Below, piece by piece: positions 1 through 64,000 of a DNA stretch of 64,000 nt; the stretch's first letter is position 1, and the number at the start of each line of letters is the position of its first letter. Under the pieces are notes generated by a model. It ran no database searches. It had not been told where the DNA came from and worked only from the letters and a program-made list of their open reading frames with translations. The stretch is from contig CAYRMI010000005.1 of assembly GCA_964425625.1 (NCBI GenBank), positions 79 to 64,078 of the forward strand, written 5' to 3'. The translations under genes and the position numbers were made by a program. The DNA comes from an uncultured Candidatus Saccharibacteria bacterium. Its GTDB lineage: Bacteria > Patescibacteriota > Minisyncoccia > Phycocordibacterales > UBA918.

Positions 1-1196
1 TGACCCCCACCGATGGAACTGCGACACGGTCCATACTCCTACGGGAGGCTGCAGTCGAGAATCTTCCGCAATGGGCGAAAGCCTGACGGAGCGACGCCGC
101 GTGGTGGATGAAGTCCTTAGGGACGTAAACACCTTTTATGAGGGAGGAAGTTTATTGACGTTACCTCATGAATAAGGGGCTCCCAACTCTGTGCCAGCAG
201 GAGCGGTAATACAGAGGCCCCAAGCATTATCCGGATTTACTGGGCGTAAAGGGTGCGTAGGCGGTTATATTAGTCAGGTGTTAAATCCTGGGGCTCAACC
301 CCAGAATCGCATTTGAAACGGTATAACTAGAATGAGTCAGAGGCAAGCAGAACTCACGGTGTAGGGGTGAAATCCGTTGATATCGTGGGGAATACCAAAT
401 GCGAAGGCAGCTTGCTGGGACTTTATTGACGCTGAGGCACGAAAGCGTGGGTAGCGAAGCGGATTAGATACCCGCGTAGTCCACGCCCTAAACGTTGTCT
501 GTTGGCTATAGGGAGTATCGACCCTCTCTGTGGCGAAGCTAACGCGTTAAACAGACCGCCTGGGTAGTACGATCGCAAGATTAAAACTCAAAGGAATAGA
601 CGGGGGCTCGCACAAGCGGTGGATCATGTGGCTTAATTCGTCGATAAGCGAAGAACCTTACCAAGGCTAGAAACCATACTGCACGCTCTGGGAAACCAGA
701 GAAGCCTTCGAGGGTGTATGGCAGGTGATGCATGGCCGTCGTCAGTTCGTGGCTTGAGCTGTTCCCTTAAGTGGGGAAACGAACGCAACCCTCGTTGCCT
801 GTTACAAGTGTCAGGCGAGACTGCTCCCTCACGGGAGAGGAAGGTGAGGATGACGCCAGGTCAGCATGTCCCTAGATGCCTTGGGCTGCACACGTGATAC
901 AATGGGTGGTACAACAGGACGCAATACCGTAAGGTGGAGCAAATCCTTATAAAACCATCCTCAGTTCGGATTGAGGGCTGCAACTCGCCCTCATGAAGCC
1001 GGAATTGCTAGTAATCGCGGATCAGCATTGCCGCGGTGAATACGTTCCCGAGCCTTGTACTCACCGCCCGTCAAGTCAGGGGAGTCGGGAGTACCCGAAG
1101 TCCCACCTAGTGTGGGCCGACGGTAAGCTCGATGACAAGGACTAAGTCGTAACAAGGCACGGCTAGCGGAAGCTGGTCGTGGATTAATTCCAATTG
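1..1196 (+). rRNA. rrs: 16S ribosomal RNA, 5'-truncated by the window edge. It runs from roughly E. coli position 330 to the 3' end.
   Basis: Conserved blocks are present: ACTCCTACGGGAGGCTGCAG, GTGCCAGCAGGAGCGGTAATAC, ATTAGATACCCGCGTAGTCC and AAGTCGTAACAAGG. Helix 45 is intact with a GGAA loop. The 3' tail reads GGATTAATTCCAATT in place of GGATCACCTCCTTA. Confidence 0.9.
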
Positions 1197-1403
1197 GACA
1201 CGTCACTCATGTGGAGGTAACTCTCATGATAGATGGCTAATTGGTCGATGTTATATGCCTCAATTGAGCATATAACGAGAAATAATACTCAATTCTCTGA
1301 AATGGTATTGGACTCCAGGGAAAGACCGGACCAAAGGATAAGACAAAAGAGAGAAAAAGCATTATCGCTTTAACTAAACTTTTGTAATTTGTGATTTTGA
1401 TGC

Positions 1404-1441
1404 AAAAGGCCGGAAACGCTTCGCGTTTCCGGCCTTTTGTC
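1404..1441. terminator. Bidirectional rho-independent terminator between the 16S gene and the convergent minus-strand gene.
   Basis: Perfect hairpin GGCCGGAAACGC-TTCG-GCGTTTCCGGCC flanked by an A-run and a T-run. Confidence 0.7.
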
Positions 1442-1463
1442 GTTTGGCATTCCTTACTAAGAG

Positions 1464-1835
1464 CTAAGGGCAGGCTTTTGGATCTGATTTCATAATAAAA
1501 TCAGGACAAGGTTGAGTTTGGTCCTTTAAGCCAATAGAATCAACTAGTAGATTTATTATTCCCCAAAAAAGAATCAGAAAGGTAAAAGCGGCTACACTGT
1601 ACACCGCCAGGTCTTTAGCTTTATCGCGACCCTGTTCATTACTACCCTCGATGACGAAGTAGCGAATGACGTTTATGACAAACATCAAGAAGGCAATACC
1701 AAACAGAAAAGGGATGACAGTATCACTGATGACGATGATGGTATTTTTCATTAAGTTCTGGAGGCTTCCGGCTGCCAGCGCTGGGTAGGGTAAGAGGCAA
1801 AGTAGTAAAAGACTGGTCAAGTAAGTATTTTTCAT
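1464..1835 (-). CDS. Small secreted/membrane protein with a signal peptide plus two hydrophobic helices. The topology is VirB2/TrbC-pilin-like, but the function is unknown.
   Basis: N-terminal signal MKNTYLTSLLLLCLLPYPALAAGS, then two ~22-aa hydrophobic segments. The terminator lies immediately downstream. Confidence 0.4.
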   Translation of the reverse strand: MKNTYLTSLLLLCLLPYPALAAGSLQNLMKNTIIVISDTVIPFLFGIAFLMFVINVIRYFVIEGSNEQGRDKAKDLAVYSVAAFTFLILFWGIINLLVDSIGLKDQTQPCPDFIMKSDPKACP

Positions 1836-2062
1836 AAAATTAAGTATAGCTTATTTTACTATTAGACAGTCATAAACCTCCACAGTTTGACTGTAGATGC
1901 TAAATATGCTCTAATATATGCCGATTAACAACGGCGAGGGCCTTGCGTTCATGAAAAATTTGCAGTTTCGCTGGTGGTGGAAACCCTTGGTAGGGTTTCT
2001 CACTTTTCTGGTTTTTCTGTTACCGATGATTTTGGCTACCTAAACAATAAGGAGGAAATGAG

Positions 2063-2269
2063 ATGAAAAATATTCCGGCCCTGATCGAGGCCTGGAACAC
2101 TGCCATCAAGCGGTCGCTTCAGAGCTCTTGGAGGGATGTCTGCTGGCATTGCCACCAGCCAACCCATCCGAAGCGCTGGCAAGTCGGCCTGTTACTGGCG
2201 ATCGTTGTGGTCTTTTTAATCTTGTTGTGGCGGGTGTTGGTGCACCCGCATCTCAACTGGCTTCCTTAG
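2063..2269 (+). CDS. Small protein (68 aa) with a C-terminal transmembrane anchor and a His/Cys-rich N-terminus.
   Basis: Strong RBS AAGGAGGAAATGAG-ATG. CWHCHQPTHP motif. C-terminal hydrophobic helix. Followed by a clean terminator. Confidence 0.5.
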   Translation: MKNIPALIEAWNTAIKRSLQSSWRDVCWHCHQPTHPKRWQVGLLLAIVVVFLILLWRVLVHPHLNWLP

Positions 2270-2275
2270 GCCACG

Positions 2276-2322
2276 AAGGCCGGTCAATAAGTTTTTGAAA
2301 ACTCATTGACCGGCCTTTTAAT
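2276..2322 (+). terminator. Rho-independent terminator.
   Basis: AAGGCCGGTCAATAAG...CTCATTGACCGGCCTTTT hairpin plus a T-tract. Confidence 0.7.
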
Positions 2323-2413
2323 ATGCGTAATTTAGCCCTTACAATTTTCAGACTTATTTGTTATAGTAGCGGACACGAAACGAAGAGGATAGATGAGGTG
2401 TAAAACCCTCAGT

Positions 2414-2487
2414 GCGCGCTTAGCTCAGATGGCTAGAGCATTCGACTGATACTCGAAAGGTCCTAGGTTCGACCCCTAGAGCGCGCA
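2414..2487 (+). tRNA. tRNA-Ile (anticodon GAU). CCA is not encoded.
   Basis: Cloverleaf read by eye: acceptor GCGCGCT/AGCGCGC, D-arm GCTCAGATGGCTAGAGC, anticodon stem TTCGA/TCGAA with loop CTGATAC, T-arm CTAGGTTCGACCCCTAG and discriminator A. The tRNA sits inside an extended 14-bp stem (2399-2413 pairs with 2487-2501). Confidence 0.85.
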
Positions 2488-2876
2488 CTGAGGGTTTTAC
2501 TGTGCGCGCGAGCGATAAATCTTGCCTTGAGGCAAGATTTATCCGGTCGTGTAGCGAATCGCCGTTATTAAGCTGGCGAGACAGGCGATAGGGAGTTGGC
2601 TAGAGCATTCATGATGTACAGCCCGCATATATTATTTTCTCCCTGTGAGGTCGAAACTAATATTGCGTCTGTATAAGTTCGCAATAGTCGACACTGCGTG
2701 TCTCATTTGCTCACTTAACTCGAAAGGCTGAAACAGTTTGGGAAACTGTTTCAGGACCTTTTGAGCATTTCTGGAGTTTACGAACAGAAAGACCAAAAGG
2801 TGTACTGCTCCTGTAAGGAGATAGGTTGACCCAGAATTCAAGGAGGCAAGTAGCCGACTATGAATTTGGAAATACT

Positions 2877-2982
2877 CTTGTGGTGCGAACCCCTAGAGCG
2901 CACCACAAGGGCATTTCATTTTTATAGTCGTTCTTCTCCTTAAAAATTGGTCACGCACTGAGGGTTTTACTGTGCGCGCGAG
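2877..2982 (+). repeat. Partial duplicate of the tRNA-Ile 3' half and downstream flank. It comprises an 11-bp hairpin mimicking the T-arm/acceptor and a 28-nt exact copy of 2487-2514.
   Basis: CTTGTGGTGCG-AACCCCTAGA-GCGCACCACAAG resembles GGTTCGACCCCTAGAGCGCGC. CACTGAGGGTTTTACTGTGCGCGCGAGC is present at both 2487 and 2955. Confidence 0.6.
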
Positions 2983-3078
2983 CTGAAAATCGCGCAAGCG
3001 ATTTTTCTGATTCCGATCGAAGGGAGGAAAATTCCGTTGTGAACTTGTGAACAGGATGGGGGTATGGTTAGAAGTAAA

Positions 3079-3112
3079 CAATCACCGGCCTTAGGGCCGG
3101 TGATTGTTTACT
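3079..3112 (-). terminator. Terminator for the minus-strand two-gene unit 3965..3128.
   Basis: AAACAATCACCGGCC-TTAG-GGCCGGTGATTGTTT palindrome. Confidence 0.6.
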
Positions 3113-3127
3113 GTGATGAGAAATAAA

Positions 3128-3331
3128 TTATTGAATTGGAAGCGGATTAACTCCGACTACATCCTCGACCGCCTTTAGTCTTTGTTCAAAACTAATAGAA
3201 CTTTGCTCCATTTGCATTACGGTAGTTTTTAACTCCAGAGCAAGCATACCCACAAAACCGGCAAAACTCAGACATAATGTCCAAGCAATCGGTTGAAAGT
3301 ATTTATATTGCTCTAATTTTTTTGGTTGCAT
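3128..3331 (-). CDS. Small membrane protein (67 aa), hypothetical.
   Basis: One hydrophobic helix. Lies between the DedA-like gene and a terminator. Confidence 0.35.
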   Translation of the reverse strand: MQPKKLEQYKYFQPIAWTLCLSFAGFVGMLALELKTTVMQMEQSSISFEQRLKAVEDVVGVNPLPIQ

Positions 3332-3389
3332 ATCTAGAAGTATAACAAATTACAAATTATGCAACAGGCTTTTCCACCACCTTGAAGAT

Positions 3390-3965
3390 TTACGTTAGTA
3401 GGTATTTGAAGATGTTATCGACGCCTAAAGCAGCGAAAGTTTGATAGAAAATAGTTCCTAGTAGTAAGGGGACAATAATGCTACGAAATTGGATGCCAAT
3501 AATACCAAGCGGAATGAGGAAAACCTCGTCTGGTAACGGCATGAGAGCAGTGAAGCCAAAAATTAAATAAGGGGCGTATTTCTTTTGATTGTGGTAAAGA
3601 GTGAGGAGTTTCTCTTGTATCTTTGGGTAGTGTGTCTTGGTAATTCCGCTACCATATCGACCGATGCCATAGGAAAGCAAATTAGCTAGCATTGTACCCG
3701 TGACTAGTAGGGTTATGATGGTAAACAGATTCATACCACCGGCAGTAAAGACTGGAACAAAGGTGGCTGCTGGTACTGGAATGAAGAGGTTTAGTCCAGC
3801 AATGAAACTAATGATAAGCACACCGAGATAGCCAAATTCTTGAATGAGTTTTTGGGAGTAGGTGTCATTAGTCACAAATTGAGTCAACCAAAAAGCTAGA
3901 GCAACCACGACAAGAATCAGGATAACAAAAAATGACAGACGAATGGCTTTTGTTTTTCTTGACAT
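3390..3965 (-). CDS. DedA/VTT-family (SNARE-associated-like) integral membrane protein.
   Basis: Multi-TM protein. PLPDEVFLIPLG-like VTT motif. Confidence 0.5.
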   Translation of the reverse strand: MSRKTKAIRLSFFVILILVVVALAFWLTQFVTNDTYSQKLIQEFGYLGVLIISFIAGLNLFIPVPAATFVPVFTAGGMNLFTIITLLVTGTMLANLLSYGIGRYGSGITKTHYPKIQEKLLTLYHNQKKYAPYLIFGFTALMPLPDEVFLIPLGIIGIQFRSIIVPLLLGTIFYQTFAALGVDNIFKYLLT

Positions 3966-4036
3966 AGGTTGATTGTGATTGTATCACAAAATTGTAATTA
4001 GGTGGCAAATTACTTAATTTTGCGTATGATAGAAGA

Positions 4037-5422
4037 ATGAAAAAAGTAGACTATTTTCAGGGTAAGAAGGTTACCCTCATGCGGGTAGGACTAATCGGAA
4101 GAGGAATTGGTGACGCAGCTTATATCGCAGAAGCTGGTGGGCAGGTGTTGGTAGTTGATGATGCACCACAAAGTGTGATGCAACCGGCCGTGGATGCTTT
4201 GGCCGAATATCCAAACATCACTTTCAAATTTGGTTCGTACGACTTTGTTGACTTCAAAGAGGCAGACTTGGTGGTAGTAGGAGCAGGCGCTCCTCTTGAG
4301 GAACCGGTCCTCCTTAAGTGTAAAGAGGAGGGAGTGCGACTGGTCCAAAGCGCGGCTCTTTTTGCTGAGCTTTCTCGTGTACCTATCATCGGGGTTACTG
4401 GCACGCGTGGTAAGAGCACCGTGACTCATATGATTCACCATGTCCTATCGTTTGCGACGGGGGAGGAAGTACTACTGGGCGGGAATGTGCGTGGAGTTTC
4501 CAATCTCCAACTACTCAATCATGCCCACGAAGATTCTCTCTGTGTCATGGAGCTAGATAGCTGGCAGTTGCAAGGTTTCGGCTGGGCAGGCATCTCGCCC
4601 CAAATTGCAGTTTTTACCAACTTCATGGATGATCATTTAAATTACTATCAGCGCGGAGGTAAGAGTTATGAAGAGGCGATGGATTTATATTTTCAGGACA
4701 AGGCACAGATCTTTCTCAATCAAGATGATAGTGGAGTTTTTATTACCACCCCCGCGGTGTTTGAACGAGCTAAAAAATTGGCTGGCTCACTCGGGCAAGA
4801 AGTGATTTTGGCGGATGCCTCGGTAATTCCCGACGATTGTCTTTTGTCGATGCCGGGCGAACATAACCGCCTCAACGCTGCTTTGGCCTACGAGGCGCTT
4901 AAGGCCACTGGCCTAAGTGATGAAGAGATTTTTGATGGACTGGCTTCGTTCCCGGGTGTGCCCGGACGGTTGCAGTTAGCGGGGGAGAAAGATGGGGTAC
5001 GAATTTATAATGATAACAACGCTACCACCCCGACGGCTACCGCAACCGGTATCAAAGCGGTCGACAATCCGCCAACTAGCGAGAAAAATGTGATTCTGCT
5101 CATGGGTGGGGCGGACAAGGGACTAGATCTTACAGTACTTCTCCAAGCCATAGCTGAGTCAGTTAAAGCGGTGGTGCTATTACCTGGGACTGGGACAGAT
5201 AGATTTAAAGAAGCCTACGCTGCGAATAGTACGGTTAACCGTACTACAATTACAGAGTGCGCCTCGCTCGAGGAAGGAGTAAAGACCGCGCTCGCCTTAG
5301 GCGAGCGCGGTGACGTCCTCCTGTTCTCTCCCGCCTTTGCTTCCTTTGGTATGTTCAAAAACGAGTACGAACGCAACGATGAGTTTATGAGGGTAATTGA
5401 TACCTATGAAGACGGAGAATGA
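4037..5422 (+). CDS. murD: UDP-N-acetylmuramoyl-L-alanine--D-glutamate ligase (MurD).
   Basis: Mur ligase P-loop GVTGTRGKST. HNRLNAALA, YNDNNATT and LMGGADKG motifs, in MurD order. Confidence 0.8.
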   Translation: MKKVDYFQGKKVTLMRVGLIGRGIGDAAYIAEAGGQVLVVDDAPQSVMQPAVDALAEYPNITFKFGSYDFVDFKEADLVVVGAGAPLEEPVLLKCKEEGVRLVQSAALFAELSRVPIIGVTGTRGKSTVTHMIHHVLSFATGEEVLLGGNVRGVSNLQLLNHAHEDSLCVMELDSWQLQGFGWAGISPQIAVFTNFMDDHLNYYQRGGKSYEEAMDLYFQDKAQIFLNQDDSGVFITTPAVFERAKKLAGSLGQEVILADASVIPDDCLLSMPGEHNRLNAALAYEALKATGLSDEEIFDGLASFPGVPGRLQLAGEKDGVRIYNDNNATTPTATATGIKAVDNPPTSEKNVILLMGGADKGLDLTVLLQAIAESVKAVVLLPGTGTDRFKEAYAANSTVNRTTITECASLEEGVKTALALGERGDVLLFSPAFASFGMFKNEYERNDEFMRVIDTYEDGE

Positions 5423-5424
5423 AA

Positions 5425-6199
5425 TTCTGAGTAAGGTTCGACCTTACTCAGAATGCAAGGAGAAAGATTGAGTAAGGTCGAACCTTACTCAAAAATAGTT
5501 TTGGTTATATAATATTAAGAATGAGTATTCGCATTCATTCCATACCTGATGAGTATTACCATATCTATAATCGCGGGGTTGATAAGAGAGTTATCTTTAA
5601 TGATGTGCATGATTACCAGCGTTTTCTCTTACTTTTGTTATTGTCTAATGATGTGTCTCCTACCAATATTAGTCAATCAATACGTGATTATTCAATACCA
5701 GAGTTAATTTTAAAACCACGGACTCCAATCGTTAAAATATCTTCTTTTTCACTACTTCCCAATCATTATCATCTGCTCGTCTCTCCAGTAATCGATAGAG
5801 GGGTGAGTTTGTTTATGCAAAAAGTTGCCACCGGCTATACGATGTACTTTAACATTAAGGAGGAACGTACAGGTTCTTTGTTTCAGGGGAAATACAAAAT
5901 AAAACATGTGACTGATGACAGGTATCTTAAATACTTATTTGAATATATACACCTTAACCCAATAAGGGAAGAATTTGATACAATACAACCAAGTCAAGTA
6001 AAAACTTTAGTTAGTAAGGCGGAAAGTAATCCTTGGACTAGTTTGTCGGTCTATAGTGGTAGTGAGTCGGGGAGGTTATCTGACGCTGTAATTAATAAGA
6101 CGTTATTTGAAGAATTATTTATTTCCTACCAAAAACACCTACATTCACTTTATGACTGGAAAGCGGATGATTTTGAGTAAGGTCGAACCTTACTCAAAA
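5425..6199 (+). mobile_element. REP-associated tyrosine transposase (RAYT) unit. Two REP-like palindromes lie upstream (5425-5453 and 5468-5492) and one overlaps the stop codon (6171-6199).
   Basis: Three copies of GAGTAAGGT-(T)CGA-ACCTTACTC palindromes bracket the Y1-transposase gene. The unit is inserted between murD and murC. Confidence 0.7.
5521..6180 (+). CDS. IS200/IS605-like Y1 HUH transposase of the RAYT (TnpA-REP) type.
   Basis: YHIYNRG N-terminus, HUH motif PNHYHLLV, GSLFQGKY and YIHLNPIRE. These are the classic RAYT blocks. Confidence 0.75.
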   Translation: MSIRIHSIPDEYYHIYNRGVDKRVIFNDVHDYQRFLLLLLLSNDVSPTNISQSIRDYSIPELILKPRTPIVKISSFSLLPNHYHLLVSPVIDRGVSLFMQKVATGYTMYFNIKEERTGSLFQGKYKIKHVTDDRYLKYLFEYIHLNPIREEFDTIQPSQVKTLVSKAESNPWTSLSVYSGSESGRLSDAVINKTLFEELFISYQKHLHSLYDWKADDFE

Positions 6200-6232
6200 G
6201 ATGGTATATGAAGTACCTTATAAAAAAATGAT

Positions 6233-7531
6233 ATGAAACTCAGCGATATTAAAAAAATACATTTCATCGGCATTGGGGGGATTGGGATGTCGGCTTTGGC
6301 GCGGTTTTTTTTGCGAGAAAAAAAGACGGTCAGTGGTTCAGATAGAGCTAGCTCACAGATAACCGACGCACTAGAGAAAGAGGGGGTGCAGTTTTTCCCC
6401 GCCCAAGTGAAAGAGAATATCGTCGAAGATATCGATATGGTGGTTTATACCGAAGCGATGGCACATGATCAAGAAGAGATGGTAGCTGCCAAAGCGCTGG
6501 GTGTGCCGATGATGAATTACTTTGAGGCGTTAGGACTGGTGGCCAACGAATACTATTTAATCGCCGTCTCGGGTACCCACGGCAAGACCACTACCACCGC
6601 CATGCTGACGGATGTTTTGGAAGAGGCTGGTCTAGACCCGACGGCTATAATTGGCTCACTGCGCTCCAAGACTGGCAGTAACTTTCGCGGGGGCAAGAGC
6701 AAGTACGCGGTGGTGGAAGCCTGTGAGTACAAGCGAGATTTTTTGCACTTGAGACCAAACGTCTTGGTTATAAATAACCTCGAATTTGAACATGTAGATT
6801 ATTATAAAGACTTGGCGGATGTTCAGGATGCCTTTCATACGATAGCCATGAGTGTGCCAGAAGACGGCTTTATAGTGACTGATTCTAGTAACCCCGCCAT
6901 TGCTCCGGCGCTAGAGGGAGTGGCGGCTAAGGTAATAGACTATCGGAAATTTATTGATCCCACACTCGCTCTACATCTACCCGGTTTTCATAACCGCTTA
7001 AATGCCGCAGCTGCTATGGCGGTAGCTAGTTGCTTGGGGCTAGATACCACAGAGACCAAACAGACGTTAGAAAATTTTGCCGGGACGTGGCGTCGCTTTG
7101 AATACAAAGGGACGTTTGTGAATGAGGGTGGGCGAATCCCGGTTTATGACGATTATGGCCATCATCCCACCGAAATCAAGGCCACTCTAGCCGGAGTAAG
7201 GGAACTTTATCCAAATAGTACTGTGACAGTAGTTTTTCAGTCGCACACCTATACTAGGACACAAGAATTATTTGCTGACTTTGTGACTGCTCTAGCCAAA
7301 GCCGATCAGGTATTTCTTCTACCAATCTACGCTGCGCGCGAGGAAAATCTTTCTGGCGTTAGTAGTGAACAATTAGCCGAAGCCATCCTTAAGACCGGCA
7401 TACCAGCCAAAGTTTTCTTAACTAAAGAAGCAGTCACACTAGCAGTAAAAGAAAATACCACGGCCGGTGGGGTAGTTATCGTGATGGGGGCGGGAGATGT
7501 CACAGAGGTGGCGACCCAGCTTATCTCCTAA
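6233..7531 (+). CDS. murC: UDP-N-acetylmuramate--L-alanine ligase (MurC).
   Basis: HFIGIGGIGMSALARFF N-terminus, SGTHGKTTTT P-loop and HNRLNAAAA. Confidence 0.85.
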   Translation: MKLSDIKKIHFIGIGGIGMSALARFFLREKKTVSGSDRASSQITDALEKEGVQFFPAQVKENIVEDIDMVVYTEAMAHDQEEMVAAKALGVPMMNYFEALGLVANEYYLIAVSGTHGKTTTTAMLTDVLEEAGLDPTAIIGSLRSKTGSNFRGGKSKYAVVEACEYKRDFLHLRPNVLVINNLEFEHVDYYKDLADVQDAFHTIAMSVPEDGFIVTDSSNPAIAPALEGVAAKVIDYRKFIDPTLALHLPGFHNRLNAAAAMAVASCLGLDTTETKQTLENFAGTWRRFEYKGTFVNEGGRIPVYDDYGHHPTEIKATLAGVRELYPNSTVTVVFQSHTYTRTQELFADFVTALAKADQVFLLPIYAAREENLSGVSSEQLAEAILKTGIPAKVFLTKEAVTLAVKENTTAGGVVIVMGAGDVTEVATQLIS

Positions 7532-7536
7532 TCTGT

Positions 7537-8076
7537 ATGTATGACATCTTAGTTTTGGCCCAAGGAATGTATGACAAAGATCAGGTTCTTTCTCTGTCAT
7601 CTCGGGTGAGGACTATGGCGGCTATTAAGTGGATTCGTGATAATCATATGGCCGATAAATCAGTTATTTATTTTTCGGCTAATAACCCACCAAATTATTC
7701 ACCATCGGAGCCGACTTTGGCTGAGGTGATGAGAGATTTTGTGAAAGATATATATGAAGGAGAAGTAGTAGCTTTGACTGAGCCCTGTAACTTCACGACC
7801 AAAGGGGAGGTCAGTAAGTTTTTAAAAGTCTCAATCAATCGCCCAGTTGTTGTTAGTGGGCGATACCATCTCCCGCGGTTATTTTTTTATTTATGGGAAG
7901 CGCGCGGTCTTACCTACGCTAGGCAGGCGATTTATGTCACAGCCACTAGGGACAGGGTAAGTCTAAAACAATGGTTTACGGAGATAGTAAAAATTCTAGT
8001 TATTTTGCTCCCCGAATCACTTCAGTCAAAACTAGAGTATTGGTACGCCAAGAGAACACATAAATTGGTGAGTTAG
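7537..8076 (+). CDS. Hypothetical protein, possibly YdcF/DUF218-like.
   Basis: The ORF is tightly packed between murC and rsmI. The family assignment is weak. Confidence 0.4.
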   Translation: MYDILVLAQGMYDKDQVLSLSSRVRTMAAIKWIRDNHMADKSVIYFSANNPPNYSPSEPTLAEVMRDFVKDIYEGEVVALTEPCNFTTKGEVSKFLKVSINRPVVVSGRYHLPRLFFYLWEARGLTYARQAIYVTATRDRVSLKQWFTEIVKILVILLPESLQSKLEYWYAKRTHKLVS

Positions 8077-8111
8077 TTCTTTTTTGTTAATGTGGTAGTC
8101 TAATTTTAAAT

Positions 8112-8855
8112 ATGGCCAGTGAAAAAACTAAACAAGAAGAACCGGGGAGACTTTCAGTCGTCGCTACGCCCATTGGTAATTTGGAGGATATTACTCTGCG
8201 CGCTTTACGTGTTTTCAAAGAGGTAGACTACATCCTTTGTGAAGACACTCGAGTGACGGGCAAGTTGTTGGCCCATTACGAAATCAAAGCTAAGCTCAAG
8301 CGCTACGATGCTCACGCGAACGAAGGGGTTCATGAAGCGATTTTGGCTGACTTAGAAGCTGGCCAGCACATTGCTCTGGTGTCTGATGCGGGTACACCCT
8401 GTGTGTCTGACCCGGGCGTGTTTTTGGTGGCCAAGGTACGCCAGGAACTTCCTGAAGTACGGGTTGATGCCATCCCGGGCGCCTCGGCTCTGACAGCTAC
8501 TTTTTCAATTGCTGGAGTAGCGGGCAATGAGTTTATTTTCCTCGGCTTTGTCCCGCAAAAGAAAGGTCGGGAAACATTCTTTAAGTCATTGGCCGACTAC
8601 GAAATCCCGGTCATATTTTATGAATCCCCACACCGGATTATGAAGACTTTAACCTCTATCCATACTCATCTCACGCCAAGACCGAACATGAGTGAGGTCG
8701 AGCAAAACCTTCCAATCGATTGGAAGGTTACAGTGGCGCGCGAGATTACCAAAATGCACGAGGAAGTAGTGCAGGGGACGCCTGAGGAAGTCCTGCAGTA
8801 CTTCACCGACCACCCCGACCATGTCCGCGGAGAGTTTGTGGTTGTGATAAAATAA
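8112..8855 (+). CDS. rsmI: 16S rRNA (cytidine1402-2'-O)-methyltransferase RsmI (tetrapyrrole-methylase fold).
   Basis: LSVVATPIGNLEDITLRALRVFKEVDYILCEDTR and SDAGTPCVSDPG motifs. Confidence 0.85.
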   Translation: MASEKTKQEEPGRLSVVATPIGNLEDITLRALRVFKEVDYILCEDTRVTGKLLAHYEIKAKLKRYDAHANEGVHEAILADLEAGQHIALVSDAGTPCVSDPGVFLVAKVRQELPEVRVDAIPGASALTATFSIAGVAGNEFIFLGFVPQKKGRETFFKSLADYEIPVIFYESPHRIMKTLTSIHTHLTPRPNMSEVEQNLPIDWKVTVAREITKMHEEVVQGTPEEVLQYFTDHPDHVRGEFVVVIK

Positions 8856-8863
8856 GTGCATAT

Positions 8864-9247
8864 ATGGACAAGTTTAAACTGTACCTACTTAAATTCTTTC
8901 AGGTTATGTCTGGCGCATTTAGTGGTTATGCTCTGTACTGGTTCGGTTTTTTTGCGTTCGCATGGTTTGGTCTCATAAATGACGATGGTTGGGGTTTAAT
9001 CTCATCATTGTTGATAGCCTTAGGATCAATCCCGGTTATTGTTATTATTGAATGCTTCATTTGGTTACAACTGAGAAAAAAGCTTGAGACGAGACGAAAC
9101 TATCATTTATATATACTTGGAGTAGTTATAGCCGTCGTCCTAATAATCTTTGACGTGAGGGAAGTCATGGTCCCACTTAGTGAAATGCTATTTTTACCTA
9201 TAGTACTTTTTTTTGACGAAATTTTTTCTCTCCTCTTTCAACTCTAA
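8864..9247 (+). CDS. Hypothetical integral membrane protein (~4 TM).
   Basis: Hydrophobic profile. AT-rich. Confidence 0.4.
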   Translation: MDKFKLYLLKFFQVMSGAFSGYALYWFGFFAFAWFGLINDDGWGLISSLLIALGSIPVIVIIECFIWLQLRKKLETRRNYHLYILGVVIAVVLIIFDVREVMVPLSEMLFLPIVLFFDEIFSLLFQL

Positions 9248-9611
9248 CAAAAGTTTTGCGGAGGGGTACCCTTTGCAGAAGTGGCGTCAATTGGGTTCTG
9301 TGGGGGGGCAGATTTATCCACTATTTTTATTTGGCGGGGAGGTAGGGTATACTGCAACCACTTCTGTTATGACCAAAGAAACTCTTGTATTTGTGACTGG
9401 AATGTTGCTTACCCTAATACCTTTTTTGGGTATTCCTGAAGCTTGGCGCCAGTATGCTGTGGCTGGACTGGGCTTCGTTCTTATTTTGATTGGTTATGCT
9501 TTGCGGCGAGCCGTCTATTTGGCCAAAATAGACAAAGGCAACGGCGAACGAGGCACGGATTCATTTGTGGAGACTACTGAGCCTCTTTTTAAGGATTCTG
9601 AGCTACAATAG
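9213..9611 (+). CDS. Hypothetical small membrane protein. The true start may be the internal Met at 9372.
   Basis: Two hydrophobic helices. The ORF as listed overlaps its upstream neighbour by 35 nt. Confidence 0.3.
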   Translation: MTKFFLSSFNSNKSFAEGYPLQKWRQLGSVGGQIYPLFLFGGEVGYTATTSVMTKETLVFVTGMLLTLIPFLGIPEAWRQYAVAGLGFVLILIGYALRRAVYLAKIDKGNGERGTDSFVETTEPLFKDSELQ

Positions 9612-9619
9612 CTCTATCT

Positions 9620-10960
9620 ATGTATAAATATGTCGGTTTCACCTTTGTTGGTATCGCCCTAATGGCGGGGGTGGCTAGTTATGCCTCTATTCCAAAAAGC
9701 GAACTAGTTTATGTACGCCCAACCAATTTAACCGTGGCTACAAATACTGAGTCAACCAAGATAAATCAAGCACCACCTGTGGTGGTGGATGATCGCCCGG
9801 TTATCACTCATGTGCCGCTTCCGCCTCAAGTGAAGGCAATCTACATGACTTCCTGTGTGGCTGGAACCAAAGATTTTCGTAACCGGTTAATCAAATTGAT
9901 CGAGGAAACCGAGATAAATAGTGTCGTGATTGACATCAAAGATTACTCCGGCACAATTTCTTTCCCGCCCGTCTCCGATCATTGGCAACCAGCTTGGCAA
10001 AACGCTCGATGTGGGGCTCATGACATGCAGGATTTGGTCGCCCTATTACATCAGAAAGAGGTGTTTGTGATTGGTCGTATTACCGTCTTCCAAGATCCCT
10101 TTTATGCGGAGAAGCATCCAGAGTTAGCAGTTTTGAAAGCTTCCAATGGAGCGGTCTGGCACGATGGAAAAGGTTTGTCATTTATTGATGTAGGAGCTAA
10201 GCCGTATTGGGACCATATTTTAGAGCTAGCAGTTAACGCCTATAATATTGGTTTTGATGAGGTTAATTTTGACTACGTACGCTACCCCAGTGATGGCAAT
10301 ATGAGCGACATCGCTTTTCCAAATAGCTTGGCTTCAGAGTACGGGGCTGATAAACAAGCCAATCTAGAAGCTTTCTTTAAGTATTTGACCGAAAGACTAG
10401 CGGACGAGAGTCTTTACATCTCAGTACGCCACGAAAACACCGGTCGAGCCTCTACTACTCCTTGGACTTCAGCCGATCTCTTTGGTATGACCACCACCAA
10501 TTTTGATGACTTATCTATCGGACAAGTACAAGATAGGACCGCTCCGTACTTTGATTTTGTGGCACCGATGGTCTATCCCTCGCATTACCCAAAGTCTTTT
10601 CTTGGTTTAGGTAATCCCAATGACTACCCATATAAGGTAGTAAATTATGCGATGCAGGCGGGGGTAAATCGCATGCTGGCCTCGACCACTCCGATGCAGG
10701 GTTTCTTACATGAACGGATAGGTATTTCCACTCCAGCCATCTATAGCAAACCAGTCTATACGGCTGATAAGTTTCGTACTTGGATTCAAGACTTTGATTA
10801 TGGTGGAGACTATGACGCGGCTGATGTGCGGGCCCAGATCCAAGCCAGCTATGACGCGGGGGTAATATCTTGGATGCTTTGGGCGCCGAGCAATATTTAC
10901 ACCAAGGAAGCTTTGTTGGCGCCGGGTATTTACGAAGTAGCCACCTCGACCCCAAGGTAA
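9620..10960 (+). CDS. Putative TIM-barrel glycoside hydrolase of the UPF0748/GHL10 (YngK-like, DUF4015) type. N-terminal membrane anchor.
   Basis: GFDEVNFDYVRYP motif. N-terminal hydrophobic segment. Confidence 0.45.
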   Translation: MYKYVGFTFVGIALMAGVASYASIPKSELVYVRPTNLTVATNTESTKINQAPPVVVDDRPVITHVPLPPQVKAIYMTSCVAGTKDFRNRLIKLIEETEINSVVIDIKDYSGTISFPPVSDHWQPAWQNARCGAHDMQDLVALLHQKEVFVIGRITVFQDPFYAEKHPELAVLKASNGAVWHDGKGLSFIDVGAKPYWDHILELAVNAYNIGFDEVNFDYVRYPSDGNMSDIAFPNSLASEYGADKQANLEAFFKYLTERLADESLYISVRHENTGRASTTPWTSADLFGMTTTNFDDLSIGQVQDRTAPYFDFVAPMVYPSHYPKSFLGLGNPNDYPYKVVNYAMQAGVNRMLASTTPMQGFLHERIGISTPAIYSKPVYTADKFRTWIQDFDYGGDYDAADVRAQIQASYDAGVISWMLWAPSNIYTKEALLAPGIYEVATSTPR

Positions 10961-11015
10961 CTTGGGTTGTGGCTAAGCTAGACTTTAGCCTAAGGTCATA
11001 CGGTATGATACTAGA

Positions 11016-12512
11016 ATGATGGAAGACGATTTTAAAGAGCGTCGGTTTTATGCTGTTAGCTATGAAGAAGATATTCCCAGACTTGGAAATGGGATGCTAA
11101 TTCCGTACAAAAAAAAGGAGTTAGTAAAAAGGCCGACTTACACCCAAGCACTAATAAAATATGTCGCCCCGGCGGTGGTTTCGGTCACGGCTATATTGTT
11201 TGCCGTCACTCTGGGCACAATTGGAGTAGAGACTTATGCCAAGTACAATGTCGCCTCACTACCAACGGTGTCGGTAATAAATCCACTCACCAATGAAGTG
11301 AAACCCCTCAACTATGGTGTGCAGGTAGCCATGAGTCAACCAAGCTTTTTTGCTGAGACTAGGGATGCCTTTATAGATGAAGCGATTACTTTTATTGAGG
11401 CCGACCTGACAGCTATGACGCTCCGATATTTTGAAGAAGGAGTATTAGTAGAGAGTATACCGATTATAAGTAAAGGTAAGGAAGGCTCTTGGTGGGAAAC
11501 ACCGGCTGGTTTGTACAAAATTGAATTCAAAAAAGAAAATCACTTTTCGTCTTTTGGTCAAGTTTATCAACCATGGAGTATGGCTTTTCAGGGTAATTTC
11601 TTTATCCATGGTTGGCCCGAGTATCCCGATGGCAAACCGGTGCCAACTGGTTTTTCCGGCGGTTGTATCCGCCTTGATAACGAGAGTGCCGAGCGTATTT
11701 ATAATTTAGTCAAAGTCGGTATACCCGTCTTGGTACACGAACTGGAGGAGAAGGAAGAAACTTTTTTGTATGAACCAAAAATTCCTGAACTTGAAACACC
11801 GCATTATCTGATTGCCGATGTCGAGAGTAGTACAGTTTTGGCCGCGAGTGATTTGGATGACGTGGCACCGATTGCTTCCATCACTAAGCTCATGACCGCA
11901 TTGGTGGCGGCTGAGTATATAAATCTTGATAATAACGTGTCAGTTACACAACCGACCTTTGTTGAGTCGCTGGTCCCGCGACTTGGTGACCGTACCAAAG
12001 TATCGATGTATAGCCTACTCCAACTACTTTTGGTTGAATCTTCCAATGAGGCTTCAGAAGTGATTGCCGCCCAGCTAGGCCGAGAAAAGTTCATCGCGCT
12101 CATGAACGAAAAAGCCAAAGCAATTGGTCTTTCAAAGACGGTCTTTGCTGACCCTTCTGGCTTATCGGCCGAAAATATTTCTACCGTTAGTGACTTACTT
12201 CGTCTCACCCAATATATCTTCACTAACCGGCGGTTTATCTTTGACCTGACGGCCAACCAAAATTTAAAGACCGCTTACGTCAGTGGGGAATTTGGCGAGT
12301 TACTCAATTTTAATAAAGTCGAATCACTCGACAACTTTATTGGTGGAAAGGTGGGAGAAACAATCGCTGCCGGACAAACCTCAGTGACTCTACACCGACT
12401 GCCGGTCAAAGGAGAGAACCGTACTCTGGCCATTGTTATCCTAGGCTCAGTCAATCGCAACGACGATGTAAATGAACTTTATCAGTATGCGGTAGAAAGA
12501 TTTTCTCGATAG
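11016..12512 (+). CDS. Fusion protein. N-terminal YkuD L,D-transpeptidase domain and C-terminal S11 D-Ala-D-Ala carboxypeptidase (PBP5-like) domain.
   Basis: HGWPEY...SGGCIRL (Ldt catalytic His/Cys). SITKLMTA (SxxK) and SSNEAS (SxN) in the C-terminal half. Membrane anchor near the N-terminus. Confidence 0.7.
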   Translation: MMEDDFKERRFYAVSYEEDIPRLGNGMLIPYKKKELVKRPTYTQALIKYVAPAVVSVTAILFAVTLGTIGVETYAKYNVASLPTVSVINPLTNEVKPLNYGVQVAMSQPSFFAETRDAFIDEAITFIEADLTAMTLRYFEEGVLVESIPIISKGKEGSWWETPAGLYKIEFKKENHFSSFGQVYQPWSMAFQGNFFIHGWPEYPDGKPVPTGFSGGCIRLDNESAERIYNLVKVGIPVLVHELEEKEETFLYEPKIPELETPHYLIADVESSTVLAASDLDDVAPIASITKLMTALVAAEYINLDNNVSVTQPTFVESLVPRLGDRTKVSMYSLLQLLLVESSNEASEVIAAQLGREKFIALMNEKAKAIGLSKTVFADPSGLSAENISTVSDLLRLTQYIFTNRRFIFDLTANQNLKTAYVSGEFGELLNFNKVESLDNFIGGKVGETIAAGQTSVTLHRLPVKGENRTLAIVILGSVNRNDDVNELYQYAVERFSR

Positions 12513-12526
12513 TTATAAACAAAAAC

Positions 12527-12604
12527 CCTAAAAAGGCCTCGGGCTAGCCCGAGGCCTTTTTAGGGTTTTCTTAAGCCCCAGTGCCATCAGGCACTGGGGC
12601 TTTT
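12527..12604 (+). terminator. Two tandem rho-independent terminators.
   Basis: AAAAGGCCTCGGGCTAGCCCGAGGCCTTTTT and GCCCCAGTGCCATCAGGCACTGGGGCTTTTG. Confidence 0.75.
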
Positions 12605-12630
12605 GTTTGCTATACTATAGGGACTAATTT

Positions 12631-14832
12631 ATGAGCTTTGATCCTGAGAAAATTACTTTCTTTGCCAAGACCGATGCGCGGGGTGGGCAAGTGCCTTTTG
12701 GTATCAAAGCCCGTGATCGACAACGTCATATGTATGTGGTGGGTAAGACGGGTATGGGTAAGTCGACGCTCTTGGAAAATATGGCAGCGCAGGATATTCA
12801 AAACGGTGAAGGGATGGCTTTTATCGATCCCCATGGTTCGGCGGCCGAGACTTTGCTTGACTACGTACCAGAGCATCGAGTAAATGACGTTATTTATTTT
12901 GCGCCATTTGATTTAGCTAATCCAATTTCTTTCAACGTGATGGAAGACGTCGGTCCCGATAAGCGTCACTTGGTGGTATCTGGCCTCATGTCAACCTTTA
13001 AAAAGATTTGGGTCGATGCCTGGAGTGCGCGTATGGAATACATCCTCACTAACGCACTTTTGGCTTTGATTGAATATCCTGATACCACTCTACTCTCAGT
13101 CAATCGACTCTTCTCGGATAAGGCCTACCGCAACCAAGTAGTAGCTTATATCAAAGACCCAGCCGTTAAGGCTTTTTGGACGGAGGAGTTTGCTAATTAC
13201 ACTGATCGCTTTGCCGCCGAAGCCTTGCCCGCTATCCAAAATAAGATTGGTCAGTTTACCGGCAACCCACTGATTCGTAATATCATCGGTCAACCGCATT
13301 CGAGTTTTGATATCCGTAAAATCATGGATGAGAAGAAGATTCTCATCATGAACTTGTCTAAAGGTTTGGTAGGGGAGACTAATGCCAACCTACTTGGTTC
13401 GATGCTCACTACGCGTATCTACCTAGCCGCCATGAGTCGAGCTGATTTGCCGGTGGAGCAAATGCGCACTATGCCGAACTTTTATTTCTACGTCGATGAA
13501 TTTCAGTCTTTTGCCAACGCTACCTTTGCCAACATCCTCTCAGAGGCACGAAAGTACCATCTCAACCTTATCATCGCGCACCAGTACATCGCGCAGATGG
13601 AAGAAGAGGTACGCGATGCGGTCTTTGGTAACGTTGGTACGACCGTCGCTTTTCGCGTTGGTCCATTTGATGCCGAGGTCCTCGAGACAGTCTTTACTCC
13701 GCGCTTTTTGGCGGCCGATTTGGTAAACCTCGGCTTCGCGCAGATTTATCTCACACTTATGATAGACGGTATTGGTTCCCAGCCTTTTTCGGCGGTTACC
13801 TTACCACCGGTAGAGCACCCACACGTGTCTTGCAAGGATATGGTAATAGCGGCCAGTCGGCGTAATTACACTAAGTCACGCGAGGTAGTGGAAGATTTGG
13901 TGATGAAGCTCCATACTCCAGTGGTAGAAGAAAAGCCCCCAGCCAAGAAAAAACCAGAAGTTCAAAATAATGCAAGACCAATAGAACAGCGACCAGCTGA
14001 AAAAAGAAGTGATATGTCCCAACGGTCAGAGCGCTTCACCCCAGTGCCAACTAGTATCGTACCGCCATCCAGTAAGTCACCGATACCAACCGCTTATACT
14101 GGAAACGAACGCCGGTCTGAAGAAGGTCAAACCAACCCTCGGGCTAACTTCCTTATGACCGAGCGTCGCACCGAGAGAGCTGGAGATAAACCATCTGCTG
14201 TACCAGCAACCCAGCGTCAAAACGAAAGATTAGAAGTTACTCGCACAGATTTGCCTATATCAGAACGTCGTGCTGACCGACCAGAAAATCGTCACAAAGA
14301 TACGCCTAACGGAGAACATCGCTCTGACCGTCCGCGGTTTGATAAACCAAGGGAGGAAAAACGTCATAGCGATAGACCAGCTTTAGCTGACCTAAAAGCC
14401 GTACTAGCTTCTATCAGCGCCGGAGAAAATAAAAAGCCAACCGATAATAAGATAGAACAATCAGACATAAAACCAAAATCAGAAGGGGGAGAAAATAAAG
14501 CTCCAGTAGCTAAAGCCGAGCTAGCATCGGTTTTGGCTAAGGTAACGAGTGCTAACGGAAACACCATCCAACCCAATCATTCGGCGCTGGTGACCAAATT
14601 GGTGGTGCAAGAAAAGCGAAACAATACCTTGTCACAAAAACAAGAAACTTCAGAAATAAAGGCGGATACCGCAGTCGCCAAAGCTGAGCTCGCCCGGATG
14701 GTAGCTGAAACCGAAGAGGCTTTCAAAAATTTAGAAAATTCAGCGCCACCGGCTGACGATCCTTTGGCGCCTAAAAAAATTGAAAAAATGTTCCGCCAGC
14801 CGAGCAATGAACGCTCACCCTTTGCCACTTAA
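12631..14832 (+). CDS. Soluble P-loop ATPase of the TraG/TraD/VirD4 coupling-protein-like (AAA_10/TraM-recognition) family. It has a ~300-aa low-complexity, charged, repeat-rich C-terminal tail.
   Basis: Walker A VVGKTGMGKST, FIDPHG block, Walker B FYVDEFQ and IIAHQ. The C-terminal third is rich in ER/RR/KP repeats. No N-terminal TM. Confidence 0.5.
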   Translation: MSFDPEKITFFAKTDARGGQVPFGIKARDRQRHMYVVGKTGMGKSTLLENMAAQDIQNGEGMAFIDPHGSAAETLLDYVPEHRVNDVIYFAPFDLANPISFNVMEDVGPDKRHLVVSGLMSTFKKIWVDAWSARMEYILTNALLALIEYPDTTLLSVNRLFSDKAYRNQVVAYIKDPAVKAFWTEEFANYTDRFAAEALPAIQNKIGQFTGNPLIRNIIGQPHSSFDIRKIMDEKKILIMNLSKGLVGETNANLLGSMLTTRIYLAAMSRADLPVEQMRTMPNFYFYVDEFQSFANATFANILSEARKYHLNLIIAHQYIAQMEEEVRDAVFGNVGTTVAFRVGPFDAEVLETVFTPRFLAADLVNLGFAQIYLTLMIDGIGSQPFSAVTLPPVEHPHVSCKDMVIAASRRNYTKSREVVEDLVMKLHTPVVEEKPPAKKKPEVQNNARPIEQRPAEKRSDMSQRSERFTPVPTSIVPPSSKSPIPTAYTGNERRSEEGQTNPRANFLMTERRTERAGDKPSAVPATQRQNERLEVTRTDLPISERRADRPENRHKDTPNGEHRSDRPRFDKPREEKRHSDRPALADLKAVLASISAGENKKPTDNKIEQSDIKPKSEGGENKAPVAKAELASVLAKVTSANGNTIQPNHSALVTKLVVQEKRNNTLSQKQETSEIKADTAVAKAELARMVAETEEAFKNLENSAPPADDPLAPKKIEKMFRQPSNERSPFAT

Positions 14833-14841
14833 GCTACCTCT

Positions 14842-16290
14842 ATGCGCCACTTCGCCCTCACTCTAGTAATCGGTTACCTTTTCCTTCCAAGTTTAGTATC
14901 GGCTTCAGTGACCATCAACGAAGTGGCTTGGATGGGAGACTTGGTTTCGGCCAATCATGAATGGATTGAGTTATACAACAGTGGTTACTCAGCCTTTAGT
15001 TTAAGTGGCTTTACACTGAGCGATGGGATGAATTTAGCTATCAATTTAGAAGGTGAAATCGGAGCCAATCAATACGCTGTTTTGGAGCGCACCAGTGATG
15101 AGTCAGCGTCTGGCTTAGCTTGGCTGATTTACACTGGGGCCTTAGTCAATACCGGAGCGACATTACAACTTCGTGACGCCCAGGGTCAAACCGTTGATCA
15201 GGTGGCCGGAGGAGAAAACTGGGAGGGTATTGGTGGCGACAACCTTACTAAAGAAACGGCCCAATACACCACTTCTGGTTGGGTGACAGATACGCCAACT
15301 CCCGGTAGTAAAAATAACAGTGGTCAAGCTGAAGCGGTGCCAGAAGCAGAAGAAAATGTTACTGCTACCAAAACCAAGAGCCCATCTGGTACATCGGGTG
15401 TGGTAACTAAAAGCAAAAGTAATTCTAGTGGCCAGACGGTGTTGCTACGTAATGCCGACAGTGAGCTATCGCTTAGTGTCTCTGGTCAGACCGTGGCTTA
15501 TGTCAATCAACCAATCTCCTTTACCGTCACCCCTTCCGGTATTGGCGATACTATAAGTGCTTCGCTCGTATATACCTGGAATTTTGGTGATACTTATACT
15601 GCTATCGGTACAAAAGCCAATCATCAGTACAACTATCCCGGTACTTATGTAGTGACAGTAGTGGGGAAGTACGCCAAACACAACCAAGTAGCCAGGCATG
15701 AAATAACCGTCTTACCGGTGACCGTTTCGCTAACTAGAAATGAGGCTGGTGATATACAGCTACACAACAACGCACCATACGATATTGACGTCTCTGGCTA
15801 CCGCTTAGCTGGTATTAAAACAGTAGAGTTGCCACCGCTCTCAATTATCTTACCTAAAGGAACAATTACTGTCGCCAGTAAGAGACTTGAAGATAAACCA
15901 AGAGGTAGTCTAGTGGCTCTATATGACAACACTCGCTCTCTGATTACTTCGCTTCCGTACACGATCGGCAGAGATAGAGAATTTATTCCCCGGGTCATGG
16001 CGGAAGCACCGGCACCGGTTACCAATCAACCACCTACCGGCGAAGTGTCGCTAGTTCCGACAACTCCAGTAGTGGCCGTTACGTCCTTGACCGAGAATTT
16101 CCAACTTGCGACAACCGTTGACCCGTTGGTTTTAGGTCAAATTAAACAAAGAGAGGAAGCCACCCCGGATAGTAATAAGTCCAAGAATTGGCGTTCTTAC
16201 GGGGCTTTTCTGGCTCTGCTACTATTTGCTGTTTTTGTGATAATGATTTTGCCTCGGGAGCCAAAAGCCCTGTCGTCACCAATTGTCTAA
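14842..16290 (+). CDS. Cell-surface protein. Signal peptide, two lamin-tail-domain (LTD) modules, a central PKD-like domain and a C-terminal TM anchor.
   Basis: INEVAW...EWIELYN...LSGFTLSD (LTD). WNFGDTYT...HQYNYPGTYVVTV (PKD). C-terminal hydrophobic helix. Confidence 0.6.
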   Translation: MRHFALTLVIGYLFLPSLVSASVTINEVAWMGDLVSANHEWIELYNSGYSAFSLSGFTLSDGMNLAINLEGEIGANQYAVLERTSDESASGLAWLIYTGALVNTGATLQLRDAQGQTVDQVAGGENWEGIGGDNLTKETAQYTTSGWVTDTPTPGSKNNSGQAEAVPEAEENVTATKTKSPSGTSGVVTKSKSNSSGQTVLLRNADSELSLSVSGQTVAYVNQPISFTVTPSGIGDTISASLVYTWNFGDTYTAIGTKANHQYNYPGTYVVTVVGKYAKHNQVARHEITVLPVTVSLTRNEAGDIQLHNNAPYDIDVSGYRLAGIKTVELPPLSIILPKGTITVASKRLEDKPRGSLVALYDNTRSLITSLPYTIGRDREFIPRVMAEAPAPVTNQPPTGEVSLVPTTPVVAVTSLTENFQLATTVDPLVLGQIKQREEATPDSNKSKNWRSYGAFLALLLFAVFVIMILPREPKALSSPIV

Positions 16291-17311
16291 TCCTGTCGTT
16301 ATAACAAAAATGGATAAAAAGGAAATAGTGGTCGTCGGTGGTGGTACCGGTACCCATACCATTTTGCGCGGGCTAAAGCGTTACAGTGAAGAATTTAACC
16401 TCACAGCCATTGTCAGTATGGCAGATTCGGGGGGCTCAACGGGGCGGTTGCGTGACGAATTTGGACAGTTGCCCACTGGCGATGTTCGCAATGCTCTCAC
16501 TGCCTTGGCAGCCGAAGGTGAGACTTATAGCGATATCCTTCGACAGCTATTTCTCTATCGTTTCAGTCGTGGAGAGGGTCTGTATGGTCATAATTTTGGT
16601 AATTTATTTTTGACGGTATTGACGGATATTTTGGGTAGTGAAGTTTTGGCTATAGAAGCCGCTTCACGGATTTTGCGCATCGCGGGTCAGGTGATACCTG
16701 TGACCACCGACAACGTGCACCTGCGGGCGACTTATGCTGATGGTCAGGTGGTGGTAGGTGAGAATGATATCGATGAATGGGAAGACGAGTCAAGAAAAGC
16801 TGTGCGTATTACTGAATTATCGCTTATGCCAAGAGCTAGTCTAAATCCGGTGGCCAGGGAAGCGCTACTTAAAGCCGATCTTATTGTCTTGGGGCCTGGC
16901 GATCTCTATACTAGTATTTTAGCTAACTGTGTGGTTGATGGTTTTGCCGAAGCAGTACAATCTTCTAGGGCCACTTTGATTTATGTGTGCAACCTTATGT
17001 CTAGAGCTGGTCAGACTGTCGGAATGAATGCGCAGGAGCATCTAGATGAAATAATTCGCTACGTAGGTAAGGCACCAGTGGCTATGCTTCTAAATTCGGA
17101 TCCGCTACCGGTTGATTTGTTGGCTAAGTACAAAATGGCTGGGGATCATCAGGTTTTAAATAATTGCCAAATGGGACAAATAAAAATTGTTGAGTTACCT
17201 TTACTGACCGAGGAAACTATCGTGAGTGTGAGTGGTGACGCTCTCACGCGCAGTCTGATTCGCCATGACCCACATAAGCTAGCTAAAGCGATTAGAGATT
17301 TTGTGCGCTAG
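16283..17311 (+). CDS. Gluconeogenesis factor / UPF0052 YvcK (CofD-like) family protein.
   Basis: VVVGGGTGTHTILRGL and AIVSMADSGGSTGRLRDEFG motifs. Confidence 0.8.
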   Translation: MSNPVVITKMDKKEIVVVGGGTGTHTILRGLKRYSEEFNLTAIVSMADSGGSTGRLRDEFGQLPTGDVRNALTALAAEGETYSDILRQLFLYRFSRGEGLYGHNFGNLFLTVLTDILGSEVLAIEAASRILRIAGQVIPVTTDNVHLRATYADGQVVVGENDIDEWEDESRKAVRITELSLMPRASLNPVAREALLKADLIVLGPGDLYTSILANCVVDGFAEAVQSSRATLIYVCNLMSRAGQTVGMNAQEHLDEIIRYVGKAPVAMLLNSDPLPVDLLAKYKMAGDHQVLNNCQMGQIKIVELPLLTEETIVSVSGDALTRSLIRHDPHKLAKAIRDFVR

Positions 17312-17376
17312 AATTTTATTTCTATCCCACAGCTGATTCGTACATTTGCTATTTATCACGGTATACTATATGTGAT

Positions 17377-18726
17377 ATGGCTCGTCGAGATCTTTTACGT
17401 ACCGACGCTTCTGATTATGAACGCTCGGGTCTAGAATATGCGCTCAGAAAAGACCGCCAGCGCGAAGACAAAACCAAGTATGTCTCTGTAGAGGAGGCTC
17501 TTAATGATGATGCTGTCTACCAAGTTACTTCTAATCGAGAGGTTACTAGAGTTTTGTTTATTTCCCGTGACGAGTCTTTACTTAACCCCTCCCAACAGTC
17601 GCTTGATGGTTATACCAATTTAGCTGATTTGTTTGATGAGGTGCATATTTTGATTTTACGTAAGGGCATTCCCCCTAAGTCGCCAGTGATGCGAGTAGCC
17701 GAAAATGTTTGGATTTATACTGCCACAGATTATAATTGGTGGTGGACGCCAGTAGCCGGTTGGAAACTGGCAGTCAATCAACTAGTTTTTGCTGAAGGTT
17801 TTCGACCAGATTTAATCGTGGCGCGAGATCCTTTTGAATCGGCTCTTTTGGCGTGGTATTTAAGTTATAAGTATGGCAAACCTTACCAGGTTCACGTTCT
17901 TGAAAACTACTTAAACGAGGATTTTTTGCTGATAAAAAATAATCGTTGGCGTCGTTACCTAGCAAATTTTATTTTAAAAAGAAGCAAGAGTGTACGTACT
18001 AACACGCGAGCTATTTATGACTGCTTAGCCAAAAAATTCCCGATTTTAGATTTAGCGCTTCTGCCAAGGTTTAATAATTATGAGGCCCTAATCAAAACCG
18101 GGCAAACAATTGATTTAAAGCAAAAGTACAAGCCATTTGTTTTTACTATACTCTACGTTGGGCGACTAAATCACGACGCAGCTTTTACTACTGCTATTGA
18201 TAGCGTACGTTTTGGTCTGCGTAACCCACACTTGGGTTTGATAGTGATTGGTGATGGAAATGCGCAAAAAGAGTTTGCGCAAAGAGCTGAGATGCTCAAG
18301 ATACGTGAGCAGGTAGTCTTTGAAACAAAATTACCTGAAAGTGATATCGTACCTTACCTTAAATCGGCCAATGTACTGATTGTGCCTGATACCAACGCCG
18401 AAAGTGAAGAGATTGTACTCAAGGGCGCGGCGGCTGGTATTCCGCTTATTTTGGCGCGGACGCCAGCGCGTGAAGATATTTTTATTGATGGTGAATCGGC
18501 TCTTTTGTGTGAGCCGGGCTCAACTGATGACTTCAGTCTTAAGTTAAATATTTTACTTAACGACGTGATCTTGCGCCGACAGATGGTCGAGGCAGCTCAA
18601 GATATGATTAGGAATAAATTTCATGAAAATCGCGATGAGTATGAACAAGCCTATCGAGATAGTATTGAACAAGTGCTATTCTTAGCCGATCTTAGCCAAG
18701 AACCAGTTCCCGAAATAAAGACCTAA
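17377..18726 (+). CDS. GT-B glycosyltransferase, family 4-like.
   Basis: C-terminal ESEEIVLKGAAAGIPLI resembles the EX7E/GT4 donor-binding motif. Confidence 0.55.
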   Translation: MARRDLLRTDASDYERSGLEYALRKDRQREDKTKYVSVEEALNDDAVYQVTSNREVTRVLFISRDESLLNPSQQSLDGYTNLADLFDEVHILILRKGIPPKSPVMRVAENVWIYTATDYNWWWTPVAGWKLAVNQLVFAEGFRPDLIVARDPFESALLAWYLSYKYGKPYQVHVLENYLNEDFLLIKNNRWRRYLANFILKRSKSVRTNTRAIYDCLAKKFPILDLALLPRFNNYEALIKTGQTIDLKQKYKPFVFTILYVGRLNHDAAFTTAIDSVRFGLRNPHLGLIVIGDGNAQKEFAQRAEMLKIREQVVFETKLPESDIVPYLKSANVLIVPDTNAESEEIVLKGAAAGIPLILARTPAREDIFIDGESALLCEPGSTDDFSLKLNILLNDVILRRQMVEAAQDMIRNKFHENRDEYEQAYRDSIEQVLFLADLSQEPVPEIKT

Positions 18727-18734
18727 TTTTTATT

Positions 18735-19595
18735 ATGCACGCCAGACGTACTCTCATCTCATTTATTGGCCTTGGCTCGCATACGGCAGCGCCCCTTTTG
18801 TATTCCTACATCGTTGAACACCCGAGTGTGTCCTTACCCAAAGCGCCAACCCATTTCTTCTCTAAGGCTAAGTCTTTTGCTTTGGGAGTAGGTTGGTATG
18901 AGGGTAATTTTGCTCATGACGAAGGAATGGTTTGTGGGGAATTGGCTTATGACTATCTGCCCAGCTCACAATCAGTTGGTTTGATTTCTCGTACTTACCC
19001 CAACGCTCATCTTTTGGCGGTCATCGAAAATCCTTTAGTTAGTATAAGGGTAGAGTATATAGAAGCTCTACGCCAAGGACGCATAAAACGATCTGTGACT
19101 CTGGCCGAATTCCTTAAGCAAAATCCAGAAGTGCTATTGCGGGCTCGCTACGGCCGGCAACTAGTTCATTATTTTAGCTATTATTCACCGAATGACTTTC
19201 TAGTATTTTTGGCTTCCGATATTCGTCACGATCCACTCAAGGCAGTGGCTTTAGCCTTTGCACACATCGGTGTAGACAAAACGTACATCCCAACTGCGCT
19301 TCGGCATTTGATTGTGGAAGAAGTAGATGAAAAAAAGCGTCCCGGCTTTATCAAGCGCGGTTTCACTTTTATTAAAGGTCTAATTAAAAAAGGTTATCTC
19401 AAACTTTATCTTTTCCTCAAGCCACCCAAAGCACTAGTTGCAACCGCCAATGAATTAGCTCTGCGCGTACCAATACCACCAGAGCTTGAGGTAAAACTCA
19501 AAGGGTACTTTCGACCCGATGTGGCTGAACTTTCGACCCTCCTGCATCGTAATTTGTTAATTGAATGGGGTTTTGTGGAAGAGACAAAAAAGTAA
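18735..19595 (+). CDS. Hypothetical protein with a weak sulfotransferase-like N-terminal signature.
   Basis: LISFIGLGSHTAAPL...HPSV...THFF resembles the 5'-PSB loop region of sulfotransferases, but it is degenerate. Confidence 0.35.
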   Translation: MHARRTLISFIGLGSHTAAPLLYSYIVEHPSVSLPKAPTHFFSKAKSFALGVGWYEGNFAHDEGMVCGELAYDYLPSSQSVGLISRTYPNAHLLAVIENPLVSIRVEYIEALRQGRIKRSVTLAEFLKQNPEVLLRARYGRQLVHYFSYYSPNDFLVFLASDIRHDPLKAVALAFAHIGVDKTYIPTALRHLIVEEVDEKKRPGFIKRGFTFIKGLIKKGYLKLYLFLKPPKALVATANELALRVPIPPELEVKLKGYFRPDVAELSTLLHRNLLIEWGFVEETKK

Positions 19596-19634
19596 CAAAA
19601 CTTTTTCTCCGGTAATTCGGTAATATAAAGTAGT

Positions 19635-20615
19635 ATGTCAAAGACAATTTTGGTGACGGGCGGGGCGGGGTATATTGGCTCCGCTTGTGTGGCAGAGCTT
19701 CATGAACAGGGTCATAAAGTAGTGGTGTTTGACGACCTCTCCACTGGCCAAAGCACGGTCTTACCCGAGACCGTGCCGGTAGTGGTGGGGGATATTACTG
19801 ACCGCGAAGCTTTACGCCAGGTTTGCCAGCCATACCAGTTTGATACCATCATTCATTGTGCCGCCAAAAAAGCGGTGGGTGAGAGTGAGCTTGATCCGTC
19901 TTTATATTTTTATACTAATGTGGTGGGCTCGCTAAATGTACTCTCGGTGATGGAGGAACTGTCTATACCGCAGATTATTTTTTCTTCTACCGCCGCTGTG
20001 TACGCACCGCCACTTCATACTGAAGCGGTAACCGAGCAGTCGCTCTTGGCACCAGTCAATGTCTATGGCCAGAGCAAGCTTATGGTCGAGCAGATGATAA
20101 GTGACTTTGCTAGACTAGGGAAAATAAAACAGTACACGATTTTCCGCTACTTCAATGTAGCGGGGGACGCTGGCCTCCTATTTCAAGAAAAGAAAGCGCA
20201 AAATGTTTTCCCACTCTTAGCTTCAGCCATTACCTCCGGCCACACCTTCTCTATCTTCGGTGATGATTATGAGACCAAGGACGGGACGGGGGTGCGCGAC
20301 TACATTCACCTTTCCGATATCGTAGAAGCCCACCTAAAGGCGCTAGCGGGGGAGAAAAATGGTACTTTCAATCTTGGGAGTGGCACCGGCTACAGTGTGC
20401 GCGAACTGATTGCTGAATTTGAAGCCGTCTCGGGTCGAAAACTTAAAGCCGAGGTGGCGCCGCACCGCGCCGGCGACCCAGCCTTTTTGGTAGCCGAGTC
20501 TACCCTAGCGAAGCAAAGTCTAAACTGGCAACCAGAAAGCACCTTAAAAGATATGGTAGCAAGTACTTTAGAGGCCTACGCCCCACAGAACGCGCCAAAA
20601 CAGTATAGAGCATGA
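19635..20615 (+). CDS. galE: UDP-glucose 4-epimerase.
   Basis: ILVTGGAGYIGS Rossmann motif, YGQSK catalytic Tyr/Lys, ~326 aa. Confidence 0.8.
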   Translation: MSKTILVTGGAGYIGSACVAELHEQGHKVVVFDDLSTGQSTVLPETVPVVVGDITDREALRQVCQPYQFDTIIHCAAKKAVGESELDPSLYFYTNVVGSLNVLSVMEELSIPQIIFSSTAAVYAPPLHTEAVTEQSLLAPVNVYGQSKLMVEQMISDFARLGKIKQYTIFRYFNVAGDAGLLFQEKKAQNVFPLLASAITSGHTFSIFGDDYETKDGTGVRDYIHLSDIVEAHLKALAGEKNGTFNLGSGTGYSVRELIAEFEAVSGRKLKAEVAPHRAGDPAFLVAESTLAKQSLNWQPESTLKDMVASTLEAYAPQNAPKQYRA

Positions 20616-20730
20616 CTTTTAGTAAATTAACTGTATTTTCCGTCACTCCTCGCGTACTTGCAGATATTGTGTGTTTTGGTATACTAATAACTAAGTCCAT
20701 ACGTTAAGGGATCCGACAGGTGTTAGTGCC

Positions 20731-21252
20731 TTAGGAGCCCTTTTCATTTTTACGTAAATATTCAATGTGAGATTTTTTGTTTAGCAAAAAGTCATAATAT
20801 TCTGAGCCAAGTTTTTTGTACAGAGATGATGCGTATTGTCTATTTGGTAGCAATATTTTAAGAAATCTTTTCTTTTCAATAAGGTATTTAACTACTTTAA
20901 AATAGTCTCCATCTCCGGACACAAGAACAAATTTTTTATCAGCAGACTCTTCAGCAAATTGTCTCATTAATTCAAATACTAAGTCAACATCGACATTGCC
21001 TTTCTTTTTTGAAATAGCATTTTGGTCGTGATCTTTGAAGATAAGAATGTAACCTGCTCTTTGGAATTCTGTATACATTCTTGAATGCTCGGTCTGTAGA
21101 TTACCTATGAATAAATAAATTTCACTACATTGATATTTCTCTTTCAGAAATCGACAGAACTTGTAGTGGTCTACAGTCCAACCATCAGCTTTAGCGCCTA
21201 AATAAAAATTTTGGGAGTCTATGAAAGCGCAATTTTTTAAGTTTTTGTCCAT
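20731..21252 (-). CDS. NYN-domain (LabA-like, PIN-fold) predicted RNase, copy 1.
   Basis: GNVDVDLV and VLVSGDGDY motifs. The C-terminus NEKGS overlaps the conserved hairpin motif. Confidence 0.65.
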   Translation of the reverse strand: MDKNLKNCAFIDSQNFYLGAKADGWTVDHYKFCRFLKEKYQCSEIYLFIGNLQTEHSRMYTEFQRAGYILIFKDHDQNAISKKKGNVDVDLVFELMRQFAEESADKKFVLVSGDGDYFKVVKYLIEKKRFLKILLPNRQYASSLYKKLGSEYYDFLLNKKSHIEYLRKNEKGS

Positions 21253-21286
21253 TTAATATGAATGGTACAATAATTTTTCGATAACT

Positions 21287-21752
21287 AAAAGGGATCTTAA
21301 GGTTGTTAGTGCCTTAGGGACATTTTTCATTTCATGGAGACGTATAACTACCGCATCGTCACTTTCAGTGACAAATCGAGAGCTTTGGCAATCCGGACAA
21401 GTGTCTGCAGGGAAGGATTACCGTCGCCACGTTCCAGGCGAGAGATGACTGGTTGTCGACTACCGATAGCTTCGGCGAGTTCTGTTTGTGACCAACCACG
21501 CTTAGTGCGTTCCTTGATGATAGTTTTAATTACTTCATATTCAGGTCCGAGGGCTTCGTATTCAGATTTTACTAGGGGATTTTTTAGAGTCTTGGCTTTG
21601 AATTGTTTAAAAGAAATAGACATAATTTAAATATAACTTATAAGTTATACTAATGAAAGTTGTTCTTGCCATCTTTACCCGGATAAAAATATTCCTCACC
21701 CTTGCGGGTGAGGTCGCGGGAAAATCCCGAATGTACCTACATGATAGTGTGT
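21287..21752 (-). repeat. ~465-bp repeat copy R1. It contains the hairpin motif, the xre gene and the upstream hairpin CCTCACCC-TTGC-GGGTGAGG.
   Basis: Aligns with 24717-25038. Confidence 0.7.
21348..21623 (-). CDS. XRE-family helix-turn-helix transcriptional regulator (HigA/antitoxin-like).
   Basis: GWSQTELAEAIGSRQPVISRLERG HTH. Confidence 0.7.
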   Translation of the reverse strand: MSISFKQFKAKTLKNPLVKSEYEALGPEYEVIKTIIKERTKRGWSQTELAEAIGSRQPVISRLERGDGNPSLQTLVRIAKALDLSLKVTMR

Positions 21753-21804
21753 GGGACCAAATTAGTCAATAGGAAAGAGTAGAGTCTTATACTCAACAGG
21801 AAGC

Positions 21805-22071
21805 TTGATTGACATATTTTATATTGGTACATATCTATGTTCAAAATTATTACCTTGGTGTATATTAATTGTAATGAGTAATACTAGTTCAAAAATTAGT
21901 GGAGGAAAAATTAGACAAAAAAGAGGAGATACTCTAGTTCGTACAATTGTGAAACAATATAAAGTTGATCTGGGTTATCGTTCCGACACAAAGTTATCTA
22001 CCGTCTTAAAAAAGGAAGGCGCTTCTTCACTGTCAAAACTCATAAAAATGACAGAATCAGCCAAGAAGTAG
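21805..22071 (+). CDS. Small hypothetical protein. It probably starts at the internal Met (MSNTSS...).
   Basis: ORF 10 nt upstream of the next gene. No recognisable family. Confidence 0.3.
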   Translation: MIDIFYIGTYLCSKLLPWCILIVMSNTSSKISGGKIRQKRGDTLVRTIVKQYKVDLGYRSDTKLSTVLKKEGASSLSKLIKMTESAKK

Positions 22072-22080
22072 TAATACTAT

Positions 22081-22563
22081 ATGGCAGGAAATGACTTTGA
22101 TTTTATATCTCCAGTCGCGTTCAGAAAAAATATTATTGAGTCAGTAGAGTTCACTTCTTGGTTGTGGGTTACGGCTCAAAGTATTGAATCAAAATATGTT
22201 GACGACATAAATCGAACTATCATTCTCTATAATATTTCAATTATTGAAGCCCTGCTTCTTTTTAGAGCCAAGAAGAGAAAAATTAAATTTCTGGTTCAAG
22301 AATACAAGAATCCATATAAGCTTCCAGCAGAGTTTAGCAAGGCTAATAAAATAGTTGTATTAGCATTTAGGGAAAGTACACCAAAGTCCGATTCTCAAAT
22401 ATGGCTTAGCGATTTGTTAAAGGAAAAGAGAAATTTTCTCGGTAAAAAACTATATGAACAAATAAAGAACTTCAAGATGTTAGAAATACCCTACATCTCT
22501 CAAAGAGACGTTCCGGACGGTTTACCCTTGAAAAGTCGCAGGAATCTTTTGATTCACTACTAG
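22081..22563 (+). CDS. Hypothetical protein with a C-terminal Rx4H motif (possible HEPN-like).
   Basis: C-terminal SRRNLLIHY. Predicted mostly alpha. Confidence 0.35.
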   Translation: MAGNDFDFISPVAFRKNIIESVEFTSWLWVTAQSIESKYVDDINRTIILYNISIIEALLLFRAKKRKIKFLVQEYKNPYKLPAEFSKANKIVVLAFRESTPKSDSQIWLSDLLKEKRNFLGKKLYEQIKNFKMLEIPYISQRDVPDGLPLKSRRNLLIHY

Positions 22564-22594
22564 CTGTAGTGACCAAAATAAAAAATGACAAGTC

Positions 22595-22918
22595 GTGAGC
22601 AATCATATGAAAACAAAAGCCAGTATTACAATAAAAAATAAGCTATATCCGTACTCACTTGAGAAGACAGCCTCTGGCACTATTCATTTTGTAGCTAAAG
22701 ACGCCGCTATTGATCAAGAGTTTCTGGCTGAAGATCTGGCGGAGATTATTCTTGATTTGCCGAATTTAATTTTGGCTGAACAAGATTATGAGCGAAAACA
22801 GTCAGACGTCATTCGCTTCAGAGTATCTGGAGTAGATAAGGTGCGGATTAAAAAGAAGGCGATTGAGAAAGGGTATGACTCTGTCTCAGGCTACGTGCGT
22901 GATTTGGCGTTGAGCTAA
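22595..22918 (+). CDS. Protein with a C-terminal ribbon-helix-helix (MobC/CopG-like) DNA-binding domain.
   Basis: IRFRVSGVDKVRIKKKAIEKGYDSVSGYVRDLAL matches the RHH pattern. The 3' end is duplicated at 23719-23758. Confidence 0.45.
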   Translation: MSNHMKTKASITIKNKLYPYSLEKTASGTIHFVAKDAAIDQEFLAEDLAEIILDLPNLILAEQDYERKQSDVIRFRVSGVDKVRIKKKAIEKGYDSVSGYVRDLALS

Positions 22919-23063
22919 CTTGTGCCCAAATGGACAGACGATTGATAATTAGCACGTCACTACCTTCAATAACAAATCAAGGGTTTAATCAATTTATTTC
23001 AACCAGAAATACCACTTTCTTGGGACGGTATTTTCTAAAATTTGTTGATATACTTACTGCGAT

Positions 23064-23594
23064 ATGAAGAATAATATCGCATATATAGATGGTCAGAATC
23101 TTTTCATGGGAACCACTAAACGTGAACCCTTTTGGAAAGTTGATTTGTCTAAGTTGCGAGTTTACTTAGAAAGGAAATACAATGTTACTAAGGCGTACTA
23201 CTATCTAGGCTATGTCCAGGATGGGGGTAAGTTTGAATCATTATATGAAGAAATACAAAGCGCGGGTTTCATTCTTGTATTTCGAGAGCATAATTCCGCA
23301 ATGCTTGGTAAAAAGAAGGGCAATGTAGATTCAGATATTATCTTTTCAATTATGAAACGACTGTATCGTAGAGAAGAATTCGATAAAGTCGTATTAGTAT
23401 CGGGTGACGGTGACTATAAAATGTTGGTAGACTTTTTGATTGAAGAGGGTAAATTAGAGAAAGTTTTGTTTCCAAAAAGAAAATACGCATCTTCACTTTA
23501 TAAATCAATTGGAGCAACCTATTACGCTGACTTGTCGGAAGACGATACAAGAAAAAAGATAGCTGTAAATGAAAAGGGGTCCTTAGGTAGTTAG
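23064..23594 (+). CDS. NYN-domain (LabA-like, PIN-fold) predicted RNase, copy 2. A diverged paralogue of 20731..21252.
   Basis: GNVDSDIIF and VLVSGDGDY. Co-linear with copy 1. The C-terminus NEKGS is followed by the same hairpin motif. Confidence 0.65.
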   Translation: MKNNIAYIDGQNLFMGTTKREPFWKVDLSKLRVYLERKYNVTKAYYYLGYVQDGGKFESLYEEIQSAGFILVFREHNSAMLGKKKGNVDSDIIFSIMKRLYRREEFDKVVLVSGDGDYKMLVDFLIEEGKLEKVLFPKRKYASSLYKSIGATYYADLSEDDTRKKIAVNEKGSLGS

Positions 23595-23718
23595 CCGTTC
23601 GGAACCCTTTTCGTCGTGATTTGTTGATTATATCAAGTTCGGGTAATAAATCAAGTTTCTGATACCAAAGTTCAATAATTAATTGCAACACATAAGTAAT
23701 AAGGTCCGGATGAAAAAG

Positions 23719-23758
23719 CTATGACTCTGTTTCAGGCTACGTGCGTGATTTGGCGTTG
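23719..23758 (+). repeat. ~40-bp copy of the 3' end of the RHH gene (22873-22912).
   Basis: CTATGACTCTGT(T/C)TCAGGCTACGTGCGTGATTTGGCGTTG at both places. Confidence 0.7.
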
Positions 23759-23784
23759 CGGTAAGATTTGGATGCAAATACCCT

Positions 23785-23843
23785 AAAGAATATGGTACGA
23801 GAGTACCCTAGAGGCTTATACCCCACAGAATGCGCCAAAATAG
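23785..23843 (+). pseudogene. Degenerate copy of the galE 3' terminus (20547-20603).
   Basis: AAAGA(A/T)ATGGTA...TAGAGGC(C/T)TA(C/T)(G/A)CCCCACAGAA(C/T)GCGCCAAAA(C/T)AG. About 85 percent identity. Confidence 0.65.
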
Positions 23844-23900
23844 CCCCAGAAGAGGCCTTTTAACGAAAAATTAGGTTTGCTACTTGAGGTATAGAAAACA

Positions 23901-24683
23901 CTAATTTACAGCCTGTTTGAGCTTCAACCATAATCGGTAGAGAGAATACTTAAGCCAAGCTTCTATGTACTTGGGGTAGGAGGACTGATGCAGTTTTATA
24001 ATTTTGAGCACCTCTTCAATCAGGGACAGCCTCCTGCTACTTTCACTAATATTATGGACCCGATAGGCGACATGATAGCTTGGTAAATTGGCCAGAGTAC
24101 CAACGGTACCCAGTTGCATAAATAAGTCTAAGTCTTCCGAGAGCGGGAAACGATAACCCGGAATAGTTTTGAGCAAAGCCGTGCGCATAAGGACACTGGA
24201 GTGGGCAAATTGATTGCGTAGGAGGAAATTGTTTCTAATATCTTTGTCGGTTACGTTATAAGTAGTCTGCTTTATCTCTTTACCGGTTTCATTGATGAGA
24301 GTGATAAAAGTACCCACCACCGCACAGTCCGGGTGTTCTTCCATAAAAGTCACTTGCTGTTGGAGTTTATCTTTACTGGTCCAGCTGTCATCACTATCGA
24401 GGACAGCGACAAATTCTCCCGTTGCCTGCGCGAAACTTTCTCTCCGGCGTACCAATAAGCCGAGGTTGGTCGGTTCTTTAATATATTTAATACGTGAGTC
24501 ATTGAAATCGCCAACCACACTAGCAGTGTCATCAGTCGAACCGTCATCAATGATAATCAATTCAAAATTACTATAGGTCTGCGCCAAGACACTAGCTATC
24601 GCCTCACCAATAAAATGCGCTCGGTTGTAGGTGAGCATGAGGATACTGACAAGTGGGGAGGGGGAATTACTTGGCATAGTCAT
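23901..24683 (-). CDS. Family 2 glycosyltransferase (GT-A).
   Basis: VSILMLTYNRAHFIGEAIASVLAQTY...ELIIIDDGSTDDT and a DSDD motif. Confidence 0.8.
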   Translation of the reverse strand: MTMPSNSPSPLVSILMLTYNRAHFIGEAIASVLAQTYSNFELIIIDDGSTDDTASVVGDFNDSRIKYIKEPTNLGLLVRRRESFAQATGEFVAVLDSDDSWTSKDKLQQQVTFMEEHPDCAVVGTFITLINETGKEIKQTTYNVTDKDIRNNFLLRNQFAHSSVLMRTALLKTIPGYRFPLSEDLDLFMQLGTVGTLANLPSYHVAYRVHNISESSRRLSLIEEVLKIIKLHQSSYPKYIEAWLKYSLYRLWLKLKQAVN

Positions 24684-24716
24684 ACTAATATACTACTATA
24701 GAAATGACTTCATACG

Positions 24717-25038
24717 AAAAGGGATCCGAAATGTGTCGGTGCCTTAGGAGCCTTTTTCATTTCTAGCGGATGTATAACTACCGATTTGTCACTTTCAGTG
24801 ACAAATCGAGGGCTTCGTACTCAGATTTTACCAACGGATTTTTTAGAGCCTTGGCTTTGAATTTCTTGAAAGAAGTGGTCATAAGTTAAATATGACTTAT
24901 AAGTTGTATCAACGCAAGTTTTTCGTTGTTGTCTTGGCAACGATAAGTTCTTGGCTTTTTCTTAACTCTGTAAGTAAAAATATTCCCCACCCTGACTGGT
25001 GGGGTCGCGGGAAAATCTCGAATGTACTTACATAATAA
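24717..25038 (-). repeat. Repeat copy R2. Same module as R1, with a ~170-bp internal deletion that reduces the xre gene to a fragment.
   Basis: 24767-24813 matches 21341-21385 and 24814-24892 matches 21553-21623. The hairpin CCCCACCC-TGAC-TGGTGGGG carries compensatory changes. Confidence 0.7.
24767..24910 (-). pseudogene. xre HTH regulator pseudogene with an internal deletion.
   Basis: The N- and C-terminal coding parts of the 21348..21623 homologue are joined. Confidence 0.6.
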
Positions 25039-25172
25039 AGCGTATGATTAAATACGTCCATAGATATAGAGACATGAGGTGTGATAAAATAGTTTTACAA
25101 ACGCCTTCGGGCTTGCCCTCTTGCAAGAGAGGGACAACAAATAAAAGCGTTAGAGACAAGTCTCTAACGCTT

Positions 25173-26039
25173 TTATTTTGGCAATTGAATCCAGTCAGTT
25201 GGGATTAAGTCCTTGTCGTATGGTTGGGATTCAAACCAAGGAGTTGGGGCGATTACTACCTTACTCGGATTTTGGTTGAGCCAAGCACTCCACCAACTAA
25301 AAGAGCTGTTGGCGATGATATTGTGTTGGCACATACTCATCAGTATCAGATCTTCAACATCAGTCATGCCTTCACCTTTGACAAACACCGCGCTATCGCC
25401 CACTGGTAAATTTTCCTTTACCCAGGGGAGGTCATCGGAAAAGACGAAGTAAGTAGGAGAGGGTACCGTCTTTTCTATTTCCGCCATGGCGGCTTCATAG
25501 TAACTAAGGGTACATGGACCAAATTCTTTTTGCACTTGCGGGTTTTTTATATAGTCGCCCCGTCTCACATGTAGAGCTACTGCTTGAGAGTTTTTAATCA
25601 ACTCGGCAAAAGTCGCCCCAGCCTTTGAGAGAGGTTTGGCTAAAGTGAATTCTTTAAGCAGGGTATCGCGAATATCAGCAAAGTATAGTGGTGACTGCCA
25701 ATACCCATCAAGATAAATATCGCCAACGAAGCCGAGGACTTGGGGGTTAAATAGCGTATTTTTATCGCGTGATAATTTGAAACGCAAAAAGCGCCAAGCT
25801 TTGGAGAAAATTCCGTAAGGGTACTTAAGCCTTTTTATTTCTTCTGGCGTGGCAATAGTTTTGACCACATTAAGGCTATCGAGCGCAAACGGGCGGTAAA
25901 TATCACCGACCATATTGGCTCGTGCTAATCCGGTTACATCAAGTTTGATAACGTCGTTATTTTTTAGCGCCAGCTTTCGCCCGAGCGCATATTGGAAGAG
26001 CTGGTTGCCCGTTCCGCCTTTGAGATTGACTATGATCAT
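25173..26039 (-). CDS. GT11-family alpha-1,2-fucosyltransferase-like glycosyltransferase.
   Basis: IIVNLKGGTGNQLFQYA N-terminal motif. HVRRGDY. Confidence 0.7.
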   Translation of the reverse strand: MIIVNLKGGTGNQLFQYALGRKLALKNNDVIKLDVTGLARANMVGDIYRPFALDSLNVVKTIATPEEIKRLKYPYGIFSKAWRFLRFKLSRDKNTLFNPQVLGFVGDIYLDGYWQSPLYFADIRDTLLKEFTLAKPLSKAGATFAELIKNSQAVALHVRRGDYIKNPQVQKEFGPCTLSYYEAAMAEIEKTVPSPTYFVFSDDLPWVKENLPVGDSAVFVKGEGMTDVEDLILMSMCQHNIIANSSFSWWSAWLNQNPSKVVIAPTPWFESQPYDKDLIPTDWIQLPK

Positions 26040-26950
26040 AGAAGTAATTTAGAAAATTCGGCGGTTCGTTCTTGGGGGATGAATAATAAATTATCGTAGG
26101 TGTAAGTATCTTTAAAGGTATGGGGTGATATTAATCCATTGGGATGAATTTCATAGGGGTCATAACCCAGAGACAGAAGGAGGGTAAAAGCCTGGTGGCT
26201 GTTATCCGCCCACGCGGTACCACCGGCGACTTCTATGGTGACAATCGGTCGCTTGGTAAGAGATTTATCCAAGATAGCCAAAGAGCCGAGCAGGACTTCA
26301 TGCTCAAAACCTTCGGAATCAATTTTAATTAGGTCGGGGTGCAGGGATTTTTTTTGGCAAAAATGACTTAATGAAATACTGGGCACTTCAATTTGCTCGG
26401 CGGAGATTTTGAGATCGGGTGCGCCACCTTGGCTGGCGCTGTTGTAAGCACCGTAGCCTGGGCCATAATCAGCGAAGGTAAGGGTTTTGGCACTTTCAGA
26501 AATGGCCTGATTGTAGATGGTGACATTGGCCAACCCCTTAGTGTTCTCCGCTAGCAGTTTAAATGTCCACGGGGTTGGTTCAAAACTAAATACCTGACCA
26601 CTCTGGCCAACTAGCTCTGCAGACAACATAGAATAAATACCGACATGAGCCCCGACGTCTATTACCGTCATCCCTTCATCTAAATAACGAAGGAAAAAAT
26701 TAGTGAGGTTGGCTTCGCAGTAGCCATAGTAATAAAAAGTATTACCCTCGGGTAAAAAGCAAGTCATTTTGGTACCCCAAAGAGTTTTAAAGCTAATTTG
26801 GAAGGGTTTTAAATGTGATAGCGCAGCAATTACATAATACGGAAAAGCATGAAGCGGGTCCTTCAGTAGTCGAGTTAAACGCGACAAGGGACGTAACTCC
26901 TCATGCTTGAGGATGGTGGTGATTAATTTTTGTCTATCGTCATTATTCAT
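26036..26950 (-). CDS. FkbM-family methyltransferase.
   Basis: VIDVGAHVGIYS and FEPTP motifs. 4-nt overlap with neighbours on both sides. Confidence 0.65.
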   Translation of the reverse strand: MNNDDRQKLITTILKHEELRPLSRLTRLLKDPLHAFPYYVIAALSHLKPFQISFKTLWGTKMTCFLPEGNTFYYYGYCEANLTNFFLRYLDEGMTVIDVGAHVGIYSMLSAELVGQSGQVFSFEPTPWTFKLLAENTKGLANVTIYNQAISESAKTLTFADYGPGYGAYNSASQGGAPDLKISAEQIEVPSISLSHFCQKKSLHPDLIKIDSEGFEHEVLLGSLAILDKSLTKRPIVTIEVAGGTAWADNSHQAFTLLLSLGYDPYEIHPNGLISPHTFKDTYTYDNLLFIPQERTAEFSKLLL

Positions 26951-28140
26951 GAATTTAATATTTCTTTATACAGTGCCAAATAATTGGCTGTCATATGGTT
27001 GGTGTCGTATCGAGATTTTATCTTATTAGCGGAGGCATGAGAAATGTCACGTAGAGCAGTTTCATTTAAGTCCAGAATCTTATTTAGTCCAGTAACTAAG
27101 TCATCCGTATTACGGTAGCGACAGAGATACCCATTCTCTCCATCAGTCATTACCTCCTTTACACCACCTACGTCAAAGGCTACTACCGGCAATCCACAAC
27201 TCATGGCTTCTAGTATTACCAAAGGAAAGTTCTCGGCAATGGAAGTAAATAGTAAGACATCGGCTGCGCTGTAATAGAGGGCTAGTTCGGCTGGGTCTTT
27301 GACATGGAGACGGTACTCTACATTTGGTTCCGGGTGCTCTGGGGTAAAATTTCCGACGTTAAGAAAAAGCACATCTGGTCGGTTTTGGTATTGATGAATC
27401 ACTTCTTCGGTATAAGTCCAACCCTTCCAAGTATTAGCCTTACCGGCCGTTGCCAAAAACAAAACTATCTTCTTATCTTGTGGTAAGTTTAATTTGGTTC
27501 GAGCAATGTTTTTATTGGTTTGAACAAAAGTCTTGGTGTCTATACCGTTTGGTAGATTTCTAACGTCTTGGTTTTTTAAGATAGTTTTTTCTACTCGCTC
27601 TTTTAGCCAAAACGAAGGAGTGACTAGGTGAAGTTTAAGCTTTCCATATAGAGCAATACGGGCTTTGGCTAAGGTATTAGTGTTGTCCCAAAGTAGGCGT
27701 GGATTAGTATCAATACTAGGACAAACATACAGGCCGTTTTTCATGGCAGTACCTTCTAGGGTGTAGGCACAATGTGGGGTAATAGCCCACTCATCATGCA
27801 GAGTCCAGACCACTGGTTTTACTTCTGCCATTTTGGCTAGAGTATTGAGATTAAAAAATCGACCATGAATATTATGGCAATGTATAATATCAGCCTTTTT
27901 AAATTCAGGAGTTTGTAGTAGCCAATCGGTTGAGATAAAGTCTTCGGAAGCGAGTAAAAAACCGATTACCTTACGCCACTTAGAGCGTGGAATAATGTGA
28001 ACATTATTTTCACTACTACGTTTATCAGCGACAAATAAATTTACTTCATGACCCTCTTGCTCGAGGGCTTTTTTTATTTCCCATGATACTTTGGCGGCGC
28101 CGCCCAAGATATCGGTTGTGCCGATAATTAATACATTCAT
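26947..28140 (-). CDS. Family 4 glycosyltransferase (GT-B).
   Basis: ENFPLVILEAMSCGLPVVAFDVGGVKEV donor-binding motif. Confidence 0.8.
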   Translation of the reverse strand: MNVLIIGTTDILGGAAKVSWEIKKALEQEGHEVNLFVADKRSSENNVHIIPRSKWRKVIGFLLASEDFISTDWLLQTPEFKKADIIHCHNIHGRFFNLNTLAKMAEVKPVVWTLHDEWAITPHCAYTLEGTAMKNGLYVCPSIDTNPRLLWDNTNTLAKARIALYGKLKLHLVTPSFWLKERVEKTILKNQDVRNLPNGIDTKTFVQTNKNIARTKLNLPQDKKIVLFLATAGKANTWKGWTYTEEVIHQYQNRPDVLFLNVGNFTPEHPEPNVEYRLHVKDPAELALYYSAADVLLFTSIAENFPLVILEAMSCGLPVVAFDVGGVKEVMTDGENGYLCRYRNTDDLVTGLNKILDLNETALRDISHASANKIKSRYDTNHMTANYLALYKEILNS

Positions 28141-28880
28141 TTTTTGATTGTTACTACATAGTCCATAGTGGGGCCAGATTTTTGATTGAGACAGTCAAGT
28201 ATTAGTCCAAGTACTTGGATAGGGGCAAAAATAAAAAGCGATAGTAATGCTTTTAAAATAGTCGCTCTGAAAGTAATACTTTCAAAAGCCCAGATTACTA
28301 GTAGTTGGGCAAAGGTACCAAAAATACCAGTTGTCTGATTAATGGAAAAATTAGTGAAATTATTTTTTTTATAAAGTCGCTCATGCTCAAAACGAGTGAA
28401 GCGACGAAAATCATAAGGGACTTCATGTTCCGGATACATGAAGGGCATGGAGAAGAAAGCCCGCCCGTTCGGTTTCAAGACCCGGGCACATTCCTTAACT
28501 AATATTTCAGGGTCATCAGCATGCTCCAAAACTTGAGTACAGATAATGGCGTCAAATGATTGGTCGGGGAAGGGGATACTTTTACCGTCATAAAAAGCAT
28601 CGACCGTCTTGGCTTCGTCGGTATGTCCGCCACCGGCTATATCAATGCCAGTATAAGAAGGGGAAGAAAAAAGTTCTCGATAGGGTTTAATACCACAGCC
28701 AACGTCTAAGATTTTTGCCTCTGAGTTTGTTTCTTTAGCAAATTTTTTTATAGCGGTAAAAAGGGTAAAGCGGTTAATAAAATAGGGATTTACCAATACT
28801 GAGTACCACTGTGGTCGGAAGAAATTATCCTCCATAAATTGTTCCTTTAGTTTACTCATGTTTCTTCTTAAAGACAGCAA
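28137..28880 (-). CDS. Class I SAM-dependent methyltransferase with C-terminal hydrophobic segments.
   Basis: ILDVGCGIKPY (motif I). LKPNGRAFFS. Confidence 0.65.
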   Translation of the reverse strand: MLSLRRNMSKLKEQFMEDNFFRPQWYSVLVNPYFINRFTLFTAIKKFAKETNSEAKILDVGCGIKPYRELFSSPSYTGIDIAGGGHTDEAKTVDAFYDGKSIPFPDQSFDAIICTQVLEHADDPEILVKECARVLKPNGRAFFSMPFMYPEHEVPYDFRRFTRFEHERLYKKNNFTNFSINQTTGIFGTFAQLLVIWAFESITFRATILKALLSLFIFAPIQVLGLILDCLNQKSGPTMDYVVTIKK

Positions 28881-29775
28881 CTATTGTATGACCAGGTAAG
28901 GAACTCGCCTTGTTAGCAATGAAGGGTTTGGCAAAAACCTCAAAAATAATCTTATTCAAAATGCGTCCAACAATACCAAGGGGACGAAGTTTGTCACCAA
29001 AGTAAATTTGATAATGCGAACGATAATGATTGGGCTGTAGGTTTTCAGTGTGTACTGTCACGAGCTCAAGTGGAAAGTAATCCGGTAGCTTCGCGAACAC
29101 TTCAGCAGTCCAAAGTCCCATATGGTGTGGTGGCATATTAAGAAAACAGTATTGATCGTCTTTGAGAAAGCCGGCGTTGTTAGGAACACCAAAAATAATA
29201 TAGCCATTATCCTTAGTCGCATTGATAGCATCATTAATGAACCCTTTCACATCGGCAATATGCTCTAGTACCTGAAAAGAACAGCTGACATCGGCTTCTT
29301 TGGTTTGAGTAAAGGAAATACCTTTCATCTCCGCTTCACTGCGAGCTGCTTCATTTAGTTCTGAACCAAAAGCGATAATATTTTTAGTTTCTTTTTCATA
29401 AGTCAGGAAAGCACCGGTAGCACATCCTTGTTCAAAAACAGTATCGCCGGCTTTAATATAAGTATCTGCCACTTCATGCTCCCACTTACGTGTGACGTAG
29501 TAGAGTTCTTCTTTGGATAAGTCCTCATAAAAAAGACCATCCCCAGCCACATTAAGTGGGTAATAGAAACGATAGCCCGTATCATCACAACGGTAAATAG
29601 AAACTGAATCAAGGCCAGTAAAAAAACGTGCAACATCAGTATTGCGCTTGTATAAATCGATAATTCTCTTAGTAGATATACTACTTTCGTAAGTGGATTT
29701 GCCTCCAGTCAGTGGGCTTTTTATTTCCATAATGTGGACATTATAGCACTTAGCTTTAATACGATACGTTTCCAT
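28852..29775 (-). CDS. Class I SAM-dependent methyltransferase.
   Basis: FEQGCATGAFL and FQVLEHI...DNGYIIFGVPN motifs. Confidence 0.55.
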   Translation of the reverse strand: METYRIKAKCYNVHIMEIKSPLTGGKSTYESSISTKRIIDLYKRNTDVARFFTGLDSVSIYRCDDTGYRFYYPLNVAGDGLFYEDLSKEELYYVTRKWEHEVADTYIKAGDTVFEQGCATGAFLTYEKETKNIIAFGSELNEAARSEAEMKGISFTQTKEADVSCSFQVLEHIADVKGFINDAINATKDNGYIIFGVPNNAGFLKDDQYCFLNMPPHHMGLWTAEVFAKLPDYFPLELVTVHTENLQPNHYRSHYQIYFGDKLRPLGIVGRILNKIIFEVFAKPFIANKASSLPGHTIVAVFKKKHE

Positions 29776-30623
29776 AAAGGCACAAAGAACATGACCTTGA
29801 ACGTGAAATTATCTGCATCAATAGCAATTTTGCGGGTTGTTGGGTGAGTAATTTTCTTCAACGGGATAGTGTTTAAGTTTGCTTGTGCCGTTAGCTCTAT
29901 GGTGTGTGTCGCGTCACTGCCAAATCCCTGGTTTGAGACTAGGTTCTGGTTGGGTAAAATACAAAGTCCGCGATAATACCATGTCGTATACAACCACCAA
30001 GCATCCCAGTGAGCTTTATTGCGGAGTAGTTTTAACCAATATCGTTTAGCGGCTGAAGAAAATGGTAATTCGTTGATCCTGCCTAACCTATCGTATTCGG
30101 GAAAATTAGCTACAGCTTCATGGTATTTTGTCCAAGCTCGGCGCCACGTCGCCCATCCCCAGCTGTGACTGTAGTGTGAAAAATAATAACTACCATCACC
30201 GTGCTGACGTCCTTCTTGAAAATTATTACCACTGATATGCATGATTTCTGGATCGTCTTTATAATATTCAAGTAGTTCTGCACAAAAATAAAAAAAACTT
30301 GGATCAGGAACACAGTCGTCTTCTAAAATAATGCCGTATGGGACATGAGAGAAAAACCAATCGATACCCTCAACAATATTAGGGGTCAATCCAACATTGG
30401 TTTCCTTAAAATGAGTTTTCACTTCACATTCCCAGGGAATGTCGGTAGCGATCCGTCTTGACTCAGCACAAAGAAGAGCTTCCTCAGGATTATTTGGTCG
30501 GGGACCATCAGCGAGTATATAGACATGTTTTGGTTTAACTAGTGAAAGTGCTTTAATCAATTGCTTGATTTTTTCTGGCCGTCTAAACGGAATAATTAGT
30601 ATCGGGACTTCATCTAGATTCAT
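29721..30623 (-). CDS. GT-A fold glycosyltransferase with an EDD motif (GnT-I/GT13-like).
   Basis: GIILEDDCVPDPSFF. Confidence 0.45.
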   Translation of the reverse strand: MNLDEVPILIIPFRRPEKIKQLIKALSLVKPKHVYILADGPRPNNPEEALLCAESRRIATDIPWECEVKTHFKETNVGLTPNIVEGIDWFFSHVPYGIILEDDCVPDPSFFYFCAELLEYYKDDPEIMHISGNNFQEGRQHGDGSYYFSHYSHSWGWATWRRAWTKYHEAVANFPEYDRLGRINELPFSSAAKRYWLKLLRNKAHWDAWWLYTTWYYRGLCILPNQNLVSNQGFGSDATHTIELTAQANLNTIPLKKITHPTTRKIAIDADNFTFKVMFFVPLWKRIVLKLSAIMSTLWK

Positions 30624-30668
30624 ATATATATTCTATAACTTCGTTCTCCCTAAAAACGTTACTAACGC

Positions 30669-31442
30669 CTAGGACTTTTTTGTAAAGACAAAGCAACCAC
30701 ATGCCCATTCCTGATTCTCTACTTCTTTCGGATTAGCATTCTCTATCAAACCACGCACTTCATAGTCATCAGGCACCATAGAGAATTCAGTGAGAATCAA
30801 TTCAGGAAATAGATCAAGTACTTGCTTGTACGAGTAAATACGGTGTGCATTAAAGGCTATTTTAGGTTTGCCAACTGGGGTTACAAAAATAAAGGTACCA
30901 CCCGGTGCAAGAACACGAGATAACTCTTTAGCTGCTTCAATGTCACCCTTCGGATTGATTGGATCACCGTAACGTCCTAGTCCAACATGTTCGACAGTAT
31001 GTAGACAAGAGAGGGAGTGAACACTGTTTGTCTCAAAGTGTAGTTTGGTGAGGTCCCCATGTTTTGATATCAGGTTTGGTAAATTGAGGTTTGCAGGTCT
31101 GTAGTCATAAAATTCAACTGGTACAAACGCAGATATTATAGTGCTGAAATGTAGAGTCGAAGCAATGTCGATATGCTTAGCTGGATTAACCCGCGCTACA
31201 ACACGCGCTGCCCAGGCAGGGTGATAGATATAGTGAGGATCGAATTTGGTGGTGGCTGTTTTGTCTAGTAGTAAGGGGAAGAGGTGGCGAAATTTTACCG
31301 TAAAACGTTCATCATTAAGACTCTTAAACTGTATAAGATCTGCAAAAAAGCGCGGCCATGAGATGAGTTTGCGTATAAAGACGTAAATAGGAATGACAAA
31401 GGGTACTTTTAGTAGTTGTTTTTTTAATGGAAAGTTTGGCAT
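30669..31442 (-). CDS. Putative methyltransferase, DUF268-like.
   Basis: LHTVEHVGLGRYGDPINP block. Confidence 0.35.
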   Translation of the reverse strand: MPNFPLKKQLLKVPFVIPIYVFIRKLISWPRFFADLIQFKSLNDERFTVKFRHLFPLLLDKTATTKFDPHYIYHPAWAARVVARVNPAKHIDIASTLHFSTIISAFVPVEFYDYRPANLNLPNLISKHGDLTKLHFETNSVHSLSCLHTVEHVGLGRYGDPINPKGDIEAAKELSRVLAPGGTFIFVTPVGKPKIAFNAHRIYSYKQVLDLFPELILTEFSMVPDDYEVRGLIENANPKEVENQEWACGCFVFTKKS

Positions 31443-31446
31443 ATTA

Positions 31447-32535
31447 TTATTTGATTAGTGAGGGATTTGGTAATTGTTCCAGACGACCAAGTGAGAGTCC
31501 TTCTTGGGGTATTGATTGCTTGTTGCTTAAGCCTTTGTACAAATTGAACCACTCAGCAAAGGTGAGGAGGTGACTATTAGATACCCCACTGTAGTCTTTC
31601 ATTCGATATTCTTTATAGGAGTCGTACTTATACCAGTATAAATCAAGAGTCTCTCGGTCTACAATGCAGAAGTGATCAGCATAAGCCTGCCATGAGTCTT
31701 CGATTGACCAGGAGACACTACGACCGATGCGAGTGAGAAATTCGCTAGCTAGGTAAGATTCTGCTATGCGAGCGTCCATGACGTCTTGTACGGTGAGTAT
31801 GGGTTTTGCTGGGGCACTACGTGTATCATGCGCAGCGCTCCAATACTCTATCATATCGTCGATATGACCAAACTGGAACATATCAGTAACTAGATAAGGT
31901 ACATATTTAAGAGTTAAAAAACTCGAAGCAATAATACGATATTTTTGCTTAAAGCCCGGTGCTACGGGGAAGGCATGAATAAGATTAAGCAGAAATTCGT
32001 TAATATTAACGCCGTACATACGTTGGTCACAACGCGTTTTGTAGACAAACTCCGCTCCGGCTAGCTTGGCAGCCTCAAGGCCACTTAGGGTGGGAACAAG
32101 TTGGAAGTTTATGTTACCAATACCAGCAATAGAAGGTTTCTCGTTTTCGATTACTTTCACTCCTTCAGCTTTGAGTTCAGAAATAATTGTAGGATCGCTA
32201 CCAATGTCGGTTGAAACGATGATGATTGTTGAAGGAAAGTGCTTTTTATAAACCCGGACAGTTTCTATAGTAAAATTTTGTTCAGCAATCAGTCGACCTT
32301 CTAAAACAATTGCTGTTTTAGATGTTGACTTGAGAGGGTCAGACCACGTGTGAATTTTTTGGGCAGACATCGGTCGCGTATGCGTTGTAACAAACTCACG
32401 TTTAGCGGTGGAAACTTTAGCAAAAAACCATTTGATAGTGTTGATACGATAACGGTTGTACACCATCCAGAGTTGGTACCAGAAAGCTTTTCGGTCTTGG
32501 GTATATAAATGGTAGTAAAATTTAATTTTTTTCAT
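31447..32535 (-). CDS. Hypothetical polysaccharide-biosynthesis protein (possibly WavE-like).
   Basis: Operon context only. Weak recollection of a family resemblance. Confidence 0.3.
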   Translation of the reverse strand: MKKIKFYYHLYTQDRKAFWYQLWMVYNRYRINTIKWFFAKVSTAKREFVTTHTRPMSAQKIHTWSDPLKSTSKTAIVLEGRLIAEQNFTIETVRVYKKHFPSTIIIVSTDIGSDPTIISELKAEGVKVIENEKPSIAGIGNINFQLVPTLSGLEAAKLAGAEFVYKTRCDQRMYGVNINEFLLNLIHAFPVAPGFKQKYRIIASSFLTLKYVPYLVTDMFQFGHIDDMIEYWSAAHDTRSAPAKPILTVQDVMDARIAESYLASEFLTRIGRSVSWSIEDSWQAYADHFCIVDRETLDLYWYKYDSYKEYRMKDYSGVSNSHLLTFAEWFNLYKGLSNKQSIPQEGLSLGRLEQLPNPSLIK

Positions 32536-32552
32536 ACTTTCTTAGGCAATCC

Positions 32553-33515
32553 CTACTCCAGCATATTTTGTTCGAGTTCAAATCGGATCATCTCGTCGAG
32601 GATTTCATAGATTGTAACACTAGCCTTCCAGTTTAGTGTTTGTTCCGTTTGAGAGGTATGAGCGTATATCTTGGTAATTTTTTCTTCAGTTTGGTTATCC
32701 CTAGATGTAATCATTGTTTTAGGTATTCCGATTGAGTCAACAACATAATCGGCAATATCTTTGATTGTAGTTGGTATTCCGGTGCCAATGATGTAGTCGC
32801 GTGGCGAGTCGACCTGTAGGGATTTCCACATCGCTTCAACATACTCTTTTGCGCTACCAAAGTCGCGCCCGTTTAATATTTGACCAAGGACTATGGGTTT
32901 TGTATCGCCGTGCTTAATGGCGATGGCTTGGCGAATAAGTGATTTGGTGAAGGCTCCAGGGTGTCGCAGAGGTGACTCGTGTGGAAACAAAATACCGTTG
33001 ACAGCAAAAAGATTACTGTTATTGCGAAAACTCTGGGTCAAGAGGTGGGCAGTGGCTTTAGAGGTGCCATATGGAGTGCATGGTCCAAGTGGGCTAGATT
33101 GAGAAAGTGGTGCAGTCAAGGATGGGTCAAATATATCGGAGGATGAGGCATGAAAGAATTTAATGGCCGTATTCACTTTGGCACAGGCTTGAAGTAGATA
33201 AAAGGTTGAAAGCGTATTAAACCGAAGTGTTGGTATCGGGTCTTTGATTGAAGCGGAAACTGAGCTCTGAGCCGCGAGATGGTAGATCTCCGTAGGCTTA
33301 ATGTCGTCTACAAGTGCTTGTACAGCTACTTCATCAGTCAGGTCAATTGCGTGTAAGTGGCAAGCACCATTTATTTTTAGATATTCATGACGCCATAGAG
33401 TATCAGATTCGTCTCTGGTTATGCCATGAACCATATATCCCTGACTTAAGAGTAACTTGGCTAGATAACTACCATCTTGTCCAGAAATTCCTGTAATTAA
33501 TGCTGTTTTTGTCAT
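32553..33515 (-). CDS. Short GDP-mannose 4,6-dehydratase-family SDR (Gmd or GDP-4-keto-6-deoxymannose reductase Rmd-like).
   Basis: [24 protein letters not shown] and GILFPHESP. Confidence 0.6.
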   Translation of the reverse strand: MTKTALITGISGQDGSYLAKLLLSQGYMVHGITRDESDTLWRHEYLKINGACHLHAIDLTDEVAVQALVDDIKPTEIYHLAAQSSVSASIKDPIPTLRFNTLSTFYLLQACAKVNTAIKFFHASSSDIFDPSLTAPLSQSSPLGPCTPYGTSKATAHLLTQSFRNNSNLFAVNGILFPHESPLRHPGAFTKSLIRQAIAIKHGDTKPIVLGQILNGRDFGSAKEYVEAMWKSLQVDSPRDYIIGTGIPTTIKDIADYVVDSIGIPKTMITSRDNQTEEKITKIYAHTSQTEQTLNWKASVTIYEILDEMIRFELEQNMLE

Positions 33516-33593
33516 GGATAGTGCCTTTATGGTAGGTTATTTTTCTATGGTATCATATTTTTATCAGCCTTTTTATTACAGTCAATATTACAC

Positions 33594-34313
33594 ATGAAAG
33601 CAGTTATTTTAGCCGGTGGAGAGGGTACGAGATTATTTCCAGTGACAAAGCTATTAAATAAGCATCTTTTGCCGATTTATGATAAGCCTATCATCCAGTA
33701 CGCGGTAGAGAAAATGATTAGTTTTGGGATCAAAGATGTTTTGATTGTTTCCAATCCCTTGTATATCACTCACTTCAAAAGGTTGTTTGCGGACGAAAAG
33801 AGATGTTCAGTTTCTTTTGTGATTCAAAAAGAACCAAAGGGGATTGCCCAAGGCTTACTGCTAGCTAAAAAATTTGTGGGTAAGGACAATGTACTGTTTT
33901 GGTTGGGTGATGGAATTGTGGAAGATGACATCTCCCGACATATTCATAATTTCACGACTGGCGCAAAAGTTTTTATAAAAAGAGTAAAAGACCCAGAAAG
34001 GTTTGGGGTGGCTACGGTAGATAAGAAACACCATGTGCTAGAGATAATAGAAAAGCCAACTGAGCCAAAAAGTAACTACGCTGTGACGGGGATTTACCTG
34101 TATGACAATACAGTTTTTGCCAAGATGAAAAATCAACCGACATCAGCCCGCGGCGAGTATGAAATAACCTACATAAATAACAAGTATATTGAAGAAGGTA
34201 CTCTTAAAGCAGTCTTCCTTAAGAAGCAATGGTTTGATATTGGGACCTTTGAGAGTCTTTATAAAGCCTCTACCTTTTTACGTCGAAAGGCTCTCAAGCT
34301 CAAGAAAAGTTAG
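33594..34313 (+). CDS. Sugar-1-phosphate nucleotidyltransferase, RmlA-like short form.
   Basis: KAVILAGGEGTRLFPVTK...NKHLLPIYDKPII. Confidence 0.7.
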   Translation: MKAVILAGGEGTRLFPVTKLLNKHLLPIYDKPIIQYAVEKMISFGIKDVLIVSNPLYITHFKRLFADEKRCSVSFVIQKEPKGIAQGLLLAKKFVGKDNVLFWLGDGIVEDDISRHIHNFTTGAKVFIKRVKDPERFGVATVDKKHHVLEIIEKPTEPKSNYAVTGIYLYDNTVFAKMKNQPTSARGEYEITYINNKYIEEGTLKAVFLKKQWFDIGTFESLYKASTFLRRKALKLKKS

Positions 34314-34316
34314 GTT

Positions 34317-35246
34317 ATGAAGACTATTTTAGTTACGGGCGGGGCAGGATTTATTGGTAGTAATTACCTTAATTTTGCCGTGCCAGTATATCCAGATATT
34401 ACTTTTGTTAATGTAGATATACTGACGTATGCCGCTTCGCGAGCAAATTTAACGGTTGAATCAATGTCAAATTATGTATTTGCGCAAGTTGATATTACCG
34501 ATGAATTGGCTCTCGATAAGTTATTTAAAGAATACAAGCCGGAGGGGATTATCCATTTTGCGGCCGAGAGTAATGTAGACAAAAGCATAGAGCGACCAGA
34601 TGCATTTATTTCAACAAATGTAATGGGTACAAATATTCTGCTACGTCTCGCACTCCAGCATAAAGTGTTGCGCTTTCACCAGATATCAACCGATGAGGTT
34701 TATGGCTCACTGGAAATTAATGAATCGGCCTTTACTGAAGTGCATCCACTTGCTCCTAATAACCCATATAGTGCTTCAAAAGCAGCGGCTGATCTTTTGG
34801 TTCGTTCTTATCATAAAACCTATGGACTTAATACAGTAATTACTCGATGTTCAAATAATTTTGGTCCCAACCAAGATGATACAAAATTGATTCCACGTTT
34901 TATTAAAAAGCTGAAAGCGGGAGAGAAAGTTCCTGTATATGGAGACGGGTTGCAACGCCGAGACTGGCTTCATGTGTCTGACCATGTATCAGCTATAGAC
35001 CTTGTATTTAATAATGGTAAAGCCGGTGAGGTCTACAATGTTGGTAGTGATCATGATATGAGTAATATCGAAGTAGTAAGGACCCTCCTGGCACATTTTG
35101 ACAGAAATGAGGACGCTATTGATTATGTAACGGATCGGCTCGGTCACGATTTCAGGTATGCGATTGATTCAAGTAAATTAGCGAAGGAGCTAGGGTGGGT
35201 ACCAAAAATTTCTTTTGAGGAGGGGATTAGGATGCTGATAAGGTAA
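34317..35246 (+). CDS. NAD-dependent NDP-sugar 4,6-dehydratase/epimerase, RmlB-like.
   Basis: ILVTGGAGFIGSNY, ISTDEVYG and YSASKAAAD. Confidence 0.65.
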   Translation: MKTILVTGGAGFIGSNYLNFAVPVYPDITFVNVDILTYAASRANLTVESMSNYVFAQVDITDELALDKLFKEYKPEGIIHFAAESNVDKSIERPDAFISTNVMGTNILLRLALQHKVLRFHQISTDEVYGSLEINESAFTEVHPLAPNNPYSASKAAADLLVRSYHKTYGLNTVITRCSNNFGPNQDDTKLIPRFIKKLKAGEKVPVYGDGLQRRDWLHVSDHVSAIDLVFNNGKAGEVYNVGSDHDMSNIEVVRTLLAHFDRNEDAIDYVTDRLGHDFRYAIDSSKLAKELGWVPKISFEEGIRMLIR

Positions 35247-35279
35247 AATAAATTAATAAAGGTAATTAGTCAGGCCTCT

Positions 35280-36482
35280 TTACTTATTCATGAATAAAAA
35301 ATTTTTTATTCTCACAAGGAGGATTTTAAACCTATTTGCATCAAGCTCCATTTTTCTTGGAATTGGTTTACAGGAACTTTTTTTGATTGCTTCACTTTCA
35401 ATCTGGGACTCCATGGTACCCGCAAGTGCAGTCTCGCATCGAGCTATATTATAGATGATGACTTTAGAGTCTGGGTACTCCTTTGCTATCTCTAGATATA
35501 AAACATGAGCATCTTGGTACTTTTTTTCACGAAACAAGAAGACGGCTTTGATAAACTTATCTTCTGCGCCTTTAGGAACATCAAGATTTCTATTGTATTT
35601 AAGATAACCGTCTTGTACAAGATATTTTTTAAAGTCATGCCTAAATATACCTCGGCCTATTTGCTTATAACTTTCTGAAAAAAAGGCCTTAATATTATTT
35701 TTACCGAGTTTATTTTGAGAAAAAATATCATACTGTATAATATTTTTAATTGAATCTTGGGAGAAGAGACACAAAATCTCTTCAAAAATAAGATAGAAGT
35801 TAATTGAGAATAAACCCTCTTCATATACTCGGTGAAAGTATCCTTTACTAAGGATGGCTTGTCGGTGCAAAAAAATAGTATCGGGACAAACATACACAGT
35901 ATTTCCGGCAGATAGAAATCTTATCTCAAAGCACTGAGTGTCAAATCCATGTTTTTCAGGATACCCTTGAGTTTTATTGTAGGCTTCTTTGGTAAAAAGG
36001 AAATTATCTAGCAGAGCTGAAGTATCATCAAACAGATTTTCAAATGTTATTGGTTCATTAGATATCTTATTATAGTGTGCGCTATAGTGAGTCTGGTCAT
36101 TTTCTTTGAAGTATCTTCTTTCATGTATCGCAACCCCGTCACAATTTTTATGTATCAAGTATTCAATCATTTTCTGCATGGTGTTTGGAAACAGTAAGTT
36201 GTCACTATCTAAGCAAAAAATAAGATCCCCTTGACTATGTTTGATACCACTATTTCTGGTCGCTCCACCACCTTGGTTGTGGGTGTGATAAAAAAGCTTT
36301 ATTTCTGGATGAACGTTACTAAGCTTTTTCATTAGAGCTACAGTTTCGTCTGTTGATTTATCATCAACCATCACTATTTCAAATGGCGTGTTGAGATTTT
36401 GTGCATACACTGAAGCCACGGCTTCTTCTAAAGTTGCTGTACAATTGTAACAAGGGATAATTATTGAGAGTTTATGATTCAT
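35280..36482 (-). CDS. Family 2 glycosyltransferase with a C-terminal extension.
   Basis: LSIIIPCYNC...EIVMVDDKSTDET and CLDSDN. Confidence 0.75.
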   Translation of the reverse strand: MNHKLSIIIPCYNCTATLEEAVASVYAQNLNTPFEIVMVDDKSTDETVALMKKLSNVHPEIKLFYHTHNQGGGATRNSGIKHSQGDLIFCLDSDNLLFPNTMQKMIEYLIHKNCDGVAIHERRYFKENDQTHYSAHYNKISNEPITFENLFDDTSALLDNFLFTKEAYNKTQGYPEKHGFDTQCFEIRFLSAGNTVYVCPDTIFLHRQAILSKGYFHRVYEEGLFSINFYLIFEEILCLFSQDSIKNIIQYDIFSQNKLGKNNIKAFFSESYKQIGRGIFRHDFKKYLVQDGYLKYNRNLDVPKGAEDKFIKAVFLFREKKYQDAHVLYLEIAKEYPDSKVIIYNIARCETALAGTMESQIESEAIKKSSCKPIPRKMELDANRFKILLVRIKNFLFMNK

Positions 36483-37281
36483 TTTTCACACCACTCCTCA
36501 TTTTTGCGTAAACGTCACCAAAATCTGTATCAATAAATGATTGCTTTGTAACCAGTTCCAACATTTCATTGCCGGAAATCCAGTTATTTAAAGTAAGCTG
36601 CATGCTTTCTCCGACAGAGTAATTAAACATGACGTCTTGATTGATTGCGATAATTAGTTTGACACACTTTATGACATTCTCTGTTTGTTCAGGGGTTGCG
36701 TATTCAAATGATATTAAATTAATTGAAGATGTTAATCCTTTTAGCACATTAGGTTCATACCCTTCAACATCTATTTTAATAAATTTAGGAATACCATAAG
36801 TTTTGATTGCATTATCTAGGGTATTTACTTCAACATTTTGAGTCTCACTCCACTCAAAATTTTTAAATCTGGTATCTTTTACAGAATCAATCCATTCAGG
36901 TGAAAGTGAAGATAAGCCAGAAAAGTTTGAAACATATAAATTAGTAGACCCTTCTTTGGCACCTAACGCTTGCGGTACAACAGTTATTTTGTTTCCAAAC
37001 TTCCATTTTAAAATTTTTATACAGGAACCCTGAGGTTCAAAAGCTATTATTTTTGCTCCTAATTGCAATAGAGGGGAAACTCTATTGCCGGTATTTGCTC
37101 CCACATCAAAGCACAGATCTCCTTTATGGATAAATTGTGAATAAAATAAACGCCTCTTTTCATTTTCTTTCATCTCTTCTTTATATGATTCTCCCGGCCA
37201 GATTTTATTCTTGATATCTTTGAGTATATATATGACATCGTCTCCAATTAGGTACTTAATTTTATTTTTAAATGATCTCAT
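36472..37281 (-). CDS. FkbM-family methyltransferase.
   Basis: CFDVGANTGN...IIAFEPQ. Confidence 0.6.
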   Translation of the reverse strand: MRSFKNKIKYLIGDDVIYILKDIKNKIWPGESYKEEMKENEKRRLFYSQFIHKGDLCFDVGANTGNRVSPLLQLGAKIIAFEPQGSCIKILKWKFGNKITVVPQALGAKEGSTNLYVSNFSGLSSLSPEWIDSVKDTRFKNFEWSETQNVEVNTLDNAIKTYGIPKFIKIDVEGYEPNVLKGLTSSINLISFEYATPEQTENVIKCVKLIIAINQDVMFNYSVGESMQLTLNNWISGNEMLELVTKQSFIDTDFGDVYAKMRSGVKNES

Positions 37282-37322
37282 ATAGTTGTAAAGGTTTTAA
37301 TTTATTTTGATAAATGTTTTTT

Positions 37323-38189
37323 CTAGGTAGCAGCGATGAAACATCTACCATCTTTCTCTTCCTTGAGTAGTTCAACTTTGTAGTTAAGTTCATGCAACAC
37401 TTGCCCTACTTTTAGCATATTAAAAATTGAATGGATTTCAATTAAAAGTATGGGCTTATAACGCAGAAGGAATTGCTTTCCACCTTCTAGGGCCAAATAC
37501 TCTGCCCCTTCGATATCGATTTTTATCAAAAAGGGTGGTTCGTTTATGCCTATGTCCTGCAATGAGTCTAGCGAGACCGTTTTTGTCTTTTCTTTTTTGT
37601 AGCCAAGATTCTTTTCATAAGAATCTTTCTCATAAAAAGTATGAGAACTATCTATAAAACTTCCACTTGAGGTGCCGTCGTCAAGGTTATCATTAAAGTT
37701 AAAATCTTCCTCACCTGTTTTGTTTGAGATAGCGGTGTCGTGTATTTCAATAATTTTTTCCATGTCCGTATTTTCTGTCAGAAAATATTCAAATCTTTTC
37801 TTGTTATAAATGTTTGGTTCAAAAGCAATTACTTTACCATTTTTCCCAACAAGTTCAGCAAAACACATAGAACTATAACCAAAATGAGCACCAATGTCGT
37901 AAACTATTTTTCCTTTTAGATCTAACTTCTTTAAGTAGTCTATAAAGAACTCATCATATTCGCCACTGATCATATCTTTCCATACGCCTGTCGAGTAGAC
38001 AAAAATTTTCCTACCTTTGAGGATTCCACCTTGAACAGTATTCCAGGTAGGGGTAAAACGGTCTTTTTTAAGGAAACGATTAGCCCACTTTTGTAGCTTT
38101 GGGTATATAGAACTACTTTTTAAGAAAGAAAACATAAATGGCGGAGTTATTGAATGGATTGTGTTATATAGGCTACCTTTATTTATCAT
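37323..38189 (-). CDS. FkbM-family methyltransferase.
   Basis: VYDIGAHFGYSS...VIAFEPN. Confidence 0.6.
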   Translation of the reverse strand: MINKGSLYNTIHSITPPFMFSFLKSSSIYPKLQKWANRFLKKDRFTPTWNTVQGGILKGRKIFVYSTGVWKDMISGEYDEFFIDYLKKLDLKGKIVYDIGAHFGYSSMCFAELVGKNGKVIAFEPNIYNKKRFEYFLTENTDMEKIIEIHDTAISNKTGEEDFNFNDNLDDGTSSGSFIDSSHTFYEKDSYEKNLGYKKEKTKTVSLDSLQDIGINEPPFLIKIDIEGAEYLALEGGKQFLLRYKPILLIEIHSIFNMLKVGQVLHELNYKVELLKEEKDGRCFIAAT

Positions 38190-38263
38190 ATATGTTTTTT
38201 ATTTATCTAAGGTTATCAATATTGTACTTCATAAGCAAGATTTATAATTTTATTAACTTAAAA

Positions 38264-39415
38264 TTAATGTTTTAAATTTTTTAATCTAAATCTAATGTTT
38301 CTCAAGATAAAAAAGACATAACCCAAATCAATTTTTCTGTTCCCAAGTTTCCAGGGACTTTTGATTATGTCATTATTTTTTTTAGTAAAGGCGATTAAAG
38401 CGTTCCCTGGGATATTTTTGTTGATATCAATTTCTTTTATTCTCTGCTTCCAGAATAGGGGAATATCTTCTAATACGATTTTTAAATCAGTACCATACTT
38501 TTTATCTTCAAAACTATATCTTTTTGCTGCAGGGTTGATATTTGTCCAACCTTCACGATATTCCTTATATCCATAAGCAATTTTGATAGTTTTATCAAAA
38601 AAACCTATTGGTATGAAAAGAGGTGGAACTTGACTTGCCACGATTTCATTTATTCCCCTAATTGTATGTGAATAGCCGTCAAAATGCGCTGCAACCTCTC
38701 GTTTTGGCATCACAATAAGTTGATTGGGGGTGAGGTGGAACTTTCGAACGTCTTCTGATCTATAGATAACGGCATCGCCCATATCTTCCGAATCAAACCA
38801 GTATGTGAAGAGTTTTTTATTTATAATTTGGATACCCGCATTTTCACCGTTCTTTTGTATATAGGAAAGAGTATCTGCATCTTCATCTATAATTGTAGTG
38901 TCTTGACCAAATAATCTCCAGAATGGATTACCGGGCCTGGTTACATTAGTAAATTCACTGAAGTGGGAATATATGATGGAAACGAAATCATTTGTCTCGC
39001 TAAACAATTTTGCTTTAGCGAGAGTGGTGTCAATAATAGATAAATCAGGCGCAATGATGGGATGGTCGTTATTGGGAGCATACCAAATCCAGTCGTCGTC
39101 CCATTCGTTAATAATTGAAAGGGATTTGCGATATTCGGTCTGGTTGGCACTGTTGGGTTGTAGAATGATAGCTTCTGGAAAAAGTGACCTGGCGTACTCT
39201 TCAAACTCGGCTATTCGACTAGTGTCAGCAAGCTTGAAGCGAATTAAGACGTGTGACCAAGGGTAGTTGGCATAGCTGGCAAGTGTGTACTTAGCTATAT
39301 CAATTTTACTTGGCATGGCGTATGAAGGAACGGTTTGACGTATCCATTTGTCACCATCAATAAAAGTCTTATTGAATGGTACATCGGTAATAAAACTGTC
39401 AAAGTACAGAATCAT
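38264..39415 (-). CDS. Hypothetical protein in the glycan operon. Very AT-rich.
   Basis: ORF with a 4-nt overlap with the downstream gene. No recognised motif. Confidence 0.4.
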   Translation of the reverse strand: MILYFDSFITDVPFNKTFIDGDKWIRQTVPSYAMPSKIDIAKYTLASYANYPWSHVLIRFKLADTSRIAEFEEYARSLFPEAIILQPNSANQTEYRKSLSIINEWDDDWIWYAPNNDHPIIAPDLSIIDTTLAKAKLFSETNDFVSIIYSHFSEFTNVTRPGNPFWRLFGQDTTIIDEDADTLSYIQKNGENAGIQIINKKLFTYWFDSEDMGDAVIYRSEDVRKFHLTPNQLIVMPKREVAAHFDGYSHTIRGINEIVASQVPPLFIPIGFFDKTIKIAYGYKEYREGWTNINPAAKRYSFEDKKYGTDLKIVLEDIPLFWKQRIKEIDINKNIPGNALIAFTKKNNDIIKSPWKLGNRKIDLGYVFFILRNIRFRLKNLKH

Positions 39416-40494
39416 AGCTTAGGGTAGTTTGTTTCAAAGTACGCAAGTTCTTCCGGTGTACCGAGCACCCAGTTGTCTTTTACGTTATAAATCTTTATCT
39501 TTTTACCAGACTTTAGTAGTTCGTTGTAACATGGTGCAACGTAGTACTCGCCCTTTGATTTGTCGTTTCTCTCTACCATGTTTTCAACCGCGCAAACGAA
39601 ATCACTGCCACGTCTAAAGTAATACAATCCAGACGACGCATGGTTTGAGATAGCTTCTTTTTCTTTAGTCATATCAACATATCCAAATTCATCAAGACGG
39701 GCATAACTGTATCTGGGGTCTGTGGCATCAAAGCAAGCCAATATACCATCTGGTCTATCGCGCTCAATCATCTCAAGCATCTGTTCATTGCCTGTGGTAT
39801 AGGTATCGCAGTTATAAATAATAAGTTGATTGTAGTTGTTGATTAGTGATGAGGCGGCAAGACATCCCGTCGCCTGGCCTCTAAGTGGTGGCTGTTCAAT
39901 AGCTACCTCAATGTTCTCGCCAAATAATGTCCGCAATTTTGCAGACATTTGGTAGGTCGCTTCGTGCTCAGCTGAGATGACAAATATAAGTTGAACGTTT
40001 GGTTTACCGATTAAGAAATCAAACGACGCTACTGCCCACTCAATGAGTGCTTTGCCACGACTAGTGATGAGTGGTTTGGGGTCGGTAAAACCCGCTTTAG
40101 CGAAACGTGAACCAGCCCCGCCCATCGGAATAAGAATATTAATTTTTGTGTCGTCAAAGTCATTGGGTTGTAAATTATCCCAGCCAGTGAATGTGTGGGC
40201 CAGATCATCGAGATAGACATCAGCGTAAGGCTTTCCAAAGTAAATTTCGTCATATGGAATTTCTTGCAGAGTCAACCAGTCGAGGGTCGTTTTGCCAACT
40301 TTTGCGATAACCTGTCCTTGATTACCACCGCAGGTTTTCATGTGTCGTGCGGTTTGCAGGATGATTGTATGTCCAGCGGCTTTGAGGTCTCGGATTTTCT
40401 CAGCTGCACCGGGGTTCATCCGGACATTCGCATAAGTCTGACCTTCTTTTTTGAGTTCAGTAATGGTTCCGTCTATATCTATAATTATTCTCAT
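39412..40494 (-). CDS. Bifunctional HAD-superfamily phosphatase (N-terminal) / sugar-phosphate nucleotidyltransferase (C-terminal).
   Basis: IIDIDGTI (DxDGT HAD motif I). PMGGAGSRF NTP-transferase G-loop. Confidence 0.6.
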   Translation of the reverse strand: MRIIIDIDGTITELKKEGQTYANVRMNPGAAEKIRDLKAAGHTIILQTARHMKTCGGNQGQVIAKVGKTTLDWLTLQEIPYDEIYFGKPYADVYLDDLAHTFTGWDNLQPNDFDDTKINILIPMGGAGSRFAKAGFTDPKPLITSRGKALIEWAVASFDFLIGKPNVQLIFVISAEHEATYQMSAKLRTLFGENIEVAIEQPPLRGQATGCLAASSLINNYNQLIIYNCDTYTTGNEQMLEMIERDRPDGILACFDATDPRYSYARLDEFGYVDMTKEKEAISNHASSGLYYFRRGSDFVCAVENMVERNDKSKGEYYVAPCYNELLKSGKKIKIYNVKDNWVLGTPEELAYFETNYPKL

Positions 40495-42113
40495 ATATCG
40501 ATTGAATTGAGTAGGGTAATACCAGTAATGAACATTGCTTTCTGTCGTAAAGGTGCGTCGCTGTGAAGGGGAATCATAGAGATGAATAAAAGCGCTTCAA
40601 TTGCCTTTATGACCTGTGGGTCATAACCAGCACCCACAAGTGCGGTATCAAAATACGTGGCGATATTCTCGTGCTCAACTTCATGGAAAGTGTTGTAAAT
40701 AAAACCAGCTTCAGTTTCTTTGACTTCGAAGAGGTCGCTCACAATAAAATCGTAGCGTCCAGAAAAACTATGTCGGAGCTTCGCAATATCGTAATGATGA
40801 TCACCATAGATAGATGGTTCACCAAAGCTTCCGCGTGGGTCAATAAACTTAAAAATCCGACTATGAGGATCAAAGAGAATATTTGCTGGGTGTAGGTCGC
40901 CGTGGAGGAATGTCATCGCGGAGTTTTGATAAAGGTACTGTACAAGAGAAGACAGCTTTTGGGCGTAGGTGGGCCATCCTTGGTAGACCTGACCATTGAT
41001 GGTGATAGTTTGAGACTCGAAGCGTTCCTTCCAGGCCGGGTCTGCCGTTAGAGTTTCAATTCTTTTAAGTGTTTTGATGCGGTATATATCGTCATAGAAG
41101 GCGAAAGGTAATTCGGTAGTGTATTTTGTAAACAGAGCCAGAATCTCAAAGAGACGATCAATAATGAGTTGCCAAACTTTGTCATCAAAGTGGTTGAAAA
41201 TGAAATAGTCAGCCAATGATTGATAACCATAGTACTCGAGTGAGTATGAGGCAGTTTCTTCATTGATAGAATAATCAATCAGACGCGGGGTGAATATCTT
41301 AAGTTCATGAGGGATGTTTTTGTACCAATTAATCTCATTCTCCAGCTTAGATTTTTTATGACTTGATTTAGTAATTGAGCCATAGAGGTCATTGTAGGTG
41401 ACGCTATTAAAGCTACGAATTTTAAGGAAGTCTACCTTGGCGCGATAGTAGTTTTCAATATTGCCACAGTCATACCAGCCTTCAGCTGGGATTAGCTTGA
41501 ACTGCTTTGGGTAAGCATCCAGCGTATGGTGAAGCTCGTGACGGTCGTGTGTTTGGTCGATTAAAGTAGAGGTAGCCTTTAGTGCGGAATTATCAGTAAA
41601 GAAATATATACCTGCGAGGGCTTGGCCGGTCCCGGCGTATTCTTTTGGTTTATTTATGTAACACTGGGTCTTTCCATTGTCCTCAATCAGACACCACTGG
41701 GAAGCATTTTCAAACTCAGCGCTGGTGACCACAAAATCTTCAGTAAAGTCTAATGGGCCACGGTAGACAGTGTCGCCGAGGTAGATCAGTACCTGATCTA
41801 AAGAATCAACCTGATCAAGGGCCTGACTAATAGTATGTCCAAGACCCCGACTTGGGCCGGTATCCCGGATAATATTAATTTTGATTTTTGAGCCGAATTT
41901 CTTCGTTACATATTGTTCAGTGTATTGGTCTTCAGGACTGATTGCGATGATGGTGCGTGTAATACCGCGTGCTAGAAGATCCTCGAGAATATAACCGATT
42001 ACAGGCTTACCATTGATTGGTAACATAGTGTCCGGCAGATTAGTGTGGCGGAGGATTTTATTGGTGGGGCGACCGCCAGCGGGAATTATAGCGGTAATTC
42101 GAGAATTGTTCAT
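40491..42113 (-). CDS. Bifunctional nucleotidyltransferase (N-terminal) / APH-choline-kinase-like small-molecule kinase (C-terminal).
   Basis: AIIPAGGRPTN...LPINGKPVIGY. LHGDLHPANILFD kinase catalytic loop and FIDPRGSFG. Confidence 0.6.
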   Translation of the reverse strand: MNNSRITAIIPAGGRPTNKILRHTNLPDTMLPINGKPVIGYILEDLLARGITRTIIAISPEDQYTEQYVTKKFGSKIKINIIRDTGPSRGLGHTISQALDQVDSLDQVLIYLGDTVYRGPLDFTEDFVVTSAEFENASQWCLIEDNGKTQCYINKPKEYAGTGQALAGIYFFTDNSALKATSTLIDQTHDRHELHHTLDAYPKQFKLIPAEGWYDCGNIENYYRAKVDFLKIRSFNSVTYNDLYGSITKSSHKKSKLENEINWYKNIPHELKIFTPRLIDYSINEETASYSLEYYGYQSLADYFIFNHFDDKVWQLIIDRLFEILALFTKYTTELPFAFYDDIYRIKTLKRIETLTADPAWKERFESQTITINGQVYQGWPTYAQKLSSLVQYLYQNSAMTFLHGDLHPANILFDPHSRIFKFIDPRGSFGEPSIYGDHHYDIAKLRHSFSGRYDFIVSDLFEVKETEAGFIYNTFHEVEHENIATYFDTALVGAGYDPQVIKAIEALLFISMIPLHSDAPLRQKAMFITGITLLNSIDI

Positions 42114-42127
42114 AGACTTATTTTATA

Positions 42128-43459
42128 CTACGTTTTAGTTTTTCCTAGTGTTAAGAAAATTTCTCGTTCAATAAAAATAAAGGTGAAGATTAAGGCTGTA
42201 TAAGAAAGCAGTGTTGCATAGGCCGCTCCATAAATACCATAACTGGGAATAAGTAACCAGTTAAGAGTTATATTCACGATTGCACCTAGCGCGGTCAAAA
42301 AGAGGATTTTTTTGGCTTTATTTTCAGCAATTAGGTAACTCTGAATTAATGTAACTGAGATTGCTCCAACCAGAGACCAGATATAAATTTGTAAGACGGT
42401 ACTTGTTTCACTAAATTGTGTCCCAAAAATCAGGGCAACAATAAACGGAGCTAAGATGAAAATTATACTCGAGATGAGACCAGCTAAGCCGACAGAAAAA
42501 AGTCCCAGTGTCCAGAAGCGCTTAATGTATTCTTGGTGATTATGTGTGCGGGCATTAATAATGGCTGGAAATAGGGAGGCAATAAATACACCGGGAAAGA
42601 ATCCTAAAACCTCAGTTAATCTGACGGCAGCGTCATATATACCAACTGACGCAGAATCAATTATGTGCTGAATCATAACCTGATCAATTCGTCCGTAGAG
42701 GTACCCAGAGAAGCCGGCAAGTAGTAAGGGCCAGGAGTCTAATAGGAGTGATTTTAGAGTTACGTATGAGTACCTCCAAGTGAGGGGGGTGCTTTTAAAG
42801 ACGGATACATATATATAGACATTACAAACTAAATTGATGAGTGCCTCAAGAGCAATAATGGCGGCAAAGTATAAAATACCTCGGTCAAAGAAAATAACCA
42901 AAATTTTTGCTAGGGGAATGATAACAGAAATTAAAATAGTTACGTATGATGTATATTTTGCTGCTACTCTGGCTTGAAAAAGGAGCGAAAGCACACCAAA
43001 AGGCTGTAATATAAAAGTCAGAGCAATAATACCAATAAGCCAACTGAGGATAATATCGTCATTTATATACCAGGCAAAAAAGCACGTAGTTACGAAAGTA
43101 AGAGTGCCGAATAAAAGCTTTGCGGTAAAAGCAGTGCCGAGTATCTCTCGTTCTTTTTCAGGGTGGGCGATTAGATCACGATAGAGGATTTGGTCTATCC
43201 CTAATGAAGCGAAGATAGAGAATATGGCAACGAAACTTTGGGCGTAGCTGAGCTTCCCATAATTTTCTGGTCCTAGGTATCTAGCTACGATGGCAATAGT
43301 AAAAAAAGAAACAACAAAAGATACTACTTTAGCTAAAAATATCCAGCCAGTATTTTTGAAATATTTTTTAAAGCCGGTTTGGTCCCAGTTGCCAATTAAT
43401 TTTTCATAGAGCCAAGTAGGTAAAAGGGACTTAGAAATAAGATTGAGTCGCCGGTACAT
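42128..43459 (-). CDS. Wzx-like oligosaccharide/polysaccharide flippase (MOP superfamily).
   Basis: 443 aa, ~12 TM helices, operon context. Confidence 0.65.
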   Translation of the reverse strand: MYRRLNLISKSLLPTWLYEKLIGNWDQTGFKKYFKNTGWIFLAKVVSFVVSFFTIAIVARYLGPENYGKLSYAQSFVAIFSIFASLGIDQILYRDLIAHPEKEREILGTAFTAKLLFGTLTFVTTCFFAWYINDDIILSWLIGIIALTFILQPFGVLSLLFQARVAAKYTSYVTILISVIIPLAKILVIFFDRGILYFAAIIALEALINLVCNVYIYVSVFKSTPLTWRYSYVTLKSLLLDSWPLLLAGFSGYLYGRIDQVMIQHIIDSASVGIYDAAVRLTEVLGFFPGVFIASLFPAIINARTHNHQEYIKRFWTLGLFSVGLAGLISSIIFILAPFIVALIFGTQFSETSTVLQIYIWSLVGAISVTLIQSYLIAENKAKKILFLTALGAIVNITLNWLLIPSYGIYGAAYATLLSYTALIFTFIFIEREIFLTLGKTKT

Positions 43460-43584
43460 GGTTATTAATCATAATACTATATACACAAAGCTTTAGTTGC
43501 TGGGCTAAGGGTTGATTTTTTTGTATATTTATGTTATAAAACTGAGGTCGAGATGCATGGTGCACTCACATATACGAGGAGCAT

Positions 43585-44229
43585 TTGATGAAAGATAGTA
43601 CAAAGCAAGGACTTGTTGCTGGCATCGACAAGTTTTTCCGGGGACACTATACGCCGGAGGGTGAAATACAGAAAGCAGACCTCCTCCTGGGGTTTGGACG
43701 AAACAACCTTGGTCTGGTGTCCACTGCCGCTAGCATCTGGAGTCGCCAGACGGTCGGGAACATCCTGTACACCGGCGGTCTTGGGAAGGATTCCGGGCCA
43801 GTGCTGAAAGGGCTCAAACTCCCCGAAGCAAGTTATTTGGGATACATGCTGTTCACTCAGTATGGTGTACCCTTAGAACATATCTTTGTGGAAGACAAGG
43901 CGACCAACGGTGGTGAAAACTGCCGGAACAGCATCGCACTGATTCGCGAGTTGGGACTGCCGGCGGCGTCAGTGGTTCTTCTGGCTTATCCGGCGAGCCT
44001 CTTCCGTTTGTATCGCATGATGGTGACCGTGGGTAGGGAACTCGGATTTGAAGCCGATTATCAACTTCTGGCGATACCTGGTCCGGAGAGTTTCGACAAT
44101 CCGAAGGATCAGGATGAAATCATTGCCGAGTTCCTTCGTCTGATTGAATGGCCGGCCAAGGGTTGGCTTGATCCTTGCGAGTTGCCATCAGATCTCGTTG
44201 AGGCGGCGCTGGCGACAAAAATGAAGTAG
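43585..44229 (+). CDS. DUF218 (YdcF/ElyC/SanA-like) protein. Sits in a visibly GC-rich patch.
   Basis: ATNGGENCRNSIALIREL block. Confidence 0.5.
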   Translation: MMKDSTKQGLVAGIDKFFRGHYTPEGEIQKADLLLGFGRNNLGLVSTAASIWSRQTVGNILYTGGLGKDSGPVLKGLKLPEASYLGYMLFTQYGVPLEHIFVEDKATNGGENCRNSIALIRELGLPAASVVLLAYPASLFRLYRMMVTVGRELGFEADYQLLAIPGPESFDNPKDQDEIIAEFLRLIEWPAKGWLDPCELPSDLVEAALATKMK

Positions 44230-44334
44230 GAGTCACTAGTCCATTCCTAGATTCTGTTCCTCCCCCCCCCTGCCACGCGCAAGCCTGGCAGGTTTCTTTT
44301 TTATTATTCTGAATTAACTTATTTAAGTTTGAGC

Positions 44335-44420
44335 TAGATACCACTCATAGGTCCCTTGCCGGCTTATCACGCTGTCTGGCACTTCTATGTCCTGCACGTG
44401 GATGAGGACTTTGAACCCTT
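44335..44420 (-). pseudogene. Fragment resembling the 3' end of a GDP-L-fucose synthase (fcl) paralogue.
   Basis: CCACTCATAGGTCC(C)TTGC matches the fcl stop region at 46265-46283. The reverse translation gives ...TYEWY... Confidence 0.45.
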
Positions 44421-44555
44421 GCTCGAGGGCACACCCTTTAACTTTCGGTGGGCAGACCTCGGCGAGTTTGTGAATTTAGTTGAGCCGGTCGCGTTTGCAC
44501 TCACGCAAGCAATCGCCAAGGGTATGCTGTAGGGTATCCTTGATGAGAGATGGGG

Positions 44556-44598
44556 TCAGTCTAAAAGCCCCAGAAAAGCTCTGCTTTTCTGGGGCTTT
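44556..44598. terminator. Bidirectional terminator.
   Basis: AAAAGCCCCAGAAAAGC-TCT-GCTTTTCTGGGGCTTTT. Confidence 0.7.
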
Positions 44599-44888
44599 TC
44601 AATTGAGTGGAAAAATATATGACCGGCCTTGCCGGCAGGCGGGCAGGACTTAAAACTTATTGGGAGTTTTATCTGAGAAAGATGTTATTTTTGACATCGT
44701 TTTAATATGCTTGTGGTGATAGCTGCTTCAAATTCCTCTAGTGCCTTTTCGTCTTTTAGATTGGGAAATATGATAGTAATAGAAATGCAACTTACCCCTT
44801 TGTCCACTTTTTCTGGTTTGACTGTCTCTATTTAATAATTCACAATGGAAAGGAGGAAATTTCACCTTTCCATTAAACAAATTGATAT

Positions 44889-45479
44889 ATGGCCACAGAC
44901 AACCTTATTGCCAAGTTATACGAATCTCCTAAAACCATTCTGACCGTCAAGGATATTGCTTTAATTTGGGAGGAGACCAACACGGTAAATTTGCTTTCGA
45001 AGATTAAATATTACGTCAAACAAGGGTCGTTAATACGTCTGACTCGTGGTGTTTTTGCTAAGGATAAAAATTATAATCCTAAAGAATTAGCCACTAGTTT
45101 ATATACGCCATCATACATTAGTTTTGAAACGGTCCTGCGCGAGGCGGGAGTTATTTTTCAGCACCAGGACTCGATTTTTGTAGCTGGTCCTTATGCCATT
45201 ACCAAAAAAGTTGGAACTAAGACAATTACTTTTAGAAAGCTTAAATACAGTGTACTTTACAATGCACTTGGTATTAAGGTTGAAAATAATTACAGCATAG
45301 CCACACCAGAAAGAGCCTTTCTCGATACCCTCTATTTGTCCCCAAAATTTTACTTTGATAATCTACGATCAATAAACTGGGAGCTTTGTCTTGAGTTGGT
45401 AAAGATTTACAATAACAAGCAATTAATCAAGCGACTAAAAAAATATCAGATTAAATCTTTAGAAAAATATGCTCAATAA
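44889..45479 (+). CDS. AbiEi-family antitoxin / transcriptional regulator (type IV TA, abortive infection).
   Basis: ~196 aa. N-terminal wHTH-like region. Overlaps the downstream DUF1814 gene by 11 nt. Confidence 0.6.
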   Translation: MATDNLIAKLYESPKTILTVKDIALIWEETNTVNLLSKIKYYVKQGSLIRLTRGVFAKDKNYNPKELATSLYTPSYISFETVLREAGVIFQHQDSIFVAGPYAITKKVGTKTITFRKLKYSVLYNALGIKVENNYSIATPERAFLDTLYLSPKFYFDNLRSINWELCLELVKIYNNKQLIKRLKKYQIKSLEKYAQ

Positions 45480-46182
45480 AGAAAAACACCAGCTGATTAT
45501 GGGGCAGATTCTCCGGGATATCTACTCGGATACTTCTATCTCATCCCTCATGGGATTTAAGGGTGGTACCTGCGCCTACTTCTTCTACGGTTTAACTCGA
45601 TTCTCTGTCGACTTAGACTTTGACCTTTTTTCGACAGATGAATTCACGCAGAAATTAGTATACGAGAAAATCCAAAGTATGTTAGGGAAATATGGAGAGG
45701 TTAAAGATAATTATATAAAGCGAAATACTATTTTCTTTCTGCTCTCCTATGGTAATGCTGATCACAACGTGAAAATCGAAGTGAATGTAAGAATTCTAAT
45801 AGCAGATATTAAAGGGCACTATGAGATGAGGGAATACCTAGGAATTTCTATGCTGGCTGGTAAAAAAGATTATCTTTTTGCTAGTAAGCTCGCAGCTTTG
45901 ACCACCAGAAGTGAAACAGCCATGCGTGATATTTATGATATTTGGTTTTTTGGTACAAATCATTGGGATATAAATACCGAAGTAATTCAGGTTAGAACTG
46001 GTAAAACCATTAAAGAATACCTGAATGACTGCATTCTAGTGGTGGAAAAGGTTAAAGACAATGAAATCTTGCGCGGGCTAGCTGAGTTGTTGCCCGGTGA
46101 AAAAGAAAAAGTATGGGTTAAAGAATACTTACGGAAAGAGGTTATCTTCCTGCTCAAAAATTATCAATCAGTATTAAAATAA
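45469..46182 (+). CDS. AbiEii/AbiGii-family nucleotidyltransferase toxin (DUF1814).
   Basis: GFKGGTCAYFFYGLTRFSVDLDFD motif (GG...R.S.DLD). Confidence 0.7.
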   Translation: MLNKEKHQLIMGQILRDIYSDTSISSLMGFKGGTCAYFFYGLTRFSVDLDFDLFSTDEFTQKLVYEKIQSMLGKYGEVKDNYIKRNTIFFLLSYGNADHNVKIEVNVRILIADIKGHYEMREYLGISMLAGKKDYLFASKLAALTTRSETAMRDIYDIWFFGTNHWDINTEVIQVRTGKTIKEYLNDCILVVEKVKDNEILRGLAELLPGEKEKVWVKEYLRKEVIFLLKNYQSVLK

Positions 46183-46250
46183 AACATCCGTCACGTTATC
46201 CCCGTTGCAAGCTAATGGGCATTATGGGCGGTGGGGGAGAGTTTGGGAAT

Positions 46251-47177
46251 TTATAGTTGGCTTTTGTACCACTCATAGGTCCTTGCGATACCTTCCTTAA
46301 GTCCGATTTGGTGATGGAAGCCAAGCGCGTGGAGTCTTGAGATATCGAGGAGTTTGCGGGGAGTGCCGTCCGGCTTTGTGGTGTCCCACTCTATCGTGCC
46401 AGGGTAGCCGACTACTTCTTTGATGGTCTCTGCTAGTTCTTTGATGGTGCAGTCTTCTCCAGTGCCGATGTTTACTATCTCGGCTTCATTATATGTATTC
46501 ATGAGATGAAGGCAGGCTCCGGCTAAGTCATCGACATGGAGAAATTCGCGCATCGGGGAGCCAGAGCCCCAGAGGGTGACGTTCGGAGCCTGCGATAGTT
46601 TGGCTTCATGAAAACGGCGGATGAGCGCCGGTAGGACGTGCGAGGTCTCTAGGTCGAAGTTGTCATTTTCGCCGTAAAGATTGGTCGGCATGACACTGAT
46701 GAAATTGCTACCGTATTGGCGACGATAACTTTGACACATAATGATGCCAGCAATCTTGGCTATAGCGTAGGCGTCGTTGGTGGGCTCTAAGGGGCCGGTC
46801 AGTAGGTATTCTTCTTTGATGGGTTGGGGAGCGAGCTTGGGGTAGATGCAGGAGCTACCGAGGAAGAGGAGTTTTTCTACGCCACTATGGTGAGCGGCAT
46901 CGATCATGTTGCTTTGTACCAGGAGATTTTCGCGGATGAAGTCAGCGGGGTAGGTCTGGTTGGCCATGATGCCGCCCACCTTGGCCGCTGCCAGGAAAAC
47001 GTAATCGGGTTTTTCGGTCGCAAAAAATTCTTGCACGGCCTTGGTATCGAGTAGGTCTAGCTCGGCCCTCGTGCGGGTGACTAAGTTGGTGTGGCCGGCT
47101 TCTTTGAGCGCTCGGAAAATCGCTGAGCCGACCAAGCCACGGTGTCCGGCTACATATATTTTTGCTGTTTTTTCCAT
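46251..47177 (-). CDS. fcl: GDP-L-fucose synthase (GDP-4-keto-6-deoxymannose 3,5-epimerase/4-reductase).
   Basis: [20 protein letters not shown] and ~308 aa. GC-rich. Confidence 0.85.
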
Positions 47178-47233
47178 AGGTTTTAAAACTATAACAAACT
47201 GTTACGGTTGTTGCATTAGCTTAGCTAGGCTAG

Positions 47234-48439
47234 CTACTTGGTACTGGCCGGAATAGTACAGTGGGGGAGGGTGTTGTTGGGGGTGATGGTGTGCGTGGTA
47301 GCTTCAGGGTAGAGTTTGCGGAAGGTAGTGAAAGTGGCATCCGGCTTGCCGTACTTTACCTCATAAGCATCAATTATATGGCCGTGGGTGCGCACAAAAT
47401 CTATTTCTAGTTTAGTCGAAGTACGCCAGAAATAGGTCCTAGGAGGAAGTGATTCTAGTGTGTCAATTTTAAGAAATTCGGTATAGATGAGGGACTCAAA
47501 GTTTTTTCCCAGTGCGCTATGGTTGTTGCTCTCGGGAATGGCGGTCAGGGCGTTCATAACGCCATTATCAAGGAAGTAGATTTTGTAGGCTTTCTTTAAT
47601 TCCTTGGTGTAATTTCTGGCAAACGAATATACGCGTTTGATTACAAACGCTTGTTCAAGTAGACGAATATAGTTCTCTACGGTCGCTGGCGAAACTCCAA
47701 TGGCTTTGGCTAGGCTACTGGTATTGACCGTGCTTCCGACTCTGGTGGCAAGATGGGTCACTAGGTCTTCAAAGTTTTTGGGGTTACGTAGTGCCTCAAA
47801 AGTGAATACGTCCTTGTAGAGATAGTTGGTGGCAATTCTTTTGATTTCAGCTTCTTTTTCTTCTGGTGTACTCACCGCCACCACTGCCGGATAAGTACCA
47901 AAGCGAAGAAGATTGGTAAATAATTCTGGGGTAAGAGTAAGAGTGTCAGAAATTTCAGCCAGAGAGAGCGGGTAGAGCATAAACTCATCGGCTCGCCCAG
48001 TGAGAGGTTCTCTAATTTCGTTAGCCAAGTCAAAAGAGCTGGAGCCGGTGGCGATAATTTTAATTTCCGGGTAGGTATCATGAAAGAGTTTAAGTATCTT
48101 GCCGATGTTGGAGATGGTTTGAGCTTCATCGAAAGCGACGAGGGTTCGTTCTCCGATGAGGTTTTTTAGGGGCTTGGTATCTCCCAGTTTGAAGGCTCGG
48201 CGCACATCATTTTGCTCACAGTTAAAATATGCATCAGTGTGTCCGAGGTCCTTTAGCAGGGTTTTGACGAGAGTAGTTTTACCAGCTTGGCGGGGGCCAA
48301 GAATTACAATCAAACCTTGATGGTTGATCCGTTTTAGAATTTGCTCCGCTATTCTACGTTTAAAAATAAGCATATAATTGCATTTCTGATAATTTGTAAG
48401 TATATATAGTAAATTATCACAAAATCTGACAATTTGCAA
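47234..48439 (-). CDS. AAA-family ATPase with a DUF4143 C-terminal domain (COG1373-like). The true start is probably at 48373.
   Basis: Walker A LGPRQAGKTTL. Walker B VAFDEAQ. Confidence 0.65.
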   Translation of the reverse strand: MQIVRFCDNLLYILTNYQKCNYMLIFKRRIAEQILKRINHQGLIVILGPRQAGKTTLVKTLLKDLGHTDAYFNCEQNDVRRAFKLGDTKPLKNLIGERTLVAFDEAQTISNIGKILKLFHDTYPEIKIIATGSSSFDLANEIREPLTGRADEFMLYPLSLAEISDTLTLTPELFTNLLRFGTYPAVVAVSTPEEKEAEIKRIATNYLYKDVFTFEALRNPKNFEDLVTHLATRVGSTVNTSSLAKAIGVSPATVENYIRLLEQAFVIKRVYSFARNYTKELKKAYKIYFLDNGVMNALTAIPESNNHSALGKNFESLIYTEFLKIDTLESLPPRTYFWRTSTKLEIDFVRTHGHIIDAYEVKYGKPDATFTTFRKLYPEATTHTITPNNTLPHCTIPASTK

Positions 48440-48572
48440 GGTAAAAGGGGTAGTCTAGCTGACTTTTTCAGCTATTTAGGCTAATTTTAAAATTTTGCAC
48501 CGCTGATACAAAGCTCTATTTAAGGTTATAATCTTGTTTCTGATAATTTGTAAGTATACATAGTAAATTGTC
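48384..48572. promoter_or_regulatory. Two copies of a 37-bp direct repeat (48384-48419 and 48536-48572) upstream of the ATPase gene. Putative operator/promoter elements.
   Basis: TTTCTGATAATTTGTAAGTATA(T/C)ATAGTAAATT(A/G)TCA. Confidence 0.4.
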
Positions 48573-48655
48573 ATTAATTAGCAGGTTTTAGTTTTTTCAG
48601 CCTTATTCAAATTAACGGTTATGATACAGGGTCGCTTTTATCGCAGTGGTGAGTT

Positions 48656-48901
48656 TTATTTTGGGTGTTTGATGATGGAAATAATAATATAGTGAGGCTC
48701 GACGACGTGAAAGTAGAAGCGGTAACCTCTGTCTATCCTGCCTTGCCATAGATTTTCAAAACTTTGGTACTTTTTTACTTTAAGTGAGGGGTGTCTAAAG
48801 TCTTCTAGTAAATAACCAAACTGTTTATCAGCTTTCTTTTTTAGAGAGTAGGGAAGTAAGCGGTATTGCTTGATGGCTCCTTCCGTAAATTTAATTCTCA
48901 T
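48656..48901 (-). CDS. RelE/ParE-superfamily type II toxin.
   Basis: 81 aa. ...GRIDRGYRFYFHVV...IISIIKH. 11-nt overlap with the upstream antitoxin gene. Confidence 0.6.
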   Translation of the reverse strand: MRIKFTEGAIKQYRLLPYSLKKKADKQFGYLLEDFRHPSLKVKKYQSFENLWQGRIDRGYRFYFHVVEPHYIIISIIKHPK

Positions 48902-49151
48902 ACTTATCTAGTTTGGTATGAAATTCTTTAATTGTGCCAAACTCAATAAATTTACCTTTCTTTATATCCTGCAACCCCTCTGTGATGGCTTTGGCCAATT
49001 CTATATCAATTGATGATGTTTGGGGCTCGAGGATGATTTTCCGACCGGATCGCTCTACACTAAGTATCTGACCCTCTTCTAAGGAAAGGGCATCACGCAG
49101 TTTTTTGGGTAAAGTTAGTAGGCCACGCTGTTGTAGTTTAATAGTATTCAT
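48891..49151 (-). CDS. AbrB/MazE-type (SpoVT-AbrB fold) antitoxin.
   Basis: N-terminal LPKKLRDALSLEEGQIL swapped-hairpin motif. Confidence 0.6.
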   Translation of the reverse strand: MNTIKLQQRGLLTLPKKLRDALSLEEGQILSVERSGRKIILEPQTSSIDIELAKAITEGLQDIKKGKFIEFGTIKEFHTKLDKYEN

Positions 49152-49300
49152 AAATTCAGTATATATGAATTTCAGTATTTCTACAAATTTATAACAATTG
49201 AGTTCGCTCGCTCACTAAAAGCTTGATTTTTGGTTGGGGATGTATTCTAATAGCGGAGTTCTTTCACGTTATCTTTCACTTCAACCAAGAGGGGAAACAA

Positions 49301-49939
49301 ATGTCCGATAAAGTTAGACAGGCAACCGTCGAGCAATTGATGGCGGAGGCCATGGCGACGGCCCAATCCATCATCTGGTCAGACTACCTGCGCCAAGCGA
49401 TGCTCAAGGTCAAAACCAAGTTGCTGGCTGATGAGCTGGTACCGCGAGCTGTCTGGAGTTATCTCAAAGAGAGGGGGGTCAAACAGTTTGATTACTACTT
49501 CAAGCACAACTTGGAAGACTTGTCAGACAAGGAAGCCTGGGGAAATAGTTTTCCGCCGGCCTTGCTGGAGTACAACCAGCTTCGTAACAACTCACAAGAA
49601 GAACTGCGTTTGGTGAGAGTGCCAGTGGCCGAGATTGGTTTTTACGAAGTCATGGCTCGCTTCTCGCATGAGCGCTACCAACGACCCAAACTAGAGGTGA
49701 CTGAGCTCTTGCTGTATCACCACTTGTGTGGGCATCTGCGAGTCCTGCGCGAGCACTGCGAGCGTTATGACTTTATGGATGAGGTCGAGGCGTTGTCGGC
49801 ACTCAGTCAGTGTTTGGTGACGTATGTCGAGTGTCGAGAGAGGTATCGTCGCCAAGCTACTAGCCGCCGCTTGGATGCTGATGAATCCATTTGGTTAAAC
49901 TGGCGGGGGTTGATGGACAAGCTGGAGAAGAAGAAGTAG
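49301..49939 (+). CDS. Hypothetical protein (GC-rich).
   Basis: RBS GAGGGG 7 nt upstream of the ATG. Two terminators downstream. Confidence 0.45.
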   Translation: MSDKVRQATVEQLMAEAMATAQSIIWSDYLRQAMLKVKTKLLADELVPRAVWSYLKERGVKQFDYYFKHNLEDLSDKEAWGNSFPPALLEYNQLRNNSQEELRLVRVPVAEIGFYEVMARFSHERYQRPKLEVTELLLYHHLCGHLRVLREHCERYDFMDEVEALSALSQCLVTYVECRERYRRQATSRRLDADESIWLNWRGLMDKLEKKK

Positions 49940-49949
49940 ATGGAGTCGG

Positions 49950-50055
49950 GGGGCCGGTAGCGCTTGCGCTACCGGCCTCTATTTTTTTGCCAGTTGAAAT
50001 TAAACCTGGTGATAAAACGGCCGGTCCCCCTTTGGGGGACCGGCCGTTTTATCAC
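49950..50055. terminator. Two GC-rich hairpin terminators between convergent genes.
   Basis: GGCCGGTAGCGC-TTGC-GCTACCGGCC and AAAACGGCCGGTCCCCC-TTT-GGGGGACCGGCCGTTTT. Confidence 0.75.
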
Positions 50056-50076
50056 CAGATCCAGGGCAAGTTGAAT

Positions 50077-51135
50077 CTAAAAGTAAAAATGACCGTGGTT
50101 TTTTTGCATCAGCTCATAGTCGGCCTTAGTCATGAGCTTGGCGAGGTCGGCAAATTTTATCTTAGCTTCCCAGCCGAGTTTGGCTTTGGCTGTGGCGGGG
50201 TTACCAAGGAGTAAGTCGACTTCGGTGGGGCGGAAATATTGCGGGTTGATTTTGATAATTGTCTTACCGGTTGCTTGGTCAATCCCAACTTCATCTACAC
50301 CTTGGCCTTGCCACTCTAGTTTGATACTGAGCTCCTCGCAAGCGGCTTCGATAAATTCGCGCACACTATGAGTCTCACCGGTGGCGATGACAAAGTCTTC
50401 TGGAGTGTCTTGTTGGAGCATGAGCCACATTGCCTCGACGTATTCTTTGGCGTAGCCCCAGTCGCGCTTAGCGTCGAGGTTGCCGAGCTCCAGATGGTTT
50501 TGTAGGCCTAGTTTAATTTTGGATAGACCGATGGTGATTTTGCGGGTGACGAAGTTGTAGCCACGTCGTTCACTTTCGTGATTGAAGAGTATGCCATTAC
50601 AAGCAAACATATCGTAAGCCTCGCGATAGTTTTTGATAATCCAAAAACTGTAGAGCTTGGCTACACCATAGGGGCTACGAGGATAGAAGGGGGTAGTCTC
50701 GCTTTGCGGTGTTTCTTGTACTAAGCCGTAGAGTTCGGAAGTGGAGGCTTGGTAGAATTTTGTCTTATGACCGAGGCCTTGTTTGCGAATGGCTTCGAGG
50801 ATAGTCAGGGTACCGAGGGCATCAGTCTGCGCGGTTAGTTCTGGTAGATCAAAAGAAATACGCACGTGACTCTGGGCGGCGAGGTTGTAGACTTCGTCGG
50901 GTTCGATTTCACGCAGAAGAGTAGAGATATTGGTAGTATCGGTTAGGTCACCGTGATGCAGAAAGAGGGTTTTATTATGAATCTCGGGATTATTGAAAAG
51001 GTGTTCGATGCGAGCGGTGCGGATAGAGCTAGAAGGGCGCACGATGCCGTGTACCTCGTAACCCTTCTCTAGGAGTAATTCGGCTAAGTATGATCCGTCT
51101 TGACCGGTGATGCCGGTGATTAAGGCTTTTTTCAT
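50077..51135 (-). CDS. gmd: GDP-mannose 4,6-dehydratase.
   Basis: [30 protein letters not shown] and [12 protein letters not shown]. Confidence 0.9.
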
Positions 51136-51275
51136 AGATGATTATTCTAACAGATGAAAAGGGAAATAGGTTACGGGGTGTCCACGAAAAAGCGAAGCTT
51201 TTTCTTGGGCGCTGTTTTTGATTGGTCAATAAGTGAGATTGATAAGTACTTTGTTAAGTATATAATTTACAGATT

Positions 51276-51533
51276 ATGGATACTATCATTAGAATAAAGT
51301 TGGATAAGGCGATTAAAGAAGAGGCTGAAGATATGGGTCTAAACTTGACTGTGCTAATTAACGACTATTTTAAGCAGTTGGTTGCTGCTAGAAAGGAGGT
51401 GCCTTATGTTCCAGAACAAATGACGCCAAAGTTGGAGAAGAGTTTAAGGCGAGTGAAAAAAGAGATGGATGAGTCTAAAGATAGGAAGGCATTTACCAAC
51501 GCTGGTGATTTTTCGGCTGATTTAAAAAAGTAG
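51276..51533 (+). CDS. RelB/DinJ-family RHH antitoxin-like protein, with no adjacent toxin.
   Basis: IRIKLDKAIKEEAEDMGLNLTVLINDYFKQLV. Confidence 0.5.
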   Translation: MDTIIRIKLDKAIKEEAEDMGLNLTVLINDYFKQLVAARKEVPYVPEQMTPKLEKSLRRVKKEMDESKDRKAFTNAGDFSADLKK

Positions 51534-51549
51534 GAGTTTTTTTTAAATT

Positions 51550-52329
51550 TTGCATACTTGGGGTAACCGAGAAGGTTTTTACTTGGTTGTAATTGGGATG
51601 AAAGAAAAAAATATGCCAGCAAAGAAGATTGTCATTTCGGGTGGGTTTGATCCGATACATCCCGGGCACATCGCGATGATTGAGTCGGCCAGAGAGTATG
51701 GTGAGGTGCATGTGGTGGTAAATAGCGATGAGTGGTTGATTCGCAAGAAAGGCTTTTTCTTTCAGCCCTGGACCGATCGCAAAAAAATAATTGAAGCTTA
51801 CACTCCACATGTGCATGTGGTTGATGATAGTGATGGGACGGTCTGTGAAGCTTTGCGCCGGATCAAGCCGGATTATTTTGGTAACGGGGGAGACCGGACC
51901 AACAAAAATACCCCCGAGCTCGATGTCTGCCGAGAGCTTGGGATTGAGCCGGTGTTTGAGCTCGGGGGTGGGAAGTATAGTTCGAGCTCAGCTATCAATG
52001 GTCGCCAGCGGGTGAAGACTAGATGGGGGATGTACGATGTGCTGTTGGACATGCCTCTACTGAAAGTTAAACTCCTTACCATTGAAGCGGGTAAAAAGCT
52101 GTCTTTGCAACGTCATAATGACCGTAGTGAATTTTTCTTTATGCCGAGCGGGGAAGTGCGGGTAAATTTGCCTGGGGTTTGGCATGCCCCCAAGGCGCCG
52201 GAAGATGAAGACCTGGTGATATTGGAAGTCCAGCTTGGACTAGCGGAAGAGCATGATATAGAGCGGATTAGTGAAGAGGATGAAGCGCATGAGGTAGAGG
52301 TAAAAAAGAAGATAAAGTTAAATCACTAG
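51550..52329 (+). CDS. Fusion of a cytidylyl/adenylyltransferase-like domain (HxGH) with a ManC-type cupin domain. The true start is probably MPAKK at 51613.
   Basis: ISGGFDPIHPGH. C-terminal KLSLQRHNDRSEFFFMPSGEVRV cupin block. Confidence 0.55.
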   Translation: MHTWGNREGFYLVVIGMKEKNMPAKKIVISGGFDPIHPGHIAMIESAREYGEVHVVVNSDEWLIRKKGFFFQPWTDRKKIIEAYTPHVHVVDDSDGTVCEALRRIKPDYFGNGGDRTNKNTPELDVCRELGIEPVFELGGGKYSSSSAINGRQRVKTRWGMYDVLLDMPLLKVKLLTIEAGKKLSLQRHNDRSEFFFMPSGEVRVNLPGVWHAPKAPEDEDLVILEVQLGLAEEHDIERISEEDEAHEVEVKKKIKLNH

Positions 52330-52335
52330 TAGGGA

Positions 52336-52378
52336 AAAAGCAGGGCGGGGCCTTTGGCCCCGCCCTGCTTTTTTTAGC
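52336..52378 (+). terminator. Rho-independent terminator.
   Basis: AAAAAGCAGGGCGGGGCC-TTT-GGCCCCGCCCTGCTTTTTTT. Confidence 0.8.
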
Positions 52379-52442
52379 CCTTGACTCCTTGGCTTAATAA
52401 TATAGGCTAATTACCTGTTCTTGTTTTATGAGGAGATAGATC

Positions 52443-52814
52443 ATGTTGGGTACAGCAGTGTCAGTCGAAAGTTTGGTCGGGAAGTATGTTTGCCTTGATG
52501 AAGGAGCTTCACAGTGCCAACGCTACGGCGTGGTCTGTCAGGTGTCGGAGGGCGACCCTTCTGCGGTTTGGGTCATGTACTTCAAGAGTCGTCGCTTTCG
52601 TCCGGTACCGATCTCGTGTTGTCGGGAAGTCCCTGCCCATGCTATACGTGAAGGATTGGTGGGGAATGAAGTGCAAGTGCCAGGTTTTGGTCGAGGTACC
52701 GTCATCGGCGAATATGTCAATGATGGCAGTGAGCTCATCTTGCGTGTACAAGCCAAAGACAAACCAATCTTCACGACGATTGAGTTTTGGCAGGTACGGG
52801 TGCTCGTGCCCTGA
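52443..52814 (+). CDS. Hypothetical protein (GC-rich).
   Basis: RBS GAGGAG. Competing antisense ORFs make this call uncertain. Confidence 0.35.
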   Translation: MLGTAVSVESLVGKYVCLDEGASQCQRYGVVCQVSEGDPSAVWVMYFKSRRFRPVPISCCREVPAHAIREGLVGNEVQVPGFGRGTVIGEYVNDGSELILRVQAKDKPIFTTIEFWQVRVLVP

Positions 52815-52935
52815 AGTAGGGTGGTAAGGAAAAAGGGGCAAGTGGCGCGAAGCGCAACTTGCCCCATGTTGATTTGGGAAAATGAAAAAGCGTCGGGGTT
52901 GCTTTTGTCCCTGTGGGACATAGTCTCTTGTCTGG

Positions 52936-53343
52936 TCAAGGGGTAGTGACCAGAGCCAGGGTACTGGGGGCGATGGCCGGCGATGCCTTTGGCATCGCCG
53001 GCCACTCTCCTGGCACTTCACTAAACCAAATGTCCCACCAGGCTGGCAGTTCTTGGAATTTGTTGGGCCGGCCATCGCACCAGACAAACAGAGCGTGACT
53101 TGCTCCTTTGAGCCAGCTCACGGTGTAATGTTTTTGGTGATTGTCAGTACAAGGTCGACTGAAGGTCTGGACCTCTCTGGTGAGAGGGTACGAACGATCG
53201 ATGGTGAACTTCAGCGGCCCTACCTGTCGGGTGAAGTAGCCAGGGGATACTTCCTGCCAGACAAAGTCAATCTGGCCGAGAATGACCAGAATAAGAATGG
53301 TCAAAGAAGCCACTATTTGGGCGGGGACTTTGATATTTTTCAC
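52936..53343 (-). CDS. Hypothetical signal-anchored small protein (GTG start).
   Basis: AAGGAG sits 5 nt upstream of the GTG. Hydrophobic N-terminal helix. Minus-strand terminator at 52866-52830. Confidence 0.35.
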   Translation of the reverse strand: MKNIKVPAQIVASLTILILVILGQIDFVWQEVSPGYFTRQVGPLKFTIDRSYPLTREVQTFSRPCTDNHQKHYTVSWLKGASHALFVWCDGRPNKFQELPAWWDIWFSEVPGEWPAMPKASPAIAPSTLALVTTP

Positions 53344-53438
53344 ATCATCTCCTTGGTGGTTGAAGGGTAATTGAAAGGGGAACTGACTTTTTATATTATG
53401 CCACATTTAAACGTAAAAGTATATAGTAAATAATTTGT

Positions 53439-55694
53439 ATGAGAGTTTTAAGCACTCGTCTAGAGTATCCGGTCGGCCATGCGATGTGGTATATTTTTAG
53501 CCATATGAAAGATTTTTTAAAAGTGGTGGTCTACGGTGGTTTGTTTGCGGTGCCGTTTTTGACGATGTTTGTGGTCAATGATTATTTCTTCCCATTTATT
53601 ACTGGTAAAAATTTTGCCTTTCGCATAATTGTCGAGGTGGTGTTGGTCGCCTGGGCTTTGTTGATGCTGATTGAGGCAAAATACCGACCGCAGTTTTCTT
53701 GGTTGCTCTTGAGCCTGGGTTCATTTTTGGGTGTGATGTTTTTGGCTAACCTATTTGGTGAGCATCCCCAGACCAGTTTTTGGAGTAACTTTGAAAGAAT
53801 GGATGGCTACGTCACTCTCGTTCATGTTTTTGCTTACACCCTAGTGCTCGGTAGCGTGCTCAAAACTAAAGAGCAATGGGGGGCATTTTTGCACACTACG
53901 CTCGGGGTGGCCTTTTTGGTGGCGATGTATGGTTTGGCGCAATACTCTGGTTCAATTGAAGGTTACACTGGTCGTATCGAGAGCTTTCTGGGTAACTCCG
54001 CCTATTTTGCTATCTATATGTACTTCCATATATTTATTGCTTTTTGGCTGTTTGTGGAAAATCGCTCAACCCTGCTTCGAGCTGGCCATGCTCTTTTGAT
54101 TGTCTTGTTTGTTTTCTCATTATTAGAGTCTGGTACGCGTGGTACGGTACTCGGTCTCATGTCGGGGGCGACAGTGATGGTGGCTTATATCGCTATCTTT
54201 GGCGCCAAGTATCCAGAATTTCGTCGCTACGCGGGGGGATCCTTTGCTGTGCTCTTGGTGGTAGCTGGTTCATTTTATCTAGCGCGTGATTCAGACCTTA
54301 TCCAAAGCAGTCCCAACCTCGCCCGAGTGGCCAATATCGACCTCAAGAGTGACTTGGTAGTACGCGGTACGATTTGGGGTATGGCGCTAGAAGGAGTAAA
54401 AGAAAGACCAATCCTCGGTTGGGGCCAAGGTAACTTCAACTACATCTTCAATGAGCAGTATGATCCTTTTCTCTATGGGCAAGAGCAATGGTTTGATCGG
54501 GTCCATAATATCTTCCTGGATTGGTTGGTGGCGGGTGGAGTTTTGGGCTTGCTCGCTTACTTTAGTATCTTCGCTGCCTGTCTCTATTACTTAGTGGTAG
54601 TGCCTTGGCAGAGAAAAGAGGATAAAACCTTTACGGTGCTAGAGCGGGGAGTACTTTTGGGTATTTTAGTGGGCTATCTAACACACAACTTGGTGGTGTT
54701 TGACAACCTGATCAGCTACATTTTCTTTGCGGTTATTTTGGGGCTCATCCAGAGTAGAGTCGGGACTCCGTTTAAGTTTTTTGAGAAACTTAAAGTAGAT
54801 CAAAATATCTTCAACCAATTTTTGGTACCAGTGGGGGCGGTGGCAATCGTAGCGTTAGTTTACACCTTACATATACCTGGTATGCAGGCAGCTGAGGATA
54901 TAATCAGTGCCTATCGTACGACAGATCCAGCGGGTAAGTTGGCGATGTTTGAAAAGGCTCTAGATAATAATTCCTTTGCCCACCAGGAGATAACCGAGCA
55001 AATCTCCCAGCAAGCGATGGGAATGATGCAAGATAAAGAAGTACCAGAAGAAGTCAGACAAAAGTTTATTGCTAGGGCTGAGCAAGAGCTCAATAAACTA
55101 ATAGAGGAAAAGCCTGGTGATGCGAGAGTGCATGTTTTTGCCAGTACTTTCTATCGATCGATTGGTGACTTGGAAGCGGCCGAGCGACAGATAACGCGTG
55201 CACAAGAGCTCTCACCGCGCAAACCATCGATTGTGATGCAAAGAGCAATCATTAAATATAGTCAAGGAAATACCGAGGCGGCTCGTGATCTGTTTAAGGA
55301 AGCCTTCGAACTGGATGAACGTAATGATGAGGCGCGTACATTTTATGCGGCTACGTTATTCCTGACTAAGGACGCGCCAGCAGCTAAGGCTTTGGCGACC
55401 GATGAACGCATTTACAAACTCTTTACGCAAAATGACTTCTTGATCTCGGCGGTAAATACCGCTGGTGAGATGACTTTTCTCAAAGATCTCTATGAGGTAC
55501 GTGTAACCGAAAATCCAACTGTAGTGCAGAACTGGGCATCATTATCGTTTATCTACCTCCAGGCTGGTGATAAGGAGTCATCAATAAAGACCTTAGAGCG
55601 GGCGAGTGAAGCGGTGCCAACTTTCAAGACCACGGCCCAATGTTTTATCAAGAATATAGAAGTAGGTAAGGATCCACAAGACGGTTGTAAATAA
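53439..55694 (+). CDS. O-antigen-ligase/Wzy_C-domain polytopic membrane protein with C-terminal TPR repeats. A possible O-oligosaccharyltransferase.
   Basis: RVHNIFLDWLVAGGVLGLLAY (Wzy_C block). ~12 TM. C-terminal 250 aa helical repeats. Confidence 0.6.
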   Translation: MRVLSTRLEYPVGHAMWYIFSHMKDFLKVVVYGGLFAVPFLTMFVVNDYFFPFITGKNFAFRIIVEVVLVAWALLMLIEAKYRPQFSWLLLSLGSFLGVMFLANLFGEHPQTSFWSNFERMDGYVTLVHVFAYTLVLGSVLKTKEQWGAFLHTTLGVAFLVAMYGLAQYSGSIEGYTGRIESFLGNSAYFAIYMYFHIFIAFWLFVENRSTLLRAGHALLIVLFVFSLLESGTRGTVLGLMSGATVMVAYIAIFGAKYPEFRRYAGGSFAVLLVVAGSFYLARDSDLIQSSPNLARVANIDLKSDLVVRGTIWGMALEGVKERPILGWGQGNFNYIFNEQYDPFLYGQEQWFDRVHNIFLDWLVAGGVLGLLAYFSIFAACLYYLVVVPWQRKEDKTFTVLERGVLLGILVGYLTHNLVVFDNLISYIFFAVILGLIQSRVGTPFKFFEKLKVDQNIFNQFLVPVGAVAIVALVYTLHIPGMQAAEDIISAYRTTDPAGKLAMFEKALDNNSFAHQEITEQISQQAMGMMQDKEVPEEVRQKFIARAEQELNKLIEEKPGDARVHVFASTFYRSIGDLEAAERQITRAQELSPRKPSIVMQRAIIKYSQGNTEAARDLFKEAFELDERNDEARTFYAATLFLTKDAPAAKALATDERIYKLFTQNDFLISAVNTAGEMTFLKDLYEVRVTENPTVVQNWASLSFIYLQAGDKESSIKTLERASEAVPTFKTTAQCFIKNIEVGKDPQDGCK

Positions 55695-55705
55695 TTTCTC
55701 TGGGT

Positions 55706-56731
55706 ATGGCCCTCACTATTTTGGAGAACGTACCACTCTCGGCGCACACCACCTTTAAAACGGGTGGTGTGGCGCGTTTTGTGGTGGTGGTAGAGACAGT
55801 AGAGGAGGTGGGTGAGGCAGTGCGTTTTGCGGAGCAAAACGCACTGCCTCACTTAATCTTAGGTGGTGGTTCCAACTTACTCGTGTCTGACACCGGTTAC
55901 GCTGGAGTGGTGATAAAAATTGCCATCAAGGGACGTACCTATGAAGACTTAGGAGAAGGTAAGGTACGACTGGTTGTGGGAGCTGGTGAGGTGCTAGATG
56001 AGGTAATAGCAGACACGGTCTTGGAAGGTTACTGGGGGTTAGAAAATCTTTCGGCTATCCCGGGCTTGGTGGGAGCGACGCCAGTGCAAAATGTGGGAGC
56101 TTATGGCGCAGAAGTGAAACATGTGATTGAAGCCGTGGAGGTGTACTCTGTCACCGATAAAAAAATAAAAATATTTACGAATGATGAATGTAGTTTTGGT
56201 TATCGTGATTCAATTTTTAAAACAGAAATGGGAAAAAATTTCATCATCACTGCTGTACATTTTTTGCTCACTACAAATGCACAACCAAATATTTCTTATC
56301 GTGACCTCGCACTTTATTTTTCTGCTAAAGAAATATCACAAAAAAATATTCGTGAAGCAGTAGGCAAAATTCGCGCTGAGAAATTTCCTGACTGGAAAGT
56401 CGTCGGTACAGCTGGATCATTTTTCAAAAATCCGCTGGTGACAAAAGCGGAAGGAGAGCGATTGCAAGCTTTGTATCCGGAGCTACCGATGTATGAAGCC
56501 GGTCCCGACACAGTAAAGCTTTCGCTTGGCTATATCCTCGATAAAGTGTGTAATCTCAAGGGTTTTCGACAGGGAAAGGTGGGTCTTTATGATAAGCAAG
56601 CTTTGGTTTTGGTGCAATACGGTGGAGCCAGTACAACTGAAGTTTTGGCGTTTGTAGAAATTATAAAAGCCAAAGTTGCGCAAGCAACGAAAATAAAAAT
56701 TGAAATGGAAGTATGCTTGGTAGCTGATTAG
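55706..56731 (+). CDS. murB: UDP-N-acetylenolpyruvoylglucosamine reductase.
   Basis: HTTFKTGGVARFVV...LILGGGSNLL FAD-binding N-terminus. Confidence 0.85.
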   Translation: MALTILENVPLSAHTTFKTGGVARFVVVVETVEEVGEAVRFAEQNALPHLILGGGSNLLVSDTGYAGVVIKIAIKGRTYEDLGEGKVRLVVGAGEVLDEVIADTVLEGYWGLENLSAIPGLVGATPVQNVGAYGAEVKHVIEAVEVYSVTDKKIKIFTNDECSFGYRDSIFKTEMGKNFIITAVHFLLTTNAQPNISYRDLALYFSAKEISQKNIREAVGKIRAEKFPDWKVVGTAGSFFKNPLVTKAEGERLQALYPELPMYEAGPDTVKLSLGYILDKVCNLKGFRQGKVGLYDKQALVLVQYGGASTTEVLAFVEIIKAKVAQATKIKIEMEVCLVAD

Positions 56732-56754
56732 AGAATTTTATTTTGCATTAAGGT

Positions 56755-56841
56755 GATGAAAAATTTTTTATAAAAAATTTTTCATCAGCGAAAAAATCTT
56801 GAAAAATATTTTTTTGAAAAATAAAAAATATTTTTCAAGAT
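56755..56841. repeat. Two long AT-rich perfect palindromes (56755-56786 and 56796-56841).
   Basis: GATGAAAAATTTTTT-ATA-AAAAATTTTTCATC and ATCTTGAAAAATATTTTT...AAAAATATTTTTCAAGAT. Confidence 0.7.
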
Positions 56842-56997
56842 TTTTTTATCCACAACTTTTTTTTACAAAAGTGATTGTGTTAATTTTTTTTACACGTGAT
56901 AATAGTAGTAAGCAAACATCTTCTCTCACTGAACAGTTCTTTGAAAATGAGAAGGTCTTGCGGTCGAACTTTATTCACTAAAAACTCTCATCACAAC

Positions 56998-57126
56998 ATG
57001 CCAGTAGCAAAAAAGAAGGCAGTCAAGAAAGTTGCCAAGAAGACCGCAAAGAAGGCTGTCAAGAAGGTAGCAAAGAAGGCTGTCAAGAAGGTAGCCAAGA
57101 AGGCTACTAAGAAGTCAAAAAAGTAG
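56998..57126 (+). CDS. Small lysine/alanine-repeat basic protein (histone H1-like nucleoid protein).
   Basis: MPVAKKKAVKKVAKKTAKKAVKKVAKKAVKKVAKKATKKSKK. Confidence 0.4.
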   Translation: MPVAKKKAVKKVAKKTAKKAVKKVAKKAVKKVAKKATKKSKK

Positions 57127-57237
57127 TCTCAGTAAATGGTGTCTACCATTTACCGATAAAGCTGATAGCATAATCGCCCTCCACCGGCGATTTTGCTTTT
57201 TGTATTTATACATAAGTCCGTATATACTAGGCCCACT

Positions 57238-59757
57238 ATGACATTTCTAGATAAATTTTTTGGCCCAACTTACGAAAAAGAATTGAAAGCTATTAAGCCG
57301 TTAATAGCAAAAATCAACGAACAAGAAGAGGTTTTTTCGGCTCTTTCGGCGGAAGATATTATAGCCAAAGTAACGGCGCTAAGAGCTGAGGTAGTAAGTG
57401 GTAAGTCACTCGATGAGGTTTTGGTGGAGATGTTTGCTCTCACTCGTGAAGCAGCCAAACGCACCCTTGGGCTAAGGCATTATGATGTACAACTAATCGG
57501 TGGCGTTATCTTGCATCGAGGCAAGATTACAGAAATGCGTACGGGAGAAGGTAAGACATTAGTGGGAACCCTACCCGCTTCACTCAATGCTCTCACTGGC
57601 AAGGGTGTGCATGTGGTGACAGTCAACGACTATCTCTCGCGTCGTGATGCGGTGTGGATGGGACAAATTTATTCAGCCCTTGGACTTTCGGTTGGAGTGG
57701 TCAATCATGACGCTTCATTTTTATATGATCCAAATCATGCCGAGGCCGATACTGTGCGCGATGAGGTTGGTTCCTACAAGGTCGTCTACGACTTTTTGCG
57801 TCCTTGTACTAGACAAGAAGCCTATGCCGCCGATATTACTTATGGTACCAACAGTGAGTTTGGTTTTGACTATCTGCGCGACAATATTGAATACAACAAA
57901 GAAAATTTACGACAACGCACCTATGCTTACGCCATTGTTGACGAAATCGATTCGATTCTAATCGATGAAGCGCGTACTCCACTGATTATCTCCGCTCCGT
58001 CTAACGATTCGGAAGACCTTTATGGTCAGTTTGCTGAAATAGCTCGCCAACTAAAGCCTGAGGAGCACTATACGATGGATGAAAAACTAAAGAGTATTGC
58101 TCTAACCAACGCCGGTATTGAAACCGCGGAAAAGATTTTGGGTGTAGAAAACATTTATACCGATAAGGGGATCAAGTATGTACACCACCTAGAGACCGCT
58201 GTACGGGCCAAGGCGCTGTTTACGTGCGATAAGGAGTACGTAGTGCGTGATGGCGAAGTTGTCATCGTAGATGAGTTTACTGGTCGTTTACAGCCGGGTC
58301 GCCGTTGGTCTGAAGGTTTGCACCAAGCGGTCGAGGCTAAAGAAGGGGTAGCTATCCAGCGCGAAAGTAAAACCTTTGCTTCAATTACCTACCAAAACTA
58401 CTTCCGCATGTACGATAAGCTTTCGGGTATGACCGGTACGGCTCTTACCAGCCAGGAAGAATTTTTTACCGTCTACAACCTCGAAGTTATTCCAATTCCG
58501 ACCAACCGACCGATTGCCCGTCTTGATCATACTGACCTTATCTACCAAAACGAAAAGGGTAAATTTGCCGCGATTATTGCCAAAGTCAAAGCGGTGCATG
58601 AAAAAGGCCAGCCAATTTTGATTGGTACAGCTTCAATTGAAAGCAACGAAAGGCTATCGATTGCGCTGACCTCCTCTGGCGTACCACACACGATGCTCAA
58701 CGCCAAAAACCATGAGCGGGAAGGGGAAATTATTGCTGCCGCTGGACGGATTGGGGCAGTGACTTTAGCCACCAACATGGCCGGTCGCGGGGTTGATATT
58801 AAGCTCGGCGGACCAGAAGCCACCCCGGAGATGGTAGATAAAGTGAGAGAGCTCGGAGGTTTGTTTGTGCTTGGTACCGAGCGCCACGAGGCGCGTCGGA
58901 TCGACAATCAGCTTCGTGGTCGTGCTGGTCGCCAGGGTGATCCGGGCGAGACACAGTTTTATGTGTCGATGGATGACTCACTGATGCGTGTCTTTGGTGG
59001 TGATAGGGTAAAGGGCTTGATGGGTACTTTCAAGATTCCCGAAGACCAGCCGATTGAGATGAAGATGCTCTCCAATACTCTAGAAGGGGCCCAGACGAGA
59101 ATAGAAGGCTTCCATTTTGACTCACGTAAGCAAATTCTCGCCTATGACGATATTCTCAACTTACAACGAAAAATCGTCTATGCCCGTCGACACAAGCTCC
59201 TTATTGAAGATCGAGATGAAGGGGCTCTCATGATGGCCGAGGTAGAGGCCGTCGCCCCTGATGGTGGAGCAGCTTTCTCGGCTAAGCGAGCCGAACTAGG
59301 CGAGGAGGTGTTTTACAATCTCTTCCGACGCTTTGCTTTACAGATGATAGATACACTCTGGGTAGAGCACCTAGAAGTCATGAGCTATACTCGCAACAGT
59401 GTAAACCTGCGTGCTTACGGCCAGCGCGATCCACTAATCGAATATCGCAAAGAGGGAACGCGACTCTTTAAGGAGATGCAGGTCGTGGTACTAGATCGTA
59501 TCAACGATATTATTCCTCGCCTCCAGCCAATCTTGGTAGAAAGAGAAGAGGCGGAAATGAAAAAGGAAGCCGAGGCTGCTCAAGCAGCGGCCGGTGCCGA
59601 CAAAGCCGAAGCGAAGGCCCAAGGTCCTGCCAAAGCCACCAATACTCCAGGCCGCAATGACCTAGTGACCATCAGCAATGGTACAGACACCAAGACCTTA
59701 AAGTACAAAAAAGCCGAGCCTCTACTTTCTACTGGCTACAAAATAATTGCCAACTAA
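57238..59757 (+). CDS. secA: Preprotein translocase ATPase SecA.
   Basis: MTFLDKFFG N-terminus and DEAD-like motor motifs. Confidence 0.9.
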   Translation: MTFLDKFFGPTYEKELKAIKPLIAKINEQEEVFSALSAEDIIAKVTALRAEVVSGKSLDEVLVEMFALTREAAKRTLGLRHYDVQLIGGVILHRGKITEMRTGEGKTLVGTLPASLNALTGKGVHVVTVNDYLSRRDAVWMGQIYSALGLSVGVVNHDASFLYDPNHAEADTVRDEVGSYKVVYDFLRPCTRQEAYAADITYGTNSEFGFDYLRDNIEYNKENLRQRTYAYAIVDEIDSILIDEARTPLIISAPSNDSEDLYGQFAEIARQLKPEEHYTMDEKLKSIALTNAGIETAEKILGVENIYTDKGIKYVHHLETAVRAKALFTCDKEYVVRDGEVVIVDEFTGRLQPGRRWSEGLHQAVEAKEGVAIQRESKTFASITYQNYFRMYDKLSGMTGTALTSQEEFFTVYNLEVIPIPTNRPIARLDHTDLIYQNEKGKFAAIIAKVKAVHEKGQPILIGTASIESNERLSIALTSSGVPHTMLNAKNHEREGEIIAAAGRIGAVTLATNMAGRGVDIKLGGPEATPEMVDKVRELGGLFVLGTERHEARRIDNQLRGRAGRQGDPGETQFYVSMDDSLMRVFGGDRVKGLMGTFKIPEDQPIEMKMLSNTLEGAQTRIEGFHFDSRKQILAYDDILNLQRKIVYARRHKLLIEDRDEGALMMAEVEAVAPDGGAAFSAKRAELGEEVFYNLFRRFALQMIDTLWVEHLEVMSYTRNSVNLRAYGQRDPLIEYRKEGTRLFKEMQVVVLDRINDIIPRLQPILVEREEAEMKKEAEAAQAAAGADKAEAKAQGPAKATNTPGRNDLVTISNGTDTKTLKYKKAEPLLSTGYKIIAN

Positions 59758-59783
59758 GGTATTCAGGTAGATAATAATCAGGT

Positions 59784-60116
59784 ATGAATCTTTTAGCTAA
59801 GTTGTTGTTGACGGCCCTGACGCTTTTGGTAGTAGCTACCTACGTGCCGGGGATTAGTATTGATGGACTATACACAGCCCTCATCGCGGCTGTAATTATT
59901 GGTCTACTAAACCTTTTTGTGCGCCCGATTCTGCTTATTCTCACTTTTCCGATCACTGTCCTGACCGTCGGTTTATTTATTTTGGTTATCAATGCCTCCT
60001 TGTTTCTATTTGCCGCATCATTTATCGATGGTTTTACCGTCACTGGCTTTTGGCCAGCGCTAGTGGGATCGCTTATCGTTACGATCGTCAGCACCATTGG
60101 CAATCGTTACCTCTAG
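59784..60116 (+). CDS. DUF360/phage-holin-family-4-like small membrane protein.
   Basis: 110 aa, 4 TM. VPGISIDG...LNLFVRPILLILTFPITVLTVGLF. Confidence 0.55.
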   Translation: MNLLAKLLLTALTLLVVATYVPGISIDGLYTALIAAVIIGLLNLFVRPILLILTFPITVLTVGLFILVINASLFLFAASFIDGFTVTGFWPALVGSLIVTIVSTIGNRYL

Positions 60117-60141
60117 AGAGGAGATATAACTATATATAAAA

Positions 60142-60201
60142 AGCCAAATCGGCCAGCTAAAAACCGTCTTAAAAGACGTTTTTTAGCTGGCCGATTTGGC
60201 T
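60142..60201. terminator. ~60-nt near-perfect palindrome (stem ~27 bp). A terminator or structured element.
   Basis: AGCCAAATCGGCCAGCTAAAAACCGTCTT-AAA-AGACGTTTTTTAGCTGGCCGATTTGGCT. Confidence 0.6.
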
Positions 60202-60496
60202 ACGTCAAGACTAAGGGGAAGGAGCTCAGTGACTTGGTTAGAGGAGCTTAGGGTAGCTATGCTAAAAGAGCATAGCGCACCAGACCAAGTCTAGGACGAA
60301 AACGGATGGGTTTCGCCTGCTTATGCAGTAGACAGACAGCTATGGAGATGAGTACAAAAGTAAAAGTCGTTACCTCCTGCGCCAACTGTCAAACAAAAAT
60401 GACAATCCAAATTATTGCTACATTCAAATTACTTTACGCGTAATTTTTTAGTCGATAGTCTGTACTTTATCGTCCCTTCATGGTATCACTGTAGCC

Positions 60497-61471
60497 ATGT
60501 TTGTTGATTCAATTACCCTACATATAAATGCCGGCGATGGAGGTAACGGAGTTACCCGCTGGCGTCATGAAAAATTTCGACCGATGGCTGGACCAGCCGG
60601 AGGTAACGGTGGTCGCGGTGGCGACGTTTTTTTGCGTGCAGTGCGAGATGTAAATCTCCTAGCCAAGTATACCGGCGACAAGCACTTTGAGGCCGAGCGG
60701 GGAGAGGATGGTATGGGCGGAAGTAAGTTTGGCAAAAACGGTGAGGACTTGATTATCGACGTACCAGTTGGATCCTTGGTGACCGACGTCGCTCGTGAGC
60801 GAAACTACGAACTTCTTCAAGAGGGTGAGCTAGTAAAAATTCTCAAAGGTGGTAGTGGCGGAATTGGTAACGAGCAATTCAAGACAGCAGTCAATCGTTC
60901 GCCAGAAGAATCCACCCTGGGCCGTAGAGGTGAAGAAGGGGAGTTTCAGATTGAGCTGTCGCTGGTGGTTGATGTCGGTTTGGTTGGTCAGCCCAACGCC
61001 GGCAAATCAACTCTGCTAAATTCTCTCACCAATGCTCACGCCAAAGTTGGTGCCTACCCATTCACCACGCTAGAGCCACACCTAGGCGACCTCTATGGCT
61101 ACACACTAGCCGATATCCCGGGTCTGATTAGTGGAGCATCAGAAGGTAAGGGGCTCGGACATACCTTTTTGCGACATATTTCACGTACCAAAATGATCCT
61201 CCATCTGGTCTCACTGGAGACCGAGGACGCGCTTGAGCGCTATTATACCATTCGAGAGGAGCTGTCTGCCTATGCAAAAGAGCTAGCCGACAAGGAAGAG
61301 TGGATTATTTTTACTAAATCTGACCTTGCTAATAAAGACTATATAGAAGCAGTTGTAAAAGAGGTTGACAAAAATGAGAAGCGTGTGTTTGTAATCTCCT
61401 CAGAAGCCGGGGAAGGAGTCAAAGAACTACGTGATGCGCTTGTGCGACACCTCAGAGAAACTGTAGAATAA
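60497..61471 (+). CDS. obg: GTPase Obg (no C-terminal TGS/OCT extension).
   Basis: FVDSITLHINAGDGGNGVTRWRHEKF glycine-rich Obg fold. GQPNAGKST G1. Confidence 0.9.
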   Translation: MFVDSITLHINAGDGGNGVTRWRHEKFRPMAGPAGGNGGRGGDVFLRAVRDVNLLAKYTGDKHFEAERGEDGMGGSKFGKNGEDLIIDVPVGSLVTDVARERNYELLQEGELVKILKGGSGGIGNEQFKTAVNRSPEESTLGRRGEEGEFQIELSLVVDVGLVGQPNAGKSTLLNSLTNAHAKVGAYPFTTLEPHLGDLYGYTLADIPGLISGASEGKGLGHTFLRHISRTKMILHLVSLETEDALERYYTIREELSAYAKELADKEEWIIFTKSDLANKDYIEAVVKEVDKNEKRVFVISSEAGEGVKELRDALVRHLRETVE

Positions 61472-61641
61472 GGCTCCTTGTAGTGCTGTAAATCATCACT
61501 ATGGGTAAGAAAATTTTAGAGTAGATATATAAGACGGAAATTAGCTAAAAAGGGAAGGGTATTTTTTCCACTTCTAGCTACAAATTTACTCCCAAAAAAT
61601 TAGTAGCTTATTTTTTATAAATTAATCGGTAGGATAGATAT

Positions 61642-63066
61642 ATGAGTAAGACGTACACAGCCACCATTGGACTTGAAGTCCATGCTGAACTAAACACCAA
61701 GAGCAAGATGTTTTGCCGTTGCAAAAATGATCCTCACGACGGGGAGCCAAACTCATACATCTGTCCGGTTTGCTTAGCTCATCCTGGCACTCTGCCGGTA
61801 CCAAACGAAGAGGCGATTGCCATGGTCCTGCTTTTTGGTCAGGCAGTGGGAGCAAAGACGGCCGATTTTTCAGAATTTGATCGAAAGAATTATTTTTACC
61901 CGGACATCCCCAAAGCCTACCAAATCAGTCAGTATGCTTTTCCTTTCCTGACTGGCGGTGAACTCAAAGGGGTAGAACTTACCCGAGTTCATCTGGAAGA
62001 AGATACTGCCCGTAGTCAGCATGAGCATGATGGGGTGAGTCTAGTAGATTTCAACCGGGCCGGGGTTCCTCTGATGGAGCTTGTGACCGAGCCAGTCATT
62101 CATGACGCCAAGACCGCTGGTGAGTTTGCCCGAGAGCTACAGCTACTTTTAAAGACGCTCAAGATTTCAAACGCCCAGATGGAGCGGGGAGAGATGCGCG
62201 TGGAAGCCAACATCTCAGTCAGTTTGACCAAGGAGCTCGGTACCAAGGTAGAGGTAAAGAATCTTAACTCCTTCCGCTCAGTAGAGAGTGCTATTGAATA
62301 CGAGATAAAGCGTCATATCGAGGTGCTAGAACAAGGGGGTACTATTAGCCAAGAAACTCGCGGTTGGGATGAGGTAAGACTAAAGACTTTTGTCCAACGG
62401 AGCAAAGAGACCGCCAAGGACTATCGCTACTTCCCAGACCCAGACATACCAAAGCTAAAAGTCAGTGAACATAAGTATTTTAGTGCATCTCGTCTGTCCG
62501 AGATAATGCCTCTACTGCCTCAAGAAATGCGCCAGAAATATGAAGATATCGGATTACCGAACTCCCAGATAGAGGTCATCATTGGACAAGAATTTCTAGC
62601 TAAAATGTTTGCTGAACTAGTCCAAAATCCCGACCTAAAAAACGATAATGACCTGCTCAAGTTGGCTGCCAACTACTTGACCTCTGATTTGTTGGCTTTG
62701 CTAACTTCGGGTAAGTTACTAGCTTTGTCGTCGACCAACTTTGCTAAGCTCATGGGGATGGTTGGGGCTGGAAAAATTAACTCCCGCATTGCCAAAGACT
62801 TGTTGATTGAGTTGTTTGCTAGTGACGAAGATCCAGAACAATTAGCCAAGACTCGTGGGCTACTCCAGTCTTCTGATCCAGAAGCGATTAAGACTTTAGT
62901 GGCTGAAGTAATAGCCGAGCACAGTACTGTTGTTGGAGAATATCTAGCTGGCAAGGAGGCTTCGTTGCAGTTTTTGGTTGGGCAAGGTATGAAGAAGAGT
63001 CGCGGTACTGCCAACCCAGGTATGCTAGCTGAGCATCTTAGGGCCACTATCTACCAAACGAGATAA
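61642..63066 (+). CDS. gatB: Asp-tRNA(Asn)/Glu-tRNA(Gln) amidotransferase subunit B.
   Basis: YTATIGLEVHAELNTKSKMFC and GatB_N/YqeY domain order. Confidence 0.9.
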   Translation: MSKTYTATIGLEVHAELNTKSKMFCRCKNDPHDGEPNSYICPVCLAHPGTLPVPNEEAIAMVLLFGQAVGAKTADFSEFDRKNYFYPDIPKAYQISQYAFPFLTGGELKGVELTRVHLEEDTARSQHEHDGVSLVDFNRAGVPLMELVTEPVIHDAKTAGEFARELQLLLKTLKISNAQMERGEMRVEANISVSLTKELGTKVEVKNLNSFRSVESAIEYEIKRHIEVLEQGGTISQETRGWDEVRLKTFVQRSKETAKDYRYFPDPDIPKLKVSEHKYFSASRLSEIMPLLPQEMRQKYEDIGLPNSQIEVIIGQEFLAKMFAELVQNPDLKNDNDLLKLAANYLTSDLLALLTSGKLLALSSTNFAKLMGMVGAGKINSRIAKDLLIELFASDEDPEQLAKTRGLLQSSDPEAIKTLVAEVIAEHSTVVGEYLAGKEASLQFLVGQGMKKSRGTANPGMLAEHLRATIYQTR

Positions 63067-63138
63067 TCATAGTTATAAACATACCAAAGCAAAGGGCACT
63101 CTACAGCGGAGTGTTTTTTGCTATACTCTGAGGTAGGT

Positions 63139-64000
63139 ATGGAGGTAATTTCTATCGATGGCACAGAGTACGTCAGGGCATCTACAATTGCCAAGCGTTT
63201 TAAATATACCAGTGATTATGTTGGACAGCTTTGTCGTGGAAGTAAGGTAGAAGCCAAGCTAGTTGGACGCACCTGGTATGTCAATCCGGTTTCTTTGGAG
63301 GAGCACAAAAATAATCGCTACGAAAAAATTGCCTCATCTAGTCAAGGCGATAAAATAATGATAAACAAGCCTCAATTGGCAGTATCTCGGCAAAACGTGG
63401 AACCGGTATTGCGCAAAGAGACAGTCAAAGGTCTGAGTCATCAGGATAGGACGGCTGGAGAGGCACGCTTTTTGAAGCGTATTGTTTGGCAACCGACTAA
63501 GTACGAGGCAGACACTTCCGAGCTTATGCCACCTCTGCGCGCTGTTCGTGAGCCAGCGGAAATTAAAGTCGAGATAGCCGAAGCAACCAAGGTAAAAATA
63601 AAAGACACTAGCAAAGCTATCGATCTTGAGACGGAGCCTTTACCGGAAGTTTCTCTTTCTGGTGGTTTAAAAGTCTCATCACTCGATGAAATTTACGACG
63701 ATAGCCCTGAAAATCTAGCTTTAACTGATATTTTTGGACCAGAAGAAGGAAAGATAAACCATGTTTTAATTAAGAACGAAGAAAAGTCGGTACAAGTAAA
63801 GTCAGCCCCTTTCTCTGATGGTAAGAGATTTGTCGATAGGCTGGTGGCAAAAGTAGAACCTAGCGAATTAACCAAGCCAACTAAGCCTGAAACCAAGGAT
63901 ATCGACGAGAAATATACCTACCCCGTAAAGATTAAGGCCTCTAAGTCAGAGCTCTCGCTTCAGGTGCCATCTTTTACGCCGGCGCGAGTAAGAGCAACGT
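63139..64000 (+). CDS. Hypothetical protein. The 3' end is truncated by the window edge. The N-terminus resembles an excisionase/MerR-type HTH.
   Basis: RBS GGTAGGT-ATG. The frame stays open to the window edge. ...ASTIAKRFKYTSDYVGQLCRGSKVEAKLVGRTWYV. Confidence 0.4.
   Translation, partial: MEVISIDGTEYVRASTIAKRFKYTSDYVGQLCRGSKVEAKLVGRTWYVNPVSLEEHKNNRYEKIASSSQGDKIMINKPQLAVSRQNVEPVLRKETVKGLSHQDRTAGEARFLKRIVWQPTKYEADTSELMPPLRAVREPAEIKVEIAEATKVKIKDTSKAIDLETEPLPEVSLSGGLKVSSLDEIYDDSPENLALTDIFGPEEGKINHVLIKNEEKSVQVKSAPFSDGKRFVDRLVAKVEPSELTKPTKPETKDIDEKYTYPVKIKASKSELSLQVPSFTPARVRAT

Follow-up and report, generated by a model that had tools for sequence, protein, structure and literature searches.

Why does a transposase-like gene bracketed by short palindromes lie between murD and murC in a CPR genome, and did it arrive there recently? 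Long-term vertical inheritance of a transposase-derived gene together with its non-autonomous repeats has its main example in RAYT/REPIN systems, which to our knowledge have hardly been studied outside Proteobacteria and Cyanobacteria. Few known genomes are as small and streamlined as those of CPR bacteria. The first-pass annotation of the window, by which we mean the whole 64-kb stretch of DNA analysed, had proposed a RAYT-type Y1 transposase inserted between the two mur genes and had described RAYTs as mainly proteobacterial. The latter statement is partly right, but TnpA-Y1 subclasses are also known in Cyanobacteria, Bacteroidetes and other phyla (PMC6006769). The three genes concerned are as follows.

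4037..5422, plus strand: murD, the upstream neighbour, found on the left in all relatives at or above 55% protein identity
5521..6180, plus strand: predicted Y1 HUH nuclease gene (class-2, RAYT/TIRYT-like; 219 aa), called from profile, alignment, AF2 model and fold match
6233..7531, plus strand: murC, the downstream neighbour, found on the right in the same relatives

The gene encodes a predicted RAYT-type Y1 HUH nuclease

The protein carries the three motif blocks NHYHLLV, GSLFQGKY and YIHLNP, as had been read from the sequence at the outset, and its membership in Pfam PF01797 (Y1_Tnp) was confirmed with 27.1 bits against a cut-off of 23 (E = 4.9e-6), in a partial match that covers residues 71-144 only. 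The HUH motif is H82-Y83-H84, encoded at 5764-5772, and the predicted catalytic tyrosine is Y142 (5944-5946) within YIHLNP, with N146 four residues on. Alignment of 41 homologs showed Y13, H14, N17, R18, G19, N81, H82, H84, Y142, H144, L145 and N146 to be invariant, among them the tyrosine on which the first-pass annotation had made its reading depend. The class-2 signature is Y142-I-H-L-N146-P147; in this alignment its Y, H, L and N never vary, and its P is all but invariant. The C-terminal tail of the protein has a conserved Ser174, nearly invariant among the same homologs, and a conserved Trp213.

A PDB search with the single sequence gave no match, and with the family profile 4ER8 was matched only marginally (E = 0.062), so that a fold comparison was needed. 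In a Foldseek search of the PDB with the AF2 model of the 219-aa protein (pLDDT 90.1), the structure of TnpA-REP with its REP hairpin, 4ER8_A, ranked first (E = 4.8e-5, TM 0.67), ahead of the TnpA structures of IS608, ISDra2 and IS200. The HUH and Tyr motifs of the protein align with HMH and YIYINP of 4ER8. The score against NCBIfam NF047646 (REP_Tyr_transpos, the RAYT equivalog) was 35.2 bits, below the cut-off of 80. Together, the Pfam match, the motifs and the match of the modelled fold to 4ER8 support the prediction that the protein is a Y1 HUH nuclease of the RAYT (TnpA-REP) type. No second Y1 gene was found in the 64-kb window.

The gene is a long-standing resident of the murD-murC site

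The order murD, Y1 gene, murC was found in all six independent loci at or above 55% protein identity (the window, L002, L006, L008, L010 and L026). The Y1 gene is the only gene in the murD-murC interval of the window; in some relatives, one to three additional genes intervene before murC. Across the six loci, the Y1 proteins share 50-69% identity pairwise, the MurD proteins 60-75% and the MurC proteins 56-68%; the Y1 protein has diverged about as far as its two neighbours. Synteny and divergence show the module to have been resident between murD and murC since before the split of lineages whose MurD and MurC are 56-75% identical. Judged by these comparisons, the Y1 gene is an old inherited resident of the site and not a fresh insertion. 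The proposal that an insertion had split murD from murC is not supported, since relatives at 55-68% protein identity have the gene at the same site and its divergence keeps step with that of MurD and MurC. What synteny revealed is what the first-pass annotation had itself set against its proposal, namely an apparently single-copy gene, as if domesticated, at the same site in relatives. Such same-site, single-copy retention is also normal RAYT behaviour (PMC5581495).

These data bear on the possibility that a recent transposition brought the unit into the murD-murC spacer as an active, autonomous insertion sequence of the IS200/IS605 type (hairpin, tnpA, hairpin). The size of the unit (about 775 bp) and its layout, with subterminal hairpins flanking a Y1 gene, are IS200-like, and family members at 41-45% identity occupy unrelated sites, for example uvrD/rsmA, from which it follows that the unit has moved on long time scales. 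However, there is one copy in 64 kb, and the tyrosine motif is the class-2 Y-x3-N-P, not the Y-x3-Q of IS200 transposases (PMC6006769). Two diverged paralogs occur in 3 of 80 metagenome loci, and these same-locus paralogs are merely 39-49% identical, not near-identical, and hence are not IS-like duplicates. Because of the synteny at murD-murC in particular, the idea of an active insertion sequence is largely refuted, and we regard it as very improbable.

Three identical hairpins bracket the gene

When the 64-kb window was scanned for the pattern GAGTAAGGTNNNACCTTACTC with up to 3 mismatches permitted, exactly three matches were returned (5429-5449, 5470-5490 and 6175-6195), each with 0 mismatches, compared to 0.02 expected by chance; none of 100 shuffles gave three. 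The repeat unit that brackets the Y1 ORF is TGAGTAAGGT-CGA-ACCTTACTCA (n=3), and the full hairpins are the following.

5424..5454, no strand assigned: hairpin copy 1, ATTCTGAGTAAGGT-TCG-ACCTTACTCAGAAT, a perfect 14-bp stem with a 3-nt loop
5468..5494, no strand assigned: hairpin copy 2, TTGAGTAAGGT-CGA-ACCTTACTCAA
6171..6199, no strand assigned: hairpin copy 3, TTTTGAGTAAGGT-CGA-ACCTTACTCAAAA

The initial count of three bracketing palindromes was thus exact, but the element is not the even palindrome with a TCGA centre that had been described. It is a short, perfect stem of 9-14 bp, free of bulges, with a 3-nt loop, and one copy is inverted: the loop of copy 1 is TCG where copies 2 and 3 have CGA, indicating that copy 1 is their reverse complement. 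Copy 1 begins 2 nt past the murD stop codon, and together with copy 2 it makes up a REPIN-like inverted doublet (5424-5494), which can alternatively fold as a single 23-bp ssDNA hairpin (dG -24.6 kcal/mol, z = -8.7). The ATG of the Y1 gene lies 41 nt downstream of the centre of copy 2. Copy 3, in the same orientation as copy 2, contains the TAA stop codon of the Y1 gene (6178-6180) and is predicted to fold in ssDNA with dG -11.8 kcal/mol (z = -7.7).

No further copy of the hairpin or of its 13-nt core was found in the remaining ~63 kb of the window, and the proliferation of the palindrome in the source genome that had been envisaged was accordingly not seen there. The bracketing hairpins are the sole AGG-type elements among the window's 22 palindromes. 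Other, unique palindromes are present at gene ends in the window. An Rfam scan at gathering thresholds matched only 16S rRNA and one tRNA in the window and no RNA family at the hairpins. A simple terminator scan scored two of the three copies as terminator-like; copy 3 has no T-run downstream on the coding strand.

A TATAAT sequence at 5508-5513 lies just downstream of copy 2 and ends 7 nt ahead of the ATG. A simple promoter scan found no sigma-70-type site beside this ATG, and a putative leaderless transcript starting after the TATAAT is unsupported.

Two other readings of the hairpin sequence were considered and dropped. GGTTCGA recalls a tRNA T-arm, but the stem/loop register misfits and the apex sequence differs among lineages; and the AGG box as a Shine-Dalgarno sequence does not suit a hairpin whose proximal 5' copy is centred at a median of about 36 nt ahead of the ATG.

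An AGG/CCT box is the invariant part of family-wide cognate hairpins

In a 50%-identity library, the family to which the Y1 protein belongs numbers over 130 clusters at E <= 1e-30 and 3,775 at E <= 1e-10. A word of 12 nt or longer (median 19 nt) occurs both in the 5' flank and at the 3' end of the gene in 73 of 79 family loci, compared to 12 of 387 (3%) in a permuted control. Although these words were picked without any palindrome criterion, hairpins of 5 bp or more are present in 63 of the 73, and AGG together with CCT in 62; among shuffled words the corresponding frequencies are 6% and 7%. The palindromes are lineage-specific, with one 11-119 nt ahead of the ATG and a second at or over the stop codon. 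Their upstream and downstream copies stand in inverted orientation in 23 loci and in direct orientation in 12, and 8 loci show both arrangements, so that inversion is not universal.

Position by position, across 48 loci in which both flanks have a clear hairpin, A, G and G stand at -5, -4 and -3 from the hairpin centre in 48, 47 and 47 loci, respectively, and all remaining stem positions vary. The invariant element is thus an AGG/CCT box at -5..-3 and +3..+5 from the palindrome centre, and the lower stem covaries. The foot positions of the family hairpins are not conserved and lack the GT[AG]G tetranucleotide. In these 48 loci, the proximal 5' hairpin is centred a median of 36.5 nt ahead of the ATG. 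These data support the palindromes as putative cognate REP-like hairpins of the Y1 gene, whose bracketing extends across the family.

If the palindromes were instead gene-end terminators of the usual kind, or repeats arisen by chance, with no relation to the protein, the two terminator-like scores and the unique palindromes at other gene ends would fit. The three identical copies, their standing as the only AGG type in the window and the AGG-boxed, lineage-specific bracketing would not. We consider the probability of this explanation negligible, as it is refuted by the three-copy statistics, the bracketing in 73 of 79 loci and the positional invariance of AGG.

Copies away from the gene and a possible regulatory role

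The palindrome also occurs in other genomes: the exact 21-mer of the window was found dispersed at seven loci in three other MAGs, five of them at well-separated places in MAG nzgw456 (two contigs, ~482 kb in total). No Y1 homolog was found near the seven loci within the examined stretches of up to 8 kb each, and none of these loci matched any part of the window as an ortholog. Some copies coincide with stop codons, those of dnaK and a methyltransferase gene, and another lies at the 3' end of the ribosomal protein S1 gene. Among the occurrences, a 57-nt inverted hairpin doublet lies in frame in a loop of dnaE, in a segment missing from the closest DnaE relatives (83-84% identical); this comparison indicates only the absence of the segment in close relatives, not an otherwise-identical pair of empty and filled sites. 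Dispersed hairpins in related genomes are singlets and inverted doublets, mainly at gene 3' ends and once in frame (dnaE), and at L012 hairpins bracket a two-gene cassette.

Copies are sparse: six extra cognate copies were found in 317.5 kb around 35 family genes, and the density in relatives is about one hairpin per 50-100 kb, far under that of classical REP families. Dispersal in the source genome itself is unproven, as the 64-kb window has no copy away from the gene.

The low copy number is one of several observations that would suit an alternative in which the hairpins are cis-regulatory or RNA elements (autoregulation operators, terminators or insulators, mRNA stabilisers) and the protein is a hairpin-binding regulator or an ssDNA-processing factor that no longer mobilises anything. 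Hairpin placement is tightly constrained, both before the ATG and, for the 3' copy, on the stop codon; copy 2 is just upstream of the TATAAT; the dispersed copies sit at gene 3' ends; and the gene is kept in very small genomes under housekeeping-like constraint. However, pure DNA binding would not need the HUH and Tyr catalytic residues, which are invariant, and both the in-frame dnaE doublet and the hairpin-bracketed cassette of L012 resemble insertion products. The lack of a T-run after copy 3, of a promoter consensus beside the ATG and of any Rfam match also speaks against regulation, and we consider this alternative unlikely.

A probable REPtron-like module

The locus is probably best explained as a REPtron-like module, namely a single-copy, vertically inherited class-2 Y1 HUH nuclease gene, kin of RAYT/TnpA-REP and TIRYT, that is bracketed by cognate hairpins. 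The RAYT/REP-like character proposed at first sight thus stands as far as the 4ER8 fold, the motifs and the cognate hairpins go, but not for the GT[AG]G tag, the NCBIfam equivalog (35 against 80 bits) or the copy number, which is low.

By analogy with E. coli TnpA-REP and IS608 TnpA, we infer that the Y1 protein may bind, cleave and mobilise its hairpins. The protein would bind a hairpin once it has formed in ssDNA (the lagging-strand template, for example) and would read the AGG/CCT box; Tyr142 would then cleave nearby, with H82, H84 and N146 coordinating a metal. Hairpins or hairpin doublets might occasionally be excised and re-inserted in trans, while the gene itself would no longer be mobile. 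A broader proposition, possible but doubtful at present, is that the AGG-box hairpin and the Y1 nuclease constitute an undescribed, Patescibacteria-wide REPIN/RAYT-like class, which would be kept long in streamlined genomes for a service to the host (processing of ssDNA hairpins at replication forks or the shaping of gene ends, for instance) and not as a selfish element. Recognition in such a class would rely on an apex box and a lineage-specific lower stem, unlike the GTAG foot of E. coli TnpA-REP.

If the REPtron-like reading is right, the murD-murC locus shows a large CPR family with RAYT/REPIN logic. That genomes so streamlined have kept the gene in one place, under constraint like that on housekeeping genes, argues for a host-level role. 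The short hairpin with its easily searched AGG/CCT box would make systematic repeat annotation in CPR MAGs possible and would allow a simple in-vitro test of hairpin reading by a Y1 nuclease. For annotators, this "transposase" between murD and murC is no sign of recent insertion or misassembly.

Comparison with known systems

Our search of the literature on REP/RAYT or IS200 combined with CPR or Patescibacteria found no description of an AGG-hairpin/Y1 system, and the gene apparently belongs to a large, undescribed CPR branch of REP/RAYT-type systems. With the IS200/IS605 TnpA proteins (IS608, ISDra2; subclass 1.1) it shares the HUH/Y1 fold, subterminal hairpins that flank the gene and a unit of ~0.7-0.8 kb. 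The subterminal hairpins of IS200/IS605 are recognised as ssDNA. Different from these elements, the murD-murC protein has Y-x3-N-P in place of Y-x3-Q, is longer and has a C-terminal domain, and its gene lacks a tnpB partner and is single-copy in the window and syntenic instead of multi-copy and near-identical.

TIRtron/TIRYT elements correspond to TnpA-Y1 subclass 2.1 and to the Group 1 RAYTs of Bertels (PMC3733652, PMC6006769, PMC5581495). One of the two sets of key motifs given for subclass 2.1 is NH[YF]H, FQ and Y[IV]HLNP (PMC6006769, Table 1), and the protein has N81-H-Y-H84, F121-Q122 and Y142-IHLNP, as well as S174 in a C-terminal extension; on motifs alone, it would fit this subclass. 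Further likenesses are the length of ~220-240 aa with a conserved Ser in the C-terminal extension, the low copy number of the flanking repeats (Group 1 flanking 16-mers occur ~12 times per replicon) and a flanking repeat that may overlap the 3' end of the gene. However, canonical TIRYTs lie between long terminal inverted repeats that contain GGGGWSAS, and have no short self-complementary AGG-box hairpins. We confirmed GGGGWSAS-type inverted repeats for a P. aeruginosa and a Sporomusa plasmid copy; these plasmid-borne TIRYTs (L106 and L107) have GGGGTCAG and GGGGACAG in their inverted repeats. The flanks in the window and its family have neither GGGGWSAS nor long terminal inverted repeats, but short self-complementary hairpins, whereas no REP-like structures were found for subclass 2.1 (PMC6006769). 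The distal DnaA_C-like or HTH domain of many 2.1 members is also missing here.

REPtrons, that is RAYT/TnpA-REP with REP/REPIN (E. coli YafM, PDB 4ER8; Pseudomonas RAYTs; TnpA-Y1 subclasses 2.2 and 2.5), differ from the murD-murC module in the canonical REP foot GT[AG]G, where the hairpins here have an AGG/CCT box in the upper stem of short, perfect, bulge-free stems. REPs reach dozens to hundreds of extragenic copies, compared to tens per genome at best here and 0 outside the gene in the window. The HUH and 'W' motifs are NHYH and FQ instead of DHLH and WE, the NCBIfam RAYT equivalog cut-off is missed, and the host is a Paceibacteria-type CPR bacterium. What the two have in common is the Y1 HUH fold, the class-2 Y-x3-N-P motif and a diverged, apparently single and vertically inherited gene (the 64-kb window has one copy, and six loci keep the site), bracketed by its own hairpins, which are often inverted, form REPIN-like inverted doublets, and are lineage-specific and co-vary with the gene. 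For REPs, positions at the 3' ends of genes and, on occasion, in-frame positions within replication genes have been reported (PMC3733652); the dispersed copies described here likewise lie at gene 3' ends and, once, in frame within dnaE.

The Y1 gene and its product

In the window, the Y1 gene is the sole gene of the murD-murC spacer, and all three genes lie on the forward strand:

Features of the murD-murC site
4037-5422, +, murD, left of the Y1 gene (Mur_ligase_M, Mur_ligase_C and MurD-like_N domains)
5424-5454, hairpin copy 1 (14-bp stem, loop TCG)
5521-6180, +, Y1 gene (219 aa)
6233-7531, +, murC, right of the Y1 gene (Mur_ligase catalytic, M and C domains)

No second Y1 gene was found in the 64-kb window. 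The first-pass annotation had called the product a RAYT-type Y1 transposase; the protein passed Pfam Y1_Tnp (27.1 bits against a cut-off of 23) and scored 35.2 bits with NCBIfam REP_Tyr_transpos, below the cut-off of 80. A search of a clustered protein collection returned 2,793 matches, mostly of ~220 aa, of which those with names were from Paceibacteria/Paceibacterota MAGs or bore the JGI name "REP element-mobilizing transposase RayT". Representatives clustered at 50% identity, scanned exhaustively with HMMER, yielded 14,424 matches at E <= 1e-3, 3,775 at <= 1e-10 and 132 at <= 1e-30.

Alignment of 41 homologs (39-72% identity) showed that Y13, H14, N17, R18, G19 and W213 are invariant, as are N81, H82 and H84 of the HUH motif and Y142, H144, L145 and N146 of the YIHLNP motif. 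The confident AlphaFold2 model (mean pLDDT 90.1, pTM 0.88) matched best in the PDB to 4ER8_A, E. coli TnpA-REP in complex with a REP hairpin (E = 4.8e-5, target-normalised TM 0.67), followed by the IS608, ISDra2 and IS200 transposases. The family profile matched the 4ER8 sequence marginally (E = 0.062), with HFH aligned to HMH and YIHLNP to YIYINP. These data demonstrate a TnpA-REP-type fold with conserved catalytic residues. Quentin et al. (PMC6006769) define class 2 of TnpA-Y1 by Y-x3-N-P and list NH[YF]H, FQ, Y[IV]HLNP and a Ser-containing C-terminal extension for subclass 2.1, which is equivalent to Bertels Group 1 and to Di Nocera et al.'s TIRYTs. By these motifs, the Y1 protein would fall into subclass 2.1.

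A TATAAT at 5508-5513 ends 7 nt 5' of the Y1 ATG, with no Shine-Dalgarno sequence in that gap, and similar boxes occur 9 nt 5' of the ATG in relatives L008 and L010. This position hints at a leaderless transcript; a consensus promoter scan made no call on the TATAAT. Elsewhere, the window begins within a bacterial 16S rRNA gene (1-1194; model positions 301-1533), which is followed by a tRNA at 2414-2487 and by no 23S rRNA gene in the window. Between 20560 and 25065, segments of 40-120 nt (families D1-D4, D8 and D12) are repeated at ~3.3-kb spacing with 80-90% identity, suggesting that a block of genes was duplicated in tandem and has since diverged.

Inheritance at the murD-murC site

The order murD - Y1 gene - murC was found in five independent relatives (L002/L003, L006, L008, L010 and L026) with 55-68% protein identity. 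Across these genomes, the Y1 protein was 50-69% identical in pairwise comparison, MurD 60-75% and MurC 56-68%; the Y1 gene has therefore diverged about as much as the housekeeping genes on either side. The gene has thus been inherited vertically at this site, and vertical co-divergence at a fixed site is known RAYT behaviour (PMC5581495). The first-pass annotation had described a copy inserted between murD and murC and splitting them, naming the same gene at the same site in relatives, as a domesticated single-copy gene, as a finding against this; the relatives do share the site, and the description is not supported. A recently inserted IS200-type element is likewise largely ruled out by this synteny.

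In L002/L003, L006, L010 and L026, the spacer contains one to three extra genes depending on lineage (Cu-oxidase_4, one or two NUDIX, others), and it behaves as a variable spot inside an otherwise conserved neighbourhood. Family members of 41-45% identity occupy other sites (uvrD/rsmA in L018, differing contexts in L020 and L022), indicating that the unit has moved, on long time scales only. Where two family genes occur within one locus, they are just 39-49% identical to each other, and IS-like duplication was therefore rejected.

Hairpins in the window

A pattern search of the window for GAGTAAGGTNNNACCTTACTC gave three matches without mismatch (5429-5449, 5470-5490 and 6175-6195) against a chance expectation of 0.02, which excludes a chance origin and upholds the earlier claim that three palindrome copies bracket the gene. 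No other match was found in the 64 kb with up to 3 mismatches allowed, nor any further copy of the 13-nt core. All three copies are perfect hairpins with loops of 3 nt. Copy 1 starts 2 nt past the murD stop codon and is inverted relative to copies 2 and 3 (loop CGA), being their reverse complement; with copy 2 it forms an inverted doublet that, as single-stranded DNA, can also adopt a single 23-bp hairpin (dG -24.6 kcal/mol, z = -8.7). Copy 3 contains the TAA stop codon of the Y1 gene. Among the window's 22 odd-length palindromes of at least 7 pairs, only copies 1-3 carry AGG at -5 to -3 from the centre.

Two other perfect palindromes, neither of the AGG-box type, lie near the end of murD, within its final 200 coding nucleotides: TAGTACGGTTAACCGTACTA at 5227-5246, at a point where the protein has a 3-aa insertion compared with its orthologs, and the 27-nt ACCGCGCTCGCC-TTA-GGCGAGCGCGGT at 5285-5311, with no length change.

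Hairpins across the gene family

Relatives with the gene at the murD-murC site have the same hairpin type with compensatory changes:

Hairpins at the murD-murC site
Window: TGAGTAAGGT-CGA-ACCTTACTCA
L002: TGAGGAAGGT-CGA-ACCTTCCTCA
L026: CTGACGGAGGT-TCG-ACCTCCGTCAG
L008: TGAGGGAGGC-TTA-GCCTCCCTCA
L010: TGAGGGAGGC-CAG-GCCTCCCTCA

In L006, a 53-nt unit with two inverted hairpins recurs on either side of the gene. A metagenome scan added 80 family loci, 79 of them usable for comparing the 230 nt 5' of the ATG with the stop-codon region. Both flanks contained an identical word of 12 nt or more (median 19 nt) in 73/79 loci, compared with just 12/387 permuted pairings. Although picked without any palindrome criterion, these words contained a hairpin of at least 5 bp in 63/73 cases (6% of shuffled words) and both AGG and CCT in 62/73 (7% of shuffled words). 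Forty-eight loci had a clean hairpin on each side; in these, A, G and G stood at -5, -4 and -3 from the centre (C, C and T at +3 to +5) in 48, 47 and 47, respectively, while the remaining stem positions varied freely with pairing kept. Bracketing by cognate AGG-box hairpins is thus family-wide; GT[AG]G at the hairpin foot is not conserved in the family.

Median distances are 36.5 nt from the centre of the proximal 5' copy to the ATG downstream, and 4 nt from the stop codon to the centre of the 3' copy beyond it; the two copies are inverted in 23 loci, direct in 12 and both in 8. Several homologs have an open reading frame that extends across the 3' hairpin, with resulting tails such as EGPTFLK and GGLASLK. 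A third cognate hairpin lies within the gene, ~170 nt past the ATG, at L022:4175-4189, L027:~8213 and L080:~6687, recalling the REPs reported inside genes of TnpA-Y1 subclass 2.4. In two canonical plasmid-borne subclass-2.1 genes (P. aeruginosa and Sporomusa), the flanks instead carry inverted repeats with GGGGACAG and GGGGTCAG, the published GGGGWSAS motif, indicating that the AGG-box hairpin is specific to the present, CPR-centred branch.

Dispersed copies

In a species-representative genome collection, the window's exact 21-mer occurs at seven loci in three other MAGs, five of them lying well apart on two contigs of one MAG, nzgw456. No Y1-gene homolog was found within the <= 8 kb examined per locus. 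The same hairpins are thus dispersed at a low level in related genomes.

Dispersed copies and doublets
On the dnaK stop codon
On a methyltransferase gene's stop codon
At the 3' end of the ribosomal protein S1 gene, with a small ORF on the other side
Adjoining a class I tRNA synthetase gene
L012:7092-7730 (nzgw456, JAHFML010000001.1, 192-200 kb): inverted copies and 17-nt direct repeat CCTAAGAATTCACTGCT around a DUF4258/DUF2283 two-gene cassette
L015:1536-1585 (nzgw456, JAHFML010000001.1, 104-112 kb): 57-nt inverted doublet, in frame in dnaE, encoding NLSKVEPYSNEEGSTLLKL

The DUF4258/DUF2283 cassette looks like a toxin-antitoxin pair and seems to have inserted into the gap between the two hairpins of a doublet. 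The dnaE doublet occupies the FTVV-IRFGL loop, which has only ~4-8 residues in the nearest DnaE relatives (83-84% identity); these lack the doublet segment. In-frame copies within replication genes are reported for classical REPs (PMC3733652).

Discussion

The best-supported reading is that the Y1 gene and its hairpins form a REPtron-like module whose nuclease belongs to a separate branch, centred on CPR, within the class-2 Y1 nucleases. By analogy with E. coli TnpA-REP and IS608 TnpA, the Y1 protein would recognise the hairpin in single-stranded DNA and cleave via Y142, with a metal held by H82, H84 and N146, and it may occasionally move hairpins or doublets in trans. The hairpins may possibly be regulatory or structural, without mobilisation, which is compatible with the REPtron-like reading.

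At the gene level, the label is already known (RayT, COG1943 in JGI annotations). A full-text literature search for REP/RAYT or IS200 with CPR/Patescibacteria did not turn up any account of these hairpins or of the gene's conservation between murD and murC, and PMC6006769 makes no mention of CPR taxa. Allowing <= 1 mismatch, 317.5 kb around 35 family genes held 6 extra cognate copies, and the window held 0. Flanking 16-mers number ~12 per replicon for Group 1 RAYTs and 57-140 for Groups 2 and 3 (PMC5581495), and the low hairpin density of the present family is nearer to that of Group 1 than to that of Groups 2 and 3.

Follow-up and report, generated by a model that had tools for sequence, protein, structure and literature searches.

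Toxin-antitoxin loci that pair a PIN-fold toxin with a ribbon-helix-helix (RHH) or helix-turn-helix (HTH) antitoxin, as in VapBC, follow a well-known pattern, and the toxins of type I systems are usually small membrane peptides. In the type I locus par/Fst, the two transcripts converge on a common bidirectional terminator (PMC7472228). A different kind of selfish behaviour is known from restriction-modification genes, which insert with long target duplications, from more than 30 bp to about 420 bp, in the absence of any mobility gene (PMC2853133). For the NYN.COG1432 proteins, nuclease activity has not been demonstrated (PMC5499597).

The window analysed here is a 64,000-nucleotide stretch of DNA from an uncultured Candidatus Saccharibacteria bacterium, in which two NYN genes lie around the junction between galE and a convergent GT2 glycosyltransferase gene. 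Comparing this locus with related sequences, we favour, at a probability of roughly 55%, a reading in which the NYN gene and a small antisense RNA (sRNA) together form a selfish module resembling a toxin-antitoxin system whose antitoxin is an RNA, situated at a convergent galE/GT2 glycosylation-operon junction.

The NYN genes and their predicted antisense sRNA

NYN1 (20731-21252, minus strand; Pfam NYN, E = 6.9e-14) encodes a predicted LabA-like NYN (PIN-fold) nuclease of 173 aa, and NYN2 (23064-23594, plus strand; Pfam NYN, E = 2.4e-17) is its paralogue on the opposite strand, as the initial annotation had recognised; the two proteins are 41% identical. Twenty relatives all carry the acidic motifs D9, N87-x-D89 and G-D115-G-D117 without variation. 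We found 3829 relatives of NYN1, and its orthologues, at 71-86% identity, sit between GT11 and GT2 genes in three related contigs (L100-L102). The relatives of NYN2 are proteins 65-88% identical that occur in variable genomic contexts; conservation of this degree is atypical of fast-evolving toxins and also fits a housekeeping RNase. Searches of the phage and plasmid collections yielded no NYN homologue.

The conserved partner of the NYN gene is a predicted gene for a convergent antisense sRNA of ~57 nt, which overlaps the NYN 3' end. A TTGnnn-N16-18-TAnnnT promoter was identified on the strand opposite NYN in 64 of 67 distinct loci, compared with a mean of 4 in shuffled controls, and it ends 6 nt upstream of a conserved leader, AUyAAGACGA. 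All copies share a 12-bp stem, an internal loop and an apical helix of 2-3 bp followed by a U-run, with a mean fold energy of -18.7 kcal/mol. In the alignment, 94% of cells pair and seven pairs exhibit two-sided changes; the covariation score and the percentage of paired cells were reached by none of 500 shuffles, the pair-count measures were reached by 9-10 of 500, and the structure outscored every slid register. The covariance model used for sRNA matches, R1, found one match per NYN gene across 75 sources, while no Rfam match was obtained. The position of the element is unaffected by where the NYN stop codon falls, and the sRNA persists with a NYN protein of 53% identity on a Bacteroidota conjugative element. 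The sRNA strand is favoured weakly by the asymmetry of G-U over A-C combinations (49 versus 30, p = 0.04, with cells that are not independent). The hairpin would double as a plain bidirectional terminator.

Within the window, the sRNA2 gene (23566-23654, minus strand; R1 78.2 bits, E = 2.5e-17) has a -35 element TTGATT at 23654-23649 and a -10 element TATAAT at 23632-23627, and its predicted RNA (about 23620-23566) has the 12-bp stem, conserved loop and U-run, with a fold energy of -16.5 kcal/mol. NYN1-type copies have an identical layout. For sRNA-A (20658-20751, plus strand; R1 27.1 bits, E = 2e-4), the -35 TTGCAG (20658-20663) and -10 TATACT (20680-20685) precede a predicted RNA at about 20694-20751 whose hairpin and U-run overlap the last codons of NYN1, and promoter, leader and hairpin are all kept in the orthologous loci L100-L103.

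Orphan sRNA copies left after loss of NYN comprise two in the window and one elsewhere (L089). Stub B (21245-21335, plus strand), an sRNA-like hairpin between the XRE gene and NYN1, contains a 44-nt copy of the NYN1 3' end (21289-21332, self-blastn) and a promoter-like site (TTGTCC, 21245-21250; TACAAT, 21266-21271); it matches R1 weakly (9.5 bits). In L101 (51 bits) and L102 (48 bits), a homologous stub lies upstream of the NYN1 orthologue. The second, sRNA-C (24671-24764, plus strand; R1 32.6 bits, E = 8.6e-6), has a -35 TTGGCA (24671-24676), a -10 TACTAT (24694-24699) and a predicted RNA at about 24707-24764, with the GT2 start codon falling in its promoter spacer. It is a hybrid, stub B-like on the XRE side and sRNA-A-like on the GT2 side, and was left behind at a site where NYN1 formerly sat.

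The strongest competing reading, which we consider doubtful, gives NYN a housekeeping role in Patescibacteria as an RNA-processing nuclease, takes the hairpin for no more than a bidirectional terminator with a cis-antisense regulator, and ascribes the repeats to ordinary rearrangement in a variable polysaccharide locus instead of to selfish mobility. Such a role would suit the conservation of the protein across many lineages, the A- and U-tracts that flank the hairpin on both sides, and the gene neighbourhoods that tie NYN domains to tRNA and rRNA processing (PMC5499597). However, synteny would then be expected, yet NYN neighbours differ at nearly every locus; two NYN paralogues and two orphan sRNA copies occur within 5 kb, the unit is flanked by duplicated 3' ends of target genes, and NYN homologues reside in a conjugative element. 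Nor would a plain terminator need a dedicated conserved promoter, leader or loop.

Insertion of the unit and target duplication

The NYN2 module (22919-23697, plus strand), made up of a promoter, NYN2 and the convergent sRNA2 gene, is sandwiched between two copies of the 3' end of an RHH-like gene. The last 66 nt of that gene (22853-22918) recur as a displaced relic at 23698-23764 on the plus strand, 83.8% identical over 68 nt (self-blastn, E = 6.2e-11) and sharing the stop-codon end. Clean duplications of this kind also occur at L025 and L030, where 45-68 aa from the C-terminus of the adjoining gene reappear beyond the module, in agreement with the initial proposal that insertion regenerates the 3' end of its target. 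Overall, flanking direct repeats are enriched at NYN modules, with 12 of 51 having them compared with 6 of the 91 control genes (p = 0.007); some of the flanking repeats (L037, L105-L107) are copies of a lineage-specific REP-like repeat beside a Y1 transposase and not target duplications. The unit spans about 660-800 bp (580-910 bp in other loci) and is found in both orientations relative to its target, and target duplications range from 33 to 430 nt. The empty site, whose existence had been proposed as a check, is found in L102, in which 15 nt separate the convergent galE and GT2 genes.

This insertion with long target duplication is the pattern shared with restriction-modification genes. Comparison among loci shows that the unit moves whole, inserting at or near gene 3' ends with a long target duplication and leaving the host gene intact, with a decaying 3' relic on the opposite side. 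By the same comparison, NYN2 and sRNA2 inserted into the 3' end of RHH and duplicated 66 nt.

Since target duplications recur around a unit that has no other mobility gene, NYN might instead be a DNA nuclease of an autonomous element, akin to a homing endonuclease or transposase, whose staggered breaks give rise to long duplications and whose hairpin is a recognition or recombination site. DNA flap nucleases are among the PIN-like folds, and sRNA-C resembles a recombination product of the two hairpins bordering NYN1. We nevertheless regard this as unlikely, given the spread in duplication length, targets without common sequence, both orientations, and the failure to find terminal repeats of the unit; we know of no NYN-family DNA transposase, and the antisense promoter would be left without explanation.

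Genes neighbouring the NYN units

The genes adjacent to the NYN units had been proposed as their antitoxin partners. An XRE-family HTH gene of 91 aa (21348-21623, minus strand), identified as such from the outset, matches Pfam HTH_3 (E = 1.3e-17). The RHH-like gene (22607-22918, plus strand) does match a NikA-like RHH model in Pfam, as the first reading of the sequence suggested, but below threshold (22.3 bits where the cut-off is 27; E = 1.5e-4). If these were two type II pairs, each DNA-binding protein would neutralise a PIN-like toxin and autoregulate the operon, and the adjacent, co-directional XRE-NYN1 and RHH-NYN2 arrangements fit, as do the matches of XRE to HipB, MqsA and HigA-type antitoxin models, all below cut-off. 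We find this pairing very improbable and largely refuted, because XRE and RHH do not co-occur with NYN. Using phmmer, no homologues of XRE, RHH, orf65 or the HEPN-fold protein were found in 80 loci of NYN2 relatives, whose neighbours are heterogeneous; neither partner occurs at the NYN1 orthologous loci (XRE is absent from L100-L102), XRE is absent beside NYN homologues at the other loci compared, and no RHH homologue adjoins NYN or HEPN-fold genes there. RHH served as the insertion target, not as part of an operon with NYN2, and its junction with NYN2 is a scar of insertion, with 145 nt between the genes and a second copy of the RHH 3' end beyond NYN2. The 95-nt XRE-NYN1 gap holds stub B, and the XRE-plus-stub junction occurs without NYN at sRNA-C. 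XRE and RHH appear to be neighbours through insertion history and not NYN antitoxins.

Two further ORFs lie upstream of RHH. The small orf65 (21874-22071, plus strand) has no Pfam match, and in L104-L110 its homologues (63 aa; E = 1e-23 to 1e-28) always stand before a HEPN-fold gene. The HEPN-fold gene of the window (22081-22598, plus strand) is a frameshifted pseudogene: the ORF reads from 22081 to 22563, and the true C-terminus lies out of frame at 22473-22598 with RNTLH, an instance of the conserved family motif RNTxH. The Rx4H tail noted earlier for this 160-aa ORF results from a -1 frameshift.

Architecture and history of the locus

The intact galE gene (19635-20615, plus strand; Pfam Epimerase, E = 2.5e-55), of the UDP-glucose 4-epimerase family, has a 73% identical counterpart in a Paceibacteria MAG, where upstream gene order is conserved as well. 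Its last ~80 nt (20541-20621) recur as a displaced, frameshifted relic at 23780-23862 on the plus strand (74.7% over 83 nt, E = 8.8e-9, self-blastn), which follows the RHH relic after 15 nt and lies 38 nt from the stop of GT2 (23901-24683, minus strand; Pfam Glycos_transf_2, E = 1.9e-33). This relic marks the ancestral galE/GT2 junction. Both 3'-end repeats of the initial annotation were real; the bounds drawn from them were incomplete, as the system reaches 25063 and includes GT2. Additional collinear repeats pair 20682-20752 with 24694-24765, 21284-21385 with 24714-24815, and 21548-21772 with 24807-25063 (71% over 257 nt, E = 3.7e-37; all self-blastn), and together reveal a decayed copy of XRE and the NYN end past GT2 (24694-25063), collinear with 20541-21772.

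We interpret the apparent island as a ~2-kb insert, segment J (21773-23779), which begins with orf65 and also carries the frameshifted HEPN gene, RHH and NYN2, inside a decayed long duplication that runs from the 3' end of galE past XRE into its upstream region. This upstream region (21624-21772), which closes the left copy on the right, contains two hairpins, and the pairing of one (21693-21712) is preserved in the other copy by compensatory change. GT2 is kept solely in the right copy, collinear with the NYN end and GT2 of L100-L102. Also in the right copy are an XRE pseudogene, with about 162 nt deleted, and its upstream region (24766-25063, minus strand), and the pseudogene occupies the site where these related genomes, with the order GT11-NYN1-GT2, carry the NYN1 orthologue. 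Separate assemblies of the runs SRR13355620, SRR13355621 and SRR13355622 all show the same arrangement, which makes an assembly artefact, raised at the outset as a possible explanation, unlikely.

Judged by these comparisons, NYN1 and sRNA-A, with XRE, lay originally between GT11 and GT2, where a relic persists, and the ~2-kb segment carrying RHH received NYN2 later. The galE events, seen in one genome, could reflect either one insertion event that duplicated ~2 kb, or two successive insertions, the first bringing a copy of the XRE-NYN1 unit into galE. Integron-like or other integrase-mobilised cassettes, with hairpins or gene 3' ends as att sites and a recombinase encoded elsewhere, would regenerate target 3' ends in the manner of tRNA-integrating elements and place an attC-like hairpin at each NYN ORF 3' end, but this is the least probable account: no integrase or transposase ORF occurs within 20.5-25.2 kb (ORFs and Pfam), an absence already noted, the repeats derive from the target and vary by locus and widely in length, and the hairpin has an RNA-gene-type promoter and U-run.

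A model for the NYN-sRNA module

In the selfish-module reading, an extended -10 promoter ~10 nt from the ATG (about 11 nt upstream in NYN2) would give a nearly leaderless NYN mRNA, and the sRNA would be transcribed from its own sigma-70-type promoter, with its terminator hairpin overlapping the NYN transcript at its 3' end. As in par/Fst, the pair is convergent with overlap in the terminator region; unlike the usual small membrane peptides of type I systems, NYN is a 175-aa enzyme, which counts against the toxin reading. Most likely, the protein acts as an RNase, either as a toxin or as an effector, and is held in check by the cis-antisense sRNA. This could occur, as in par/Fst, by pairing of the sRNA within the terminator region that it shares with the NYN mRNA, or through direct protein binding as in type III systems, an option considered because the loop and 5' leader are conserved in sequence. 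A par-like translation block is unsupported, because the cognate sRNA pairs with the NYN translation start no better than shuffled sequences (-14.5 versus -15.7 kcal/mol), with no extra complementarity.

Collectively, the two-part unit of NYN and antisense sRNA is apparently undescribed, and it is widespread in Patescibacteria; in the genome studied here, such selfish modules would have accumulated where the galE operon runs into the GT2 operon.

A predicted convergent small RNA gene accompanies NYN genes

Pfam searches confirmed both LabA-like NYN (PIN-fold) genes recognised in the initial annotation, minus-strand NYN1 (20731-21252, E 6.9e-14) and plus-strand NYN2 (23064-23594, E 2.4e-17). 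The two proteins share 41% identity and are related to the LabA-like structure 2qip and, consistent with a PIN-like fold, residues D9, D89, D115 and D117 are invariant among NYN relatives. Few PIN-like proteins are as abundant as the LabA-type NYN proteins (COG1432, DUF88), which have no assigned function (PMC5499597). The NYN2 family is very large, with 2549 matches, the best 120 of which are 67-99% identical to NYN2; its named relatives belong to Nomurabacteria, Paceibacteria, Minisyncoccota and similar groups. A search of NCBIfam returned nothing specific, and a search for known defence systems with PADLOC gave only a weak NYN match (E 9e-6) and generic HTH matches.

We fetched 80 metagenomic loci of NYN2 relatives for neighbourhood comparison, and in every one of them a conserved element of ~50 nt is found at the NYN 3' end, independent of the position of the stop codon. 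On the opposite strand this element reads as a complete small gene, comprising TTGACa, a spacer of 16-18 nt, TAnAAT and, 6 nt further on, the leader AUyAAGACGA, followed by a covarying 12-bp stem (GGGUUCC/GGAGCCC, GAGUUCC/GGAGCUC, GGGGCCC/GGCCCCC, GAAGC/GCUUC) that encloses a sequence-conserved loop (GAACGGyUAAyUrCCUAA) and ends in a U-run. Of 67 distinct loci, 64 had the promoter, where shuffled sequences averaged 4, and all copies of this predicted sRNA share one fold (mean -18.7 kcal/mol). The model-fitted alignment has 94% paired cells and seven pairs with changes on both sides, and the unfitted MAFFT alignment has 90.6% paired cells; the covariation score was reached by none of 500 shuffles, and every slid register was worse. 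Counts of G-U against A-C, tried as an indicator of the strand of the hairpin and rejected, showed only a weak bias to the sRNA strand.

A covariance model built on the element found one sRNA copy per NYN gene across 75 sources. Within the window it located sRNA2 at 23565-23621 on the minus strand (78 bits), sRNA-C at 24707-24764 (33 bits) and sRNA-A at 20694-20751 (27 bits), both on the plus strand, and gave a weak score to a stub, stub B, at 21280-21334. Rfam, searched with cmscan over 20400-25300 at E up to 10, returned two chance-level matches, none of them on the sRNA copies, and no description of a NYN-antisense RNA module was found in the literature. The same layout of promoter, leader and hairpin recurs in NYN1-type copies at four relative loci (L100-L103), and a NYN protein of 53% identity on a Bacteroidota conjugative element also has the sRNA. 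One-to-one association of NYN with the predicted sRNA holds over more than 70 loci and at protein identities as low as ~50%. The hairpin and U-run lie across the NYN 3' end, which makes the sRNA a predicted cis-antisense RNA with a promoter of its own, as in type I systems; the NYN proteins, in contrast, are soluble enzymes of 165-185 aa rather than the small hydrophobic peptides of type I toxins. An extended -10 box lies ~10 nt before the NYN ATG, so that the NYN mRNA appears nearly leaderless, which explains the compactness of the unit (580-910 bp between flanking repeats).

Some loci exhibit variations of this arrangement. In L088 a single NYN gene is followed by two sRNA copies in tandem (6528-6584 and 6636-6692), and in L089 an orphan sRNA (7434-7489) lies ~900 nt from the NYN gene, so that duplication of the sRNA gene and its survival alone are both possible. 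In L041, the NYN2-family gene (673-1197) has an in-frame stop at about codon 32 and the sRNA is intact (75 bits), which could be decay of the toxin with the antitoxin kept, or stop-codon recoding. The Bacteroidota homologue, in a metagenome-assembled genome (L113, 1293-5992), sits with its sRNA inside a conjugative or mobilisable element, between the genes for a TraG-like coupling protein and two relaxases, with a NikA/MobC-like protein also encoded nearby. At 21245-21275 of the window, the stub's -10 box TACAAT (plus strand) and a -10-like TACCAT of NYN1 (minus strand) overlap in the palindrome-like ATGGTACAAT. These overlapping boxes are conserved in three genomes, namely that of the window and those of L101 and L102, where they lie upstream of the NYN1 orthologues, and such an overlap at ATGGTACAAT could couple the predicted promoters of the stub and NYN1.

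The adjoining XRE and RHH genes are not conserved partners of NYN

The genes preceding NYN1 and NYN2 had been proposed to encode DNA-binding antitoxins. The XRE HTH gene (21348-21623, minus strand) was identified by Pfam (E 1.3e-17). For the RHH gene (22607-22918, plus strand) a NikA-like match was obtained, but it is sub-threshold and is the sole basis of the assignment. When the window proteins were compared by phmmer with all ORFs of the 80 loci, no XRE or RHH homologue was found beside NYN, and homologues of orf65 and of the HEPN-fold gene, which also lie in the window, were likewise absent from these loci. NYN neighbours vary from locus to locus: in Pfam scans, the nearest same-strand ORF upstream of NYN was DUF1294, Peptidase_S24, a Type ISP fragment, Y1_Tnp or nothing, and the NYN1 orthologues in L100-L102 are without XRE. 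Nor are the genes tightly coupled in the window, the XRE-NYN1 gap being 95 nt with an sRNA stub inside it, and the RHH-NYN2 gap of 145 nt being an insertion junction.

VapBC systems share with the NYN genes a PIN-fold nuclease with conserved acidic residues, and RHH and HTH genes happen to adjoin NYN in the window; in contrast to VapBC, no protein antitoxin is conserved with NYN at any other locus examined. On the phmmer comparison, neighbour lists and Pfam scans of upstream ORFs we reject a type II pairing of NYN with XRE or RHH, and with it the antitoxin model for both. Calls of toxin-antitoxin (TA) systems from adjacency alone are risky in annotation, as the RHH-NYN2 adjacency is itself an insertion scar.

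Target duplications around the NYN-sRNA unit

The suggestion that insertion had regenerated the 3' end of the target gene was supported, and it extends beyond the window. Among 57 loci with enough flank, 17 had one or more repeats (20-430 nt, 60-100% identity) with matching copies on the two sides of the NYN-sRNA unit, and in about nine of those 17 tight direct repeats flank it. In a controlled test, flanking repeats were more frequent at NYN modules (12 of 51 distinct ones) than at control genes matched for size (6 of 91; p = 0.007). Two cases are clean. In L030, a second copy of the last ~68 aa of a 564-aa gene, whose C-terminal sequence we take to resemble a histidine-kinase ATPase domain, lies beyond the unit (72% identity). 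In L025, the final 45 aa of a 189-aa gene recur, ending at an equivalent C-terminus (76% identity). The stop codon of the target forms one edge of the repeat in L025 and L030 as well as in RHH and galE of the window. The unit is found in both orientations relative to the target, and the repeats measure 66 nt (RHH) and 83 nt (galE) in the window, 130 nt in L025, ~290 nt in L030, 60 nt in L028 and 115 nt in L033.

As had been noted, no integrase is present in the region; moreover, the junction repeats differ between loci and have no common core, and an integron cassette or integrase island is accordingly very unlikely. Gene insertions of restriction-modification systems are the closer precedent, with repeats from >30 bp to ~420 bp, often over gene 3' ends, and no mobility gene (Furuta, Abe and Kobayashi 2010, PMC2853133). 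The NYN-sRNA insertions share these features, with target-derived direct repeats >30 bp, an insert <20 kb and neither transposase nor integrase, and both would be selfish nuclease units. They differ in cargo, which here is a NYN nuclease and an sRNA rather than a restriction enzyme and methyltransferase, in their Patescibacteria hosts, and in the outer duplication described below, which may reach ~2 kb. Exact-protein look-ups of NYN1, galE and GT2 for strain-level empty sites recovered only the same arrangement, from three runs.

Repeats in L037 and L105-L107 were not counted as target duplications, being a lineage-specific TTGTCCCTGTCCC repeat beside a Y1 transposase. In L105 it stands between successive cassettes, an AbiE pair, an orf63-HEPN pair and a NYN module (1318-1362, 3553-3598 and 4609-4654), and in L037 beside an IS200-like Y1 transposase (1595-1607 and 2473-2542). 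This repeat, of which the window has no copy, resembles a lineage-specific REP/RAYT system.

Duplication and history of the galE-GT2 locus

Self-comparison of the window recovered both repeats of the initial annotation: the final ~80 nt of galE (20541-20621) have a second copy at 23780-23862 (74.7% over 83 nt, E 8.8e-9), and the final 66 nt of RHH (22853-22918) have one at 23698-23764 (83.8%, E 6.2e-11), this RHH relic ending 15 nt ahead of the galE relic. Gene order is identical in three separately assembled runs, which makes an assembly artefact unlikely. The bounds first drawn for the island proved too narrow, since the repeat system, although real, is larger. On the same strand, the NYN1 3' end and downstream sequence (20682-20752) match 24694-24765 (81%), the stub and XRE 3' end (21284-21385) match 24714-24815 (80%), and the XRE 5' part with its upstream region (21548-21772) matches 24807-25063 (E 3.7e-37); a 44-nt stub copy of the NYN1 3' end (21289-21332) lies between XRE and NYN1. 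With the galE match, these four outer matches are collinear on one strand and define a left copy (20541-21772) and a right copy (23780-25063). Each component of this long duplication is intact in exactly one copy and a relic in the other. On the left, the galE 3' end and XRE are intact, and NYN1 is found there alone; on the right, XRE has a 162-nt deletion, and GT2, a glycosyltransferase gene, is present on this side only.

Several further structures were seen here. Two adjacent hairpins lie upstream of XRE at 21693-21727 and in the copy at 24984-25018, the first pairing in both through compensatory change (CCTCACC/GGTGAGG and CCCCACC/GGTGGGG); Rfam gave just a chance-level CRISPR-DR57 match to them (E 1.8). 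A second glycosyltransferase gene, GT11, carries at its 3' end a near-perfect palindrome of 40 nt (25139-25178, 95%), which is probably the GT11 terminator and whose flank recurs in L101. Elsewhere, the window contains a 30-nt inverted repeat (93%; 5425-5454 and 6170-6199) around a 219-aa ORF (5521-6180) and direct repeat pairs of 53 nt (48367-48419 and 48521-48573) and 38 nt (2484-2521 and 2954-2991).

The related loci bear on how this arrangement arose. Orthologues of NYN1 (71-86% identical) lie between GT11 and GT2 in L100, L101 and L102, in the exact place of the window's relic copy C, and sRNA-C and GT2 of the window are collinear with the NYN end and GT2 of these loci. In L101 and L102 a NYN2-type hairpin stub lies upstream of NYN1, like stub B in the window. 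Copy C is a hybrid, stub B-like on its XRE side and sRNA-A-like on its GT2 side, as would be expected had recombination between the two hairpins flanking NYN1 removed that gene. With a Candidatus Paceibacteria metagenome-assembled genome the window shares upstream synteny and 73% identity in galE, which places its organism in the Patescibacteria (CPR). In L102, galE and GT2 are convergent and 15 nt apart, probably the junction in its empty state; at ~65% nucleotide identity, and with another galE C-terminus, this locus is too diverged for the repeat to be aligned. A HicA/HicB pair occupies, in L101 (5849-6430), the convergent junction that holds galE and the island in the window, and this junction is therefore a hot spot, a recurrent landing site.

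Two histories fit these data. In the first, segment J (21773-23779), carrying orf65, the HEPN-fold gene and RHH, inserted with a target duplication of ~2 kb; the left copy then lost GT2 and, reciprocally, the right copy lost NYN1 and XRE. The similar divergence of the outer repeat pairs (71-84%) fits a single event. Local alignment of the galE-to-sRNA-A spacer with GT2, run to tell this history from the second, was not significant, 185 of 300 shuffles scoring as high, and its likeness to the GT2 5' end of L102 is limited to ~25 nt around the sRNA-A -35. In the second history, a copy of the XRE-stub-NYN1-sRNA-A stretch entered galE at the 3' end, duplicating 83 nt, and J arrived later at the edge of this stretch. 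Under both, NYN2 with sRNA2 (22919-23697) is a later insertion into RHH, whose repeat is younger (about 84-90%) than the outer repeats (71-84%).

A separate, inactivated HEPN-fold cassette

The 160-aa ORF of segment J (22081-22563) had been noted for an Rx4H motif at its end, but the in-frame RNLLIH is the product of a -1 frameshift. Its homologues are 170-174 aa, and the window copy departs from them after residue ~132; the lost C-terminus is encoded in another frame (22473-22598) and is 88% identical to that of an intact homologue, P0243. As the out-of-frame tail is still this similar, inactivation is recent. The frameshift (22465-22598) is present in all three metagenome assemblies. By sequence the family had no Pfam or PDB match and was identified as HEPN by fold comparison only, the model of P0243 predicting a four-helix up-down bundle (pLDDT 84, pTM 0.77). 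The family motif is R/K-N-T-x-H-L, an Rx3H, which is out of frame in the window.

The HEPN-fold gene is always preceded by a 63-aa gene. In L104-L110 (e.g. L105, 3797-4522) this cassette encodes the 63-aa protein and a 172-aa HEPN-fold protein without a Pfam family, and its neighbours include type I/IIG restriction-modification, AbiEii, GmrSD, an EcoRI-like methylase and Fic. The pair is thus a separate candidate TA or defence pair, inactivated in the window. HEPN-MNT toxins (e.g. SO_3166, PDB 5yep) are its nearest likeness, as these too form two-gene cassettes in defence islands. However, the partner here is a 63-aa protein of unknown family rather than an MNT nucleotidyltransferase, the motif R-N-T-x-H is one residue shorter than Rx4-6H, and the window copy is frameshifted.

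Relation to known RNA-antitoxin systems

In the par system (Fst/RNA II), one of the type I systems with a 3'-overlapping antisense RNA, the toxin mRNA and an antitoxin RNA of ~60 nt are convergent, have their own promoters and end in a common bidirectional terminator hairpin (PMC7472228). The NYN unit shares the convergent transcripts, separate promoters and joint bidirectional terminator, as predicted from sequence, and is similarly compact, self-contained and set in variable genomic contexts. It differs in that the NYN protein is a 175-aa soluble PIN-fold nuclease and the par-type toxin a membrane peptide <60 aa, in that the NYN mRNA appears nearly leaderless, and in that the sRNA is without a second complementarity to the translation start, where duplex energies were no better than those of shuffled controls. 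Moreover, pure cis-antisense pairing does not need the sequence conservation that the sRNA shows in its loop and 5' leader.

In SymE/SymR and RalR/RalA, a nucleic-acid enzyme toxin is under the control of a small antisense RNA, as is proposed for the NYN unit. The antisense RNA of these type I systems, however, lies over the 5' region or coding start, their regulation includes Hfq or SOS control, and the toxins have other folds. We know of no reported link between these systems and long target duplication. Type III systems (ToxIN, AvcID) also combine an RNA antitoxin with an enzymatic protein toxin, and the conserved surface of the sRNA suggests that it may likewise bind the protein directly. 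Type III antitoxin genes, however, precede the toxin gene on its own strand, usually in the form of tandem repeats that the toxin processes and with a terminator in between, whereas the NYN sRNA is a single unit, convergent, downstream and over the 3' end of the gene, tandem copies being found in L088 only.

Interpretation and significance

Our interpretation is that NYN would be a toxic RNase restrained by the sRNA, and that the two together would behave as a selfish unit. The sequence features and covariation of the sRNA gene, its one-to-one association with NYN, the lack of a protein partner, the variable contexts, the duplications of target 3' ends, the orphan sRNAs and the intact catalytic residues are established in the sequences compared here. 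Several points weigh against this reading, namely the missing extra pairing of the sRNA with the translation start, the weak strand asymmetry of the hairpin, the high conservation of the NYN protein, the fact that no activity is known for this NYN clade (PMC5499597), and the absence of NYN matches from phage and plasmid collections (IMG/VR, INPHARED and PLSDB). To the furthest-reaching reading we give about a one in three chance, namely that LabA-type NYN genes with a convergent sRNA of ~57 nt constitute a new and widespread RNA-antitoxin TA or selfish family, thousands strong, chiefly from Patescibacteria but with a member on a conjugative element of Bacteroidota, that spreads without a recombinase by long target duplication into gene 3' ends, where NYN may make the driving breaks.

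The novelty lies in the NYN-sRNA unit itself, among RNA-antitoxin TA systems or selfish modules. With a conserved, dedicated sRNA partner, a large clade of LabA-type NYN proteins gains a hypothesis that is concrete and can be tested, and insertion with long target duplication bears on a mechanism that has been unexplained since its description for restriction-modification systems. If our interpretation is true, a PIN-fold enzymatic toxin would be added to the RNA-antitoxin systems, and the unit would be the first well-defined candidate selfish module of the Patescibacteria, whose small genomes are thought to be poor in such elements.

Follow-up and report, generated by a model that had tools for sequence, protein, structure and literature searches.

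A coupled gene pair with four domains, predicted to make one nucleotide-activated sugar for a Wzx-exported glycan in a CPR-like bacterium

In the 64,000 nucleotides of DNA analysed here (the window), two coupled genes, A and B, probably make up one copy of a four-domain cassette, the product of which would be a single nucleotide-activated sugar for a Wzx-exported glycan. The function thus predicted for the cellular cassette is carried over from relatives with 20-30% identity. The source genome looks CPR-like, with a 16S that is at most 75% identical to those of other phyla.

Results

Gene layout

Gene A (40491..42113, minus strand) encodes 540 aa with an NTP-transferase-like domain and an APH-like kinase, and gene B (39412..40494, minus strand) encodes 360 aa in which a HAD phosphatase is fused to a second nucleotidyltransferase (NTase) domain, NT-B. 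Both reading frames are present as originally predicted, and so is their ATGA stop/start overlap (40491..40494, minus strand), which is a direct reading of the sequence and recurs as a 4-nt overlap in the related loci L002, L005, L007, L015 and others. The two genes had been placed immediately upstream of the flippase, but along the direction of transcription the order is the reverse: a wzx-type flippase gene (42128..43459, minus strand; PF01943, 1.8e-31; PF13440, 5.4e-21) is the first gene of the operon and lies 14 nt upstream of gene A, with A and B downstream of it. Gene B is coupled by a second ATGA overlap to an orphan ORF of 383 aa (38264..39415, minus strand), which has no match in Pfam, NCBIfam or the PDB and counterparts of which adjoin the cassette in six other loci; by its position only, this ORF is a candidate for the transferase that consumes the product of the cassette. 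The same locus encodes a WavE-family protein (31447..32535, minus strand; PF07507, 5.5e-9), and in V. cholerae, in Aeromonas and at several CPR loci the gene next after the cassette is a WavE gene.

The four domains

The first domain of gene A, NT-A, has an NTP-transferase fold (41418..42113, minus strand; about aa 1-232), with a match of residues 26-229 to PF00483 (41.5 bits, cut-off 21.2) and of the domain to RmlA/GalU/HddC at 1e-11 in Foldseek. It is followed by an APH/protein-kinase-like domain (40494..41408, minus strand; about aa 236-540), a predicted anomeric kinase on sugar phosphate, in which residues 251-447 match PF01636 (APH, 29.1 bits, cut-off 23.2). The kinase is not degenerate: K249, E260, H404-G-D406, N411 and D425 are invariant in 25 homologues of 35-77% identity. 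The FLHGDLHPANILFD motif is present in gene A, and the AF2 model of gene A has a pLDDT of 90.3.

In gene B, a small cap-less HAD phosphatase domain (40180..40494, minus strand; about aa 1-105) of the family of 1XPJ, AfhF (9IQW), BcbF and KfoI precedes NT-B, a canonical sugar-phosphate NTase domain (39439..40143, minus strand; about aa 118-352) of the family of 4EVW, VC0230 and KfoH. The motifs IIIDIDGTI and LIPMGGAGSRF are found here, so that all motifs originally quoted for the two genes are in the sequence. The N-terminus matches TIGR01689, 'capsule biosynthesis phosphatase', with 6.8e-19 and 68 bits, under the cut-off of 162 bits; in the PDB the HAD domain matches 1XPJ (1.3e-13) and 9IQW (1e-4), and it is 35% identical to KfoI (2e-16). 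It is complete, with motifs I-IV (D6, D8; T/S48; K88; D96-D97) all invariant in 24 homologues. Residues 124-342 match PF00483 with 30.4 bits, and NT-B matches 4EVW (4.9e-23) and KfoH (30% identity, 8e-22). Its residues R130, K140, D230 and E278 are invariant and K279 is kept in at least 90% of sequences; all 73 of its homologues carry PK, and 55 of the 73 fit the strict GxGxR pattern. The four original domain calls are all right. The identities HddC, MurU and HAD-IIIA were rejected, with model scores far below the cut-offs.

The homologues of gene A include AfhE of phages, KfoE of E. coli K4 and VC0231 of V. cholerae. Over its full length it aligns to gp047 of Enterococcus phage 9183 (28%, 1e-51), T-even AfhE-like proteins match as well, its kinase domain is homologous to AfhE-like kinase halves, and in Foldseek its model finds ORF052c (1.5e-13) and ORF053c (1.3e-8) of RB69. 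KfoE matches at 1e-40, and for VC0231 the identity is 26% across residues 26-534 (6e-42).

These homologies bear on the earlier suggestion of a LicA/LicC-like pathway, which would activate a phospho-head group (phosphocholine, ethanolamine-P or polyol-P). An N-terminal LicC-like domain with a C-terminal choline-kinase-like fold does recall LicCA fusions, LicC itself (PDB 1JYK) is a weak match (2.8e-4), and one JGI homologue of gene A carries the label 'choline kinase'. The Pfam scan of gene A gives no match to the choline kinase family PF01633, however, so that membership fails; LicB and LicD were not found in the Pfam/NCBIfam scans of the ORFs of the locus, a HAD phosphatase has no place in the pathway, and the true homologues AfhE, KfoE and VC0231 are all sugar-linked. 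Such activation is highly improbable.

Distribution of the cassette

Relatives of the cassette are found in at least 577 species, in the nearly constant gene order NT-A/kinase, HAD, NT-B. In 63 of 80 loci the gene A homologue has a HAD and an NT-B no more than 3.5 kb away, and the loci that lack them are mostly at contig ends; in ten loci there is an NT-B but no HAD close by, and six of these ten contigs extend at least 9 kb past the gene. From the comparison of loci, the presence of two NTase domains is judged to be ancestral and conserved in this widespread cassette, and no speciality of this locus. The compression of four domains into two polypeptides, to which the original prediction drew attention, is true here, but it is lineage-specific, as 53 of the 63 complete cellular loci encode the HAD and the second NTase in separate genes. 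A GT-like gene almost always comes after the cassette, and this downstream 'transferase' varies by lineage, being a GT2 of about 346 aa, a WavE, the 383-aa orphan or a KfoD.

A decayed nucleotide loop in NT-A

Where an NTase would be expected to have GxGTRL...PK, NT-A of gene A has AGGRPTNK...LPDTM, while it retains LGDT (D114), NKP (K155) and WYDCGN (D215). None of the 81 cellular NT-A homologues has the GxGTR...PK loop, and the loop Arg and Lys are missing from all of them. The loop is intact in six phage homologues whose sole NTase is NT-A (9183, JS98, LC53, XG4, DLP6 and S-SRM01). In phiRSL1 the loop of ORF236 is degenerate and a separate NT-B-like ORF235 adjoins, and in S-SKS1 the kinase is entirely without NT-A and NT-B adjoins. 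In a rough NJ tree built from the kinase domains, all two-NTase systems group together. NT-A is probably a relic of an ancestral single-NTase enzyme of the kind still seen in phage AfhE, its NTP-binding loop gone and the domain kept for a non-catalytic or altered role.

Consider then the case originally proposed, where both NTase domains are active and the module yields two donors, for instance an NDP-sugar alongside a CDP-alcohol or phospho-head group. Two domains do score with PF00483, the layout is conserved in most loci, and most NT-A homologues keep D114, K155 and D215, which are ligands of metal and phosphate, with ten positions invariant (M30, P32, N34, P37, D114, T115, W140, C141, Y170 and D215). 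Against this, the loop Arg and Lys, which NT-B keeps, are gone from NT-A in 81/81 cellular homologues and present wherever NT-A is the sole NTase, the equivalent of K155 is also gone in VC0231, the cassette has one kinase and one phosphatase only, no second substrate-forming enzyme is conserved near it across the loci, and the S-SKS1 system does without NT-A. Two donors are therefore quite unlikely, and the step from two NTases to two donors does not hold.

By its conserved positions NT-A is nevertheless judged to be still under selection, and, with these residues invariant, it may have a catalytic role, whether inherited or newly acquired. It could have been re-purposed on its GT-A-like fold, for instance as the furanosyl transferase itself, in which case the cassette would be self-sufficient and KfoE a fructosyltransferase literally, as it has been termed (PMC7925653; PMC8858990, citing Liu et al. 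2014). Conservation in spite of the lost loop would fit, as would the kinship of NTase and GT-A folds (PGAP names NT-B homologues 'glycosyltransferase family 2') and the inconstant downstream 'transferase'. The acceptors are wholly unlike in the chondroitin of K4, the core of V. cholerae and the glycans of CPR, yet the NT-A invariants are common to all; of the domains, NT-A shows the lowest conservation (0.36 bits/residue), a dedicated GT-like gene nearly always follows the cassette, and the phenotype of the kfoE deletion is explained equally well by loss of the donor. A transferase role of this kind is unlikely.

Predicted pathway and sugar

For the cassette with a single product, we infer the order of the steps, the working NTase and the sugar as follows. 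The APH-like domain of gene A would phosphorylate the anomeric hydroxyl of a furanose that bears a primary phosphate and comes from central metabolism, most likely D-fructose-6-phosphate, giving fructose-2,6-bisphosphate, with D-arabinose-5-P or another pentose-5-P as alternatives. The small HAD of gene B would then take off the distal (C6/C5) phosphate, NT-B would join the resulting sugar-2(1)-phosphate to NMP to form an NDP-furanose, and a neighbouring transferase, either the 383-aa ORF or the WavE-like protein, would put the sugar on the glycan.

D-Fructofuranose-6-P and D-arabinofuranose-5-P have the ring configuration in common. With phmmer and one phage isomerase as query, an arabinose-5-P isomerase homologue is found within 8-10 kb in 0 of 80 loci, and family scans of this locus find none; a CPR-like genome would be expected to make no Kdo, and hence would have no ready source of arabinose-5-P. 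With fructose linked to the K4 cassette and to BcbF of P. multocida (see Discussion), fructofuranose is the leading candidate, with a chance somewhat short of even; a sugar other than these two is a serious possibility, and arabinofuranose is rather improbable.

Discussion

The heptose pathway (HddA/GmhB/HddC, with GmhA) shares the logic of an anomeric kinase, a HAD enzyme that removes the distal phosphate, and nucleotidyl transfer, and HddC is among the best PDB matches of NT-A (6JQ8, 1e-5). HddA is a GHMP kinase, however, whereas the gene A kinase has an APH fold, the HAD is not of GmhB type (TIGR01662, 23.7 against 44.6 bits), the score with the HddC model is 38 against 300 bits, and no GmhA/SIS isomerase is found at the locus, as originally noted. 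The predicted order of kinase, phosphatase and NTase survives, in that it fits AfhE/AfhF, while membership in the heptose pathway does not.

Cell-wall recycling by MupP/AmgK/MurU also combines a HAD phosphatase with an anomeric sugar kinase of APH fold and a minimal NTase. In that order the HAD would free the sugar from sugar-6(5)-phosphate, the kinase would make sugar-1-phosphate and the NTase would activate it. The enzyme classes are the same, NT-B matches the MurU model NF045761 weakly, and a Foldseek resemblance to MurU is reported for the NT-A domains of phages (PMC13326640). The order of steps nevertheless differs. In the only characterised relatives the kinase takes a sugar phosphate and the HAD a bisphosphate (PMC13326640). 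The MurU score is far under the cut-off (20 against 250 bits). The HAD subfamily differs too, being of the small 1XPJ/9IQW type in gene B, while MupP belongs to a different, capped subfamily. A salvage order is improbable here.

The only relatives of the cassette with biochemical characterisation are the UDP-D-arabinofuranose pathway enzymes AfhE and AfhF of E. coli phage HY126, with equivalents in RB69 (gp52:53/gp51) and DLP3 (gp82/gp81) (PMC13326640, citing He et al.). AfhE is an A5P 1-kinase/UDP-Ara pyrophosphorylase and AfhF a Mg-dependent phosphatase that converts Araf-1,5-P2 to Araf-1-P (PMC13326640). AfhE has, like gene A, an N-terminal NTase fold and a C-terminal APH-like kinase, AfhF is of the same small HAD family (1XPJ/9IQW) as gene B, 9IQW matches the AfhF-like phosphatase JS98 gp041 at 5.3e-54, with an identity estimated by eye at roughly 70%, and the genes are adjacent and coupled, as are A and B. 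The logic of kinase, phosphatase and NTase is thus common to both, with homology in sequence and structure, at an identity of only about 20-28%. In contrast to gene A, where the loop is lost, phage AfhE proteins have the canonical GxGTR...PK loop and no second NTase, whereas gene B has a separate canonical NTase in fusion with its HAD. An arabinose-5-P isomerase is encoded at the phage loci, and their product decorates DNA, while the setting here is a Wzx-dependent surface glycan.

In the E. coli K4 capsule locus, region 2 contains genes for a HAD (126 aa), a 522-aa protein and a 241-aa protein that are homologous to the domains of genes A and B (29-35% identity), so that kfoI(orf3)-kfoE-kfoH encodes HAD, degenerate NT-A/kinase and NT-B, likewise in a cell-surface polysaccharide locus. 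KfoE shares the degenerate NT-A loop (MLLIMSGSYVQQELGAEFGSIPPSFLPL) with gene A, and NT-B in KfoH is canonical (IIIPMAGMSSRFFKAGYSKPK), as in gene B. In K4 the genes are three and separate, with the HAD first, unlike A and B, and the capsule is exported by an ABC transporter (kps) rather than by the Wzx pathway. The arms published for the ΔkfoE deletion enclose precisely the 522-aa gene. The function of the K4 cassette is known only genetically (PMC7925653), from the deletion, which gives chondroitin without fructose (PMC7925653, PMC3673904). BcbF of P. multocida, also a HAD of the TIGR01689 family, has been placed together with BcbE/BcbG in adding a fructose side chain (PMC13552107).

The wav cluster for the core OS of V. 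cholerae carries VC0232 (1XPJ family HAD), VC0231, VC0230 (4EVW) and VC0229 (WavE), that is, the cassette and then a WavE-family gene, and the same string of genes is found in Aeromonas veronii; a WavE-like gene is in the locus of the window too. Fructose occurs in the V. cholerae core. For the wav genes only a phenotype in phage adsorption is known: phage VP3 requires VC0231 and VC0229 to adsorb (PMC10458087), and its receptor is reported to be core OS and TolC (PMC13609209). With 1XPJ and 4EVW, crystal structures cover relatives of both domains of gene B. The wav cassette consists of separate genes and serves the LPS core, whereas here the HAD and NT-B are fused and the glycan is exported by Wzx.

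Architecture of the two genes

Gene A (40491..42113, minus strand, 540 aa) and gene B (39412..40494, minus strand, 360 aa), as defined by the ORF table and translation, share an ATGA overlap in the sequence, and gene B overlaps in turn, again by ATGA, with a 383-aa ORF (38264..39415, minus strand), past which there are two FkbM methyltransferases and one GT2. The flippase gene wzx (42128..43459, minus strand) lies upstream of both genes in their operon, which reverses the orientation in the original prediction, where the pair was placed upstream of wzx.

The four-domain anatomy proposed there is correct according to Pfam, NCBIfam and PDB searches. Gene A has an N-terminal NTP-transferase fold (NT-A; PF00483, 41.5 bits, residues 26-229) and a C-terminal APH/protein-kinase-like fold (PF01636/APH, 29.1 bits, residues 251-447), and its AF2 model has a pLDDT of 90.3. 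Gene B has a HAD phosphatase domain and a second nucleotidyltransferase (NT-B), which scores 30.4 bits against a PF00483 cut-off of 21.2 (Pfam). Both PF00483 domains and PF01636 were thus recovered by their models, while the HAD domain was recognized through TIGR01689, 'capsule biosynthesis phosphatase' (EcbF-BcbF), which matches the N-terminal 100 residues of gene B (6.8e-19, NCBIfam) with 68.1 bits, below the curated cut-off of 162. From this low score it follows that the HAD of gene B is a relative, and not a member, of the narrow TIGR01689 subfamily. In the PDB, the HAD half finds 1XPJ (1.3e-13) and 9IQW (1e-4), and the nucleotidyltransferase half finds 4EVW (4.9e-23); 1XPJ and 4EVW are both structural-genomics entries from Vibrio cholerae. 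A PDB sequence search with a profile of the kinase domain alone gave only marginal APH/Pim-1 matches (E of 0.04 or more), and the gene A-type kinase has no close solved structure.

When gene A is aligned with 24 homologues of 35-77% identity, K249, E260, H404, D406, N411 and D425 are invariant and G405 is nearly so (at least 90% of the sequences), which means that the beta3 Lys, the alphaC Glu, the HGD...N loop and the Mg-binding Asp of a kinase are intact. In the corresponding alignment of gene B with 23-24 homologues, D6, D8, K88, D96 and D97 are invariant and position 48 is always T or S, so that all four HAD motifs (I-IV) are kept, and the NT-B signature residues R130 and K140, inside GGAGSRF...PKPL, are invariant as well. 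Since the signature residues of kinase, HAD and NT-B are conserved, neither of the two failures envisaged beforehand, a degenerate kinase or a HAD without its later motifs, has occurred. By its gathering score and its catalytic Arg and Lys, NT-B is a PF00483 nucleotidyltransferase of the clade of 4EVW, VC0230 of V. cholerae and KfoH of Escherichia coli K4. Three sequences of the gene A alignment (P0082, P0085, P0088) have Trp at many sites where the family has an invariant Gly, e.g., in AAWIPNN and RWYFW, which is consistent with lineages that read UGA as Gly (code 25) and for which the source databases used another translation table.

Two pathways had been put forward as models for this architecture, and the genes belong to neither. 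Against HddA/GmhB/HddC, the kinase of gene A has the APH fold and not the GHMP fold (Pfam), the HAD reaches 23.7 bits with the GmhB-type model TIGR01662 against a cut-off of 44.6, the HddC model NF049965 gives 38 bits against a cut-off of 300, and no SIS isomerase (GmhA) was found. Head-group activation of the LicA/LicC type finds a generic match to the LicC structure 1JYK (2.8e-4) as its only likeness; gene A has no match to the choline kinase family PF01633 (Pfam), neither LicB nor LicD is found among the window neighbours in family scans, and this explanation is very improbable. MupP/AmgK/MurU was likewise rejected as a family of membership.

Probably one active nucleotidyltransferase per pathway

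To see what the two nucleotidyltransferases may do, consider the loop that in a pyrophosphorylase reads G-x-G-T-R-L...P-K. Gene A lacks this canonical loop and has AGGRPTNK...LPDTM in its place, and still has LGDT, NKP and WYDCGN. The loop state of NT-A goes together with the presence of another nucleotidyltransferase: it is canonical in 0/81 cellular homologues, where NT-B is present, and it is canonical, as G-x-[GA]-x-R-[LMF]...[PS]-K, in all six of the phages 9183, JS98, LC53, XG4, DLP6 and S-SRM01, where there is no second nucleotidyltransferase. Phage phiRSL1 has a degenerate NT-A with its kinase and a separate, adjoining NT-B-like gene, and phage S-SKS1 has NT-B and a kinase without NT-A. 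The cellular NT-B domains keep PK in 73/73 cases and the strict GxGxR pattern in 55/73. The median conservation, in bits per residue, is lowest for NT-A (0.36) and increases over NT-B (0.59) and kinase (0.76) to HAD (1.15), and in a neighbour-joining tree of the kinase domains, which is rough and has no support values, all two-nucleotidyltransferase systems cluster together.

The simplest reading is that nucleotidyl transfer has been taken over by NT-B and that the same activity has been lost from NT-A. The proposal that both domains are active and make two activated donors would account for the presence of two such folds in the cassette, and it is not supported by an NT-A loop that is non-canonical in every cellular homologue; we consider it quite improbable. 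Ten residues of NT-A are invariant, so that it remains under constraint and must have some role left. That it has been re-purposed, e.g., as the transferase, would fit such a constraint, and is an unlikely option that we would rank slightly above two active domains. With replacement by NT-B as the preferred reading, NT-A is a clean case from nature of a domain that decayed once another had replaced its function, its loop being kept only where a second nucleotidyltransferase is missing.

Distribution and gene order of the cassette

When one genome of each GTDB species is scanned with a degenerate pattern, cassette relatives appear in at least 577 species, from CPR bacteria, Bacteroidota, Verrucomicrobiota, Chloroflexota, Planctomycetota and Proteobacteria to DPANN and Asgard archaea, with Paceibacteria as the nearest cassette relatives; one 65% identical relative (L002) has wider synteny with the window. 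For the best 80 loci, ORFs were called and searched with phmmer for the four window domains up to 3.5 kb away from the homologue of gene A. HAD and NT-B are both present in 63 of the 80 loci, fused as in the window in 10 and as separate genes in 53. NT-B occurs without HAD in 10 loci, HAD without NT-B in four, whose contigs end shortly after, and neither occurs in three, two of which are at contig ends. Most of these loci have the order NT-A/kinase, HAD, NT-B, and several have 4-nt overlaps between neighbouring cassette genes, as in the window. The two nucleotidyltransferases are thus the conserved state of a widespread cassette, and only the fusion of HAD with NT-B is lineage-specific. By its four adjacent domains, degenerate NT-A loop and canonical NT-B, the window pair belongs with the cassettes KfoI-KfoE-KfoH of E. 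coli K4 and VC0232-VC0230 of V. cholerae.

Among the loci, a KSB1 homologue of gene A (L079, 4271-6763) is 830 aa long with a C-terminal extension, and an Anaerolineae locus (L050) has a gene A homologue with both HAD and NT-B missing within 10 kb.

Homologues in phages

Phages RB69, DLP3 and HY126 make UDP-D-arabinofuranose for DNA hypermodification with three enzymes, of which the first is an arabinose-5-P isomerase (PMC13326640). AfhE, an N-terminal nucleotidyltransferase joined to a C-terminal kinase, converts Araf-5-P to Araf-1,5-P2, and AfhF, a 1XPJ-like Mg-dependent HAD, yields Araf-1-P (PMC13326640). Gene A is homologous to these characterized proteins. With tblastn it matches 269 phage genome records, including Enterococcus phages (phage 9183 among them) over its full length (28%, 1e-51), with a HAD neighbour that is 45-47% identical to the HAD of gene B, and T-even AfhE-like genes of the JS98/RB69 group (3e-6). 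The full-length Foldseek matches of the gene A model are viral two-domain proteins, and in BFVD the model matches RB69 ORF052c (1.5e-13) and ORF053c (1.3e-8); 9IQW matches the JS98 AfhF-like protein at 5.3e-54, with about 70% identity as judged by eye.

In Synechococcus phage S-SKS1 (L004, 3604-7142), NT-B shares a polypeptide with a RibB-like domain, annotated as 3,4-dihydroxy-2-butanone-4-P synthase, and is followed by the stand-alone kinase, a HAD mis-annotated as 'phosphoheptose isomerase' and a transaldolase; this may be a variant pathway that builds an unusual sugar from pentose-phosphate intermediates. Neither a RibB-like domain nor a transaldolase was found near cellular cassettes. The jumbo Ralstonia phage phiRSL1 (L090, 4464-6622) has the cellular-type arrangement, with NT-A and kinase in ORF236 and NT-B in ORF235; its neighbouring glucosyl-HMC-type glycosyltransferases and thymidylate-synthase homologue suggest DNA or surface glycosylation using the same sugar.

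Links to fructose-bearing glycans

A search with the 4EVW sequence and a contig look-up located the V. cholerae genes in the LPS-core (wav) cluster, in the string WaaA, HAD (126 aa), a 527-aa protein, the 4EVW-type nucleotidyltransferase and WavE; Aeromonas veronii has an identical gene string. Over its full length, the 527-aa protein is homologous to gene A (26%, 6e-42). A published VC0231 qPCR primer (PMC10458087) matches exactly, which identifies the 527-aa protein as VC0231. Adsorption of phage VP3 involves VC0229 and VC0231 (PMC10458087), and a review lists LPS core oligosaccharide and TolC as the VP3 receptor (PMC13609209).

Searched as DNA against 5,426 complete E. coli genomes, the V. 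cholerae segment matched 124 of them. In E. coli the locus belongs to a group-2 (kps) capsule cluster that contains galE/kfoA, a 686-aa GT2, which we take to be kfoC, an IS element, a 477-aa ORF, a HAD (126 aa) and a 522-aa ORF, after which come a 241-aa 'GT2', a nucleotide-sugar dehydrogenase and a further GT2. Primers published for the K4 ΔkfoE deletion (PMC7925653, supplement) have homology arms that match perfectly and flank exactly the 522-aa ORF, which identifies KfoE as the homologue of gene A (1e-40). It is itself flanked by a KfoI-type HAD (2e-16 between KfoI and the HAD of gene B) and a KfoH-type NT-B (8e-22). In the K4-type kps locus of E. coli E597 (L093, 11884-14545), KfoE has the nucleotidyltransferase-like and APH-kinase domains, between a HAD and a canonical nucleotidyltransferase.

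Deletion of kfoE gives non-fructosylated chondroitin (PMC7925653, PMC3673904), and KfoE is called a 'fructosyltransferase' in the literature (PMC8858990). PGAP labels the K4 nucleotidyltransferase and the VC0230 homologues 'glycosyltransferase family 2 protein', and this label looks as mistaken as the name 'fructosyltransferase'. TIGR01689 takes its name from, among others, BcbF of Pasteurella multocida, which is placed together with BcbE and BcbG in the addition of fructose side chains, and fructose is lost in bcbE and bcbG mutants (PMC13552107).

A proposed pathway to an activated furanose

Beyond the domain identities, motif integrity, gene order and homology observed directly, the steps would, by analogy with AfhE and AfhF, follow the order kinase, HAD, NT-B: a sugar phosphate would be phosphorylated at its anomeric OH by the kinase, its distal phosphate would be taken off by the HAD, and NT-B would make the NDP-sugar. 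A salvage order with the phosphatase first would use the same three activities, and is given little credence next to the precedent of the phage enzymes.

Fructofuranose-bearing glycans are linked to the cassette, genetically or by context, in K4, in P. multocida B/E and in the V. cholerae core. D-fructofuranose-6-P is D-arabino-hexulose-6-P, with the same ring stereochemistry as D-arabinofuranose-5-P, and this shared stereochemistry makes it plausible that one kinase family accepts both substrates. The window genome appears CPR-like; such a genome would probably make no Kdo, and would then lack a ready source of arabinose-5-P. No arabinose-5-P isomerase was found in family scans of the window locus ORFs, and a phmmer search with one phage isomerase as query gave no homologue at a distance of 8-10 kb or less at any of the 80 related loci. 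The sugar has nearly an even chance of being fructofuranose; another furanose is a sizeable possibility, and arabinofuranose is unlikely.

With the kinase, HAD, NT-B order, the cassette could, as a tentative proposal, be the missing route to a nucleotide-activated ketofuranose, F6P -> Fru-2,6-P2 -> NDP-beta-D-fructofuranose. The APH-fold kinase would phosphorylate fructose-6-P at the anomeric C2 to fructose-2,6-bisphosphate, the 1XPJ-type HAD would dephosphorylate this at C6, and NT-B would make NDP-beta-D-fructofuranose from the product. KfoE would then be a kinase with a pseudo-nucleotidyltransferase domain, and not a fructosyltransferase. The literature searched, which leaves many subscription papers outside it, describes no fructofuranose donor in bacteria (NDP-fructose, fructose-2-phosphate); it gave no relevant paper on UDP-arabinofuranose in bacteria and none on the biochemistry of the cellular cassette, for which prior work may exist.

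If true, the proposal would supply the long-unidentified fructose donor for the capsules of E. coli K4, P. multocida B/E and Haemophilus influenzae e and for the V. cholerae core, and would do likewise for the glycans of uncultured lineages that number in the hundreds, CPR bacteria and DPANN/Asgard archaea among them. It offers a direct candidate pathway for bacterial fructofuranosylation, in which KfoE is re-read, and one mechanism would tie kfoE, mis-annotated and routinely deleted to make chondroitin, to the orphan structures 1XPJ and 4EVW, to the V. cholerae phage-receptor locus VC0229-VC0232 and to the cassette wherever the species scan finds it. For the window it would mean one special sugar, not two, on the glycan of a CPR-like organism.

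The surrounding glycan locus

For the 383-aa ORF, which is translationally coupled to gene B, searches of Pfam, NCBIfam and the PDB gave no match, also with a 7-member profile, and the pLDDT of its single-sequence AF2 model (33) is too low for use. Its family is an orphan one, whose seven members share 72 invariant positions; it adjoins the cassette in six other loci, and could be a novel glycosyltransferase that uses the NDP-sugar. Methyltransferase density is unusually high at 26036-38189, with FkbM genes (37323-38189, 36472-37281, 26036-26950), DUF268 (30669-31442) and class-I methyltransferases (28852-29775, 28137-28880); together with a GT11 fucosyltransferase (25173-26039) and the GDP-fucose genes fcl (46251-47177) and gmd (50077-51135), they suggest a heavily O-methylated deoxy-sugar glycan. 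An AbiEi/AbiEii toxin-antitoxin pair (44889-46182) and a DUF4143/AAA_14 ATPase (47234-48439) lie inside the locus, where they divide the wzx operon and a DUF218 gene from fcl and gmd, and look like a mobile or defence insertion in the polysaccharide cluster. A 751-aa protein (53439-55694, plus strand) with an IctB/O-antigen-ligase-like membrane domain and C-terminal TPR repeats is a possible glycan ligase or polymerase, in an organism probably without LPS.

At the start of the window are the 3' 1.2 kb of a gene for 16S rRNA (1-1194), which is only 70-75% identical to the 16S of any phylum (plasmid collection); tRNA-Ile(GAT) comes 1.2 kb further on (2414-2488), without a 23S gene behind it. These features suggest that the genome is deep-branching and CPR/Patescibacteria-like, and that its rRNA genes are unlinked.

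Comparison with known systems

That the cassette is required for fructofuranose decoration of a glycan is known only for K4, from ΔkfoE (PMC7925653), and is suggested for bcbEFG of P. multocida (PMC13552107). The window system resembles AfhE/AfhF in its way of working, yet it is not a plain member of that system, since gene A lacks the canonical pyrophosphorylase loop. The two also differ in their surroundings: the phage arabinose loci carry an isomerase, whereas none was found in the best 80 cellular loci.
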